64,000 nucleotides of DNA from Paraphysomonas bandaiensis. Taxonomy: Eukaryota; Protista; Chrysophyceae. Under the pieces are notes generated by a model, which did not search any database, had not been told where the DNA came from, and was given only the letters and a program-made list of their open reading frames with translations. The stretch lies in the NCBI GenBank assembly GCA_965644295.1, contig CBFFRP010000059.1:1-64000 (forward strand), given 5' to 3'. Both the position numbers and the translations under genes were made by a program. Positions within the stretch are counted from its first letter, which is position 1, and every line of letters starts with the position of its first letter. Of this stretch, positions 1 through 64,000 are shown piece after piece.

Positions 1-141
1 GTAGGACTATCCACTTACATATAGAATATATACGTGTACATGTCCTGTATTATATGATTAGTAGTACAGTACTGTATTGTATACGTGTACCATGTAGTTA
101 GGAATACAAACTGTAGGGAATGTGATTGTTGGGATTAGCAA

Positions 142-253
142 TAGCCGTTGATATTGTAGACAGTATTATTAGCCGTTGATATTGTAGACAGTATTATTAG
201 CCGTTGATATTGTAGACAGTATTATTAGCCGTTGATATTGTAGACAGTATTAT
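142..253. repeat. Tandem repeat, 28 bp x 4 (TAGCCGTTGATATTGTAGACAGTATTAT)
   Basis: Identical units start at 142, 170, 198 and 226. Confidence 0.95.
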
Positions 254-327
254 TCATGATTCATTATACGATAATAATCATTATTTTGTACTTCTGTACT
301 TGGGTATTGCTTTGCACACATACACAT

Positions 328-642
328 ATGTATGCAAGCCCACAAAATGAACTCTTCGCAATACCAAAGACAAAGAAACCTCAAGTTCAAACTGAAATAT
401 CAAACATAGTAAAACAAATTGAAGGATATAAAGCCTTAATCAAAGACTTAGAAATACAGAAACGAAAAAAACAAGTTGAACTTCTCAGTGAAAGACAACA
501 AATATATTATAAGAATCCTATTAATAGAAACTTACCAAGTGAACAACTTGAAAAAACTAAAGCTTATGAGAAAAGACAAAAGCTATTAAAAGAATATGAT
601 GATTCACACGGTTCTTATATTAAACCTGAACAAGGCTATTAA
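328..642 (+). CDS. Hypothetical Lys/Glu-rich coiled-coil protein, probably the 3' part of a viral ORF
   Basis: Part of ORF 256-642; the composition changes to AT-rich K/E/Q codons at ~335 and the upstream part looks non-coding. Confidence 0.45.
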   Translation: MYASPQNELFAIPKTKKPQVQTEISNIVKQIEGYKALIKDLEIQKRKKQVELLSERQQIYYKNPINRNLPSEQLEKTKAYEKRQKLLKEYDDSHGSYIKPEQGY

Positions 643-705
643 TTTTTAAAACGTTACATATACATATGTATATATAATACTAACTAACTATAATGACAAC
701 ATAAT

Positions 706-873
706 TTATAAATTATACACTTTCTTATATTTCTCCATATTCATAATCATTGACTTCATCTCTTCAATCTCTTTATAACATTTCTTATGATATTCTCTTG
801 AATTCCAATCATTGTTTATTCTTTTTATAGTTTTACCACAATGTTCGCATTTTCTTTTAATTTCTCTAGGCAT
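706..873 (-). CDS. 55-aa Zn-finger-like protein (CxxC...DWxxRxYHKKC), not in the ORF track
   Basis: Manual translation: MPREIKRKCEHCGKTIKRINNDWNSREYHKKCYKEIEEMKSMIMNMEKYKKVYNL*. Preceded by a TATATA-rich leader like its neighbours. Confidence 0.7.
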   Translation of the reverse strand: MPREIKRKCEHCGKTIKRINNDWNSREYHKKCYKEIEEMKSMIMNMEKYKKVYNL

Positions 874-916
874 GATATATAATATATATATATAATATTT
901 TTTTAAATTGTTTTAT

Positions 917-1057
917 ATATTTTTGATAAATTATTTTGAAAAAATATTTTGAATAGAATAAATATTTTTGATAAATTATTTTGAAAAAATATTTTGAATA
1001 GAATAAATATTTTTGATAAATTATTTTGAAAAAATATTTTGAATAGAATAAATATTT
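917..1057. repeat. Tandem repeat, 45 bp x ~3, very AT-rich
   Basis: The GATAAATTATTTTGAAAAAAT anchor recurs at 925, 970 and 1015. Confidence 0.9.
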
Positions 1058-2577
1058 TTAATAATATGAACCTACATTTGATATTACTTTCGTTGGTGAT
1101 GTTCCTGAATTAGTATATATTATTGTTATTGTTTGTAATATTGTTCCTGAGGTTGTCACGTCGTCTATATTAACATTTGCTAAACCTCCTGATACATTTA
1201 ACGTTTCTGAAACTGTATTAACTTTTAAAGTGTTTATATATGCCTTATATGTTGATGTGTCTATTATAACAGAAACTGTGAAAGAAGTATTTGTTAAGTT
1301 ACTTGAATTAATATTCGTTATATCAAGTTCAAAATTTGTATCACTTGTTAAACCATTGAAATATATAATTGAACCATTGCTATAATTATATGTCAACACA
1401 TTTGAAGAAAACGTATATGTTGTGCTGATGGATTCGCTTATTTGTTTAGTTGTTATATTTCCTGTCATTGTTCCGCCTGTTAAATTCAATTTTGTATTTT
1501 CAAGTGTTGTAATATTGCCGTCTATTGTACTTAGCAAGTTATCAATTGTATCAGTAAATGTGGAGTCATAAACTAATCCAGAATCTAACTTATTATTCAG
1601 ATCGATTATATCATGTTTAGCATTTATATTATTTTGAAGTGTAACATCTTGAGTTTGTAAATTTGTTATGTCTGTATCGTTATTAGTAATCTGAGTTTGC
1701 AAGTTTGTTATGTCTGTATCATTACTTGCTATTTGAGCATTCAAACTAGAAATAATATTATCAATTGTGTCAGTAAATGTAGAGTCATAAACTAATCCAG
1801 AATGTAACTTATTATTCAGATCGATTATATCATGTTTAGCATTTATATTATGTTATGTAAGTGTAATTCTTATCATTTGAGTTTGTCAAGTTTGAAATAA
1901 TATTATCCAGTGTCATTAATTCAGTTGAATCATACAGTTAATGTAAGAATCCAACTTGTTATGTCTGTATCGTTGTTATTAATCTGAGTTTGTAAGCTTG
2001 TTATATCTGTATCATTACTTGCTATTTGAGCATTCAAACTAGAAATAATATTATCAACCGTGTCAGTAAATGTAGAGTCATAAACCAATGATGAATTAAG
2101 TTTATTATTCAGATCGATTATATCATGTTTAGCATTTATATTATTTTGAAGTGTAACATCTTGGGCTTGTAAATTTGCCACATCCGTTTGTAAATTAGGT
2201 ATATTAATTAAGTCTATATCTTGAAGAGCATCAAGACCGTTAAAACTTGCTGTTAATGTATTTAATTGTGATTGTATAGTTTCATTGGTATTTATACCGT
2301 CTAATGTTTGTATTTCATTTTCAGTGAGGTTTAATAATCTTGTATTTATATCTGACAACATATTATTTTTTGAATCTGTGAAAGCAACTGTTTGGGGTTC
2401 ATTGTTTATGGTTAAGTTATTACCATTCAAGATTTCAACGTTCGCTGTAAATTTAGCATTGTCTAATCTTGCATATTCCGCCATATTTAATATTACTCTT
2501 GCTGTTTCAATCTGTTTATGATTTTCTGCATTGAAAATAGCGTTATTGCTTGTTTTCGGCTTTGTATAAATTGACAT
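1058..2577 (-). CDS. Fibre/tail-fibre-like protein with ~73-aa coiled-coil repeats, split into ORFs 1930-2577 and 1058-1744
   Basis: Repeated QDVTLQNNINAKHDIIDLNNKL..YDSTFTDT..NDTDITNLQTQI blocks; a KLNLTGGTMTG fibre-type motif; beta-rich T/N/S C-terminal domain. The frame is disrupted in a scrambled stretch at ~1850-1955. Confidence 0.65.
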
Positions 2578-2681
2578 CTATATATAATATAACAACATTA
2601 TTATATTCTATAATTAAATTAGACTTCAAGGTTTTATAGGGTTTTTGCATAAATTTGTTTTCTTTTCTAATTATATATACA

Positions 2682-2945
2682 ATGTTAATCGATGTAATTA
2701 TTAAGTATAAAAAAAAAAGTGGCCCACTCTGTGTAGAACTCTTTGAATCATTAGACCATTCTAAATTTACCGCTCGTAGTGTACAATTCTTTAAAGAAAT
2801 AGACCATTCTAAATTTAACGCTCGTAGTTCTAACCCTAATTTGTTTTGGCATGATTATACAATAAATATTAAAGACTTTGAAGAATTTGTCATGCATTTT
2901 GAAGATGTGATCGATGTAATTAATGTAAGAATAAAAAATTACTAA
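2682..2945 (+). CDS. Small hypothetical protein of the virus-like region, with an internal duplication (DHSKFxARS x2)
   Basis: ATG at 2682 after a TATATA leader, in frame with track ORF 2655-2945. Confidence 0.5.
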   Translation: MLIDVIIKYKKKSGPLCVELFESLDHSKFTARSVQFFKEIDHSKFNARSSNPNLFWHDYTINIKDFEEFVMHFEDVIDVINVRIKNY

Positions 2946-3597
2946 AATTAAGGTTTTTTAAACAAAATTGGGGGTTTTTATTTCTAAAATTAAGGGTTTT
3001 TATATAAATCAAGGTTTTTATATAAAAATTGGGATTTTGTCGTTTTGTTTTATAGCAAAATGGCTGCTATGAGGGTTCCAAACCATTGTTGTAAAGGAAT
3101 TCCCCCAAAAATGGTTTGGAACCCTCATGCGTGTTAATGTGGTCCAAGCCTAGCATTAACAGTATTTGAATTCCATTTTTTTTCAGAAAAACGCTTTCTA
3201 TGTGGCGGCATAGGGTTTCGAACCAGGCTGAACAGAACTGCCGCCACAGATTCTACCCAGTAGGCCGAAACCACGTCTTTCCTAACCATCACAACATGAT
3301 TTAAATATATAAATGTAATATTTTTAGTCTGTATATTTTCTGTATTTTTGTGTTGTTTGTTGTGTTGTTGTTGTGATGCTGTTGTGTTGTTTATGTGTCT
3401 ACGAGTATATATATACATTATATATATATTCATTCATAATATTCATTGTCATTGTGTCTATATCATTGTGACATATAACAAGCATGGAAATAAAGGAAAT
3501 ATGATGATGTCATTATGAGTGCATATCAGGTATATTGTCTTTGTTTGGTTATATGTGTCGTATTCATTATATTCATTGTTATTGTTATGTAGGGCTC

Positions 3598-4104
3598 TTA
3601 TTCTCTTTCACAGGCATTTATGAAAACACCAAAGGCTTCATTTGCTTTTTTTATTCTTGCTTGTTTTGCTTCTTCTATTGTAGAGAAGTTTCCAAGGTGA
3701 ATTTTAATGCCGTCTAATTTTATTGACGCAAGCCATTTCTTATCTCTTTTGTGATAACATACGCCTTTTACTCCACATTTGTTTGCTTTGCTTAATTTTT
3801 GGTTATATTGATTCTCTTTTGCGGTTGCCCATCTCAAATTATTAACATTGTTGTCTATTTTGTTATTATTTATATGGTCTACATGGGGTTTATTTTCTGG
3901 ATTCGGAATGAATGTTAAAGCCACTAATCTATGGATCACAACTTTTTTTCGCTTTCCATTCATATAGAGACCAAGGTTATTATATCCGTTTCTATTTATT
4001 CCTTGTTTCAGTATCTTATCTGTCTTATTATTCTTTATATTTCCTTTGTTTGATATACTATAATTATTGTTGTAACCATCAATCACTTTCCATTCTTCAG
4101 CCAT
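3598..4104 (-). CDS. NUMOD4-HNH homing-type endonuclease with C-terminal AP2 domain
   Basis: EEWKVIDGY..YSISNKGNIKN (NUMOD4), HRLVALTFIPNPENKPHVDHINNNKIDNNVNNLRW (HNH), GVKGVCYHKRDKKWLASIKLDGIKIHLGNFSTIEEAKQAR (AP2). Confidence 0.92.
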   Translation of the reverse strand: MAEEWKVIDGYNNNYSISNKGNIKNNKTDKILKQGINRNGYNNLGLYMNGKRKKVVIHRLVALTFIPNPENKPHVDHINNNKIDNNVNNLRWATAKENQYNQKLSKANKCGVKGVCYHKRDKKWLASIKLDGIKIHLGNFSTIEEAKQARIKKANEAFGVFINACERE

Positions 4105-4195
4105 TATATATATATGTATATAATAATTTATTTTTAAACCATTTTATATATATTTAAATTAGAATTCAAGGTTTTATGAGTTTTTGCTTAAAGCT

Positions 4196-4760
4196 TCGCC
4201 ATTATATCACTACAACTACATTCCAGAGCTTAAAGCATATTCGCCATTATATCACTACAACTACATTCCAGAGCTTTAAGCATTGCCATTATACATTATT
4301 ATAAAAAAGTCATATAGATAACAAAGTAGATTTAATAAGTAGTTTTAATGGTAGAATCCCGGGGTTTTATAACCTTTACAAATTTAAATTATTTTTCATT
4401 TTAATTTTTCCCTCTCTCTATATCTACTATTAAATCTACTTATTAAATCTACTTTACTATCTATATTACTTTTTATTATAACAATATAAATAATATATAA
4501 AGTTATTAATTTTATTTAAGAATATAAATAATATATAAAGTAATTAAAAGTTATTAATAATATATAAAGTAATTAAAAGTTATTAATAATATATAAAGTT
4601 AAATTAGCAAAGAGAAGGAATTACAACCGAAGGTTGTAATTTGAAACTCTCAAGGAGAAGGAATTACAACCGAAGGTTGTAATTTGAAACACTCGAAGAG
4701 AAGAGGCCCCTTGAGGGGCGTTTGGGGGGTAGAAAAAAAGGCTTGCCCTTGTCCCGCCTC
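4196..4760. repeat. Non-coding block of direct repeats, a long imperfect palindrome and hairpins (candidate viral terminus or origin)
   Basis: Duplicated GCCATTATATCACTACAACTACATTCCAGAGCTT; AGTAGATTTAATAAGTAG and its reverse complement; AATTACAACC-GAA-GGTTGTAATT twice (4619-4641, 4662-4684). Confidence 0.8.
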
Positions 4761-5805
4761 TCCGTTTTTTTAAATGCGTTATAACAGTTTCATTTATTAT
4801 TTACCGAGATTCGCTCTATTATTACGAAATAATTTTTTACCATGTCAATTTTGTGCAAGTGTGTACTGCTTCCTGTAATTGCCTCATCGTGTTTATATAG
4901 TGGTTTCTAGTTTCTATAGATATTGAGTTAGTTAGTTAGGATTCCTCACAGATGTCCTAGCAGAACACATAGTAAGCAGCGAATCCGACAAGACAACCGC
5001 GGGCCCTCCGACTACTAGGAGTGACAAGACGGTCTGTGCCCTATACCCAACCCGCCCTAGTTCAACAGAGTCCTCCACATTTCGACAACTCATACGTCCC
5101 CCCACTTCGGACCCGATAGTGCCTCAGCAGAGAATCACAGCTAGGCGAATGACCATTTCCTCTCCTCTTCTAGCACTTTCACGCCCCGACACACGCCAAC
5201 CGCAACGTAGCCGACTCCGTCAGCTCTATTTACGTCCAACTTATACACTATAATCAGCGGCGCACAGAGACTCTACAGATTCTATGACTCCCATCTCCAC
5301 CTCGCACCATCTCCCTTTCCCTATATACGGGAGAACAGTATCCTCCCATATACCATATACCATATACATAACTCTAACCCTACCCTCTAAAGGGTGCCCC
5401 CCTGATTAACCGCACCTATTGACACTGAAGAACTACACGTCCGTGGGCAGTTCTCACACTTACTTAAGGACTCAAATATCCTGAAGTCAGCAGATGTCAG
5501 GTATATCAACATTCTGCTTGATTACTGCGTTTTCTTTGAGCAATTGAACGAAAGTGGTTGCGCCTTGGTGCTTGTGGTAGGCACTAAATGTTAGGAAATC
5601 ATAGCTAAGCACAAGTTAGTTAAATTATTCTTCTAGATTAGTTCTGACTCTTACACGCCTATTGCTAATAACAAGACATTCAGTACTAGATAGAAAGTAT
5701 TCGTAGCAGTAATTAACTTATGTGATGCACGATATCTGAGAATACCAGGTCTGATTGTTAAATATTTGGCTGCGTTTTACTGAAACTATTTACACGAGTG
5801 AAAAC

Positions 5806-5939
5806 CAGGGCCTTGTAACCGTTAATAGTTAATAGTAATGGCATTAATTGCCATTAATGGCCATTACGTTATTACTCTCATTATCGGGAACTGGACTACC
5901 AGTAATAGGCCATTGACGGATAACGGTGACCAGGCCCTG
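5806..5939. mobile_element. hAT-family MITE (134 bp)
   Basis: TIRs CAGGGCCT...AGGCCCTG; 8-bp TSD GTGAAAAC / GTGGAAAC (1 mismatch). Confidence 0.85.
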
Positions 5940-6417
5940 GTGGAAACTAGTTAGAGTAAACGACGGTATAAAGAATAAAGTATATTAATAGATCTTTATT
6001 TGTATATTTATTTTCTTCGTTGGCCTACGACACTTATTGACAAGGCTCAACTGTATACTTATCTCGAAAATTTGCATTTAGGAGTTCTAGAGTGTGCCGT
6101 AAAACATATGGCAGGTTAAGATAAAATAGAATACTTACAAATTTTTGTAGATAAGGAAATGAAAGTGCCCCTTATTACTGGATAATATTTCTTATATTAT
6201 GGATTTGTCTCACAGTTCATATTCATTTCTTATAATTGGTAAACAAGACAAGCACAATACACTGCATTGCAAACAATTAATACTTCTACATACAGCCTAA
6301 CACATAAGGGGTTCACAAATAGAACCCATCCAGAGTCAGAAACGACTTACAATGCTAAGCTCGCACGTGCATTAACAACCACAAAACACTGGCACGCGGA
6401 ATAGAAATGACACATTC

Positions 6418-7230
6418 CTAGATCATATCAAAAATGCGGTACCCCACCACATCATCCTTGTAGCTGTATGTATCCCTGTCGTAGCCAGGATCATTTACAA
6501 AAAGAGTATCGCCATCAGAGGAGTATCCCACCAGCAATACGAAATGACCACCATCATTTACATTGGCGATAACTACTCGACCATCCTCTAGATAAGTCGC
6601 CACAGTGTCGTAAGGGATGTCATTATTGACGTGAAAATCGTCGTCAGACCAGAAAATTCGAGTTGGGTCGATTTCAGGAACAACCCCTTCAATGAGATTA
6701 TTCCCACCATCATATCCTCCATTCTCCCGCAACCACTGGTTCAAGGTCTTCGAGGTAGAATCCACATCATGTCCTTCAATGGATTTAATAGGTATACCGT
6801 GTCCTGCAATTCCTACACACATACATATATATAAGTCAACCCAAACATATACAAATGACAATATACATACATATAAACGACGACTCATATACATATATAA
6901 GTGACAACACATACATATACATATACATACCCATAGCAGTGGATGACATGAGACAACCCACAGAACAAATAGTTTTAGTATCCATTATATCCTATAGATA
7001 AAAGTGAGTATATTATAATTAGTATGTTAAGATATGTATGTATGTATGTGTACCTCTGCCCATCGAGGATCACACTGGTTGAATAGAGGGTACTCCCAGG
7101 GGATAGTAGCATTACTGTTTATCTTTGAGAGAGATGCTTGAGTTAAAATAAGAAGAAATGGTGTACATATAAATATTTTGTACATTATTGATATGTGTAT
7201 GATGATGAGTGATGTGAGGGCTAGAAATAT
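6418..7230 (-). CDS. Peptidase C39-like (papain-fold) protein, multi-exon; start uncertain
   Basis: Spliced reading gives YPLFNQCDPRWAE|DIMDTKTICSVGCLMSSTAM|GIAGHG...GGHFVLLVGYSSDGDTLFVNDPG, with Cys/His/Asp motifs of C39-like peptidases and GT-AG introns. Confidence 0.75.
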
Positions 7231-7339
7231 AGATATATATAGATATATATATATGAGTATGAGTAACCCTGTAAAATGCGACGATATCTACGAGTAGTAC
7301 TGCTGTACATTGATCTACAGCAGTCTATAGGGAGTGTTT

Positions 7340-7460
7340 ATCGCTTTGTTCATCGTTTATTTCATTGAAAAGTCATCGTTTTTTCATTTAAAAGTCACTG
7401 TTTTAAACTTTTCACTGAAAAAACGATGACTTTTCAATCCATATGCACAACCACCCCCAG
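7340..7460. mobile_element. Partial palindromic MITE, same family as 39131-39309
   Basis: Shares TTCATTGAAAAGTCA...TGACTTTTCAAT and ATATGCACAACCACCCCC with the 39.2 kb copy. Confidence 0.75.
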
Positions 7461-7887
7461 ATGTTGAGGTATATACTGCAGTATGTATTTTGTTTGTATT
7501 GTTGTATGTATAAAGTTCTTACCTGTAGGTCGGTACTGCTGCTGGTACTGTAGTTATGTATGTATCTGTATGTATGCTACAGATACGGGAATTTCTCTCG
7601 TTATATGTAGCCTGGTACTACTGTTTTAACGTACATTTTAGCGACGTACGTCACTTAGAACTCTGTCCGAAAGTAAATAGTCATCATAAGGCTGAAAGCT
7701 TCACATCAACTCAACTCTACACACACAGCAGTGTGAAGGAACTGCCTGTCGATATACATGAAACAACTTGGAGTATATCAGCATCTCATTGAAAGAATAT
7801 ATACATTGATGCTGTAATTTATGTATAGCAATCAGGGCGATAGCTTAATATAATAGTGTTAATCTTTCTATCAATGGAGTTAAGGTA

Positions 7888-8520
7888 ATGGAAGAAACTA
7901 AAGAGGTTGCACATACAAATCCTGAAGTCAATACTAATACAACTATAACTGCACCTATTTTAAAGAAACGGAAAAGATCAACACGTAGTACACAAGATGA
8001 TAGTGGTAGTGATAATTCACGTGAGAAAAGAACTGTTCGAATATTTGAGTCCACTGAAAGTTCAGGAGGAGAATGTTCAGATGACTCGAGAGGAAATGGA
8101 AGCTCATCATCCGGTTGTGAAGATCATTCTTACGTAAATATCCGAGGGTCTGGATCTGAGAACGATCGCTCTCAGGTTGTGTATAGCTCCTCTGATGGGA
8201 GTTACACGACCTCTGAAAGTATGACCAGGAGATCAGTAGAAAATGAGGTGTATCAAGGTGATGTTTCACACTCAGAGTCTGCGCCATCATCAGAGTATGG
8301 AGGGAATAGCACAGATAACGAAGATATTAATGGTGTGGACATGACACAAGAGCCTACACATGTACATGTAGGTGCATTTTTTGGACGAGTAGATAGGGAC
8401 TTGCTAGATACAATAGATTTGGTAGAAATATTCACAGCCACCCGCGAACACGGGGACGATGAATCAATGACTTCCGGATCTGGTTCATCAGGGGATGCAT
8501 CTGGAGATGGATCGACATAA
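7888..8520 (+). CDS. Hypothetical Ser/Asp/Glu-rich low-complexity protein with basic NLS-like motif
   Basis: 210-aa ORF containing KKRKRS; AT-rich 5' codons like other host genes. Confidence 0.6.
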   Translation: MEETKEVAHTNPEVNTNTTITAPILKKRKRSTRSTQDDSGSDNSREKRTVRIFESTESSGGECSDDSRGNGSSSSGCEDHSYVNIRGSGSENDRSQVVYSSSDGSYTTSESMTRRSVENEVYQGDVSHSESAPSSEYGGNSTDNEDINGVDMTQEPTHVHVGAFFGRVDRDLLDTIDLVEIFTATREHGDDESMTSGSGSSGDASGDGST

Positions 8521-9163
8521 TTATTTGTTCTGCCTAAAGTACTTCGTAGCCTTGAATAAAGAAAATATAATGTTGATACAAGCGGTGGTTTTGTTGTTAC
8601 ATACTTCGTATTGATTGTTTTACGTTTGCAACCTGTAGTAATTGTAGGTCGATATTTTACACTACAGTATTAAAGTAATCAACATGTGAAACAAAAATTT
8701 GTTATATCAGTTTTCTTGTCTGCTGATTTCTGATTTACCATCACTACCGATAACCGATAAGTAGTTGACAGACTAAGAGCATTAAAACCTCATGCCCTTT
8801 GAATGCACCAACTGTAATACTACTAAGCAAGTCTATCACAGCTGCGATTTAGTGTTATGGTCGTCAAGTATATTATTATCTGTATAGTATAAGTATAGGA
8901 GATTGCATTGAAATATCTGATATAATCATGCTTAAGATGACTAAGATACATGATCTCATACTACTACAGCTGCTGCCAGAATATCATGCAGCCCTGACAT
9001 ATGTGCAAACATAACAGCAAGAGTAAAATAATAAATTGTCATTCAATCCACGACTTCACTTATACCTTCCAGTATATATATTACAGACTCACATGATGAA
9101 CAATGATTATACTGTCATATAACAAGAACAAAATAAAATATCAATGAACATCAATATAAGCAA

Positions 9164-10312
9164 TCACTTGCAATGCTTTTTGTAATATTTTGTGTTCGTT
9201 CTTTTCTTTCTAGTGTGTGACGCCTTTACATGAACATATCTGACTCGCAGTGCACACGCAACAGGCTCACCGTATCCAGTGGAATGGTAGAGGAAGTCTT
9301 CGTATGATTCTTCGTCATAGTCATCATGCTCTAGATTCCTAGCTGGATTTTCTGAAATATACAACTTACGAATATAAACTGTATCATCAGCGAGCATACC
9401 TGTGGTTACAACATGGGTTTGTAGAGACAGCTCTACCAGTTTACACGGTTCGGCAGAGTTCTGCATGTCATCGATAGCGAAGTCTTCATTTGGTATTGAT
9501 AACAGGGCGTCTTTGTATGAGAACGTAGGGAGTGTAGTATCTGAAGCTACTGAGAAGGATTCACTAATGATCTCCCATGAGTCATCGTTTTCACACTGGC
9601 TAGATTTGTCGTCCCCAACATGTGTCCAGGAGCATGAAGAGGACGGAGTGAGTGGTCGAGGAAATCCAGCAATAGGCAAATTCATCTGAGGTTGTAATGG
9701 TGGCCAATACATAGAATCAATTGAAAATGTAAACACTATATTAGTTCTGTGGGAGGAAATTAATGATCGCATTACTTCATAGCACGTTCCGAATGACATA
9801 TGTGTTTGCCATATATTCAAAAGGACGGACTTGTCGATGTGTGGAAAGGCTTCATAGAAATTCTCTATATTCTGGGTATCAGTTTTAATGATAATCTTTG
9901 AGTTCATTTCTGGCAGGGTATCAAAACATTGCATGACATCATCGTATAACACGGCGTCCACTATTATATCTTCTACAGTCTCCATCATAACCATTGGAAG
10001 ACGAAGAGCATCTTGCTTCTTCAATTCCTGGAGATAATGTTTATGATCTTGTATACGGGATTTAACTTCTCTCATTCGATCAATAGGATTAGGATTATAT
10101 TTATGTTCAACTCTAGGGATGATATGACCCCTATGAATGCGATCCTCTTGAGAGAAGAGAGTCAGACACCCATTATATGCATCTCGGGATGTGTACATAT
10201 TACGTATGAATGATACACTACAAGTTTTAGGGTTAAATATATGATTGTTGAGTGGAATTGTATGATAGACTGAGTAACAGTTCAAAGCCTCTGTATCTCC
10301 AGTTAGAAACAT
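9164..10312 (-). CDS. Hypothetical protein, possible CUE-like motif
   Basis: 382-aa open frame; ENFYEAFPHIDKSVLLNIW resembles the CUE FP motif (weak). Confidence 0.6.
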   Translation of the reverse strand: MFLTGDTEALNCYSVYHTIPLNNHIFNPKTCSVSFIRNMYTSRDAYNGCLTLFSQEDRIHRGHIIPRVEHKYNPNPIDRMREVKSRIQDHKHYLQELKKQDALRLPMVMMETVEDIIVDAVLYDDVMQCFDTLPEMNSKIIIKTDTQNIENFYEAFPHIDKSVLLNIWQTHMSFGTCYEVMRSLISSHRTNIVFTFSIDSMYWPPLQPQMNLPIAGFPRPLTPSSSCSWTHVGDDKSSQCENDDSWEIISESFSVASDTTLPTFSYKDALLSIPNEDFAIDDMQNSAEPCKLVELSLQTHVVTTGMLADDTVYIRKLYISENPARNLEHDDYDEESYEDFLYHSTGYGEPVACALRVRYVHVKASHTRKKRTNTKYYKKHCK

Positions 10313-10704
10313 ATGAGAAATAGAGGGAAAATTCGCATGATGTACAGCAGTACGTGATATGGTGCAGTGTATAACAGACCGTAGTATGAATAGGGAACCG
10401 GATCCCTTTCCCGGTATACGGGTAGCACACAGACAGGATCTTGATACCTGATTTGCTTGTATCTATAGCATATATCGGGCAGTCAGCATCTTATTTTTCG
10501 GAAATAAATTGAAGCAAAACTAGTCTATATAATTTCAGTACAACTACGGCTGAAATACAGAGAATTTTTGTCTCAATTGTAGAGGCATCTTAGAACAAAA
10601 ATACACAAAGGATGCCGATGCCATACAGCAGAGCACTATATATTCATATATAAGCATATCAAGGCACAGATCTCTTCCTTAACAAAGCATCATAGAGTTT
10701 CATA

Positions 10705-11904
10705 ATGTTAACTTCAGTCTATCCTAGTCCCGCCTTGAGTTTATCCTCATCTCTAGTCCTATCCCCTGAACAAGTAACACAGTGGCGCACTGAGGGGTAT
10801 ACTCTGGTTAGTGATGTATTCCCTGATACATTACTACAACAAGTTCGTAATGCTGCAATCGAAGCATATCCTGAGGGTACTGGGCCAATGAAAGATGAAC
10901 TTGGTTCTGGAGGGAAAATGACGTTTCCAGTGTGCGATGATGCCTTTCAAGTTGTTAATAAAATTCCACTGCATATGCGTCTGATTACAGCTGTCACACA
11001 ACTACTCGGGTGTAATAGCGATGACCTTCGTCTATCTCAAGCTGATCTCTGGGGAAAACGTGGCTATACTGAACCAAAGTATGATGCATATTGCAACATG
11101 AATCAGCGTATCCACTGTGACTATCCTAATCACACCCTGGTAATGCCTCCATCTTGGGACAATCCTGAAGTTGTGTCTATAATCATTTACTATGACGACA
11201 GCGCTACTGTGGGTGGAGGAACACGTATCGTGCCCAGAGAGGGTAGTGATGATCCGGCTTACACTAGTAGTGCAGAATCTGTTTCTCCTCTTCTTCTTAC
11301 TCCCGGTGCGCGTGGAGATCTACCTTGGATCAACGATAAAGATCATGCTGAAGAATACTTGAGGGCCCACCACCCCGAAGTACATAAGTTTAGACAAGAG
11401 GTGCTATACCCACGAGAGAAATCTGTTGCTTATGGGGTTGGCACTGTACTTTTTTATCGGCATGATATATGGCACAGGTGCGATCGACGATTGTCTCGCA
11501 GCTTTGTTATTTATATTTATTATGTTCAGAGGGACACCCCCACTTCCAAATGCAACGCGGCGCATACATAATATAGTCTATAAATTAGCACACTGTGATT
11601 GGGTCAATCACTGGAACTCTGGCTCAGCTAGGCGCATGTACACAAGAAATCAGGTACCTACCTACCTGCAATATTTTCCTTATTTAAAGCTGACAGTCCA
11701 TTGCAGGTAGTTGAAAGACTAATTGCAGGATCATGCTCTGCACAACGCGTTTTATTGGGGTTTCCAGCCCCTTCCAGTAACTATTGGAATGAAGACACTC
11801 TGCAAGCTGTAAAGGACCGCTATAGTTCACTTCCCGGTGGATTTATGCACTGCGAAGAAATTGAAGAGGAAGTAAGAAAAAAGAAACGCAAGATCAGTGC
11901 GTGA
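10705..11904 (+). CDS. Phytanoyl-CoA dioxygenase (PhyH)-like 2OG-Fe(II) oxygenase, 3 exons
   Basis: LSPEQVTQWRTEGY N-terminus, IHCD and DIWHR|G metal motifs; introns 11478-11529 and 11654-11706 join the three track ORFs in frame. Confidence 0.85.
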
Positions 11905-12442
11905 GTTATATAAACTTAGTCATTTGATCAGTTGTTGGCAATCCCACTCAATTTGACATCAAAATCAATTTATCGGTAGTGTCAACAGAAGCACCGTTAG
12001 AAAGAAACCTTTTTTGAAGTAGACACACAACAATTGATGCTCGTGTGTTACAGTTATGTTAATGTAACTTGGTGCGTTGCCAACAGTACTTCTATTTGAA
12101 GTTTGATGTTATGATATTCGTCTGTACCAATAATACATGCATTTCATACTTAGTACGTTGCTCTTGTGTTGTATTCTGAATTCATTGTGTGATTACACTA
12201 TCTACTAGTATGATATCGCAATTCAAGACTCAAGACATCACAGTAGAGGTTTCCGATATTGATCAAAGCTTCTGCTGAAAGGTTTGTAATACGTAGATAC
12301 CACTACAAAAATTATAGGTTAAACCTAGCAAAGAGACAATGAGAAGAGGAATAGAGAGTCCCAAGTGAAATAGTTATTAGAATCTTGTTGTCTAGCTGTT
12401 TTCATTCAAAACAAATTCAAAAATGTTTTCTAAATTTTATTC

Positions 12443-12510
12443 TAATGTGAAACAAATATACTGTTTATGTATTCTGTAATGTGAAACAAATATACTGTTT
12501 ATGTATTCTG
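12443..12510. repeat. 34-bp tandem duplication
   Basis: TAATGTGAAACAAATATACTGTTTATGTATTCTG twice. Confidence 0.9.
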
Positions 12511-12854
12511 GTAGATATCAAGATACACAACACACTATGTCTAAGTGACAATGATTGACATGCTTTAATAGACCATCCTTATTTACATCGATCGTATAGG
12601 GCACAGTGAGAAAGCAATATATCATACATTCATATAAGAAAGTCTGATTATTACATGAGAACGGTTGTGTACAGAAACTAGTATTACACCTATAGACTGA
12701 CTAAACTGGACTTGCTATGTAAGTCACCACTACTACTTAAAGTAGTAGTATTAGTACCTATGTTCGGAGACGACGCGGCAGCAGCGGTGGAGGATCATCC
12801 GCAGGTAGTGAATCATCATTTCTTCTCATAAAAAGATCACGAAGTTCTGCTAGT

Positions 12855-13180
12855 ATATGGGTATAGTGAGATGGTATAGTGGTATATAGTGAGATGGTTT
12901 AGTGATGCATAGTAATATGGTATATGGGTGTATAGTGAGATGGTATATGGGTGTAAAGTGATGGTTATAGTACATACTTGTGAAATGTACGTAATATATA
13001 TGTGTAGTCGGTGACTTTTATTGCTGTAAAACTGAAGTAATATGGAAGTAATTAGTAAAAAATATTATAAATAGTACTTTTCACACTGTTAATATCGTCA
13101 TAGTTACATATTGTGCATAGTTTTACCCTTTTCCAACCATCATCAAAAATTTCACCAGGTTTTGGTATTACCTCGACTTA
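12855..13180 (-). repeat. Isolated copy of the arm repeat that flanks the ParA cassette
   Basis: Reverse complement of ~27764-28100, including the GTATAGTGAGATG iterations. Confidence 0.85.
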
Positions 13181-13239
13181 ATGTTAACATGTCAAAAGCT
13201 GTTAATCCCGGTGTATTTCATCGGTGGACCTCAGCAAAA

Positions 13240-13952
13240 GTACCTATAGGTAGGTACCTATAGGAGACCTATAGGTACTTTATTAATTAAATCTCCTAGT
13301 ACCTATTAGGAACTTGTCTAGTACCTATAGGTACATTTTAGCTCAATAGGTAGTACCTATACCAGCTTCAGATAGGACCACCTATAGGTGGCAAGACCAG
13401 CTATAGGTGGGTCCTATTTCTTGGTACCTAATAATTGCATTAGGAACCCCTATTAGGCACTACCTTTTTGACCTATAGGTACTAAGCAAGTTCCTAATAA
13501 TGACCTATAGGTACAAACAAGTACCTAATACGGACCTATAGGTACGACCTATACGTGTCCTATAGGTACTTAATAATTTCCTAATAGGTACTTATCGGTA
13601 CCTATAGGTACTACCTAGTATTGACATTGCTACCTATAGGTAGTAGTACCTATAGGTAGCAAGATCAGCTATAGGTGGGTCCTATTTCTTGGTACCTAAC
13701 AATCGAATTAGGAACCCCTATTAGGTATTAATTTTGACCTATAGGTACTACCTAGATAGCTAACATATACCTATAGGTGTAGTACCTATAGGTGGCAAGA
13801 CTAGCTATAGGTGGATCCTATTTATTGGTACCTAATAATCGTATTAGAAACCCCTATTAGGCACTACCTTTTTGACCTATAGGTACTACCTAGTTAGGTA
13901 ACACACACCTATAGTTGTAGAACCTACTAAATACCCTGCCACCTATAGGTAC
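13240..13952. repeat. Left subterminal array of palindromic CCTATAGG / CCTAATAGG motifs
   Basis: Dense ACCTATAGGT-type palindromes, with a higher-order unit repeated at ~13380, ~13650 and ~13785. Confidence 0.9.
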
Positions 13953-14173
13953 GATGCAGCCCAGCCTACAAACCACACACTGCTCATAAAACGCTATACA
14001 ACATTAGTATCGTTTATAGAGAAGAGTACTAGACAAATCAAATCAGCATACACACTCGAAAGAACAGAAAACACACACTCGAAAGCGATATATGAATAAA
14101 ATCGATAATAAAAAATAGCCAGCTTGAAAACTGACTATGCCTAACATCGGAGGAAATGGTTAATACACATACC

Positions 14174-15371
14174 TTACCAATCTTTCAAAACTACAGACGC
14201 CTCATCAGGCTCCTCAATGTACTCTGAATTTTCGATCTTTTTCTTCTCTTTCTTCAGTAGTCTCCACGTACTGAAATATCTTGTTCTCTGGGAGTGGAAA
14301 TAGAGAAATGCGCCTTCTTTTTCTAAGAAAGCGCGTCGTGATATTTTAATCGCATCAACTCTTGATTTGGCTCTCGATGCCAGATAAGCAGTCCAGGCAT
14401 CACTACTGGTAGGGGGAGATTCGGACGCCTGCTGTAGTCGATCGTACAGCATCTCCTGAGCTGTCGACTCTATCATGGCGCTAGTTTCGTTAACAAACGT
14501 CATGGGATCACTGCTATCATTATGACTATAAGCTCCAATTAAAACACAGACGGCTTCGACAGCAGTCTGCATGAAGGAATCTTCACTGTTCCATTGATGT
14601 TCTCGAGGGCAGTTACCTAGTCAAACAATGAGTTTATAGAAAACAAATATTTGACTTACCATCTTTCAAGGAATTTCTTAATTCCTCCTCGAATGCACTA
14701 TCCAACCAGGGGGTCTGGTCGGTATAAAGAGCATGATAGCATAATCTAATCTTCGTTTTTATATTATCAGCCACCTTTCGCACATATTTCATTACGTCTC
14801 TGTAAACTATGTGAGACATGTAATAATAACAGACTCAATCAAATACCTCGATGACGAAATCGCAGCTATGACACCGCTCTGAAGCATTGTTTCATTCGGC
14901 ACAAATGCTCCTTCTTTACAAGCTAGTTAAAATGCCTGTTATAATTAAGTCACATACTTATAAATATATTAAATTCACCTTATTATGGGGAGCTTGCATA
15001 TCAATTCCGTTTTTTGATATTAATGCAAGTATCAGCCGCATGAGGAGTTCGAAGTGTTCCTCAATGGGAGATATTTCCCCAGTGTCCAGTTTATAATGTA
15101 ACCGAGCATACATCATCTCCTGATGATACGGGAGAAAGCTTGGGGATGAGGCAACCACGGCGGCACTCTGCTGCCCCACGACAAGATCTTCCCGGTACAA
15201 AACTGTCGACAATAACTTCGTCCTTACGTTCTTCGTCCGAAGACTGACTTAAGGTTGCAAGGTTTCAATTTCTGACGATGAGTGACATTGCTCAGGTATA
15301 GTTATATTGGGCCTGCTGCACAGAGGCTTCTTCCTGGGAGGTGACTGTGCAGTACAAAATGTGCGATCCAT
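14174..15371 (-). pseudogene. Second (accessory) gene of the CMC element, multi-exon, with in-frame stop
   Basis: Track ORFs 14174-14572, 14634-14819, 14958-15212 and 15249-15467 are linked by GT-AG introns; TAA at 15249-15251 interrupts ...ETLQP*VSLRTKN. Confidence 0.55.
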
Positions 15372-15696
15372 TTTACGGTTTCCACTGCGCTGCGCCATCT
15401 GATAACGATAATGATGATAATGATGATAATGAATACGATAAATATGATGAAATAATGATGATTGCATATATATATATATGACTGTTTATGGAATTCATCT
15501 TTCGGAAAGTGAAGAGACATTCACATACTCTCACTTCGACTTCGAAGTTCTCACACTTCGACTTCAGAATCATTCTTCAGTTTGTTTTTTATGGGACTGC
15601 TGTATACATGGTATACATATACACATAGCAGAGCACATACGTATGTACATATACAAAACTGTGCAGAGGGATACACAAAGGTGTACACATGTACAC

Positions 15697-17914
15697 ATGT
15701 ACACTGTTGGATGCAATGTGTGTAAACAAGTTTTTGATTCAGGTCAGAGTTTGTCACGTCATGAAGATATTGCTTGCTATCGGAGAACTTTTTACCGAAT
15801 AGAAAGCGAAAGACTTCAGCAGATAGTGGTCCTCAAAGCTACATCATTCGTGATGACGACAGTAGTGATGATGAGTACGAAGGAAATTCCCGCTTTGCAT
15901 GTGTTAATTGTGAGTATCCGCTGAGGGGTGGTGTTTTTTATAACCCACAGATTCATCTCAAGAGAGATGGACATACAATTGCTGAACGCTGTCGAAGTCT
16001 AAATAGTGGTCGGCTATCAGACAAGGAAGAGAAGGCTACTCGAAAGTCACTCGATGATAAATGCATCATGCCCTTCGTGAACGCCTTTCATCATTCGTTT
16101 ATGGGCTGCAACAACCATTGTTTTAATAATCCTCAGGACTTGTTTCACCTATTTTGTGCTGGCATTGCAAAAAGTCTTGGTCTTTGGATTCTTACCATTG
16201 TTGATAGCACAAGCAAAACTATGGACCCGACTTTCCACAACAGTAAGGGTGTGCTGGATGGTAGACTGATAATGATACCTCAAGTTCCGAATATGCCACA
16301 TGTAAATTGGACAGTCTTCAAGAAAGGGCTAATGCACATTATCTCTACTAAAAGCAAGAAAGATAAAGGCCATTCCACTGGTTCTGGAGGATATCGATCA
16401 AGCGAATTCATTACGGCACTTATACAGCTTTTATTTGCGGTAGGTTTTTAAAAATTCCACGGTTCGTATCACTTTCCATGAGTTAGATAGGCACAGATGG
16501 CCAAGTTTTACCAACAGCTACGAACTACGTATTTTGTTGCAAGAATACACGGCCCCGACGCGTTGGTAATTTGACAATGAAAGTTCTACAAGCAATTAAG
16601 GCGGTATTGAACGTCTATTTTGAGTGTAAAAGATGCTGTTTCACGAACCCTGATATTCTACATGTGGAGCTTACATGCAATGATATGGTTGCAAAGGTTT
16701 TGCTAGTGTGGGACTTGAAGCAAACACTTCTTAACAACCAGCCATCATTTCCATTGATGCGAAAGCTTCATTCTGTTATGCATCTTTCATTTAACATTGC
16801 CATGTTTGGAGCCTTATCAAAGGCAGATGCTGGCTCTTGGGAATCGAGCAATCGCTATTTTACAACCGATAACTGGCGACGCACAAGTAGGAGATATGCT
16901 TCCTCAAATGAGGAGATGCTAAAATTATCTATCTGTCAAGATCATTCTCGAGTACTGGAGTTTATTGCTGCATGCCACACTCATGACAATGCGTATATAA
17001 ATTCACTAAAGCCAGAAGTTCCACCTGAAGTTGTTTTAGTATATCCAATGTGTAATGTAAAGCATGCAACTCTATGCGTTGGTGCAAATGGCTACTTATT
17101 CGCATGTGAAGAAGAGATAGAGTTGAATGATTTCATCGGGCACAAGGAATTAACAGTTTTTTCTCTAACAGATTTCTGTAGACGAGCTCTGGGTGAACAG
17201 AACTGGAACAGCCTATGTCGTGGTGATATATCTCTTAAGCTTATACAAGCTCTCACATACCACGCAAACGAAGAGAGTGGTATCGGCAAAGGAAGTCATC
17301 ATGCAATGAAGAAGACGAGGCGGCGAAAACAACGATTTGATTTTATATTCATTCAACTGGAAAATGGAGACAATCAACTGGCCCAAATAGTATCAATGTT
17401 ACAACTGACATTTGAAAACGACATCAAGTATTTCTATATTGTTCAGTATATGGAACCGTGTGAAGTGAGTAGCCTTGCTTTTTTCCCCAAATACAGATGG
17501 GAAGTGCGTTACAATCGCCGACGCCAGCAGATATTTTGCCACGATATTATTGATTTTGAAAATATTCTTGACACAGCATTTATTATTCCAGATTTTGCTC
17601 ATGATGTAATTGCTGGAGAGCCGAATACAATAGATAGATTCTGGTATATTCCGAGGAAATTCTTTGACCGTTGTGGGTGGAATGATTTGGAAAATGCTGA
17701 CTATAATCAGACCGAAGATATGGAGGTATATATGAACAGGAATGGCTCTGGTGCAATAGAAATGCAGCGCAATATTATCCAAGAAAATAACCATGCTGCA
17801 AATAACATGATCGATTCTGACACTGATGACTCCTTACTTTCAGAAAACGAAAGTACAAGGAGTAGTAGTATATCTAGTGCCAGTGGCTCTGATAGTGAAG
17901 GTGACGGTATGTAA
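15697..17914 (+). pseudogene. EnSpm/Plavaka-like transposase, frameshifted and apparently internally deleted
   Basis: N-terminal C2H2-like finger CNVCKQVFDSGQSLSRH; frameshift ~15780; QDLFHLFCAGIAK and RKLHSVMH...FGALSKADAGSWESSNR motifs typical of CMC transposases; intron 16440-16486 joins the two ORFs in frame. Confidence 0.8.
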
Positions 17915-18034
17915 TTCTATAATTTATATTCCCCTGCTTATTTAAGTGACGTGAATAGTCATTATTCACAACTATAGTACAACTTACTGGTAATGGAATT
18001 GATTGCTAGCCATATAGGCACAATGCTTTATCCG

Positions 18035-18760
18035 TCCTAGGTAGATAGGCTATACTTCTTATAGGTAATGTGGGCTAGCACCTATAGGTAGATGACAACT
18101 AAGCTATAGGTATTACCTACGGCTGAGGTACCTATACGTATGATGTTATGGTTCCTATAGGGAATGTGGGCTAGCACCTATAGGTAGATGACAATTAACC
18201 TATAGGTAATGCCTGCGACAGAGGTACCTATAGGTATGATGTTATGGTACCTATAGGTAATACCTACGGCTGAGGTACCTATACGTATGATGTTATGGTT
18301 CCTATAGGTAATGTGCGCTAGCACCTATAGGGAGATGACAATTAACCTATAGGTAATGCCTAGGGCCGAGATACCTATAGGTAGATGACAACTAACCTAT
18401 AGGTAATACCTAGGGCTGAGACACCTATAGGTAATGTGGGCTAGCACCTATAGGTAGATGACAATTAACCTATAGGTATTACCTACGTCTGAGGTACCTA
18501 TAGGTATGGTGTTATGGTCCCTATAGGGAATGTGGGCTAGCACCTATAGGTAGATGACAATTAACCTATAGGTATTACCTACGGTCGAGGTACCTATAGG
18601 TATGATTTTATGGTACCTATAGGTGGTGAGACATAGGCACCTACCTATAGGTAGGGTCGCTAGGAATACCTACAGGTAGGTACCTAATAGGTATGTACCT
18701 AATAGGTATGCATGAACTACCTATAGGAAGTTCGAAGTACCTATAGGTACCTAATATAGC
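18035..18760. repeat. Right subterminal array: CCTATAGG palindromes separated by four recurring linker types
   Basis: Linkers TAATGTGGGCTAGCA, TAGATGACAA(C/T)TAA, TA(T/A)TACCTACGGCTGAGGTA and TATGATGTTATGGT recur in near-cyclic order. Confidence 0.92.
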
Positions 18761-19329
18761 CCACCGATGTTCTTATGTGCGGCGCCAAGCAAGCTCTAGC
18801 TAGATCTACATTATACTTGATACTTGCGTGGCTCATACATGATTACGAAAAATCCCGCATATTCAGAGGTAGAGGGCAGCAAAGCCAATACTTTGTTATA
18901 CTTACACACAGTACAGTCATGGGTCATACATACGAGAGCACTCGCGTATTATTATACAAAGGAGTAGGGCATATGATCTTTCTAATAAACTAAGTTTTAG
19001 TATTATTGTCATTCGTTGGAACAGGAATACCGACGCTCTATATGAGAAGCCGACATGGCATAGGAAGTTGACGTATGTAATTTAATTTCTCGTTGACATT
19101 GTGTTATTTTACTATTATATAAATACATCTTACATAGAAAAGAAAATAGTTCGGTACACATACTATAATATACAGGCTGTCATATAGTGCGTGACTTAAA
19201 TTAAAACACAAAACAACAACCATAGGGTCCAGAGTACGAAGCATAGAAGAAACTCCTCCATTCACCCCAAAAAAGAGGGCTCAGTAACAAAACAAATCAC
19301 CAATTTCAACACATCTCCACACATAGCAT

Positions 19330-20549
19330 AAGTACTCAATAATCTATATCCCATGGATTTAGAGGTTCCTGTGAACTACATCCAAGTTTTCGTTTCCATC
19401 TTCAGCAGCGACAATGCAAACTCCTACATTCCATGGACATGGAGGGTCCTGTGAACGAAGTCACTTAAGAACATCTAAGTGGCCACCAGCAGCAGCTTCG
19501 CAAATGTCTTCATTCCATGGACATGGAGGGTCCTGTGAACGAAGCCACTTCAGAACATCCAAGTGGCCACCAGCAGCAGCACTTTCGCAAGTGTCTTCAT
19601 TCCATGGACATGGAGGGTCCTGTGAACGAAGCCACTTCAGAACATCCAAGTGGCCACCACCAGCAGCACTTTCGCAAGTGTCTTCATTCCATGGACATGG
19701 AGGGTCCTGTGAACGAAGCCACTTAAGAACATCCAAGTGTCCACCACCAGCAGCAGCTTCGCAAGTGTCTTCATTCCATGAACACGGAGGGTCCTGTGAA
19801 CGAAGCCACTTCAGAACATGCAAGTGCCCACCTCTAGCAGCTTTACTACAAATACTGCGTTCATGCCATGGACATGGGGGGTCCTGTGAACGAACCCATT
19901 TCAGAACATCCAATTGTCCACAAGCAGCAGCAGTTTGACAAGTCGAATAATCCCATGGACATGGAGAATCCTGTGAACGAAGCCACTGCAAAACATTCAA
20001 ATGTGCACCAGCAGTCTCACTACAAGTGAGTTCATCCCATGGACATGGAGGGTCCTGTGAACGGAGCCACTTCACAACATCCAAGTGTCCCTCAGCCGCA
20101 GCAGTAGTACAAGTGAATAGTCCCCATGGACACGAAGGGTTTCGTGAACGAATCCACTTCAGAACATCTAAGTGCCCACCACCAGCAGCAGAAAAACAAG
20201 TGTCGTCAGTCAGTAAGTATATGTGCATAGGGTCCTCCATATGTGGAGGTGTGTATATGAGGCTCAGGATGTATTTCATCTGCTGTAGTCTGCCGTATTG
20301 TGCACATGTGTTCATTAGTTTGGTGTGTGGGCAGCCCATAGACAGAGCCCATGAGACCATTGAGTTGGTCATACAGTAGTGAGATGCATGTGACTGTACT
20401 CTCCTCTTATCAGTGTAGACTATATCGTGAAATCTCTTACAAGTTAATATCACTGGAAGGAGAGCTCTGTGAGGGATCATAGAGATGATGAGACGAAGGA
20501 CATCATCATTAAGATCAGATATATGCGACATATACGAACACTGATTCAT
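19330..20549 (-). CDS. F-box-like plus CPW-type ankyrin repeat protein, intronless, with premature TGA near the 3' end
   Basis: ISDLNDDVLRLIISMI (F-box-like); 29-aa repeats LRSQDPPCPWNEDTCESAAGGGHLDVLKW; the repeat continues past the TGA at 19461-19463, which falls at a Trp position. Confidence 0.85.
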
Positions 20550-20859
20550 CGTTTATATGAGGCTGATAGAGTGTTACAGCAGATGAGTATGACTGATATG
20601 TATGTATATACATGCTGTGTGTTATTAAGATAGCGAGACGTCAGTGCAGTACACAGTGCTATAAAAGTGATGAAACCAAGTCTAAAAGTGGAGATTTTAT
20701 TGATTATATTATTATTGGGTATTTTTACATTGTTTAAAACCTAGATATTTTTATAAAATCCACTCACTAATTTAGAAGATGAAAATCCCAAGTTTCTGAA
20801 AATCTAGCAGAAAAGTATCTAACGAAAAGTCCACCGGGCGAACAGTTCAGCAGTATACT

Positions 20860-23650
20860 GTAGGAAGTAGGGTCCCCACTAATGCCGGTTTTTTAGGTGT
20901 TTTCAGTCAATCACAGTTTCAGTCACAGAGTGGCGATGACGTTAGCAAATACGTCATCAGATGTGGAATGATTTTGTGTGAGATGCATTATAATTGACCA
21001 GCTTGATTCATGATTTGGATCTCGAGTTATTCATGTCCAAAGTGAGTGCCCTTAAGGGGTTTTTCAGTTATCTTTTTTTTTAGGATCCTATTAGTGCCGG
21101 TTTTCATGACCCGCCTCACTCCACTGATGACAGTCCTTCACACACTCTACACGATACATCAACACACCATGTGACTCTGAGGACACAAACAGCATTCTGT
21201 ACTAATTCAATAGTGCTGGACTCGAATCCGAGGCCTAATTCCCTCAAAACATTGAATGTAGCCCGATATTTAAGACTCTGTGTAGCACACATGACTGTGT
21301 GTATCACCTGGAATACAAACACCACGTGACTCTACACAGCCTGTATGTTTGTAGAATGTAGCTCTGTAGATACTGTGCACTCATAATTGTGTATGAATTT
21401 TGTATGATATCATCATTACGTTCCTATTAATCCAAAGCAATGCACCTACCTCAATACTAGAGGTTGACACGTATGCAATCATATGGGCAGCAATTCCGAC
21501 ATTTCAGATAGTGATGGTGATGTTAGTAATGGTAAAAGAATATATATCACTATATTTGACACATTGGTCGACGAAGCGCGTGTTGGAATGCACTGTAAGC
21601 GCTGGAAAGGGACTATCCACTGGCCAGTGTTCAGATGATGCTGATTGGTGACTTCGGATCAATTCAGTAGATAGTTCTTGCGAAAGTAGCTAGTAGTGAA
21701 TGTCTGATTATTAGCAGTAGGCGTGTAAGAGTCAGCACTAATGTAGCCAAGCAATATAATTAACTAGTGCTTAACTAAGATATCCTACTATTTGGCGCTA
21801 CGAAAGCTGCTTGTGCGTCACCACAAGCACCATGGTGCAGCCACTTTCCCTCTCTGTCCTTAAGGTGAATAGCCCGGATGCATGGCTTCAGTATGCAGTC
21901 CAATACCCCAGATACTCTTGAGGTGGGCCCATTCCTGTTTAATAGTCAAGGCCCAAAGACGTTTATACGAGAAGTGACACTTATTTTGTCCCGTGTATCA
22001 CACAAACATTCTGCTATGAGTGGGCAGAACAATATCTGCTTACTATATATGGGGCTCACGTTAGTTTCCCGGAGAACTCAGAATAAAAGGTGCGATTCAG
22101 ACTTTTTTGAGGGCGAAGGTAGCTAGCAGAAGTAAGTAGTGAAAGCTATGTTAAAATCAAGCACTAGAGTAGAAGGCAATTAATTGCAACGACAATAATT
22201 GGATTCTTGGGTAGTGTTTGCATCTCACCAATTAATTTTTTCGCAACCCTGGTAAGTAGTAGTGGAAATAAGATTCAAGTATTAAAAGAAATTAATAATG
22301 AGTATAGGAGATATTTATATTGAGTACTCTTATAGGAGAAAAATGTGGTGTGTAGTTGTTCACATATGGCAGGTGTAAAGGTGTGCAGTTCACACATCGT
22401 TTACATGATATAAACATATAAACTACTACAAATATTAGTATTCGCGGGCGGGGGTGATCCAGCCCTTCTCATGGAAATATGCCGTGGTGCTCTTGATGAG
22501 AAGGCAGAAGTCTGAACCCCCCTCATACGGCTCCACATAATACCATGTGTTTCATCCTCGGCTGCTCTTCCACAGCCACCTGGCGCTCCTGTGAGAAACC
22601 AGCGACAGAACAATCCGAATGTCTGGAGAAGCCTGGCGTCACCGGAATTCAAAGCTTTCCGGGAACCATAAAGTTGGAGCGAATTGAACTCTTGCCGCAA
22701 TAGGCCTCTTCCAACCGCATGAATGTGAATGCACATGTAGTACTTCCTACATGAAGCGCTTATGAAGATCAGACGTCTAATCGGTCCAGAAGTTCAGACG
22801 TCGAGGCCATAATATCGCGGTCAACGCTGTTGGAAATATGGCTCTGGGTACGACCAAGAGGGAAGACCATATCCACAATGGTGTAGTTGGAGGGTCTTTT
22901 GCAGAAGTAGCGAAAAGAGGACGCATCTTCGGTACTACCAAAGTCTAGCCGAAGAATATCCCGAAACTGTGCCCTATCATCGATTGTGTGTACAATACAG
23001 CACCATACTTTTCCAGTATGATTTCTCTTCCAGTTGTGGAGATGACACCCTTCAACAAGGCAACTAGATATACATGATATTATAAATCGTAGACATATAC
23101 ACAAGTAGATAAGCACAAAATAACAACTACCTTGCAAACAAATATTTTGCGCTCCTTCAGAGTGTAGATTCACCGTAGAGAGAGGAGCTTAACCCCAGTT
23201 TCATACCTCCAACCATGAGACCTCTCTCTGGTCATAGTTGGTATGTTTCCATCCTTCCTAGATACTTTATCAGGCAAAGGCGAGTCTCCCAATGATCAAA
23301 GTACACGATTCACTACTGTCCTATGAGGCACATAGTCAGGAAGATCCCTTGTTGTTGCGATATCGCTGCTGACTGGTCGATGGTCCCAACAACGGCATGG
23401 ATTCAGAGCCCCTACGTTATGTATTGGGCACGAGCTTACATTGATACTGTTGTGGCATTGTCTGATATGAATGGTGCGCAGTATAATGTGCAACCTTATG
23501 TGCAATGTGCGACTCAGTGCATGTATGTATGAGAGATCTGCCTGAAGTCAGTTAATCTTCATACCAATCGTGCACTTTTCTATAAAAAAATCGGCACAAG
23601 CAGGAACCAAAAAATCTGAAATCGGCATTAGTTGGGACCCTACTTCCTAC
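20860..23650. mobile_element. 2.8 kb TIR-bounded element with decayed coding content, family unassigned
   Basis: GTAGGAAGTAGGGTCCCCACTAATGCCG at 20860 and its near-perfect reverse complement ending at 23650; degenerate minus-strand ORF pieces at 22401-23505. Confidence 0.7.
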
Positions 23651-23920
23651 CTCCTCTACGACCAGAATAGTGCGGGATAATTTTCTTGTCATGTTTGAGC
23701 ATTTTCGCTGCTATATACCTCAATTTTTAGAGGAAAGTCATTATAAAATTGCTGTTTTCTATAAATTTCTATACAATTAATTGATTATTTCTTCCAATTT
23801 ATCGAGTCGTTTATACATACATACATATGACAACAAGCCATTAAGAAGAATTCATTCGATATCACTTCAATTCCATGAATATCAGCCTATATATCACATA
23901 AAATCACATAGTAGAGTGTT

Positions 23921-26444
23921 ATGTCTACTACTAGATTTCCTCTATTCCCTAAATTCCGTCGATCAACCTTTACATATGGGAGATTAGACGAGTCTCCATC
24001 TCCATATGAACATACACATAATCGAAGATATTCAACTAAATATCAAACAATTCAACAAAAAATTAAATCCTTATTAGAATCCCCACAAAAACAACTGTAT
24101 AATATATGCAGAGAAACTGGATCTGTATCTGATATGCAAAAAATTATTCATCGTAAATGGCGCTTGAAGATCATACATAAAAATGATGAGGTGAACTATA
24201 TAGTTATGTATGATGTTATATATAATGTATACTGTAATATAGCAAATGATTGATCAACCGATTCATGAAGCTGCTTTTAATGGATTTATTGAGGCTGTCA
24301 AATTTTTAGTTGATGAAGTTGGAGTGGATGTTAATGCTGTTACTGCTGTGAGTTATACGGTAGTTTACTGTATTCATGTATCATGTGATATGTGTAGGGA
24401 GGCCACACACCACTTATATTGGCATGTATAGGTGGACATGTTGATATCGTGTCGTACTTATATGAATCTGGGGCGAATGCGAATTTGACCTCTCGAGATG
24501 GCGCATCCCCTCTGCATTGGTTTGTTGCATTGATACAATCTTATTTATACTGATAATAATTTTTGTGGTTGCAATATTCTCAGGGCATCTCTGAATGGTC
24601 ACTTTGATTGTGTACACTATCTACTTTCTTCCACGGAGCTGACGGCGACGGCATCCACTTTCACGGGCATGCCGTCCTTGCATCTCGCTTGTGCAATGGG
24701 CCATGTCCATGTGGCCCGGCTAATGATTGAAGAGTTTTTGCTGCCTGTGGAGTTCGTTAATGAGGTATACGTTTTGCACTACAATTCCTGTTGTCTAGTT
24801 ATATATCTTAGGATGGAGACACAGCGCTGCATTATGCTTCATTTGAAGGAAGGGAGGCAGTTGTTAGGTACCTGGTGCAGGCCGGAGCAGATCTCTACAG
24901 CAGAGATAAGGTTAGCAAATACCATGCATATTGGTTAACCTACGTGAATTACACATGGTATAGGCGGGGTATACGCCTCTTCATCTGGCAAGCTCAAGAG
25001 GACATGATCATGTCGTTGCTTATATTCTCTCATGTACGCCACGATATGAATAATGCCTGCATGAGATAAGTATGGTTGTCTGCAGGTATTGGCCCAGGTG
25101 CGCTGCGGTCTATTGATTTGACTGGAGCTACTCCATTGCACCAAGCCTGCGCAGGTGGCCACGTGGACACAGTGAAAGTGGCCATTAATAGATTCCCAGC
25201 TAATAGAAGTGGCTCTGAAGTGAGCGATACATCTGTATTGATGATAAGAGACAAGGTTCTGAGTTTGATGTATTTGCTCGCGAGTAATTTTCTTATCAGG
25301 AAGGGAGATCCTGTCTGCATGCAGCTGTTGCAGCGAATAAACTCAGAATGGTCATAGTTCTTGTAAAAGAATTTTCGTGTGATGTGGAGGCTCTAGATGA
25401 GGTGAGAATGAATATGTGTCCTATGTGGAAGATTTATATTGATTTCCTCTGCAGGACGGCTATACCCCCTTTTTAGTGGCGGTTTCACACGGAAACCTTG
25501 AAGTTGTTGTAAAATTCGTGGAAGAGTTTGATGTGGATAAGTTCATATTGAATAGAGTGCGTTTCTATATACTGTGTATATTGTATTTTGACTATTGTAT
25601 GTACCACAGATGGGATATGGTGCTTTACATATTGCTTGTGAAAAAGGGCATAGCCGAGTGGTTCAGGTGACATCCTTTACTGCTGTATACCATACATAAT
25701 CCAGTCTTATACTTACGTTTGTGCAGTATTTGGTTAAGGCTGGACTGGATCCCAGGCAACGCTCTAGATCAGGAGATTCCGCTCTTTTTTTGGCCTGTTA
25801 CCACGGTCACTTGGAGGTGCATACTTCAGCCTCTTTTTTTGATGTATTTACAGCTATTCTTTCGCCTATTAGATTGTCCAGTATCTCCTTCAACAGCACG
25901 GAGTTCATAGAGAGTGCATAGATAATGTATGTTTTGAATGATCTACTCGTGATGAATATAATATTTGAAAATCAGGACAACAAGAGCACACCACTGATTA
26001 CAGCATGCATGAGAGGTCACCTGGAGTTAGTACAATATCTCATAAGTACAGCTATGGTACAGATGACCGCAGTTGATAAGGTATGGAAATACTTATGTTT
26101 CATTGAATAAATACATTGCATGATTCAGTTTGGGAGGACTGGGCTGCATTGGGCATGTGCCAACGGAGCTGTGAAAGTAGTAAAGTATCTTTTATCGGTG
26201 CCAAATTCATCAGAATTACTATGGATTAAAGATCTGGTAAGTGTTTCTAGACAAAGGTAATTCTTTTGAGTGTTATACTTGGCGATAGGAAGGGAGGACT
26301 GCTGCAGATTTGTCAGTTAGTCAAGAAGTTGACCAATTACTTCATAAGGTAGATGTGTGTAATACCCACGGTGAACGAATAACAACCTACCCATTTTTGT
26401 ATATTAAGGCGATAAAGTACGACAGTGGGAACAAGAAGTATTGA
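23921..26444 (+). CDS. Multi-exon ankyrin repeat protein (many ~50-nt introns)
   Basis: Successive exons encode QPIHEAAFNG, PSLHLACAMGH, TPLHQACAGGH, SALFLACYHGH, TPLITACMRGH and TGLHWACANG; the last exon ends GNKKY-TGA at 26444. Confidence 0.85.
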
Positions 26445-27354
26445 TTGGGCGACATATTTTGTAGATGTTTTAGAGGTGGCTTTGCTGTTTTGTATATTTT
26501 CACTTCTTAAAGTTGCGATATAATTTTAATTTCTTAAAGTGTCAGATAATTTGACTTCCATTCTCAATCAACGAAACAAGCAGCCATAATTTTCATATAG
26601 TTCTGCTGTATAAAAAACTCAAGCATCATAGACAACACAATAGATGAACAATAGATTCCATTAAGGACAACGATTTGAAAACCTAATTTGATATTGAACT
26701 GCTTAATAACAAATCCAGACTAGTCAATTTATCGTGTAGAACATTCTCATAAGAGACATTCTATTTACTATAGTACCTTGACGCATTATTGTGACCGACG
26801 TATGATGCCAACAATTTCATTTATAGTTACGTCATTTTTTTGTCTACTGTGTGCATATTGACTGTTGCTCATTTTATCACTTAGATCGTTGAAGTAATAA
26901 TATTAAGTTGTCAGAGTAGGCTATAGATAGATTATTATTATTGTGCACGCAATTGTTGTCATTTCTCTTAAAGCTCATCGCCTAAATTATCTTAGCATTC
27001 TGAATGATGCTTCAGTTTTACAGTTATATAGCTCTACAGTACTTAGTCTACGTAATACAGTTTTCATATTGTAATTAACGTATAATACAGTTCTGTTTAG
27101 AGGAAGATACGTATTCCATCAGTGCAATTACACGAATATAACTTACGTATGATGTCAATAATTAACGTAAGAAATGATACACAAATCATTGAGAAATATA
27201 GTAGTAAACTATTCAAGGTGTTACATAATCTTATGAATCCAGGACTTTTTCAGCGGTTTATTTAAGAAAGAATGGTTTTTTACGTATGGTACAATTAATT
27301 GGTATCTTAAGGCTAGACAATCGACTTGTGTTTGCTCTGGTTAGAATCACCTCT

Positions 27355-27600
27355 CCGAAACTAAGAAGGCGGCTTATTCCTATCTCATAGCCAAATGCTT
27401 GTGTGGTACGAGGGACATTATCTTATAGTCACCCATCGTAGCCTGATTTCTCCACTTTGGACTAGTCACCGGCCTGAATGCATCATTGATGTGTTTATAC
27501 TGTGATACGCAGGGAACGGTAATGAATGTTGAGACCTCTATAATGAGAAGCAGGAATGCCATTTTCGTTTAATATAGTTTTTAGCGCTGAATATGAATAT
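27355..27600 (+). repeat. Internally deleted copy of the repeat at ~33535-34760
   Basis: Shared blocks AAGAAGGCGGCTTATTC, ATGCTTGTGTGGTAC and CTGATTTCTCCACTTTGGACTAGTCACCGGCCTG in the same order and orientation. Confidence 0.8.
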
Positions 27601-27752
27601 GCAGTGAGAACCAGGTGGGAAGCGCTGAACTAAAAGCAATGTGTACGTGTAGACAGAGGCGCGCGGTCGCAACACTCACTAGACGGTGAAATGCAGTATA
27701 TAATTACGCTGTCAATATAGGCACGATTCACAACAAAAAGGAATCCCCTGTT

Positions 27753-29564
27753 CAGATTTCTTATAAGTCGAGGTAATATAATATACCAAAACCTGGTGAA
27801 ATGTATAAAACCTGGTGAAATTTTTGATGATGGTTGGAACAGGGTAAAACTATGCACTATTAGAAACTGTGGAGATATTAACAGTGTGAAAAGTATTATT
27901 TATAATATTTTTTACTAATTTCTTCCATACTACTTCAGTTTTACAGCTGTAAAAGTCACCGACTACACATATATATTACATACAGTTCACATATAGAACC
28001 ATCTAACTATACACCCATATACCATCTTACTATACACCACTATATATACAATCTGATCTCACTATACACCCAGATACCATCTCACTACATACCACTATAC
28101 CATCTTACTATACATCACTATACCATCTCACTATATAACACTATACCATCTCACTATATAACACTATACTATCTCACTATGCATCACTATACCATCTCAC
28201 TATTCACCACTATACCATCTCACTATTCACCACTATACCATCCCAATATATACCACTACACCATCTCACTATATACCCATATATACTATCCAACTATACC
28301 CATATACCATCTCACTATACACCATTTGAAACCACTCTAAATTAGGCAAGACAAAACAGATTTCTTATAAGTCGAGGTAATATAATATACCAAAACCTGG
28401 TGAAATGTATAAAACCTGGTGAAATTTTTGATGATGGTTGGAACAGGGTAAAACTATGCACTATTAGAAACTGTGGAGATATTAACAGTGTGAAAAGTAT
28501 TATTTATAATATTTTTTACTAATTTCTTCCATACTACTTCAGTTTTACAGCTGTAAAAGTCACCGACTACACATATATATTACATACAGTTCACATATAG
28601 AACCATCTAACTATACACCCATATACCATCTTACTATACACCACTATATATACAATCTGATCTCACTATACACCCAGATACCATCTCACTACATACCACT
28701 ATACCATCTTACTATACATCACTATACCATCTCACTATATAACACTATACCATCTCACTATATAACACTATACTATCTCACTATGCATCACTATACCATC
28801 TCACTATTCACCACTATACCATCTCACTATTCACCACTATACCATCCCAATATATACCACTACACCATCTCACTATATACCCATATATACTATCCAACTA
28901 TACCCATATACCATCTCACTATACACCATTTGAAACCACTCTAAATTAGGCAAGACAAAACAGATTTCTTATAAGTCGAGGTAATATAATATACCAAAAC
29001 CTGGTGAAATGTATAAAACCTGGTGAAATTTTTGATGATGGTTGGAACAGGGTAAAACTATGCACTATTAGAAACTGTGGAGATATTAACAGTGTGAAAA
29101 GTATTATTTATAATATTTTTTACTAATTTCTTCCATACTACTTCAGTTTTACAGCTGTAAAAGTCACCGACTACACATATATATTACATACAGTTCACAT
29201 ATAGAACCATCTAACTATACACCCATATACCATCTTACTATACACCACTATATATACAATCTGATCTCACTATACACCCAGATACCATCTCACTACATAC
29301 CACTATACCATCTTACTATACATCACTATACCATCTCACTATATAACACTATACCATCTCACTATATAACACTATACTATCTCACTATGCATCACTATAC
29401 CATCTCACTATTCACCACTATACCATCTCACTATTCACCACTATACCATCCCAATATATACCACTACACCATCTCACTATATACCCATATATACTATCCA
29501 ACTATACCCATATACCATCTCACTATACACCATTTGAAACCACTCTAAATTAGGCAAGACAAAA
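27753..29564 (+). repeat. Three apparently identical tandem copies of a 604-bp unit containing ACTATACCATCTC iterations
   Basis: CAGATTTCTTATAAGTCGAG starts at 27753, 28357 and 28961. Confidence 0.95.
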
Positions 29565-29859
29565 CTATAGATTTCAAGAATGCAATATATCAATATCAAA
29601 TACTTTACCCTATCCCTGTTGTGTTAGTTCTATGTTAAAGAAAATTCTTTCGACTAATAATTAATTATAACTATTAAATCAACCCCATCAGTGCGCATTT
29701 AGTATACTCCAAATACATACTATTAATAGTAGCAGACACATATACGAGATAATCCATCAGAGGAATTTCAATTGAATGCAATACATATTTTGGGTTACAC
29801 TTAAGTTATAGTTTGAGGTGTGAATAATACATCAGACAACACTCTCTCGTATTATATAG

Positions 29860-32129
29860 TTACACCCTTTTCTTCTTCTTCAAAAACCTACCGTCGGCAT
29901 CATATTTGGTGTTCAGTGCTGTCTTAATCGCATCAAGCATCATTTTATTCGATATTTTACTTGAAGCTCGTTTTTTTCGACACACCCGTTTGTATACGCC
30001 TATCAATTGTCCTCTAGCTGATAATCCGTTGAGCTACAATAAAATAGATTAATGTGATGACAGTAGGTGGTTGAATGTGAATATATATGTATACAACTTA
30101 GCATGAAGAAAAGCACTCTATTACGCACTCTATTCTCGGCAATAGCATTCCGAAAGTCGATTATTTCATAAGGAAAGCAGGTACTTTTACGAGTGTGGGG
30201 TTTAAGCCAATCATCATCTGTGAATACGTTCCGTTCGGTAGGAGAAGGACGGCGGTTACGGGGTTTATATCGCCAAATATCGTTGTCTTCATTTTCAAGG
30301 CGAGGGTCATCCACCAAAACTACCGTAGAGTCATCTTGCACACGTATATCAGGAGGATAGTCAAAACTTATCCCACGATTTTTGAAATCTTCTGCAATCA
30401 CGGCAAGGATATTCCACGCCGTCTACCATGAACAAGATCAAATTATATATCGAATACGCCGATGCCATTACATCACGTGTATATGTAACTCACCTGTTCA
30501 TATGTGTGCAAGAAATCGATTACTCTGTCTTCTGAGTCACATTTAATAACTCGATGCTTAGGTAGAAATGGAACGGGAATTGACCAGTTATTTGCAATTG
30601 ATTGGACAGATCTAGCATTTCTAAATTTGCCGAGACATACCAACAAATTGAGCTGCCTATACACAATATCTTCCACTGCCATATTTCTTTCCAGCAACTT
30701 TCCTCGAGTAATACTAAATGTTTCCATAATTTTCAACATCTCATATTTGTCTGCAATACTCGGCTGATCTGTAGTAATACCCTGTGCATATGTTCTATCG
30801 ATCCCATGGGTGCTTATATAATTATTTGCGATGTACCCCATTAGCTTGCACTTTTTATCAGGGTAGGGGTATTGAGATTCCCTAGACATCGCCACATTCA
30901 ATTCTTGACGTTCTAGCCACCCATCTTCCTCCAAAATAACATCTGCAAGTTCTTCAATTCCTGTCCGAGTGAAGTCATCATGCCCACAAGGCATCAGCAA
31001 ATAATCACTGCCCATAATAATGTTTTCATTTAGTGACCCCAAAGAGCAATTCATGTCAGTGATAACGATATCAGCTTTGCAGTCACGAGCAGCGTCACCG
31101 ATTAAGTTATGCGGAGCTCCAATAATTTTGCGGTTGAATCCACTCCATCCTTCCCGATGCAGTCTAGATCCCTGGGGATTTTCTTTAATTGCTGCGTCTC
31201 TTGCCTCCGTGAGAATTTTATCCAATTCGTAGGTACGCGGGTGTCCAAGTAGTAAACGAAGGGAAGCCATGTTCTGCACACATGCATATATCACAATATA
31301 AACACCATATATCAATACTCATTGCTCAGGGTGACCATACCGTGTAGGGGGATCGTCTGTTTGAACTTAGCACCTCTACAGTCTCCACTCTCGGAGTGTC
31401 TCGGCTGTCGTCTTTTTTAATCTTTTTAATGGCATCAATAAGAGTTTTCTTGACAAGGGGCTCTTCGGATTTAATGAAGTCTTTATATTCAGTGTCACTT
31501 TCAGCGATTAGATTGCTCATCAGAAAACGGGACGCATTGCATTGAGAGTCCAGATCAACTAGTAAAACATTCTTGTTGTAGACACGAGTAAAAGTGTGTG
31601 CAAGAGCAGTAGACAAAGTTGTTTTACCCACCCCACCTTTTTCAATGTGAACAGCTATAGTAACAGGCTCACCAGTCTCGTTGGGTTGATGACCAGCTAC
31701 GTCTCGAGCTCTTCCTGATAAAGTTTCATTACCAACACGACTTATATCATAAGTATCATCTAATAGTCTCTGCATTTCATCTTGTAAATCGTTTTTCATC
31801 TTTTTGTATTGTTTAAACTCTTTTTTGTTTACTTTTCTACTTTGTTCGGCTTTGGTGTACCATGCATCCAATAGATTTACAAAGTATCGATTAACACGCA
31901 TACCAACTTGTGTTGTTTTCATATCTTTATATTCTTCAGTAATCTTTTTAAGAGCTTCACTTGCAATATATGCAGTCTCAAAGCCTTCTGGTGTGTCATT
32001 ATCATCTGATTGTATTTGATCACACTCATCATCAGATAACTCAATATCATCCTCATCACAATTAGATGATGAAGTATCTATTTCAATAATTTGTTCTCCT
32101 TCTCTATTACGTTTTCCATTTCTTGGCAT
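29860..32129 (-). CDS. ParA/Soj-family (deviant Walker A) ATPase, 4 exons, ~678 aa
   Basis: IAVHIEKGGVGKTT, VLLVDLDSQCNAS and DIVITDMNCSLGSLNENIIMGSDYLLMP motifs. Exons 32129-31341, 31273-30494, 30422-30129 and 30033-29860 join in phase 0 through GT-AG introns and end ...FLKKKKRV*. Confidence 0.88.
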
Positions 32130-32640
32130 ATTGAAGTAAGGTATTGTATAGTAATGTTTGTTAATGTATGTATATTATGATATATAGATATGACAAACAT
32201 ACATACATGATGCATACATGCATGTTGTCCTGTGATTCAATCTAAATTTAGGACATTACTTGGAAAAATGCTCTTTTTGAAAAGATAAACTGAAAACTTT
32301 CCCTTGAGGTTGCTATGAAATTGAAGTAAACGAGATTGTATTGTTCAAAAAGTTGTATTCCTTTCTTCCAAAAACTAGGAATATTTTATATATGTAGGAT
32401 TTTATTCCTGTACATATCCGAAAGTGACCATAGCATGCCACATGCTTGTTATACACACAAGAGGCATCTACACTCTAGTCTACTGTACATACAGTCCATA
32501 TCTACATACATGCATGCATATCTCTATATATAAACACTTTCATTGAAACAGTAACCAAACACAATCACTTACCACTCATTCCACCCACTATTCATATGAA
32601 TCTATACTTCATATTTCTCATGACTCTCTCTATTAATCAG

Positions 32641-32937
32641 ATCGTGGGCCAGGTCTTATCAACAAGCTAAAGTAAGTCTACATACGAGGCATCATACAAA
32701 CAGACCATCGTATACACTATTAGATCAAATATTGCATGTATTATTGGTGGAATATGCGGAGGAGTAGCAGGCTATTGGCTTGGCACAAGAAGATCATCGA
32801 AACACTATCAAACTATAGAAGCAAAGAATGATGATCTGCTAGAGTACATCGACCTTATGTGCGATTCATACGATCCGAATTACAGTCACAGTCAGAGTGT
32901 AACTGATCCGGATACGGTCCGTTCCGTCCCTCTATGA
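32641..32937 (+). CDS. Small spliced single-pass membrane protein with glycine-rich TM segment; first exon not identified
   Basis: Exon 32641-32671, intron 32672-32723 (GTAAGT..TAG) and exon 32724-32937 give RGPGLINKLKSNIACIIGGICGGVAGYWLGTRRSSKH...VPL*. Confidence 0.55.
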
Positions 32938-33034
32938 ATCTTATCAATAACAACCCGAACAGACACCACATTTGTTGTTCATGATACCCGCATGTTGATA
33001 TCTACTTCATAGTGATGTATAGAAATATGTGATA

Positions 33035-33204
33035 TGGGGGTATAGTGAGATGGTAAAGTGGTGTATAGTGAGATGGTAAAATGGTGTATAGTGAGATGGT
33101 TATAGTTCATACTTGTGAACTGTATGTAATATATATGTGTAGTCGGTGACTTTTATAGCTGTGAAACTGAAGTAATATGGAAGCAATTAGTAAAAAATAT
33201 TATA
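33035..33204 (-). repeat. Inverted copy of the 604-bp-unit arm (right arm of the ParA cassette)
   Basis: Reverse complement of ~29109-29300: GTATAGTGAGATGG iterations, then GTGTAGTCGGTGACTTTTA...TTAGTAAAAAATATTATA. Confidence 0.88.
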
Positions 33205-33534
33205 CGTACCTATAAAATTTATTCGCTGTTAAGGGTGCATAATCGATAAGTGAGGAAGTTTCATGCACATGACCATGTTGCAGATAAGCTAGCTGATCAC
33301 TACATAGGAAATTAATTCTACTGACGTGATATATGCTGCGTTGGTTTCACTTTACCTGCTCTGTGACTTCATCGTTTTGTAATGCGTAGTTATATGCGAG
33401 TACATTTTATGACTAGGTTTATAACTAAAAATGACTAGGTTGAATCATTTATTACTTTGACTAGTAGGTTATTCCACCAAAAAAAACTAGGTAATTCAAC
33501 CAATTTTACTACAGTAGTAGGTTGAATAATATTC

Positions 33535-34760
33535 CCTCCGAAATTAAAAATGTATGTATAAAGAAGGCGGCTTATTCATATCTTCATATAGTCAGCAGAT
33601 ATAGTTCTGCCCACTTATAGCCTAATGCAAGCGCAGTGAGTACGATGGACACTAATAAGTGTCACTTGTATACTTGTATAGACGTATAGACCCTCAACAA
33701 AGTCGGACTCGCACCTTTTCGTGGTGTTCTGGGGGATAAGTACCGGAGTTATTTCTCTGGGAAACTAACGTGAGCCGCAAACATAGTCAGAAGATATTGT
33801 TCTGCCCACTCATAGCCGAATGCTTGTGTGGTACAAGGGACACCAATAAGTGTCACTTGTGTAGACGTCTTTGGGCCCTGACGAATAAACAGGCATCCGG
33901 GACTGGGTCCACCTCAAGGGCATCCGGGACAGGGCCCACCTGAAGGGTAACCGGGGTATTGGGCTGCCTACTGAAGTCAAGCATCCGGGATGTTCACCTT
34001 AAGAACTCAGAGCGGAAGTGGTCGCACCTTGGTGCTTGCGGCGACGCACAAGCAGCTTCCGTAGCGCTAAATAGTAGGATAAAAAAAGTGTGTACTGATT
34101 AGTTACAGGTAGAGGTCTAACTAGTTTGTCTAGCATTCATCTAGCTACTAAGTTAGTGCAGGTTTTTAACGCCTATTGCTAATAATAAGACTTTCAATAT
34201 AGACGTATAGACGTGTTTGGGCCCTGACGAATAAACAGGCATCCAGGAATCCTGAAGCCAAGCATACGGGCTGTATACCTTAAGGACTCAAACATCTTGA
34301 AGTTTGCAAATATCAGATATATTAATATTCTACTTGCTCACTGCGCTTGCTTTGAATGATAGAGCGAAAGTGGTTACACCTTGGTGCTTGCGGTGACGCA
34401 GAAGTAGCTTTCGTAGCGTTAAATAGTAGAATAGTAGTATATCAGAACATCAGAACTAAGCACTGACTCTTAGACGCCTATTGCTAATAATAAGACATTC
34501 ACGACATTTCATATCTTCTCAAGATGAGATTTCTTTCCCGAAACAAGCCGCAAGATCAATTTGATAGCCACCCACAGCAGCTTGAATATAACTGATTTCT
34601 CCACTTTGGACTAGTCACCGGCCTGTAGGCATCATTGATGTGTTATACTGTGATACGCAGCGAACGGTAATGACACGTTGAGACCTCTAAAATTTAGTAG
34701 CTATTAGCTGTGTATGTGAGAAGCAGGAACGTCATTTTCGTTTAACATAGTCAGCAGCAC
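33535..34760 (+). repeat. Composite interspersed repeat with internal duplications; pieces also at ~5460-5690, 21690-21870 (inverted), 52635-52830, 56675-56850 and 60225-60380
   Basis: Recurrent CCTTGGTGCTTGCGG(T)GACGCA and CCTATTGCTAATAA..AGAC blocks. Confidence 0.8.
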
Positions 34761-35162
34761 AATATGTTTAATCATCAAATGTAATAATATGTGTGGTTTA
34801 TAATTTGAATTAATCACATTTATGATAACATACAAGTACAATCAACTACCTAATCGGTCAAATATGGTTATTTTTCCAATATCTATATAAACGACGTGCT
34901 TATACCATGATATACGAATGTATACGGATTATGAATATTCATCCACTTCGTTGTTTTATAAAACTTATCGCCACGACATCACGATTATCTTTTTCCCAAG
35001 TACAGTTGTAGTCATAAATTCGACATGATATTGCCTCCATAGCGCTTCATTCAGAACAAGACAGCAGCTTACTCGTTGCAGTTCACAATATGTATTAGAC
35101 AACAACACATAGAATTTTGCCTTAACATAGTTTAGCCATATGAGCACTCCACAACACGCAAA

Positions 35163-36065
35163 CTACAGCTTATTAAAATAGAGGGTAAATACTGCATCTG
35201 GCTCATCATCTTTGTTTTCACGACCATTTACGTAAAGTTCTCTCCGTAGAACTAACGAAGTACCGTTTACTTGTCGGAGGTTAATGACAACAAGAGAGGA
35301 TTTAGAGCTTTTAATAAATGCCTCTACGCTGCAGTCACTTTTCTGAATAGCTCGAGTTCTGATTGGATTATTTCTTCTATCTGTTGACGACTTCCATGAC
35401 CCATCCATATTGAAAGAGACAGTCCATGAGCCGAAAAATGGAACAGAGTTGGTGATTTCCAGTGAAGTATCGTCATGGGCGATAATAAGCCGCAATGGTT
35501 TCTTATGTGCTCCAATAAAGAGTTTACGAAACGGCCACGGAACACCATATTTAACAAGCCAGTTAGTCATATCCGCGACATCTATTCTCTCTGGATCCAT
35601 CTGCCATACCCCACCCATGCCGTCCTCACCTTTACCTTCTGACTTGGATTCAGAAGCATCTAAAACTTGTTGCTCACGCAGCACTCCAGTGGCATATGAT
35701 CCCATATGCTCAAAAAAATGAAGCTCATCAGTTGTCTTCAAAAATAACGGAATAAATTCATCATCACCACTGGAAGATACGTATTCCCGCACACAGTCAT
35801 ATACCTCACTTGCAGATACATTATTATCATGACAAAAACGGTCTAATTCATCATCCAAAATCTCTAAATATGAATTAAATACATCTTGCCATTCTAATTT
35901 ATGTCCTCTTCCGCTTTGAATATATTCTTCATAGTCTTGAAACTCTCTGTAATTAGCACGAAAGAATGTCTGGACTTTATTAATATATTCAGTAGAGTTC
36001 GTATATGCAACTAAACTCTCAATTAGAGGGTGTAGATGGGTAGTATCAGTAGATTTACTCTCCAT
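35163..36065 (-). CDS. BART (ARL2-binding-like) domain fused to a lipocalin/FABP-like domain
   Basis: HKLEWQDVFNSYLEILDDELDRFC (BART-like); GGVWQMD...WLVKYGVPWPFRKL followed by beta-strands (FABP-like). Confidence 0.7.
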   Translation of the reverse strand: MESKSTDTTHLHPLIESLVAYTNSTEYINKVQTFFRANYREFQDYEEYIQSGRGHKLEWQDVFNSYLEILDDELDRFCHDNNVSASEVYDCVREYVSSSGDDEFIPLFLKTTDELHFFEHMGSYATGVLREQQVLDASESKSEGKGEDGMGGVWQMDPERIDVADMTNWLVKYGVPWPFRKLFIGAHKKPLRLIIAHDDTSLEITNSVPFFGSWTVSFNMDGSWKSSTDRRNNPIRTRAIQKSDCSVEAFIKSSKSSLVVINLRQVNGTSLVLRRELYVNGRENKDDEPDAVFTLYFNKL

Positions 36066-36509
36066 ATGGGTAATGCTATGCTTTGTATAATATGGTATGT
36101 TGTATAGTGTGGTAAAATGTGGTTAAGGTCTCTATATGTTATGTGCTGTACTGCTGTATGGTCTGTTGCTGGATAAATGCATGACAATTCAACTGCTCAA
36201 TAAAAGGGATAGTAGGGATTTTAATGAGATAGATTTCCCAGTTTTTTCAGAATAATATGGTTTTATATACACAATGCACAGTATATGTATCCGGATATCT
36301 GTAAAACCCTACCAAAATACAATATGTAAAATATCTACATTATTTGCATCACAAGAAACTCAATTATTTTTTTCAGTTTGGCTTTTCAAGATCTATTTTT
36401 ATTATGAAAAACATTGTGGTGTGTATATGACTGGAAAGAAATATATAGACACCATAGTAAGCTTTACACTCTGGTAGCATATATTTTGAAGCAGGGTTAG
36501 TTTGGAAGC

Positions 36510-37284
36510 ATGGTTCGCTACAGGTTAGTATATGATATTTATGATATTCATGTTATGATATTTTATTTCATATGATGATAGTCAAGACGTTGATAATTCC
36601 GGAAAAGGTAGATATTACATGTGATAATGTAACAAACTCCTAACTGTCTTCATGTAGCCGTCAAGGCTCGTATCTCTCACTTGAGAGTGCACTACAAGCA
36701 CTGCCGTGAGATCTGCGCTGCTATCAAGGGCATGGAGCTTCTTAAGGCTAAGTCTTACCTTGAGAATGTCCTTGAGCACAAAGACGCCATTCCTTTCAGA
36801 AAATACACTGGTGGAATTGGCAGACACGCCGTCGGCAAGAAGTACAAGACTCCTGGCGACAAGGTTGCTTTCCCCCAGAAGGCCACTAAAAGCTTTTTGG
36901 ACCTTCTGCGCAACCTTGAGTCCAATGTTGATGTACGTTGTCATAAATATTGATGGTTCCTGTAGCTTATGTTTAGTACACAGTTCAAGGGACTTGATGT
37001 TGATGCTGTCAAGATCACTCATGCTCAGGCTAACCAGGCTCCCAACATGAGAAGAAGAACTTACCGTGCTCACGGCAGAATCAATCGTATGTTCCGCAAT
37101 GTATAACATGTATATATGCTAACATAGTGTTCGTGCAGCTTACATGTCCTGCCCCGCCCACATCGAGCTTATCGCTGAGGAGAAGGGTACTGAGATAGCT
37201 AAGGAGAAGGAAGAGGTGACTGTGAAGTTGTCTAAGAAGCGTGCTGCCCAGCTCCGCGCTGCCAAGATCGTCTCCAAGGCTTAA
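36510..37284 (+). CDS. RPL17: 60S ribosomal protein L17 (uL22), 5 exons
   Basis: MVRYS..., [53 protein letters not shown]; four GT-AG introns. Confidence 0.97.
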
Positions 37285-37893
37285 TTGGTTCCATTATTCA
37301 AGTGCACATACGTTTCAAGGGATCACGCGTTCCGGAGTGTTGTGAACTAACTAATTATGCTTCTTTTATAATTCTGTGCAATTGCATTATGGAACTATTG
37401 TAGTAGCTACGATAGAATTGTAGCATCCTAGTACTGCCTACGATATACAGCAATGTACCTTTTAGGAGCCCAGATCATCACTGTCGCTGATATAGCAATT
37501 GAACTGTAACTATCATTGGCAAATATAGATCACGTGGACTATGAGTCAGCTGAATATAAGTAAACAAAGAATGTGTTAGCAATGACGTAAAGACTTATTC
37601 GCTACCATAGAATATTAGGTATTGTGAAGTTACTGCGGATTGTGACTCGCCATATAGGCTGAGTACTTAATCAGCTACGAACGGAGTGCGCAATGTAGCT
37701 TTTCTAACAACGAAGCTTAGCATTGTCATTCGATCAGCTACCGTACCAGGTACCGTTAAACGTAAACGTGATATTTACACATGTACACTGAGCAATATGA
37801 ATAGCAAAAAGGAAATATCTACATGGCCTTTCTATATTGGTGTAAGTAAGATGATATACTAATGCAAAATATGATTATTAACATATGAACGTA

Positions 37894-39039
37894 TCATTTT
37901 CTAACTCGTTTAAAATTCTGACTGCCATCGGAGTCTTCGTTAGCCCTACGTGCGGATTTATTTTTAACTATTTCACTTTCAGAATTACCGCTACCACAGT
38001 CATCTCTGGTGGCACCTGCATTGCTCTCATCTGATTCGCTACTATCGTCAGGGATTATTGTTCCCGGAGTTCTTGAACAATCGACGTCAAGTGTCAGCAC
38101 TTTGTCGCTCATCAATTTATTCAATGTTTCTGTGCATGGCATGGGGATAGAAATGGTGTATTCCCTCTCATTTGCAGACAGACTCCATTGAACTGGAATC
38201 AAATCTTTAATACTTGATGGGTCTATAATGTGAGAAATCGGAGAATTCGAGGAGGAAAAGTCTACTGATACGTCCAGGTCTTTACTGAGACCCCGAACTA
38301 GAGAATCGGGTGCTGGCTCCGACTGCGTCGGTATATGGTTTAGCCAAATGTTTACAAGAAATGTGACCCGTGTGTTTTCCCTATTAGGGGGAGTACTATC
38401 AGACTCTTCACTATCACTGTCGTCGCTTTCTTCTGAGCTTGAGTCCGAATCATGAATTGCGGACGGTGCACCATGAAGTAAGGTACCATCAAAGCATATA
38501 TGTTTACCGCAAGCCGGTTTGCTTACGACACATTTCGTAATGTTAACGTTATCTAAATTATCATCAGAAGCACCACCCTTCACGTCAAGTATAACAGTGG
38601 GCCCGCCTATGGAGGATAGGTAAGTGACAGTAGCTAGATGAGGATGCACATTAACTCCGCACTCCTCTTCGATCCCATAATCGCGGTCCCAATGAAACCC
38701 CACATCATCTATATGATCCAAATACAGTGTCCACCACTCTGCCCCTGATTTCTTAGGATCAAATGTAGCATTACGTGTATGATAAGAGAATATTGATTGA
38801 GCAAGTTTATCAAGTGTACATCGAGGGCTCTCTGCTGCCCCTATAAAATATGTACATCCTTGACTGTATTTTTCTCCATCAGGTACTTCACGACATGTAA
38901 ATGCCTTCTGACAATCATCTAGTAAGATATGCTTAATATCGTCAGAGCTGAATTTGATAGCTGTATTGTATGTATTGCATGAATAGTCAAGTGATCCTTC
39001 ATGAGTGATATGTCCATTACTATCGAATAGTATTTCCAT
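37894..39039 (-). CDS. Uncharacterised 2OG-Fe(II) oxygenase-like protein
   Basis: SGAEWW, FHWDRD, HPHLATVTYL, FDGTLLHG and RVTFLVNIW motifs (HxD...H...R). Confidence 0.75.
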   Translation of the reverse strand: MEILFDSNGHITHEGSLDYSCNTYNTAIKFSSDDIKHILLDDCQKAFTCREVPDGEKYSQGCTYFIGAAESPRCTLDKLAQSIFSYHTRNATFDPKKSGAEWWTLYLDHIDDVGFHWDRDYGIEEECGVNVHPHLATVTYLSSIGGPTVILDVKGGASDDNLDNVNITKCVVSKPACGKHICFDGTLLHGAPSAIHDSDSSSEESDDSDSEESDSTPPNRENTRVTFLVNIWLNHIPTQSEPAPDSLVRGLSKDLDVSVDFSSSNSPISHIIDPSSIKDLIPVQWSLSANEREYTISIPMPCTETLNKLMSDKVLTLDVDCSRTPGTIIPDDSSESDESNAGATRDDCGSGNSESEIVKNKSARRANEDSDGSQNFKRVRK

Positions 39040-39130
39040 TACAAGATTGTATTAGTTTTGTAATAGATGTGGTATGGTAGTGTGTTAAGTGATGATGTGA
39101 TTGATTCTATGGATAGTATGGTATGGTAGG

Positions 39131-39309
39131 TATGGGGTGGTTGTGCATATCGATTTTATTGATTTGTTCATAGTTTATTTCATTGAAAAGTCACCGTTTT
39201 CTCAGTGAAAAGTGAAAAAAAGTGACTTTTTAATGAAAAAACGATGACTTTTCAATGAAATATACAATGAACAAATCGATGAAATCGATATGCACAACCA
39301 CCCCCTGTA
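39131..39309. mobile_element. Fully palindromic MITE, probably Tc1/mariner-type
   Basis: GGGGTGGTTGTGCATATCGATTT ... AAATCGATATGCACAACCACCCCCTG followed by TA; the arms pair almost to the centre. Confidence 0.85.
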
Positions 39310-39833
39310 TATACATACACTTATATGGCTCTGGTTTACAGAGTACTGCTGTTTGTATTGGGTGAAATCCGTGCGTGAGAAAAAGTCTACCAGGCTAAAA
39401 AGTCGCCTTTTTTCGTTGTTTTGAGAATATATTGGTCATCAAAAACAGTATAAAGCAAAAAAACTGGGAATTTTTGCCTGGTCGACTTTTTCCCACTCAT
39501 AGATGTACAGAGTACAGGTGTGTATACCATATTATACACCTCCACATACCGTATATGGTGGAACATCACTAGACAGTATTATCCAATGAGAAAACGGGAT
39601 TATTCTATCAAACCCTTTGATTCGATATCAGTATACGGTATCCGGGGTTGGAGGGAGAGATTTCTATATCCATATCCAGATATCTGAGAGTCAGGTGGGT
39701 ATATGGGACTATGGGTATATCACACAGCAATAGAGTCCTCCAATAAATAGCGATCAGTGATTAAGAGAGAGAGATACTAGACAATAGAGATATTATCATA
39801 CACTTCATATGGTTGTAAAGGATCTATTAGACT

Positions 39834-41082
39834 ATGGGTTGTGGGGCATTAATATCAACAGCTTATAGTTATGATACATTCAGTTTTACCTCGATAATAG
39901 GACGTGGTTCATTTGCTGTTATAAAACAAGCATATCATACTCCAACACGATCAAAGTATGCTGCTAAGGTGATTAATATACAGAAGACTATACAGAGGGA
40001 TGGAGGATTATATATATTACAACAGGAACTAGAGGCTCATAAGATACTTACACATCATACATATATATGTAATTTATATTATGCTTTTCATGATAACACT
40101 GATTGTGTATTAATATTGGACCTCTTGGATGGTGGTGACTTGAGATTGTATATCAAAGAAAACACAATGTATACTGAACACTCAGTGGCCTTTATTGCAG
40201 CATGTATAGCATCTGCACTGAACCATGTGCACCAACATGGTGTGATTCACAGAGGTGTGTATGGGTATTATTACATTTTATTTGTATGTAAGTTTTTATA
40301 TTGAAGATGTTAAGCCTGAAAACATTGTACTGGATGGGCGAGGGTATCCACGGTTAATAGATTTCGGTATTTCTCATTCTATGGGTGCGATATGCACTGC
40401 ACGCAGTGGTACAGTTGGGTATTTAGCGCCAGAAGTTCTCACTTCGAGTCACTTCCATAGCTTTGAGAGTGACTTTTGGAGTTTAGGAGTTGTAGTGTTT
40501 GAGTTGTTGTACTCCACACGCCCATTTTATCGGCATTGTCCGAAATATTACGTGAAGTATTCAGAAAAAAACTATCGCCCGCTGTGGGAATCAAGACAAC
40601 TAAAGGCAATGAATGTTCTTGATACACCCAATGGTGTTGAGGAAGAAAGAACGCTGTGTGCCTCCAGTAAAGAGGATTCCATTGGTCTCAATTTACCACC
40701 GGAGTTGGAGGTTCCTGTTCCCATGATATTACATTGTGGAGAGCGTCCTTCTATTGCTTGCGTATCTCTTATTCGGGGTCTACTTGATGTGCGAATAACG
40801 CACAGACTTGGTGCAGGAAATAATTACATTAAGCTTCAGCATCACCATTTTTTTTGTGATATATCTTGGCAAACTCTATCTTCAAGAAAAATTAAATCTC
40901 CCTTACATGTAGATGTGGCCAGGGTTAGGCGAATTCTTGAAAAGACATATTCGGGGACTACCGATGCTAGTTTTTCTTCTTCAGCAGATGTGCCTCCAGC
41001 CGAGAGTAACTGTTCTTGTGATATTCAAGACGTTTTACAGAAATATGACTATTATCACCTCAGTACGAAGTGCGAAATATGA
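39834..41082 (+). CDS. AGC-like Ser/Thr protein kinase, 2 exons
   Basis: GRGSFA, YAAK, HR|DVKPEN (intron 40255-40306), DFG, GTVGYLAPE and DFWSLG motifs. Confidence 0.92.
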
Positions 41083-41923
41083 CACTTCTTTTCATTGGGC
41101 GAATTATTCCGACGAAATGTTGACGATGACCACTATATATTACTTTTATTCGATGTAGTTGGCTGCTATATTTTAGACGCCTACTGTATTACTCTGATGA
41201 ATTATCACTTAGAAATAAATACCAACCTACTATCTACTATCTACAACTATTAGTCATTGAGTCTGACGGAATTATATAGAGAAATAAGTATTACGAATAA
41301 GACATCACGTATACCCTCAGTAAATGTATATAATGAATTTTGAATGTTGCCCATTTTACAGTAGATTGTTATTACTGTCTACACAATTGTGCCATTTTAC
41401 ATAATATACATACCACCTGTTTAGTTTTAGCCCTCTTATATTAACCACTAATAAACTTCTGTGTCTTCAATCGTCACAATACTTCAGTCTTCAGTTTCAC
41501 AGCTATATAGCTACACAGTATTTTGACTTCGTATTGCAGTTTTCCAGCTCAATCTAGTTTCAAACATACTTATTTCAAAAATGGAAACAAATGCTCGGGC
41601 CAGCAAAGTAGAGAACCGTTTAATTAATCAACTGTCAAATGAACGAGAACATTTGAGCACATTCTGTACGTTGTAACTATTCGATTAGGGTTAGTTCGTA
41701 GCATCTCACATATCTCTTCGTTTGTAAAGAGCAGTCCAATTACTCGAGGTCGTATTACGTATTACACACATATGCAACTAGTTTATTCCGCAATCAACAA
41801 CATACTACACGCCTATATACATTCCTCATATGGCCTAAACCCCATTTAAATAACTCATATCCATTTTAAAACCATGGAAACACGCCAGCGATGCTTTCTA
41901 CTAACGTGCAGCCCATATTGAAG

Positions 41924-44112
41924 TTACGTGCTAATCTTCATTGCGTCAACACGTTTATGCAAAGGACTCATACTGCTCCCACTTAAACTATTCCTCCACG
42001 ACGGCATGAGCTCTATCACACCTTCTTCGCTATCTTCACTGCCTGTAGTCGACAAAGAATGTATAGACGAATCAACGTTTTCGTACCCACTGGACTTATA
42101 TTTTTTCTTATTTTTGCTCTTAGTATTTTCCTTCGCAGTGTCTTCATTGGGGTCAAAGGGCGAACCATGGGGTACTAGAAAAGGTACCAGTAATATTGGG
42201 AGTAGCCTGCTAAATGTTTTGATAAGTATAACTATTACTAAGTTGTCAAAGTGGTCTTGTCGCACATCAAAGTAGACAAGCACAAGGGAACCCATGTACA
42301 CACTAACAGTCGAGCCAAAGTTGCCAAGGGCTGTGAGAAGGGCAAACACAGTTGCTTCTGCTCCAGAAGGGCACACCTGAGAAACACTTACGGCGTTAGT
42401 GGAATACACAGCATCACAGATATCTCATATATGAACATGAATGAAACACTCATATAGCTCTGTGCATAATAAATCTTAAATCCGAGTATAGTAGCACCTT
42501 GGCTGCAAGGATATAGAGCGGCATAATGTAGAACCTCCTCGCCATTGGAGATAGAGCCGAGTCACCAAGTATCATAATCTCATCAGGGATACCTAATTGC
42601 AGATTCCACCGTTTGACAAGGACTACATCTATAAGGTTCATGATCGCTAGAAAAAGCATAGTGCAAGTAAATATTGATCGATAAGTCCACGTGCTAAGGT
42701 ACCGGTTATACAGCAAGATACCTGAAAACAACGAACCAGGTATCAACTAGGCAACACAAGGATGATAGAAATAGACCCACCTACAAACATCGCCCCAAAA
42801 GCTATTCCAGATATATACCCCACAAACTGTGGTGAAAATTGGGGGCCGTCTTCGGAGTCTGTAAACCAGTAAAAGAGCGCGGTTTCAATATCTGGAGTCA
42901 CAGCGTTAGATAAGAATATAAATAACCCTGCATTGGCAACTTCTGGAAGGCCACATGACTGAGCAACGCCATAGAATGAAGCGCACACAAGTGTGATAAC
43001 TAGTAGAAGAATGGAAAGCCGAATCTTCCAGTGCTCAAAGGTCAGGACAACGACAGATAGAACAATCGCAAGGAAAGGGATAAAAGTAGCAATAAAAAAC
43101 AAACTCCCGTGATTGTCTACAAATGACTTGTCATAAGTGATATAGCCCATACAACACGTGTCTACGGGGGTGTTGTTGACCAACGTGCTGTGTTTACGTT
43201 TGTCCCCAAACCAATTGAAGGAACCCGCTGTGATAATGACAAGGCTAGAGAATGTAAGGATTCGAAACATAACAATCGAACCAACACTTGTTATCATAAA
43301 TCCTGAAGTCAAATACCCACATATGGCGCATAAAGACATGCAGCTCCAACATAGAGACTGCAGATCAGTCGCAAACATCGGACGTTCCCTTGCGTGCTCA
43401 GCAATAAGGCCATCTACCATTACATCTGCAAACACATGTGAGAGTACGACAGAATTTTACAAGGTATGACAACTACTCACCTGGGCTTGCAACAGATAAA
43501 TTCACTCCGAAAAGAAGTACTACCGCAATGATAGCAGTCAAATGAACAGTAGATAACAACGAAAAACACACACAGCCTATCACTCCGGCCAGAATGATAT
43601 ATGGTATACGGTGAAAACCATATATCGGCAAAGAATCACTTGTCATGCCGTATATAGGCTTTAAATTCCAGGGAGTTTGGGAGGCTGCGATAAAACTCTG
43701 AGCCTCCGCAGGGGGTATTTTCAATACATCCTTGAAGTAATAATCTCTTGCCTATATTCAAATCAATCATTTAGTTATATATTAATAGATTATATGAAAT
43801 CCTTACTTGAAAAAACCAACTGTTTCCTAACCCTTGTTGAAATCCATATACAATAAACACTGATAGTATGAATGGCCATCCAAATGCTTTTGCCATATTC
43901 CGTAATGAATGAGTAATAGCATGTGGTACAAAAAATAAATAACTACTTAATGAATGATCTTTTAATACATATGGAATATATTCATAGTTATTATTTGTAT
44001 GATTTGATTGTGTTTCAATATCAGTTTGAATCATATCATTCCATAGTGTTTCAGATACTTTTGAACGACTTAATGGTTCTGAATTACTTGCTAAATTATC
44101 ACCTGTTTTCAT
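41924..44112 (-). CDS. BT1-family folate-biopterin transporter (MFS), multi-exon
   Basis: PWNLKPIYGMTSDSLPIYGFHRIPY, ADVMVDG, DLQSLCW, RWNLQLGIPD and CPSGAEATVFALL motifs across five track ORFs separated by short introns. Confidence 0.92.
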
Positions 44113-45058
44113 ATGTATGATGTGGGGAGGGAAGATGGATTATATAGTGTACATAAGAGAGATATGAGTGAGTGTATTGGATCTATGGAGTTATGTCGAG
44201 TGATGGTAGTGGTATTTGTATGTATGTATGGAGTAGATGCCTATATATATGGATTGCTTATAGATGGACCCTCGTGTGATACTGAGGGGTATGCATGGCA
44301 TGGTATGGCTGTATGTTGTGTACTCTGTGTACTTGTGTACAAAAAAACACTTCACTTCGTAAAATTTCAGCCTACAAACAGTGTATAGTGCTCCTGTACA
44401 CTGCATACAGACAAGCATATAGACAGAGTACGAAGGTGTCTATGTATATTGCCCATTATCCCATATGTGGGATATTGGGAGACATACATACATGTCCAGT
44501 GTCCACAACATAACACTTCGACTTCAATAGGTAGCAAGCACACTTCATATAGATATGTATGTATATCGAGATCCCTATAGACACATACACATATCATACT
44601 CTGTATGTTCATATACCACACATGTCTAATAGATTACACACAGTTTCATTCTATCCATATATTATAAACTCCATCTCTGGTATAGCATGAAAGCCCATCA
44701 AACCATATCATTCCACTGTCATATCACACAGCAGTGTACTATACATATATATATATAAGCTTACAGTGTATAGTGTTATATATACACAGATATTCAAACA
44801 TACATGCTAAAACATAGAAAAAAACAAAAGAATATTCAAATTATGAGTAATCTATGGTCATATGAGAGTACACGACAGCACTCATCTCATACAGTTCATC
44901 ATAATCAAGTAATAGGAAAGAGATCTGGTAAGATGATTATATAAGGCATACACTTATAATAGTATTTAGAAGGTGAAAGGAATACTATCAAAGAAAGTAC
45001 TATATTACTTACACAGAGAATATTTGGTATCACACAGAGGTCTGGAATAGTTTCGAGA

Positions 45059-46576
45059 TTGATTGAGCAGAGTGAATGTAAAAATTCCCATGGTCTTACT
45101 ACCACTAAACGCATTCATAAAGAAAACATGGGTATAGCCTCCAGGCAAGAATCAGTTAATGACCACTATAGTAATAACACCCACAATCTGCCATCTTCGA
45201 AGACTAATAATGCAGTCTGTGGTAATTCAAGATTTGGTAGTATACAAATGGGTTCTCAAACTAAATACGATGCCACTAGTCGTTCAGGACACGGAACAAA
45301 AGGCGTGAAAATATTCGGTGCTGTGGGGTATGAGTGGTCAGAGGAGAGGCCTACTGGACCTCGAAACCTGACATTGGAGTACACTAAAATTCAAAATGGA
45401 CGCCTTCTGGACATAGTTGTTCTCAAGGAATCATTTCAGGACAAGTTCTTCATATTCGGTGTTGATGTTGACAGCGGACAAAAGTACTACTTGCAACGCA
45501 CATCCGATGAAGTGTCGAGCTTACTTGAAGAAAATATGATGGTTGCTTCAATGGAAAAAGAGGAAGTATGGGCAAATTTACTTAATAAGGTAGACCTCAT
45601 ACCGGTAAATAAATTCGTGAGTACTCCTAACTGGATCAATTCTACATATATGGATGAGCAATGGAGATGCTCAGGATCATCTAACTCTAGTAACCGTACG
45701 CAGTATGACGGCAGGGACGACCAACCAACAGACTTTGCAACCCGTATCCGGGAAACTACTTGCACTGGTCAAGAAGATATTTGTATATTAGATGAGTACT
45801 TTGACAGTCACACATCCTTAGAACCTCTAGAGAAGAAGCTCACAAACGGAACATCAACTTCTTGCGACCCTCCTGAAAATCGGGATGTGAATGATGATAC
45901 GAATTCTAAACGTATATATTCTAACCACCATGCGCATGAAGATGCTAATACAAATATACAGAATCGCAAAATGTGCACATCATCTCCTCAATTATACCAG
46001 AGTTCACATATATGTACCTCCGGAGTTACAGGAGAACAACCATCGGAGTATCCTAATACTACTAAAGGCTCAGAAGTAGAAGACCAGGAAACCACAAGAG
46101 AAGCGGTGATGCAAATAGTATTTACCTTGATAAAGTGTGCCATTGAAAATACTGCAATATCAGTCGTCAAAAGTACCCAGCAAAGTACTTTGAATTCACA
46201 GAAAGAAACCACGGTTCAAGACCTTCAAATTAAGCGTCCTTTACCGAAACCGCCAAACCCTTACACCTGTACAAGAATTACTGTATCTCCTAGAAGTAAT
46301 AGAATTAGATACACACAGATTGGTAGAAACGATCCAGCTATACCGGGTATTTCCATATATACTGATGAGGCAAAGAGGTCACGATGTACTATTATAAAAC
46401 CTCCTGCTGATGTTTCTAGCAAAACACAAATTTTTAAGAGGTTCTCTGTGGTCAGACAGTTATCAGAGCGCAAAAAAAAGATACCCAGACGCCCCAATGA
46501 AGTGACACCATCTTCATGCAGACGACCTACTCATAGACAACCCAAGAATGGTGTAAGGAGTAAGCAACATATGTGA
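45059..46576 (+). CDS. Hypothetical protein; true start possibly in an upstream exon
   Basis: 505-aa open frame with no family recognised. Confidence 0.6.
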   Translation: MIEQSECKNSHGLTTTKRIHKENMGIASRQESVNDHYSNNTHNLPSSKTNNAVCGNSRFGSIQMGSQTKYDATSRSGHGTKGVKIFGAVGYEWSEERPTGPRNLTLEYTKIQNGRLLDIVVLKESFQDKFFIFGVDVDSGQKYYLQRTSDEVSSLLEENMMVASMEKEEVWANLLNKVDLIPVNKFVSTPNWINSTYMDEQWRCSGSSNSSNRTQYDGRDDQPTDFATRIRETTCTGQEDICILDEYFDSHTSLEPLEKKLTNGTSTSCDPPENRDVNDDTNSKRIYSNHHAHEDANTNIQNRKMCTSSPQLYQSSHICTSGVTGEQPSEYPNTTKGSEVEDQETTREAVMQIVFTLIKCAIENTAISVVKSTQQSTLNSQKETTVQDLQIKRPLPKPPNPYTCTRITVSPRSNRIRYTQIGRNDPAIPGISIYTDEAKRSRCTIIKPPADVSSKTQIFKRFSVVRQLSERKKKIPRRPNEVTPSSCRRPTHRQPKNGVRSKQHM

Positions 46577-47198
46577 CGTTGATTGTGACACCGAAAATTC
46601 GTATGATATTTTATTTTAGACATATGGCAGACAGCATCATATGTTGTGAATATCGCCCACTTGTTCTTTGCGACGATTTTTCTATGCAGCACTTGAGAAC
46701 TTCATTTACATAAAAATAGATCGTGTAATTAATTAATTTTGCTTCACGGAATTCAAAGTTATTACTCATATACGTCAGGCTTGTTACATAACAGCATAAT
46801 AGTATTGACAAGCTACAATATCGATGTAGTTTGAAATATCCTGTATGTAATTCGAATCGTGCAAATCACATTTCTCTAGAATTCCTGTGCTGGAGGAAGA
46901 GATAAAGTAAGGATAGCTAAATGCATTTTCAGTTTCATCTTCCACTCTAGAAAATTTGACGTCTTAGACTATTGCTTAATCTAGTTATACAACAATAGAA
47001 ACTGCGCACTGTCAGTCTTCCACGTAATCCCGCATCGTATGGTACAAAATAACCACGAGAGAAGTATAGGCTACAAGACACGCCATATATACTACACTGG
47101 TATATATATCGGATGTGAAACAACTTATGTCTGAAACTATGGCCACAGGTAAGTTTGTCCACTAAACGCATCAATAATACAATATCCGACATTGTCCA

Positions 47199-48455
47199 TC
47201 AACTGTCTTTCACTTCGGTCAAGGCAGCTTGCATAGCGGAAAACTCCACCTCTTGCTCTGGTGTCCACTGGGCGTCCCAGCTTCCTTGTATGTGTCCCTC
47301 ATCTACTTCTGCATACCGTATATCTGCTACTTCAGTGGAGGTTGCTGATTGAGGCCGATTTCGCACCAGGCCCTCTTTTACGGCGTGGTTGAGAGAGTAC
47401 TGTGCTATATCCCGCTTGGCTTTGGCTTCCAGTTCCTGTACATACACCATAATCTGTAAATACTTCAGGACGTTAACACACAAATACCTTTTCCTGTTGG
47501 GTTTTGATGGCCTCGCTCGCAGCCTGGTGGCCTTCCCCTTTTCTGAGAAATTTCTTCTTCCCTAGCGCCAACTGCCGTCGTCTTCTCTCTTCCTACAACT
47601 GCAGCTTACATACTCGAAATACCAACAACAAATGCACACCTCTTCAGCCTCCTCTGCTGCTTTTCTAGCCTCCTCTTCTTGTTGTTGCCTCTTGAGATCA
47701 TCAGCTGCGGCTCTACGTCGAGCCAGGTCATTTTGTATACGTGCCCATTCATTTTCGGCAGCGCGCTTCCTAGCTTCGGCTTCCTCTCTGCATAGAATAG
47801 GTAACGAAACCAACTTAAATTAATGGTATGAGAGGCTCACCTTCGTCGTTTCTCGTCTTCTTCAGCTTGTTTCCGTTTGTTTTCTTCTTCTTCTTGTTTT
47901 CTTCGTGCATTCATTGCGTCCTCTTCCCGTCGTCTGAGCTCCTCCTCTTTCCTTCTTGCTGCCTCCATGGCCTCATTGTCACGAGTACGACAAACAAGAC
48001 AATGCTCGGCATGTTCCATAAATACACGCAATGCCTGTTGACAGTCATCATTAATATATCCTTGTATATATATGATGACTGTATACCTGTTTATTATACT
48101 CTTCAAACACTTCATGTGGTGAGTCTGCTGCAGGTAATGGCTGCTCTGGACCTGAACCAGGATCACAACAGTTTCTTCTATTTCTCATTGCTTGTTTTTT
48201 TGATACTCCTGGTTCATTAACAATTGCTTCAATTGACCATTGATGTTTTTTTAAACATGTTTTTTGATGTATAGATAATGAGGATGTACCAAACTCTGAA
48301 CAACATACATAACATAACACTTGATGAGGGGCATGTTTCCTATCGATCATATGACTTCGTTTATCTGCTGGTTTTTGTTTAATTTTTGGTTGTTGAATAT
48401 CTGGTAAAAATGAATTAATTTCAAATTTAACTGGTGTGAAATTATTTTCAGTCAT
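47199..48455 (-). CDS. C2HC zinc-finger (zf-C2HC_2-like) plus charged coiled-coil protein, multi-exon
   Basis: VLCYVCCSEFGTSSLSIHQKTC followed by E/R/K-rich exons separated by short introns. Confidence 0.75.
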
Positions 48456-48459
48456 GTTA

Positions 48460-48490
<31 letters not shown>

Positions 48491-49194
48491 TGTCTCGATG
48501 GATGGATGGATGGATGGATGGATAGTTCTATTAACAAGGTATCTATGGGGTATGGTATTATAATACAGGTATGTAGTCTTTCATTGGAAAGTAGATGATA
48601 TTAAGTGTAGTGATGGGTTGTTATGAGGCTTTAAAGTAAGGATCTCTTGAGATATGAGCGAGGACTGTGATTGATATGCATGTAGTTAGTTGGTAAGGTT
48701 ATGATGTACTTGAAGACTAGTGTACTTAGAGATCTGTATCGGGGAGTTGAAAAGTACGTGTAGATTAGTAGGATAGAGGTTGATATGTACTTATAGATTG
48801 GTTGAGTAAGTTGGTAAGTACGTAAGTACTCGTCTCCCGTTTCAACTATGTATGGTGTATAGGAGTATAAGTATACAGCACGTAGTAATACTGTACTCTG
48901 GACTTAAGAAGTGCTGAATACATACATAATACAGTGTATGTATACAGTATTGTGACGGGTATGTGGTATGTATACAGTAGCCGTACGTATATATATATGC
49001 GGTGTATACATATGCACTGCATACAGTGTACAATGCAGTGATGGTAGCATACTGCACTGCTATTGCTAGCATTAAACATACCCAAAAGAACCATCGACAC
49101 ACTCCTTCACATCCCATCCATCTTCCTTAAAACATTTAATAATATTATGATTCGATAGATTTAATCATCTTTATTGTGTATACATTAGACAGAT

Positions 49195-51345
49195 ATGACT
49201 ACAGCAATGGAAGTTTCATCCGTTGATATCAATGAAATTGAAAAAGCAAAACAAGGAAAAGTTACTGGTGTGATAATACCCCCACCAGATATACGTGCAG
49301 TAGTTGATAAAACAGCACAATTTGTTGCAAGAAATGGAAAAAGTTTTGAAAAAAGAATTCTTGAGAGTGGAGAAGGAAAAACTGCCAAATTTAATTTTAT
49401 GAAAAGTTATGATCCTTATCATGCATATTATGAGATGAAAATTAGTGAATTTGAAGGCGGAAAAACTACTATTGTACCACCTGTTGCAACCCCTACTCCA
49501 GCACCAAAAGAAGTTGCGCCTACTGTACAAACAACTACAGCCAAGGCATCATTCACTACACCAATTGCTCGGTTTGCTATGAATAAACCCAAAGATCCGC
49601 CCCCAGCGTTCGAATTCTCTGTTGGCCACCCCTCTGGCCTTAGCGCATTAGATATAGATGTTATGAAGTTAACGGCACAATATACAGCTCTAAATGGCAG
49701 AGAGTTCTTGAGCGGATTAGCTCAAAGGGAACAACGAAATCCACAATTTGATTTTTTGAAACCCACGCATATGCTTTTCAGCTACTTCACGTCTCTAGTA
49801 GACGCCTATGCCAAGATTTTGCAGCCATCTAGTACATTACTTAAAACTATTGGTGAGAAACAGTCTAAAATGACTGCGCTGCAAAAGAGTGTGGAGCGGT
49901 GGGGTTGGGAACGGGCAGAGGAAGAGCGCCGGAAACAGGAGGCTGTGCAGGCAGATGCCGACAGGTCCGCCTTCCAGTCCATAGATTGGTACGACTTTGT
50001 GGTTGTGGAGACGATAGAGTTCAGAGAGGACGAGCTCTACGAGCCTGCAAGCATGCTTTCTGCCGGGGGGCGCGCACCCCCACCCCCTCCTGCATCGGAG
50101 GAGGACATGGATATGGATGAAGGTGACGATCATCCTGGTGGTGTACCTCCCCCCCCCCCTCCCCCCCCTGGGCCTACGCAGGAAGACAACGATATGGACA
50201 TGGATGACGAAATGGAAGTTGAAGTTGAAGAGGATGATTCAGATCTGAAGGTGGTGACTGACTACAAGCCCAGGATTGGTCCTTCTGGTCAGCGCGGTAC
50301 GAAGTTGATTGACCCCTTCAGTGGAAAAGCCATCCCAGCGGAACAGATGTCCGAGCACATGCGGGTCCAACTAATGGACCCCAGGTGGCGTGTAGAGAAC
50401 CAGCGATTCTTGGAGAAGCAGAAAGATACAGGCTACGCTGAAGGAGGATCTATCGCCGACTCTCTGAAGCAGTTTGCAAAACAGCGAGGAGACATATTCG
50501 GGTCTGCTGAGGAAGAGACTGCTCGTCTGATGGCGGAGGAGAGCAAACGAAAAAAACGCGTAGAGGTGAGTAATATATAATGCATTGTAGAGCCAATGAG
50601 CTGACCCTTTTCGCGTAGGAAACAAATCAAATTATATGGGATGGACATCAGTCATCACTTGATGCCTTCAAAAGGCAGAAGGTTGAGCAGAGCACCACCA
50701 CTGCAGCCCCTGCGCCCCCGTCAAGCCAACCTCCCCCAAGTGCTCCATCTGCATATTCTTCTATGCCTCCGACTCCACAGACAGTTGCTCCACCACCCCC
50801 ACCCATGCCGCAGGCTCCTGCACCCTCCATGGCTCCACCTTCCATGCCCATGCCTGCCCCACCTCCACCGAGTGGATACTACCCCTTCCCCCATGGTATG
50901 CAGGCACAGCCGCCAAGCGTTGCTCCTCCTGGTATGGCGCCTCCACCCCCTCCCATGCAGCCTGCCCCTTCAAAAGAGTCAGGTACCCTTAGCCTGCTTT
51001 GTCATTGAATACTTACTAATCGAATTCGCAGCTCTCGTTCCAGAGGCTGAGTTTGCAGCCAGATACCCTGATCCAATTACACTACACATTACTGTACCAT
51101 CCTCGTCACCTAATCCCGCCTGGAACTTGCAGGGACAGGTACTACAAGTTAGTATCGCTGTCACAAGCAATGTTAAGGACGTCAAGGACGCGATAGGAGA
51201 GCTAGTGGGGGGTATGCCAACGAACAAGCAGCAGCTGAAAGGAAAGTCAGGATTCTTGAAAGATTCACAGACGTTGGCGGCTTTGAATATTGGTGATGGG
51301 ACTTCCCTAGAAATGTCCGCTAGGTCACGCGGTGGCAAGCGATAG
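49195..51345 (+). CDS. SF3A1: Splicing factor 3A subunit 1 (two SURP domains, PRP21-like region, C-terminal ubiquitin-like domain), 3 exons
   Basis: IIPPPDIRAVVDKTAQFVARNG, KLTAQYTALNG, IDWYDFVVVETI, EHMRVQLMDPRW and terminal RGGKR; introns 50566-50618 and 50983-51031. Confidence 0.96.
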
Positions 51346-51581
51346 ATTTCTTGCTGTATTTGCTTGGTGTTATTAGAAGCCATGCTTTCAGTACTTCTTT
51401 ACAATATGCAAAAGGAATTATGTGAGGTTAACACTATAACTATATTTCATTTAAGTTTCAGTGATGCTGAAACGATCAGGGTCTGTTCTTTATTCTTCAG
51501 CATCGAATGTTCGTGATAACAAGATAACTTTGTGAGTAGATCTGTTGTAAACACTGCCCTATTCCGAGAGCGTACCCTGGT

Positions 51582-52284
51582 CAGGGCTGCGTAACAATTA
51601 ATTGCAATTTAATTGTGCCAATTATTGTCTAATTAACTTAGTTACTCATTACAAGCACGTATAGCATCTTCAACCGTACTTGCATTCCACAGAAATATAT
51701 TAAAGCGCAAGAACATAAGGGCCTCAAATCGATGAGGTGCCATAAATTTACGCAGGTCACTCATGTTAACTTTTGCTCTACTAAAAAGCGTTTCTACACC
51801 ATTAGCAGTGGAGTAAATATGCTTCAAGCAGAGGTACTTTGTTGGTTTGGTAGTGTGTAGTCGCTTTTGTTCTTGGTGCGCTTGGTGTCTTCTCGCCAGT
51901 GAGTCGACACCATCATCTTCTTTTTCCTCTTCTTCATCAGTTCTGTCCAACAAAAAACGTTTGAGCTGCGCCTTCTCAGGTCGAGTGAGAGTGTCCTCCT
52001 ATTACAACAGCATTTTCGAAAGTCTTATTCATAATTATTTGTCCGCATTCACACCAAGGTGATGGCTAGTACTAGGGAATTTCTGAATTAAGGTATTGAA
52101 TAAAAAACGCACATCACTAAGATCGGCCTGTTCGGCGCCATTTCCAGAGAGGAATTCAATACTCTCGAAATTACACCCAACCAATTCAAGCTCGTCCAGC
52201 ATATAGTCACCAAGTGATTCTGCCGAAAAATCGATGTCATCTTCATCCTCGTCTTACAATTCAATTGATTGTTACGCAGCCCTG
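51582..52284. mobile_element. Internally deleted hAT transposon (703 bp) retaining the transposase C-terminus
   Basis: TIRs CAGGGCTGCGTAACAAT / ATTGTTACGCAGCCCTG; perfect 8-bp TSD ACCCTGGT; ORF 51642-51953 has STANGVETLFSRAK...FEALMFLRFN (hAT dimerisation-like). Confidence 0.92.
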
Positions 52285-52423
52285 ACCCTGGTGAAGTGGT
52301 AGTAACGTATTCTTTGTGTGTCGGCACCAAGAAAGCTCTAGCTAGATGTACATATATATACTTGCATATATAGCCTATATGAGATTACGAGAACCCCGCG
52401 CATTCCAGGGGAGGGGGGCAATA

Positions 52424-52565
52424 ATACCTACGACTGAGATACCTATATAGGTAATGTGGGTGAAAACCTATAGGTAGGGTTGATAGGAATACCTATTGCT
52501 GGGTACCTAATAGGTATATGCATGAAGCACGAAGACCTATTGGTACCTAATATGGCCCACCGATG
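52424..52565. mobile_element. Orphan right end of the CCTATAGG CMC element
   Basis: Ends GGTACCTAATATGGCCCACCGATG, matching the end at 18769. Confidence 0.85.
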
Positions 52566-53147
52566 AAGTCTTGAGAACCGTAAGGTACCACCCCACGACC
52601 ACCTCTCATGAAATAATCAGACATTTCTATAGGAGAAAGGAAGTGGTTGTACCTTGGTGCTTGCGGTGACGCACAAGTATCTTTCATAGCATTAAATAGT
52701 TGGATATTAGAATTTGCACTGGTTCGTTTATGGTATAGATGGTTATCTAGCTTGACTAGTCTTCATCTACTAGCTACTATGATGCTGGTGCTGATTCTTA
52801 CCACCTATTGCTAATAAACAGACATTAACACATTGAAGCAGGCTGTAACCAATTATAATTGCAATTACTAATTGACAGTTTATTGCTACGCGGCCCAGCT
52901 CACTAGTAGCTATGAAGCAATGTAAGTGACATTCTTAAATTTTAAAAATTAGATTGCATAATAAATAATGGTTTGCATATAGTAATCAAAAATATTTCTA
53001 ATTCAGCATAATATGGTTTCTAACTAAATTAGACGAGCAGTAGCAATCACAGAATTCATGTGGACAACATGTACTGGTATACAGTAAAGTATGGATTCGA
53101 GTACATTGGTTTCACTTTGCCTGCAATACCTCATTGTTTTGTAATTG

Positions 53148-54375
53148 CTAGTTGCTCATTGAATTGATGAACTCTTCGATCTCTTTGAACTCTTCATCCG
53201 AAATATTTATACTGTCAAGGTCGTTGGGGCTCACATCATCCCGTCCAGCATTAGATGAACGCATTTGGTCTTGAATGTTATTGTTCGCATTCACCAAATT
53301 CATTCCATCGTTTATTTTATTTTCAGCATATTCACTTGGAAATGCATTTGTCCCTCGTTTTATTCGTTTATTATTTGTTCTCATATATTTAAGCGTTTCA
53401 TTCTTTTGTGTGGGATTTTCATTAGTTAGTAAAATTTCATTCTGATTTCGTTTTCTAGACGTGGTCTTTACAGACGGCGGATCGCATTGAGGTCGCTCCC
53501 TACTCCTCACTTTTATGGGCCGTAATACTGTATATCCAACGTCTGCGTATTGAGACTTAATACGAACCACAACAGCTGGCAGAGGAACTTGTTTCTTAGA
53601 CTCCTCCTTTTTCGGTTCCATTCTGAATTGCATTCTGCACCACCTCCCATCTATAGGAGATACTTGTTGGCCTGATTTCATCATAGTTATATCAATATCC
53701 TCGCACGCAGTGCTATACGACATCATATTCGCTTGTAGCGAGTTATTTAAGTCCAAAACATTTCCATTCTTATCTCTGATACTGACATCGATCGTGATGC
53801 AATTGTGCAGAGGTTTTATATAAAAATATGACGAAATGTTACCATTCTTCTCACGTTTTGGCACAATGCCTTCAATGTTTTCAACATGTAGTTTTGCCCG
53901 TACGACGCGATATGTTCGCAGTGACTTTTTACAACTCAGTTTGGTGCCATCGGTGCTCTCCGCGGTGCTCTCCGCACGTATACGAAAACTCTTGCCAATA
54001 GCCTCTAGTGCAACACCAAACACTAAAATACCGCAAGGAGGAATGGCTACACTGTGTGTCTCCTGTATGTTTGAGTTATATGAGTGAGGAGAGAGGTTTG
54101 AGAGGTTTGATCCCTACCAGTATACAGTCCGGATCATATGCGTCTACAAACTCCACTTTAGTGGGAATAGGAAGACCATCCCTGACATATATGAGCATAA
54201 AGCAACAGTGTTATATGAATCTGATGTACTTGGTGGGTTGTGGAATTGAGCCTCCTGCTGTGGTTTTGACGTAAGTCACTTGGATTGTAATCGTATCACC
54301 CGTAAACACCAACTCCTCTGCATCTTCTGAATATGATTCATAATCAGGGGTGTTTACGATCAAGCCTTCAGTCAT
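53148..54375 (-). CDS. Triplicated gene copy 1: putative Ig-fold (p53/STAT/CudA-like) DNA-binding protein, 3 exons
   Basis: ATG 54375; MTEGLIVNTPDY..., DGLPIPTKVEFVD..., then CITIDVSIRDKNGNV..MQFRME..PIKVRSR and a basic tail. The fold assignment is inference. Confidence 0.65.
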
Positions 54376-56179
54376 TATGGTGGATCTTAAGTAGTATGAA
54401 ATGAAGTCGACTTGCAGTGATATTATGCATGTGCATCACACTCATATACACACACCCACGCAAGCCCCAGTACCAGTGGTAGGAAATCTCCAGGACAATT
54501 CTGCAATTCAGTATCTTGGAAAGAGTTCGTATCTTTCAGAGTCACCTGAGCTGAAAATGAATACTGCATACGGCAAATCCACACTATACTCCTCTATGGC
54601 AGTATTCCGGTATTCCTAGAATTGTGAATTTTAGAAAGGCAGGATTTTGGGAAATATATTCCCACCCTTACCTTAATATTAGACTGTTTTTTCATAAAAT
54701 CCTGCTATTTTTGATTTTCTCTGGATTGTTTTTATACATATAAATACTGAATTTCTACTTGAGGGCGATCCAAAGAGGGAGTTTTTATGTAACACCACAC
54801 TGTGGAACTACCTACCTACCGTAGCTACGTACGTACATACAGCACCAGTGCACACCTACATAGACGTGAATTCCTATACGCAGCACTGGAGTTGGAAGTG
54901 CGTGGAGTCCCTGCCTAATATACCGATCTCAGTTTCGTCCACTGCGATCACTGGCTCCTCACAGGGTCATCACAGTGCCTCGACTTCTATCCATGAGAAG
55001 GATGATCACCCGCCTGCGAGAATACAGTGATGAGGGCGGAGGAAGTGGATGACCGCAATGTGATCATACTTCCAGCATCACTGATCTGTCTGCCTGCTGG
55101 TCCTGAAGATCAGAAGTCATTTCTGTGTCGACTATCGCCACTTTCAACATTACCACTATCCTCATTCCAGTAGTATTGCCAGAGGATCTCGTCCTGCTCA
55201 TCTAGAGCTGTTTCGAAAGCATACCGTGTAGCGAACAAGTTGACTTAACATCAGCGCAGGGATGGGGTGATGTGTATGCCTCAGTTGCTTGCAGGATACT
55301 CCCCTTCCACATGCATGATTTCCCTACAATATCATTTCAATATATTCTCAATCCCGATATACTATTTTCTAAATCTGCTGTTACATGACCTAAACACCTC
55401 CAAATACTCGTACATGGTCTTGTTATCTACATAGGCTTCTGTTATGCCCGTAAGATGTATCCTTGCGTACTCGAGCCTATCTTCATAGTTCGAGGAGCAC
55501 TAAGTTCCAAATAATCATTGCATATATATAATCAGTACTGGCGTACTGCTAATTAATGTAAATCCATGATTTTCTTTCGTTATGGACATGCAGAGATACA
55601 TATAGTACGGATAAGCATATGTCGCTATATATGTGGTTATATATTGCAATACTATTGTTAGATAGCTAGCACTCCAACAATGCTATTGATGGAGATTTTA
55701 AACAGGCCCAACAATACAATTACAATATATTGCAATATATTAGTGTGACTAATCAGTACGTAAACACATCCGTAGATTCCATTTTTAGTATTAGTCATTA
55801 AAATCACATGATGATAACCAAACCCCACTGCTGCCTATAGCTAATAATCTACCTCGTCCTCATCCTCTGAGCCATCAGTCATCACTTGATGCCTTCAAAA
55901 GCTCCAAAGAAACAGCTCCGCGTAACCTTTGTTAGGAAATAGGAATGTACACATGGTCCTACTAGAATCTGCGCAAATTAGCAAAGGTGAACACGGGTAG
56001 AGCGGCAACAGAATTTGCGTGTGATCTATGCGGTCAACTACGCCGGTACAAGGGTAGACGGGTGGTAGAATCAGTGCTATATCTCGGTGTTATAGGTGGT
56101 ATACCAGCCAGCCTACACTATGACCACGCACTGTACCATGCCTTCGGAGTGGGGCACTATCTGTCCGATACTTATAGAT

Positions 56180-56603
56180 AATGTGCGCTAGCACCTATAG
56201 GTAGATGACAACTAATCTATAGGTAATACCTACGACTGAGGAACCTATAGGTATGATGTTATGGTCTCTATACGTAATGGGTGCTAGTATCTATAGGAGT
56301 ATTAAAACTAACCCATAGGTAACACCTACGGCAGAGGCACCTATAGGTAGACGATAACTAACCTATAGGTCATACCTACGACTGAGGCATCTATAGGTAA
56401 TTTGCGCTAGCACCTATAGGTAGATGACAACTATCTACAGGTATTACCTACGACTGAGGTACCTATAGGTGGTGAGAAGTAGGCACCTACCTATAAAAAG
56501 GGTCGCTAGAAATACCTATTGCTGCGTACCTAGTAGGTATGTATCTGATAGGTTTATGCATGAAGCAGGAAGGCCTATAGGTACCTAATATGGCCCACCG
56601 ATG
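56180..56603. mobile_element. Orphan right end of the CCTATAGG CMC element with subterminal array
   Basis: Same linker modules as 18035-18760; ends CCCACCGATG at 56603 with the same downstream flank as the copy ending at 52565. Confidence 0.9.
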
Positions 56604-57374
56604 AAGTCTTGAGAACCGTAAGGTACCACCCCACGACCACCTCATGCAATAATCAGACATTTCTACAGGAGAACGGAAGTGGTTGTACCTTGGTGCTTGC
56701 GGTGACGCACAAATATCTTTCATAGCATTAAATAGTTGGATATTAGAGTTTGCACTAGTTCGTTTATGGTATACATGGTAGTCTTTATCTAGCTACTATG
56801 ATGCTGGTGCTGATTCTTACCACCTATTGCTAATAAACAGACATTAACACATTGAAGCAGGCTGCAACCAATTATAATTGCAATTACTAATTGACAGTTT
56901 ATTGCTACGCGGCCCTGCTCACTCGTGTTGCTATGAAACATTCTTAAATTTTAGATTACATTATGATTAGACGAGCAGTAGCAATCACAGAATTCATGTG
57001 GACAACATGTACTGGTATACATTAAAGTATGGATTCGAGTACATTGGTTTCACTTTGCCTGCAATACCTCATTGCTAGTTGCTCATTGATTTGATGAACT
57101 CTTCGAACTCTTCAATCAAAATATATGTAGTTGTAGTTCATATATATCATCCCGTCCAGTATTGTTTTCATAAGATGAACACGATCGGTCTTGAATATTA
57201 TTCTTCGCATTCGCCAAATTCATTCCATCGTTTATTTTATTTTCAGCATATTCACTTGGAAATGCATTTGTCCCTAGAGTTTTAATCGTTTATTATTGGT
57301 TTTAATATCTTTAGGCGTTTCATTATCTTGTGACGGATTTTCATCAGTTAGTAAAATTTCATTCTAAGGGCGTT

Positions 57375-58451
57375 TTATAGGCGTGGTCTTTTCATACGGG
57401 GATCGGAAGGGGAATGTATTGTTACATAGGTTCCATTAGTTTCGGTTTCCACTGTAGGCTCGTCTTCATCAAATGGATATAAAAAATATATAACGCCCCA
57501 GTAAAAATCAAAGTCGCTCAATTCGACACTGTGAGTGCGCTTCTTAGAGGGCGGCGAGGGTTTCTTCCTCACTTTTATGGGCTGTAATTCTGTATATCCA
57601 ACGTCTGCGTATTGAGACTTAATACGAACCACAACACCTGGCAGAGGAACTTGTTTCTTAGACTCCTCCTTTTTTGGTTCCATTCTGAATTGCATTCTGC
57701 ACCACCTCCCATCTATAGGAGATACTTGTTGGCCTGATTTCATCATAGTTATATCAACATCCTCGCACGCAGTGCTACACGACATCATATTCGCTCTGCT
57801 AATTCCTTGTAGCGAGTTATTTAAGTCCAAAACATTTCCATTCTTATCTCTGATACTGAGATCGACCGTGATGCAATTGCGCAGAGGTTTTGTATAAAAA
57901 TATGACGAAATGTTACCATTCTTCTCACGTTTTGACACAATGCCTTCAATGTTTTCAACATGTAGTTTTGCCCGTACGACGCGATATGTTCGCAGTGACT
58001 TTTTACAACTCAGTTTGCTGCCATCGGTTCTCTCCGCGGTGCTCTCCGCACGTATACGAAAACTCTTGCCAATAGCCTCTACTGCAACACCAAACTTTAA
58101 AATACCGCAAGGAGGAATGGCTACACTGTGTGTCTCCTGTATGTTTGAGTTATATGAGTGAGGAGAGAGGTTTGAGAGGTTTGATCCCTACCAGAATACA
58201 GTCCGGGTCAGATGCGTCCACAAACTCCACTTTAGTGGGAATAGGAAGACCATCCCTGAGGCATATATGAGCATAAAGCAACAGTGTTATATGAATCTGA
58301 TGTACTTGGTGGGTTGTGGAATGGAGCCTCCTGCTGTGGTTTTGACGTAAGTCACTTGGATTGTAATCGTATCACCCGTAAACACCAACTCCTCTGCATC
58401 TTCTGAATATGATTCATAATCAGGGGTGTTTACGATCAAGCCTTCAGTCAT
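57375..58451 (-). CDS. Triplicated gene copy 2 (different C-terminal tail)
   Basis: Near-identical to copy 1 up to PIKVR, then KKPSPPSKKR... Confidence 0.65.
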
Positions 58452-60659
58452 TATGGTGGATCTTAAGTAGTATGAAATGAAGTCGACTTGCAGTGATATT
58501 ATGCATGTGCATCACACTCATATACACACACCCACGCAAGCCCCAGTACCAGTGGTAGGAAATCTCCAGGACAATTCTGCAATTCAGTATCTTGGAAAGA
58601 GTTCGTATCTTTCAGAGTCACCTGAGCTGAAAATGAATGCTGCATATGAATAAAATCTTTTTTTTCTCAGGATTGTTTTTATACATATAAATACTACTTC
58701 AGTGCGAGCATTTTTAAACAAAAAACCTGGGTTTTCTAATCGTGGATGGTGCCGTTGTGGTGGACAGTGTAGTATGGCTTATGGTACACACCATCCACCA
58801 TAACGCGAACGGACTGTACTGCATAACACCACTCTGTGGTACTATACTACGACTACGTATCGTATAGTACTAGACATGTACCTACCTACCGTACCTACGT
58901 ACGTACATACAGCACCAGTGCACACCTACATAGACGTGAATTCCTATACGCAGCACTGGAGTTGGAAGTGCGTGGAGTCCCTGCCTAATATACCGATCTC
59001 AGTTTCGTCCACTGCGATCACTGGCTCCTCACAGGGTCATCACAGTGCCTCGACTTCTATCCATGAGAAGTATGATCACCCGCCTGCGAGAATACAGTGA
59101 TGAGGGCGGAGGAAGTGGATGACCGCAATGTGATCATACTTCCAGCATCACTGATCTGTCTGCCTGCTGGTCCTGAAGATCAGAAGTCATTTCTGTGTCG
59201 ACTATCGCCACTTTCAACGTTACCACTATCCTCATTCCAGTAGTATTGCCAGAGGATCTCGTCCTGCTCATCTAGAGCTGTTTCGAAAGCATACCGTGTA
59301 GCGAACAAGTTGACTTAGCATCAGCGCAGGGATGGGGTGATGTGTATGCCTCAGTTACTTGCAGGATACTCCCCTTCTACATGCATGATTTCCCTACAAT
59401 ATCATTTCAATATATTCTCAATCCCGATATACTATTTTCTAAATCTGCTGTTACATGACCTAGACACCTCCAAATACTCGTACATGGTCTTGTTATCTAC
59501 ACAGGCTTCAGTTATGCTGGTAACATAATTAAGTCTTGATGTGCTCCTCGTAGCTATGTATGTCTACTATATTCAGAGTTCGAGGAGCACGAAGTTCCAA
59601 GTCGCCCATACCTTCCTCGATCTCGAGTGGCAGGTACTGTGTACGTATTTCGCTCAAGTGTCGTTGAAAGTTATCTGTGTATGTTGTATCAGTGCCCAAG
59701 GGAGGGTCTGTGCATCCTTGCGTACTCGAGCCTATCTTCATAGTTCGAGGAGCACTAAGTTCCAAATAATTGCATATACATAATCAATACTAACTTATTT
59801 TGTATATCCATGATTTTCTTTTGTTATTGACATGCAGAGATACATAGAGTACGTATAAGCATGTATCGCTATATATGTGGTTATATAATGCAGAGAAGAT
59901 ATGCTTATGGTTCCATACACAGCAACACACTCACACATCTCTTTACACCTATATATACTACACAGCAGGGCTAGGAGACAATATATTGCAATACTACTGC
60001 TAGCTAGCGCTCCAACAATACTATTAATCGAGATTTTGAACAGAACCAACAATACGATTACAATATATTGCAATATATTAGTATGACTAATCAGTATGTA
60101 AACACATCCAGATATTCCATTTTTAGTATTAGTCATTAAACACACGAAAACCAAACCCCACTACTGCTTATAGCTTATAGCTAGAAAATATCCACCTCGC
60201 CCAGAGCTCTGAGCCTTCATCAGTGACGTCACAAGCATTTTTCATAGCGTTAAATAGTTGAATACTAGAGTTTGCACTAGTTCGTTTATGGTATATGCTT
60301 ATCTAGCTAGTCTTCATCTAGCTACTATGCTGGTGCTGATTCTTAACACCTATTGTAATAAACAGACATTAACACATTGAAGATTGAAGTAGGCTGTAAC
60401 CAATTATAATTGCAATTACTAATTTACAGTTTATTGCTACGCGGCCCTGCTCACTCGTAGCTATAAAGCAATGTAAGTGACATTCTTAAATTTTAAAAAT
60501 TAGATTGCATCATAAATAATGGTTTCGAGTAAAGTATGGATTCGAGTACATTGGTATCACTTTGCCTACTATACCTCATTGTTTTGTAATTGCTTGTTGT
60601 TCATTGGTTGGGTAACTCTTCGAACTCTTCAATCGAAATATATGTAGTTGTGGTTCATA

Positions 60660-61643
60660 TCATCCCGACACTACACTGTCAAAGCAGAAATTTTCATCAG
60701 TTTGTTCAACGACACTCTGAGTGTGCTTCTTAGAGAGGGGAGAGGGATTCTTCCTCCTCCTCACTTTTATGGGCTGTAATACTGTATATCCAACGTCTGC
60801 GTATTGAGACTTACTACGAACCACAACAGCTGGCAGAGGAACTTGTTTCTTAGACTCCTCCTTTTTTGGTTCCATTCTGAATTGCATTCTGCAGCACCTC
60901 CCATCTATAGGAGATACTTGTTGGCCTGATTTCATCATAGTTATATCAATATCCTCGCACTCAGTGCTACACGACATCATATTCGCTTCGCTAATTCCTT
61001 GTAGCGAGTTATTGTCCAAAACATTTCCATTCTTATCTCTGATACTGACATCGACCGTGATGCAATTGCGCGGAGGTTTTGTATAAAAATATGAAATGTT
61101 ACCATCCTCCTCACGTTTTAACACAATGCCTTCAATGTTTTCAACATGTAGTTTTGCCCGTACGACGCGATATGTTCGCAGTGACTTTTTACAACTCAGT
61201 TTGCTGCCATCGGTGATCTCCGCGGTGCTCTCCGCACGTATACGAAAACTCTTGCCAATAGCCTCTAGTGCAACACCAAACACTAAAATACCGCAAGGAG
61301 GAATGACTACACTGTGTGTCGCCTGTATGTTTGAGTTTTATGAGTGAGGAGAGAGGTTTGAGAGGTTTGATCCCTACCAGTATACAGTCCGGATCATATG
61401 CGTCTACAAACTCCACTTTAGTGGGAATAGGAAGACCATCCCTGAGGCATATATGAGCATAAAGCAACAGTGTTATATGAATCTGATGTACTTGGTGGGT
61501 TGTGGAATGGAGCCTCCTGCTGTGGTTTTGACGTAAGTCACTTGGATTGTAATCGTATCACCCGTAAACACCAACTCATCTTGGTTTGCGTCTTCTGAAT
61601 ACGATTCATAATCAGGGGTGTTTATGATCAAGCATTCTGTCAT
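60660..61643 (-). CDS. Triplicated gene copy 3 (short C-terminal tail)
   Basis: Near-identical to copy 1 up to PIKVR, then RRKNPSPLSKK... Confidence 0.65.
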
Positions 61644-63059
61644 TATGGTGGATCTTAAGTAGTATGAAATGAAGTCGACTTACAGTGATATTATGCATGT
61701 GCATCACACTGATATACACATAGCCAGTTGAAGCACACTGCGAGTACCAAGGACCACTGGTAGGAAATCTCCAGGACAATTCTGCAATTCAGAATCTTGG
61801 AAAGAGTTCGTATCTTTCAGAGTCACCTGAGCTGAAAATGAATACTACATATAGTGTGGCAGTATTCCGGTATTCCTAGAATTGTGAATTTTAGAAAGGC
61901 AGATTTTGAAAAAATATATTCCCACCCTTACCTTAATATTAGACTGTTTTTCATAAAATCCTGCTAATTTTGATTTTCTCTGGATTGTTTTTAGACTCAG
62001 TCTACAGTAGCTCGTTCCCAATTACAGTTAGTTGATGTACATTGAATGTCCAGTCAGTATACTAGTGTTCTTGTTCTATCACTTCAACAGTTCCAGTAAT
62101 ATGATGGATTTCTATGCTTAAAAAGTGCACTTTTATACTTAAAATAAGGGTTTTTTAGAGTTTAAGGCTGTGTAATTTATTTTTCGAAAAATTACACTCA
62201 TTTGTTATGAGATCCTGCGAGGAGACGTTTTTTGACAAAGTGGACCTAGGGCCCCCCACTTGTCGGACTGTATTTGGTCCCACTCGAAATAAAAAATTTG
62301 TGGTCATTTTGACCACAATTTCAAAGCTCTACACTCATGTTCCATACGAAAAAACACAATACAAAAAAATAAAGTGGGACCAGTCTCGAGGGACCTGAAT
62401 CGAAACTATCCGAAGTATGAAAAATAATTTACACAACTCCAAAAAATTGAGGTTTTAATTTTCATACTTCTTCGGGTTTTTATATAGCTGAACTACAGTA
62501 CCTACCTACCTACCTACCTACCGTAGCTACGTACGTACATACAGCACCAGTGCACACTTACATAGACGTGAATTCCTATACGCAGCACTGGAGTAGGAAG
62601 TGGAGTCCCGGCCGGATGTAAGCATAATGATGGCTCAGAGGATGAGGACGAGCTATAGGTAGTAGTGGGGTGTGGTTTTCATGTGATCTTAATGACTAAT
62701 ACTAAAAACGGAATCTCCGGATGTGTTTACGTACTGATTAGTCATACTAGTATATTGCACTGTATTCTCGCAGGCGGGTGATCATCCTTCTCATGGATAG
62801 AAGTCGAGGCACTGTGATGACCCTGTGAGGAACCAGTGATCGCAGTGGACGAAACTGAGATCGGTATATTAGGCAAACTGTCGATTAGCTTTCAGAAACA
62901 ACAGCTTATTAAGTGTAGTACGATGCATGCCTTTACGCAACATTGATATAGTAAGTTTAGCTGCGCTGAACAGGTCACATGTACTGGAAGTACACACGAC
63001 ATGACTCGTGGACCTGTACTTAAATATTTCAACTTTTCGTTTCTTAATTTTTTGAGCTG

Positions 63060-63473
63060 ACTAAAAAATTTTATTTCCGCGTAGCCAACATCAGCTTTAT
63101 CATCCTCTGTATTGTTGCAATCACTGTCTGAACGGAGATATATTTTAACAGCATCTTTCTCGGATTTTGTATTTTCTCCATTCTCAAAATCAAATCAATT
63201 CCATCTCAAAATTCGGATCATTAACAATGGAACTGCTTTCTTTAAAGCGGATAGGGAATATCTAGCCCTGAAGTCCCTCAATAAGCAATCAAAAATGTTC
63301 CGGCATTCATAAAGATTAACTTGATTTGATCCTCTTGTTGAAGCAGCTTGAAAACGCTTTCAAACTTTCTCAGGTCGTCTACAAGGGCGGTGAGTAGTCC
63401 AGTTCCCTGAAATTATAATGCCATTATGAAAAATGTCCCGGAAAGAATTATAATTAACGGTTATCAGGCCCTA
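63060..63473 (-). mobile_element. Decayed hAT fragment related to the MITE at 5806
   Basis: Minus strand begins TAGGGCCTGATAACCGTTAAT; frameshifted DLRKFESV..VNLYECRNIFD..IVNDPNFE..EKDAVKIYL transposase-like remnant. Confidence 0.7.
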
Positions 63474-63645
63474 ATGTATATAGTGTGTATCAGGGTTAGG
63501 GAATACTATATTACAATACTATTGCTAGAGAGCGTCTCATCAATAATATTGATATGTAGATGGAGTTTTTAAACCGGTCCAACAATACTATTGCAGTATA
63601 TTGCATATTGTACTATATTGTCAATGTATTAGTATTATTAATCAG

Positions 63646-64000
63646 CAGGGCTGCGTATCAATTAATTGCAATTAATTGTCAGTTGTTGAATTGCTATAAT
63701 TGAAATTGGGACATCGAATCATAATTGCCATTATAATTGACTCCATCTCGCTTCAACTTATTGTCAATTAATTGCTATTAATTAATATAAAAATACCACC
63801 TTTTTATACTGAAAAGTTGTTGGAGAACGGCATTTTATAAAATCAATTTTTACGAAAAAATCGAAGATTGGTGAAAGACTATATTATCCATAGGAGTATC
63901 TCACATTGTAATTCTTTTACTTAATTAGCGATACAAATAAACAACTAGTGTCCATACAATTACAGAAGGTGAACACCAGCTCGACCTCCACGACGTTCGC
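63646..64000. mobile_element. End of a hAT element of the 51582 family, running off the window
   Basis: CAGGGCTGCGTATCAATTAATTGCAATT matches the 51582 TIR, followed by AATTG-rich subterminal repeats. Confidence 0.75.

What the first reader, a model, noticed from the sequence alone, without database searches (positions are those of the whole stretch)
27753..33204. Candidate new element: ParA ATPase plus small membrane protein between iteron-rich inverted arms
Seen: two divergent genes are bracketed by inverted copies of one repeat (left 27764-29564, right 33035-33204), whose inner parts are arrays of ACTATACCATCTC/ACTATACACC motifs. A third arm copy at 12855-13180 shows the arm is dispersed. 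The cassette is further flanked by direct copies of another repeat (27355-27600, 33535-34760). No transposase is inside. Known: ParA ATPases act with centromere-like iterated sites to segregate prokaryotic plasmids. Inference: a mobile or episome-derived eukaryotic element carrying a partition-like module, or a foldback/Pack-type transposon that captured it.
Basis: partly seen in the sequence, partly recalled or inferred. Interest (0 to 1): 0.8.

Follow-up and report, generated by a model that had tools for sequence, protein, structure and literature searches.

The report
Defence-type ParA gene amid transposon ends
A eukaryote carries an intact, intron-containing, apparently single-copy gene for a bacterial-style ParA ATPase whose nearest relatives are predicted to serve defence rather than DNA partitioning; the inverted repeats around it belong to an abundant repeat family, likely transposon ends, so this is probably a host gene in a transposon-rich spot rather than a new plasmid-like element.

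Summary
The arms and the ParA-like gene are real; the partition-element reading is not supported. The left arm is three identical 604-bp units. The right arm is a 196-bp fragment that lacks the family's sharp outer end and is no closer to the left arm (92/99) than to a third, unpaired copy (98/104). In Logan contigs the arms lie roughly 100 times deeper than unique DNA, while the cargo is one unitig at host-gene depth (35.8 versus 32.3 and 41.4). The ParA gene has two homology-supported spliceosomal introns and intact ATPase motifs. It groups with a Balamuthia protein and two unplaced proteins (SH-aLRT 97 and 98), next to a ~350-aa bacterial ParA family. In bacteria that family stands alone in prophages or is coupled to a HEPN RNase gene (71 of 74 loci); ParB was found in 0 of 63 neighbours. 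A 2026 preprint describes such conflict-type ParAs and two eukaryotic standalone clades. Best reading: a host gene of bacterial origin, likely acting against selfish DNA, among immobile foldback-type transposon ends. A decayed Pack-type element that once moved it remains possible. Function is untested.

The parts
27753..29564 (+). Left arm: three identical 604-bp units (27753-28356, 28357-28960, 28961-29564). Each has 11 bp of outer flank, the family's outer terminus (from 27764), a ~235-bp unique part and a 23-bp minisatellite (11.7 copies)
   Evidence: A 145-bp unitig at 28213-28357 has depth 98.8, three times the ~33 of unique DNA, so the triplication is in the reads
27764..27790 (+). Sharp outer terminus of the repeat family, shared by many dispersed copies
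   Evidence: X1 summed depth rises from 32.3 (27721-27747) to 1262, 4033 and 9295 in the next three bins; 15 X3 contigs run off into unlike flanks (agreement 0.56); the third copy stops matching at the same place
29860..32129 (-). Standalone ParA-like (SIMIBI) ATPase gene. Exon 1 32129-31341, intron 67 bp, exon 2 31273-30494, intron 71 bp, exon 3 from 30422; a third intron and a basic last exon ending at 29860 are inferred. About 660-685 aa, with an acidic/helical N-terminal extension of ~150 aa and a C-terminal extension
   Evidence: the alignment to P0039 (27% over 431 columns, E 5e-32) runs across both first introns
32596..32937 (+). Small ORF, possibly a 96-aa membrane protein if a 51-bp intron (32653-32703) is spliced; may instead be a fragment or pseudogene; has a diverged paralogue elsewhere
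   Evidence: stop at codon 25 unspliced; 19-residue hydropathy peaks 1.43 and 1.39. Paralogue letters, table 3: 7 codons changed, 3 synonymous, 4 non-synonymous, 0 stops
33009..33204 (-). Right arm: truncated inverted copy (2.7 minisatellite units plus ~100 bp), lacking the outer ~140 bp and the terminus
   Evidence: unique unitig 33158-33368 at depth 35.4
12853..13180 (-). Third, unpaired copy of the arm with an intact terminus
   Evidence: no partner found in 1-12852 by self-blastn
27349..27600 (+). Short degenerate copy of a different dispersed repeat
   Evidence: 27443-27578 matches 34592-34751 at 79% over 161 columns, plus 34- and 28-bp pieces
33535..34760 (+). Composite of dispersed repeats, containing a very abundant 812-bp element (33691-34502)
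24243..26441 (+). Left host neighbour: intron-rich ankyrin-repeat gene (limits approximate)
35163..36065 (-). Right host neighbour: ARL2-binding (BART) domain gene
   Evidence: Pfam PF11527 2.6e-10

Best explanation
This is an intact, intron-bearing, apparently single-copy chromosomal gene for a standalone ParA-like ATPase, likely acquired long ago from a bacterial conflict-type ParA family and likely acting against invading DNA, flanked by leftover ends of an abundant repeat family that are probably foldback-type transposon termini and probably can no longer move the cassette. Shown: gene structure, ATPase motifs, host-like depth, abundance and truncation of the arms, the neighbourhoods of the bacterial relatives. 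Inferred from ParA biology and Li, Burroughs and Aravind 2026: ATP-dependent dimerisation, non-specific DNA binding, and coating or sequestering of viral or mobile DNA, probably in the nucleus (basic patches at both ends, no organelle-type N-terminus; by inspection). Inferred for the arms: the 23-bp array is a transposase-binding subterminal repeat rather than a centromere; copies collected here by local hops and end deletions; the left one then triplicated, probably by slippage at a 7-bp microhomology.
For: Cargo is one unbranched 3534-bp unitig at depth 35.8, against 32.3 and 41.4 for host unitigs in X1; 27-38 against 28-33 in X3. Arm bins reach 3758-5343 in X1 with a sharp shared terminus. 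Core identities: left-right 92/99, left-third 89/99, right-third 98/104; right and third share a junction that left lacks. Two GT-AG introns keep the frame open and homology crosses them. GC3 is 0.27 and 0.38, against 0.32-0.42 in 6 other ORFs taken as host genes. Motifs KGGVGKT, DLDSQ, DIVITD and the late N are present. In two quick trees the protein groups with Balamuthia P0061, P0039 and P0010 (97, 98) beside the ~350-aa family (85, 93). That family occurs in 67 IMG/VR loci, beside repressor, lysis and umuC-like genes with ParB in 0 of 63 neighbours; 71 of 74 GTDB loci share one downstream gene, HEPN_RiboL-PSP in 8 of 8 tested. Best solved relative by sequence and fold is the uncharacterised DIP2308, 3PG5. 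The preprint describes standalone prophage ParAs and two eukaryotic standalone clades.
Against: Three arm copies in 64 kb is unlikely under even scattering (P about 0.0007-0.06 for assumed 50-300 copies in 50-84 Mb). The two inner arms have exactly the outward orientation of one element's ends and start 72 bp and about 295 bp from the two stop codons; this favours a shared history. The neighbouring 13207-18775 element has the same layout of arrays around divergent ORFs. No synteny or empty allele could be examined. Summed contig depth is not a true copy number, and X1 may be the window's own source. The trees are quick searches with long branches, and the bacterial rows were collected with a profile built from the same four proteins. 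The defence role is a prediction from neighbourhoods; PADLOC gave only P-loop-level matches.
Confidence: 0.55

Rival explanations
1. A decayed Pack-type or foldback transposon: the two arms were once the ends of one non-autonomous element that captured the ParA gene and the small ORF and carried them here; the right end was later deleted. The protein itself would still be the conflict-type ParA.
For: Outward orientation and tight fit around the two divergent genes; local excess of arms; the small ORF has a diverged paralogue elsewhere, as captured fragments do; Pack-CACTA elements hop locally, lose one end and capture the DNA between them (PMC6379663, abstract and passages).
Against: Right terminus absent and no target-site duplication definable; the arms are no more alike to each other than to the third copy; no second ParA copy at >=85% in X1; the ParA gene looks whole, not a fragment.
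Confidence: 0.28
2. An integrated episome or new mobile element whose ParA partitions it by way of iteron-like arm repeats.
For: ParA motifs are intact; iterated 23-bp units flank the gene.
Against: No depth excess; the arms are a dispersed family about 100 times deeper than the cargo; no ParB or DNA-binding adaptor match in the cargo, and no replication gene; relatives lack ParB and are rare on plasmids, 23 of 72,556 records at E<=1e-30; the exon 1 piece scores 40.6 bits against a cut-off of 180 for NCBIfam ParA_partition (a piece, not the whole protein).
Confidence: 0.04
3. An organelle-division or positioning ATPase (MinD-like) recruited for housekeeping.
For: MinD genes of bacterial ancestry occur in algae and plants (PMC3160578, passages); the fold is shared.
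Against: NCBIfam minD_bact 18 bits against a cut-off of 212.9 on the exon 1 piece; the Q after DxD marks the ParA branch, not the MinD branch; the N-terminus is acidic and basic rather than targeting-peptide-like (by inspection); tree position.
Confidence: 0.04

Closest known systems
Eukaryotic standalone ParA clades Euk1/Euk2 and bacterial STP lineages, ConB1 assemblage (Li, Burroughs, Aravind; bioRxiv 10.64898/2026.10.19.760177; abstract, sections 10, 12, 16, 17, 41 and passages read; figures and supplements not seen)
   Same: Standalone ParA in a eukaryote, related to standalone prophage ParAs; KGGVGKT and DxDxQ motifs; predicted defence role.
   Different: The text names metazoans and photosynthetic eukaryotes; my nearest named relative is an amoebozoan (Balamuthia: 0 mentions in the main text). 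Long N- and C-terminal extensions here. Membership of Euk1 or Euk2 could not be tested without the supplements.
ParA/Soj-HEPN (MAE_18760 / RiboL-PSP-HEPN) dyad, 'ParA-effector' systems (Anantharaman et al. 2013, PMC3710099, passages; Li et al. 2026, section 16)
   Same: The bacterial family next to the window protein in my trees carries this HEPN gene directly downstream in 71 of 74 loci of one mostly cyanobacterial branch.
   Different: No HEPN-like sequence in the window (best E 2.4 over 1486 six-frame segments) or in the spliced protein; the partner could lie elsewhere in the genome.
ParABS plasmid and chromosome partition systems (definition in PMC8987985, passage)
   Same: Deviant Walker A ATPase next to iterated DNA.
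   Different: No adaptor protein, no replicon, and the repeats are a dispersed family.
Foldback transposons such as Tetris (PMC4079207, abstract and section 17) and Pack-TYPE elements (PMC6379663, abstract and passages)
   Same: Modular arm with a shared outer end and an inner tandem array; rearranged and amplified copies; no transposase inside.
   Different: Right terminus missing, no target-site duplication, superfamily not assignable, cargo single-copy.
DIP2308, PDB 3PG5 (uncharacterised structural-genomics protein)
   Same: Best solved match by profile (E 1.6e-22) and by fold of the exon 2 model (E 3.6e-4, TM 0.44).
   Different: Bacterial, 361 aa, about 18% identity in the fold alignment; it tells nothing about function.

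Membership tests
ParA clade (Li et al. 2026, section 10) | Walker A KGGxGK[ST] | tested here: met
   KGGVGKT at residues 164-170
ParA clade | DxD after strand 2, Walker B DhhhhD, lone N of the NKxD motif | tested here: met
   DLD at 192, DIVITD at 331, N at 413
PriB1 branch (ParA proper, includes ConB1) | Q two positions after DxD | tested here: met
   DLDSQ; Q invariant in 11 of 11 rows
PriB1 branch | N at the start of the Walker A region | tested here: not met
   I in the window protein and I or A in its three nearest relatives, N in the 7 other rows; my reading of which position the preprint means rests on its text, not its logo
ConB1 conflict assemblage | Conserved V within Walker A | tested here: met
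   KGGVGKT; not diagnostic, since V is also in the 3 outgroup rows
Euk1/Euk2 standalone eukaryotic ParA | Standalone ParA in a eukaryotic nuclear genome | tested here: met
   Introns, host neighbours, no partner found in the window
Euk1/Euk2 standalone eukaryotic ParA | Sister to a bacterial STP lineage | tested here: inconclusive
   Sits beside a clade that mixes standalone prophage and HEPN-coupled members (93); quick tree, long branches, STP members not identified by accession
Euk1/Euk2 standalone eukaryotic ParA | Nesting among the published Euk1 or Euk2 sequences | not testable with these tools
ParA-effector (HEPN) system | Coupled or fused effector gene | tested here: not met
   HEPN profile finds nothing in the window; exon 3 and the N-terminal extension match no informative Pfam or PADLOC family
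ParABS partition system | Centromere-binding adaptor (ParB-like) | tested here: not met
   None in 4 cargo pieces; 0 of 63 neighbours; 0 of 5 records
ParABS partition system | Centromere-like site specific to the replicon | tested here: not met
   The array belongs to a dispersed family roughly 100-fold deeper than the cargo; binding itself was not tested
ParABS partition system | Autonomous or extrachromosomal replicon | tested here: inconclusive
   Depth equals host DNA; contigs drop rare forms, so a rare circle is not excluded
Foldback / TIR transposon | Long modular end with inner tandem repeats and a sharp terminus | tested here: met
   (left and third copies)
Foldback / TIR transposon | Both termini intact around this cargo | tested here: not met
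   Right arm lacks the outer ~140 bp
Foldback / TIR transposon | Target-site duplication | tested here: inconclusive
   Cannot be defined without the right terminus
Pack-TYPE element | Internal DNA derived from host genes with a parental copy elsewhere | tested here: inconclusive
Pack-TYPE element | Other copies or empty sites showing movement | not testable with these tools
   No assembly; only contig tables, which are cut
MinD | MinD profile score, PriB2 motif pattern | tested here: not met
   18 bits against 212.9 on the exon 1 piece; Q after DxD present

The most novel reading that the evidence does not exclude
The window protein, the Balamuthia protein and two unplaced proteins form a further eukaryotic lineage of bacterial defence ParA, outside the two published clades, and here it rides in a foldback/Pack-type transposon: a mobile anti-virus ATPase module that coats invading DNA in a genome that also shows a virus-like insert.
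Probability: 0.1. Interest if true: 0.7.

Novelty: new member of a known kind. Interest (0 to 1): 0.3.

Why it matters
A 2011 review notes that ParA-type filaments are not conserved in eukaryotes (PMC3160578, passages), so a working eukaryotic partition module would be striking. The evidence here points elsewhere. The gene adds an intact, intron-bearing, very divergent example to a class of eukaryotic standalone ParAs predicted only in October 2026 and never tested, and it ties that example to a HEPN-coupled and prophage-borne bacterial family. It is a usable candidate for the first test of whether such ATPases defend eukaryotic cells. The repeat anatomy also shows how an ordinary transposon end can mimic an iteron array.

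Tried and rejected
Word-indexed protein searches with exon 2 found nothing at near lengths (576 candidates) or longer lengths (1280 candidates); this is weak evidence of absence. No RNA holder was listed. The one run guessed to be RNA covered a neighbouring spliced host gene and the small ORF's paralogue but not the ParA exons; this is no evidence on expression. The single-sequence fold of exon 3 failed (pLDDT 35). The Atlas could not read exon 2 or P0039; P0061 returned only bacterial ParA clusters. Rfam gave two low-complexity miRNA matches far below threshold. The arm has no notable internal hairpin (one 10-nt pair), so a Helitron or Helentron end (recalled anatomy) was not supported. The idea that the triplication is an assembly artefact was rejected. 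The idea that the flanking direct repeats are LTRs was rejected as short, degenerate and dispersed, though the copy number of the shared 161-bp piece itself could not be read. The careful tree did not finish; quick trees are reported. Of 67 viral loci I examined 36 (near-duplicates and the weakest dropped by eye) and scanned 63 of 232 neighbour ORFs. Paper searches listed nothing on this gene class by title or abstract start; one search found the preprint; one search gave the transposon papers. No complex prediction was run.
Full report
Setting. The window is eukaryotic: short spliceosomal introns, and ankyrin, kinase-like and BART-domain genes. The finding lies between an ankyrin-repeat gene (about 24243-26441) and a BART-domain gene (35163-36065).

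The arms. Self-comparison shows that the left arm is three letter-identical 604-bp units, 27753-29564. A unitig inside the unit has depth 98.8 against about 33 for unique DNA, so the triplication is in the reads of X1. Each unit has a unique outer part and a 23-bp minisatellite; the motif occurs 27 times against 0.10 expected. The right arm, 33009-33204, is inverted but lacks the outer ~140 bp, which is found nowhere on that side. A third copy at 12853-13180 keeps the terminus and has no partner to its left in the window. In the non-repetitive core the identities are left-right 92/99, left-third 89/99 and right-third 98/104, and the right and third copies share a junction that the left lacks. 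The differences are small, but nothing marks left and right as a matched pair.

Abundance. In Logan contigs the cargo is one 3534-bp unitig (29536-33069) at depth 35.8, beside host unitigs at 32.3 and 41.4; the arm bins reach 3758-5343 in X1 and 15,439-21,945 in X3. Depth jumps from 32 to over 4000 across 27764, and 15 X3 contigs run off there into unlike flanks; it falls to 216-631 at the inner end. The tool warns that summed depth is no copy number, and X1 may be the window's own source, so I take this only as an order of magnitude: about a hundred arms to one cargo. A sharp shared outer end followed by an inner tandem array is the anatomy described for foldback elements (PMC4079207, abstract and section 17). 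That the arm is a transposon end is an inference; no transposase or target-site duplication was found. Against pure chance: three copies in 64 kb has P of about 0.0007-0.06 under assumed copy numbers and genome sizes, and the two inner arms point outward and hug the genes. Local hopping with end loss, as seen for Pack-CACTA (PMC6379663, passages), would explain both the cluster and a past capture, so a decayed Pack-type element stays a real rival.

The flanking 'direct repeats' share one 161-column match at 79% and two pieces of 34 and 28 bp; parts of the right-hand stretch recur at five other places in the window, and its 812-bp core reaches a summed depth of 279,000. They do not look like LTRs.

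The ParA gene. Two GT-AG introns of 67 and 71 bp join three open exons, and the alignment to P0039 (27% over 431 columns, E 5e-32) crosses both junctions. A third intron and a basic last exon are inferred. Walker A KGGVGKT, DLDSQ, Walker B DIVITD and the late N are intact. GC3 is close to that of other genes in the window. Among the 150 listed hits (474 in all), the best full-length matches are P0061, named from Balamuthia mandrillaris, P0039 and P0010; P0066 is from Palpitomonas; 2 of the 10 proteins looked up carried a eukaryote name. A profile of the first three plus exon 2 retrieves a ~350-aa bacterial family (378 hits at E<=1e-10, 120 listed). In two quick trees the four eukaryote-like proteins group at 97 and 98 and sit beside that family at 85 and 93. 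Branches are long and the sampling is biased by the profile, so the sister relation is suggestive only. The closest solved structure is the uncharacterised 3PG5.

What the relatives do. They occur in 67 IMG/VR loci. In 36 of these, 63 of 232 neighbouring ORFs were scanned: repressors, lysis genes, umuC-like and toxin-antitoxin genes, 2 HEPN genes, no ParB; ParB_N was absent from 5 of 5 whole records, while the control found it in 10 of 14 genomes. Only 23 of 72,556 plasmids carry a close member; the 3 opened have no annotated parB within 4 kb, and two lie by Abi, RES, toxin-antitoxin or umuC genes. Of 80 GTDB loci around P0211 relatives, mostly cyanobacterial, 74 had a downstream ORF and 71 of these belong to one family, HEPN_RiboL-PSP in 8 of 8 tested. 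This matches the ParA/Soj-HEPN dyad predicted as a toxin-antitoxin pair in 2013 (PMC3710099, passages). No HEPN-like sequence lies in the window.

Prior description. Li, Burroughs and Aravind (bioRxiv 10.64898/2026.10.19.760177; abstract, sections 10, 12, 16, 17, 41 and passages; figures and supplements unseen) place ParA-HEPN systems and standalone prophage ParAs in a conflict assemblage, ConB1. They report two eukaryotic standalone clades gained by horizontal transfer, for which they propose defence against selfish elements. The window protein fits that kind by motif, context and neighbours; whether it is Euk1, Euk2 or a further lineage is open.

The small ORF has a stop at codon 25; removing an inferred 51-bp intron gives 96 aa with two moderately hydrophobic stretches. 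A paralogue differs in 7 codons, 3 of them synonymously and none by a stop (from a cut table). It matches no DNA-binding family and is not a plausible ParB substitute.

Mechanism and verdict. Most likely (0.55) the gene is a domesticated conflict-type ParA that dimerises on ATP and coats foreign DNA (inferred, untested), and the arms are immobile transposon-end relics. A decayed Pack-type carrier has 0.28, a partitioned episome 0.04 and a MinD-like role 0.04. New member of a recently predicted kind; interest 0.3.

Noticed in passing
window 13207-18775: Element bounded by imperfect inverted ends, with long ACCTATAGGT arrays (13242-13954, 18056-18769) around two divergent intron-bearing ORF sets. 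No Pfam match; its His/Glu motifs recall CMC/Plavaka-type transposases (recalled, not tested). More arrays at 52466 and 56170-56600. It abuts the third arm copy.
   Followed up: partly
window 33691-34502: An 812-bp repeat with sharp ends and diverse flanks in about 100 or more contigs per end; summed depth up to 279,000 in X1, that is thousands of times unique DNA. Class unknown; no Rfam match.
   Followed up: partly
window 1-4500: Low-GC block (26-32%) with intronless ORFs, a NUMOD4-HNH-AP2 endonuclease gene (3598-4104) and a 197-bp imperfect palindrome at 4292-4488; looks like the end of an integrated virus- or Polinton-like element.
   Followed up: no
window 52400-62900: Three diverged copies (91-97%) of a block of over 1 kb with related short ORFs.
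   Followed up: no
window 19461-20549: F-box plus tandem ankyrin-like repeat ORF with an 87-bp coding repeat.
   Followed up: no
proteins P0002, P0015, P0033, P0066: Long proteins with two tandem ParA-like domains, one from Palpitomonas; they fall outside the window protein's group in the tree.
   Followed up: partly
window 39134-39304 and 7337-7438: A 171-bp palindromic MITE-like repeat with a partial second copy.
   Followed up: no
L001:3846-4877 and L003:6730-7338: RelA/SpoT-domain genes beside the prophage ParA relatives in 2 of 36 loci, recalling the ParA-Tox-RelA pairing of the preprint.
   Followed up: no
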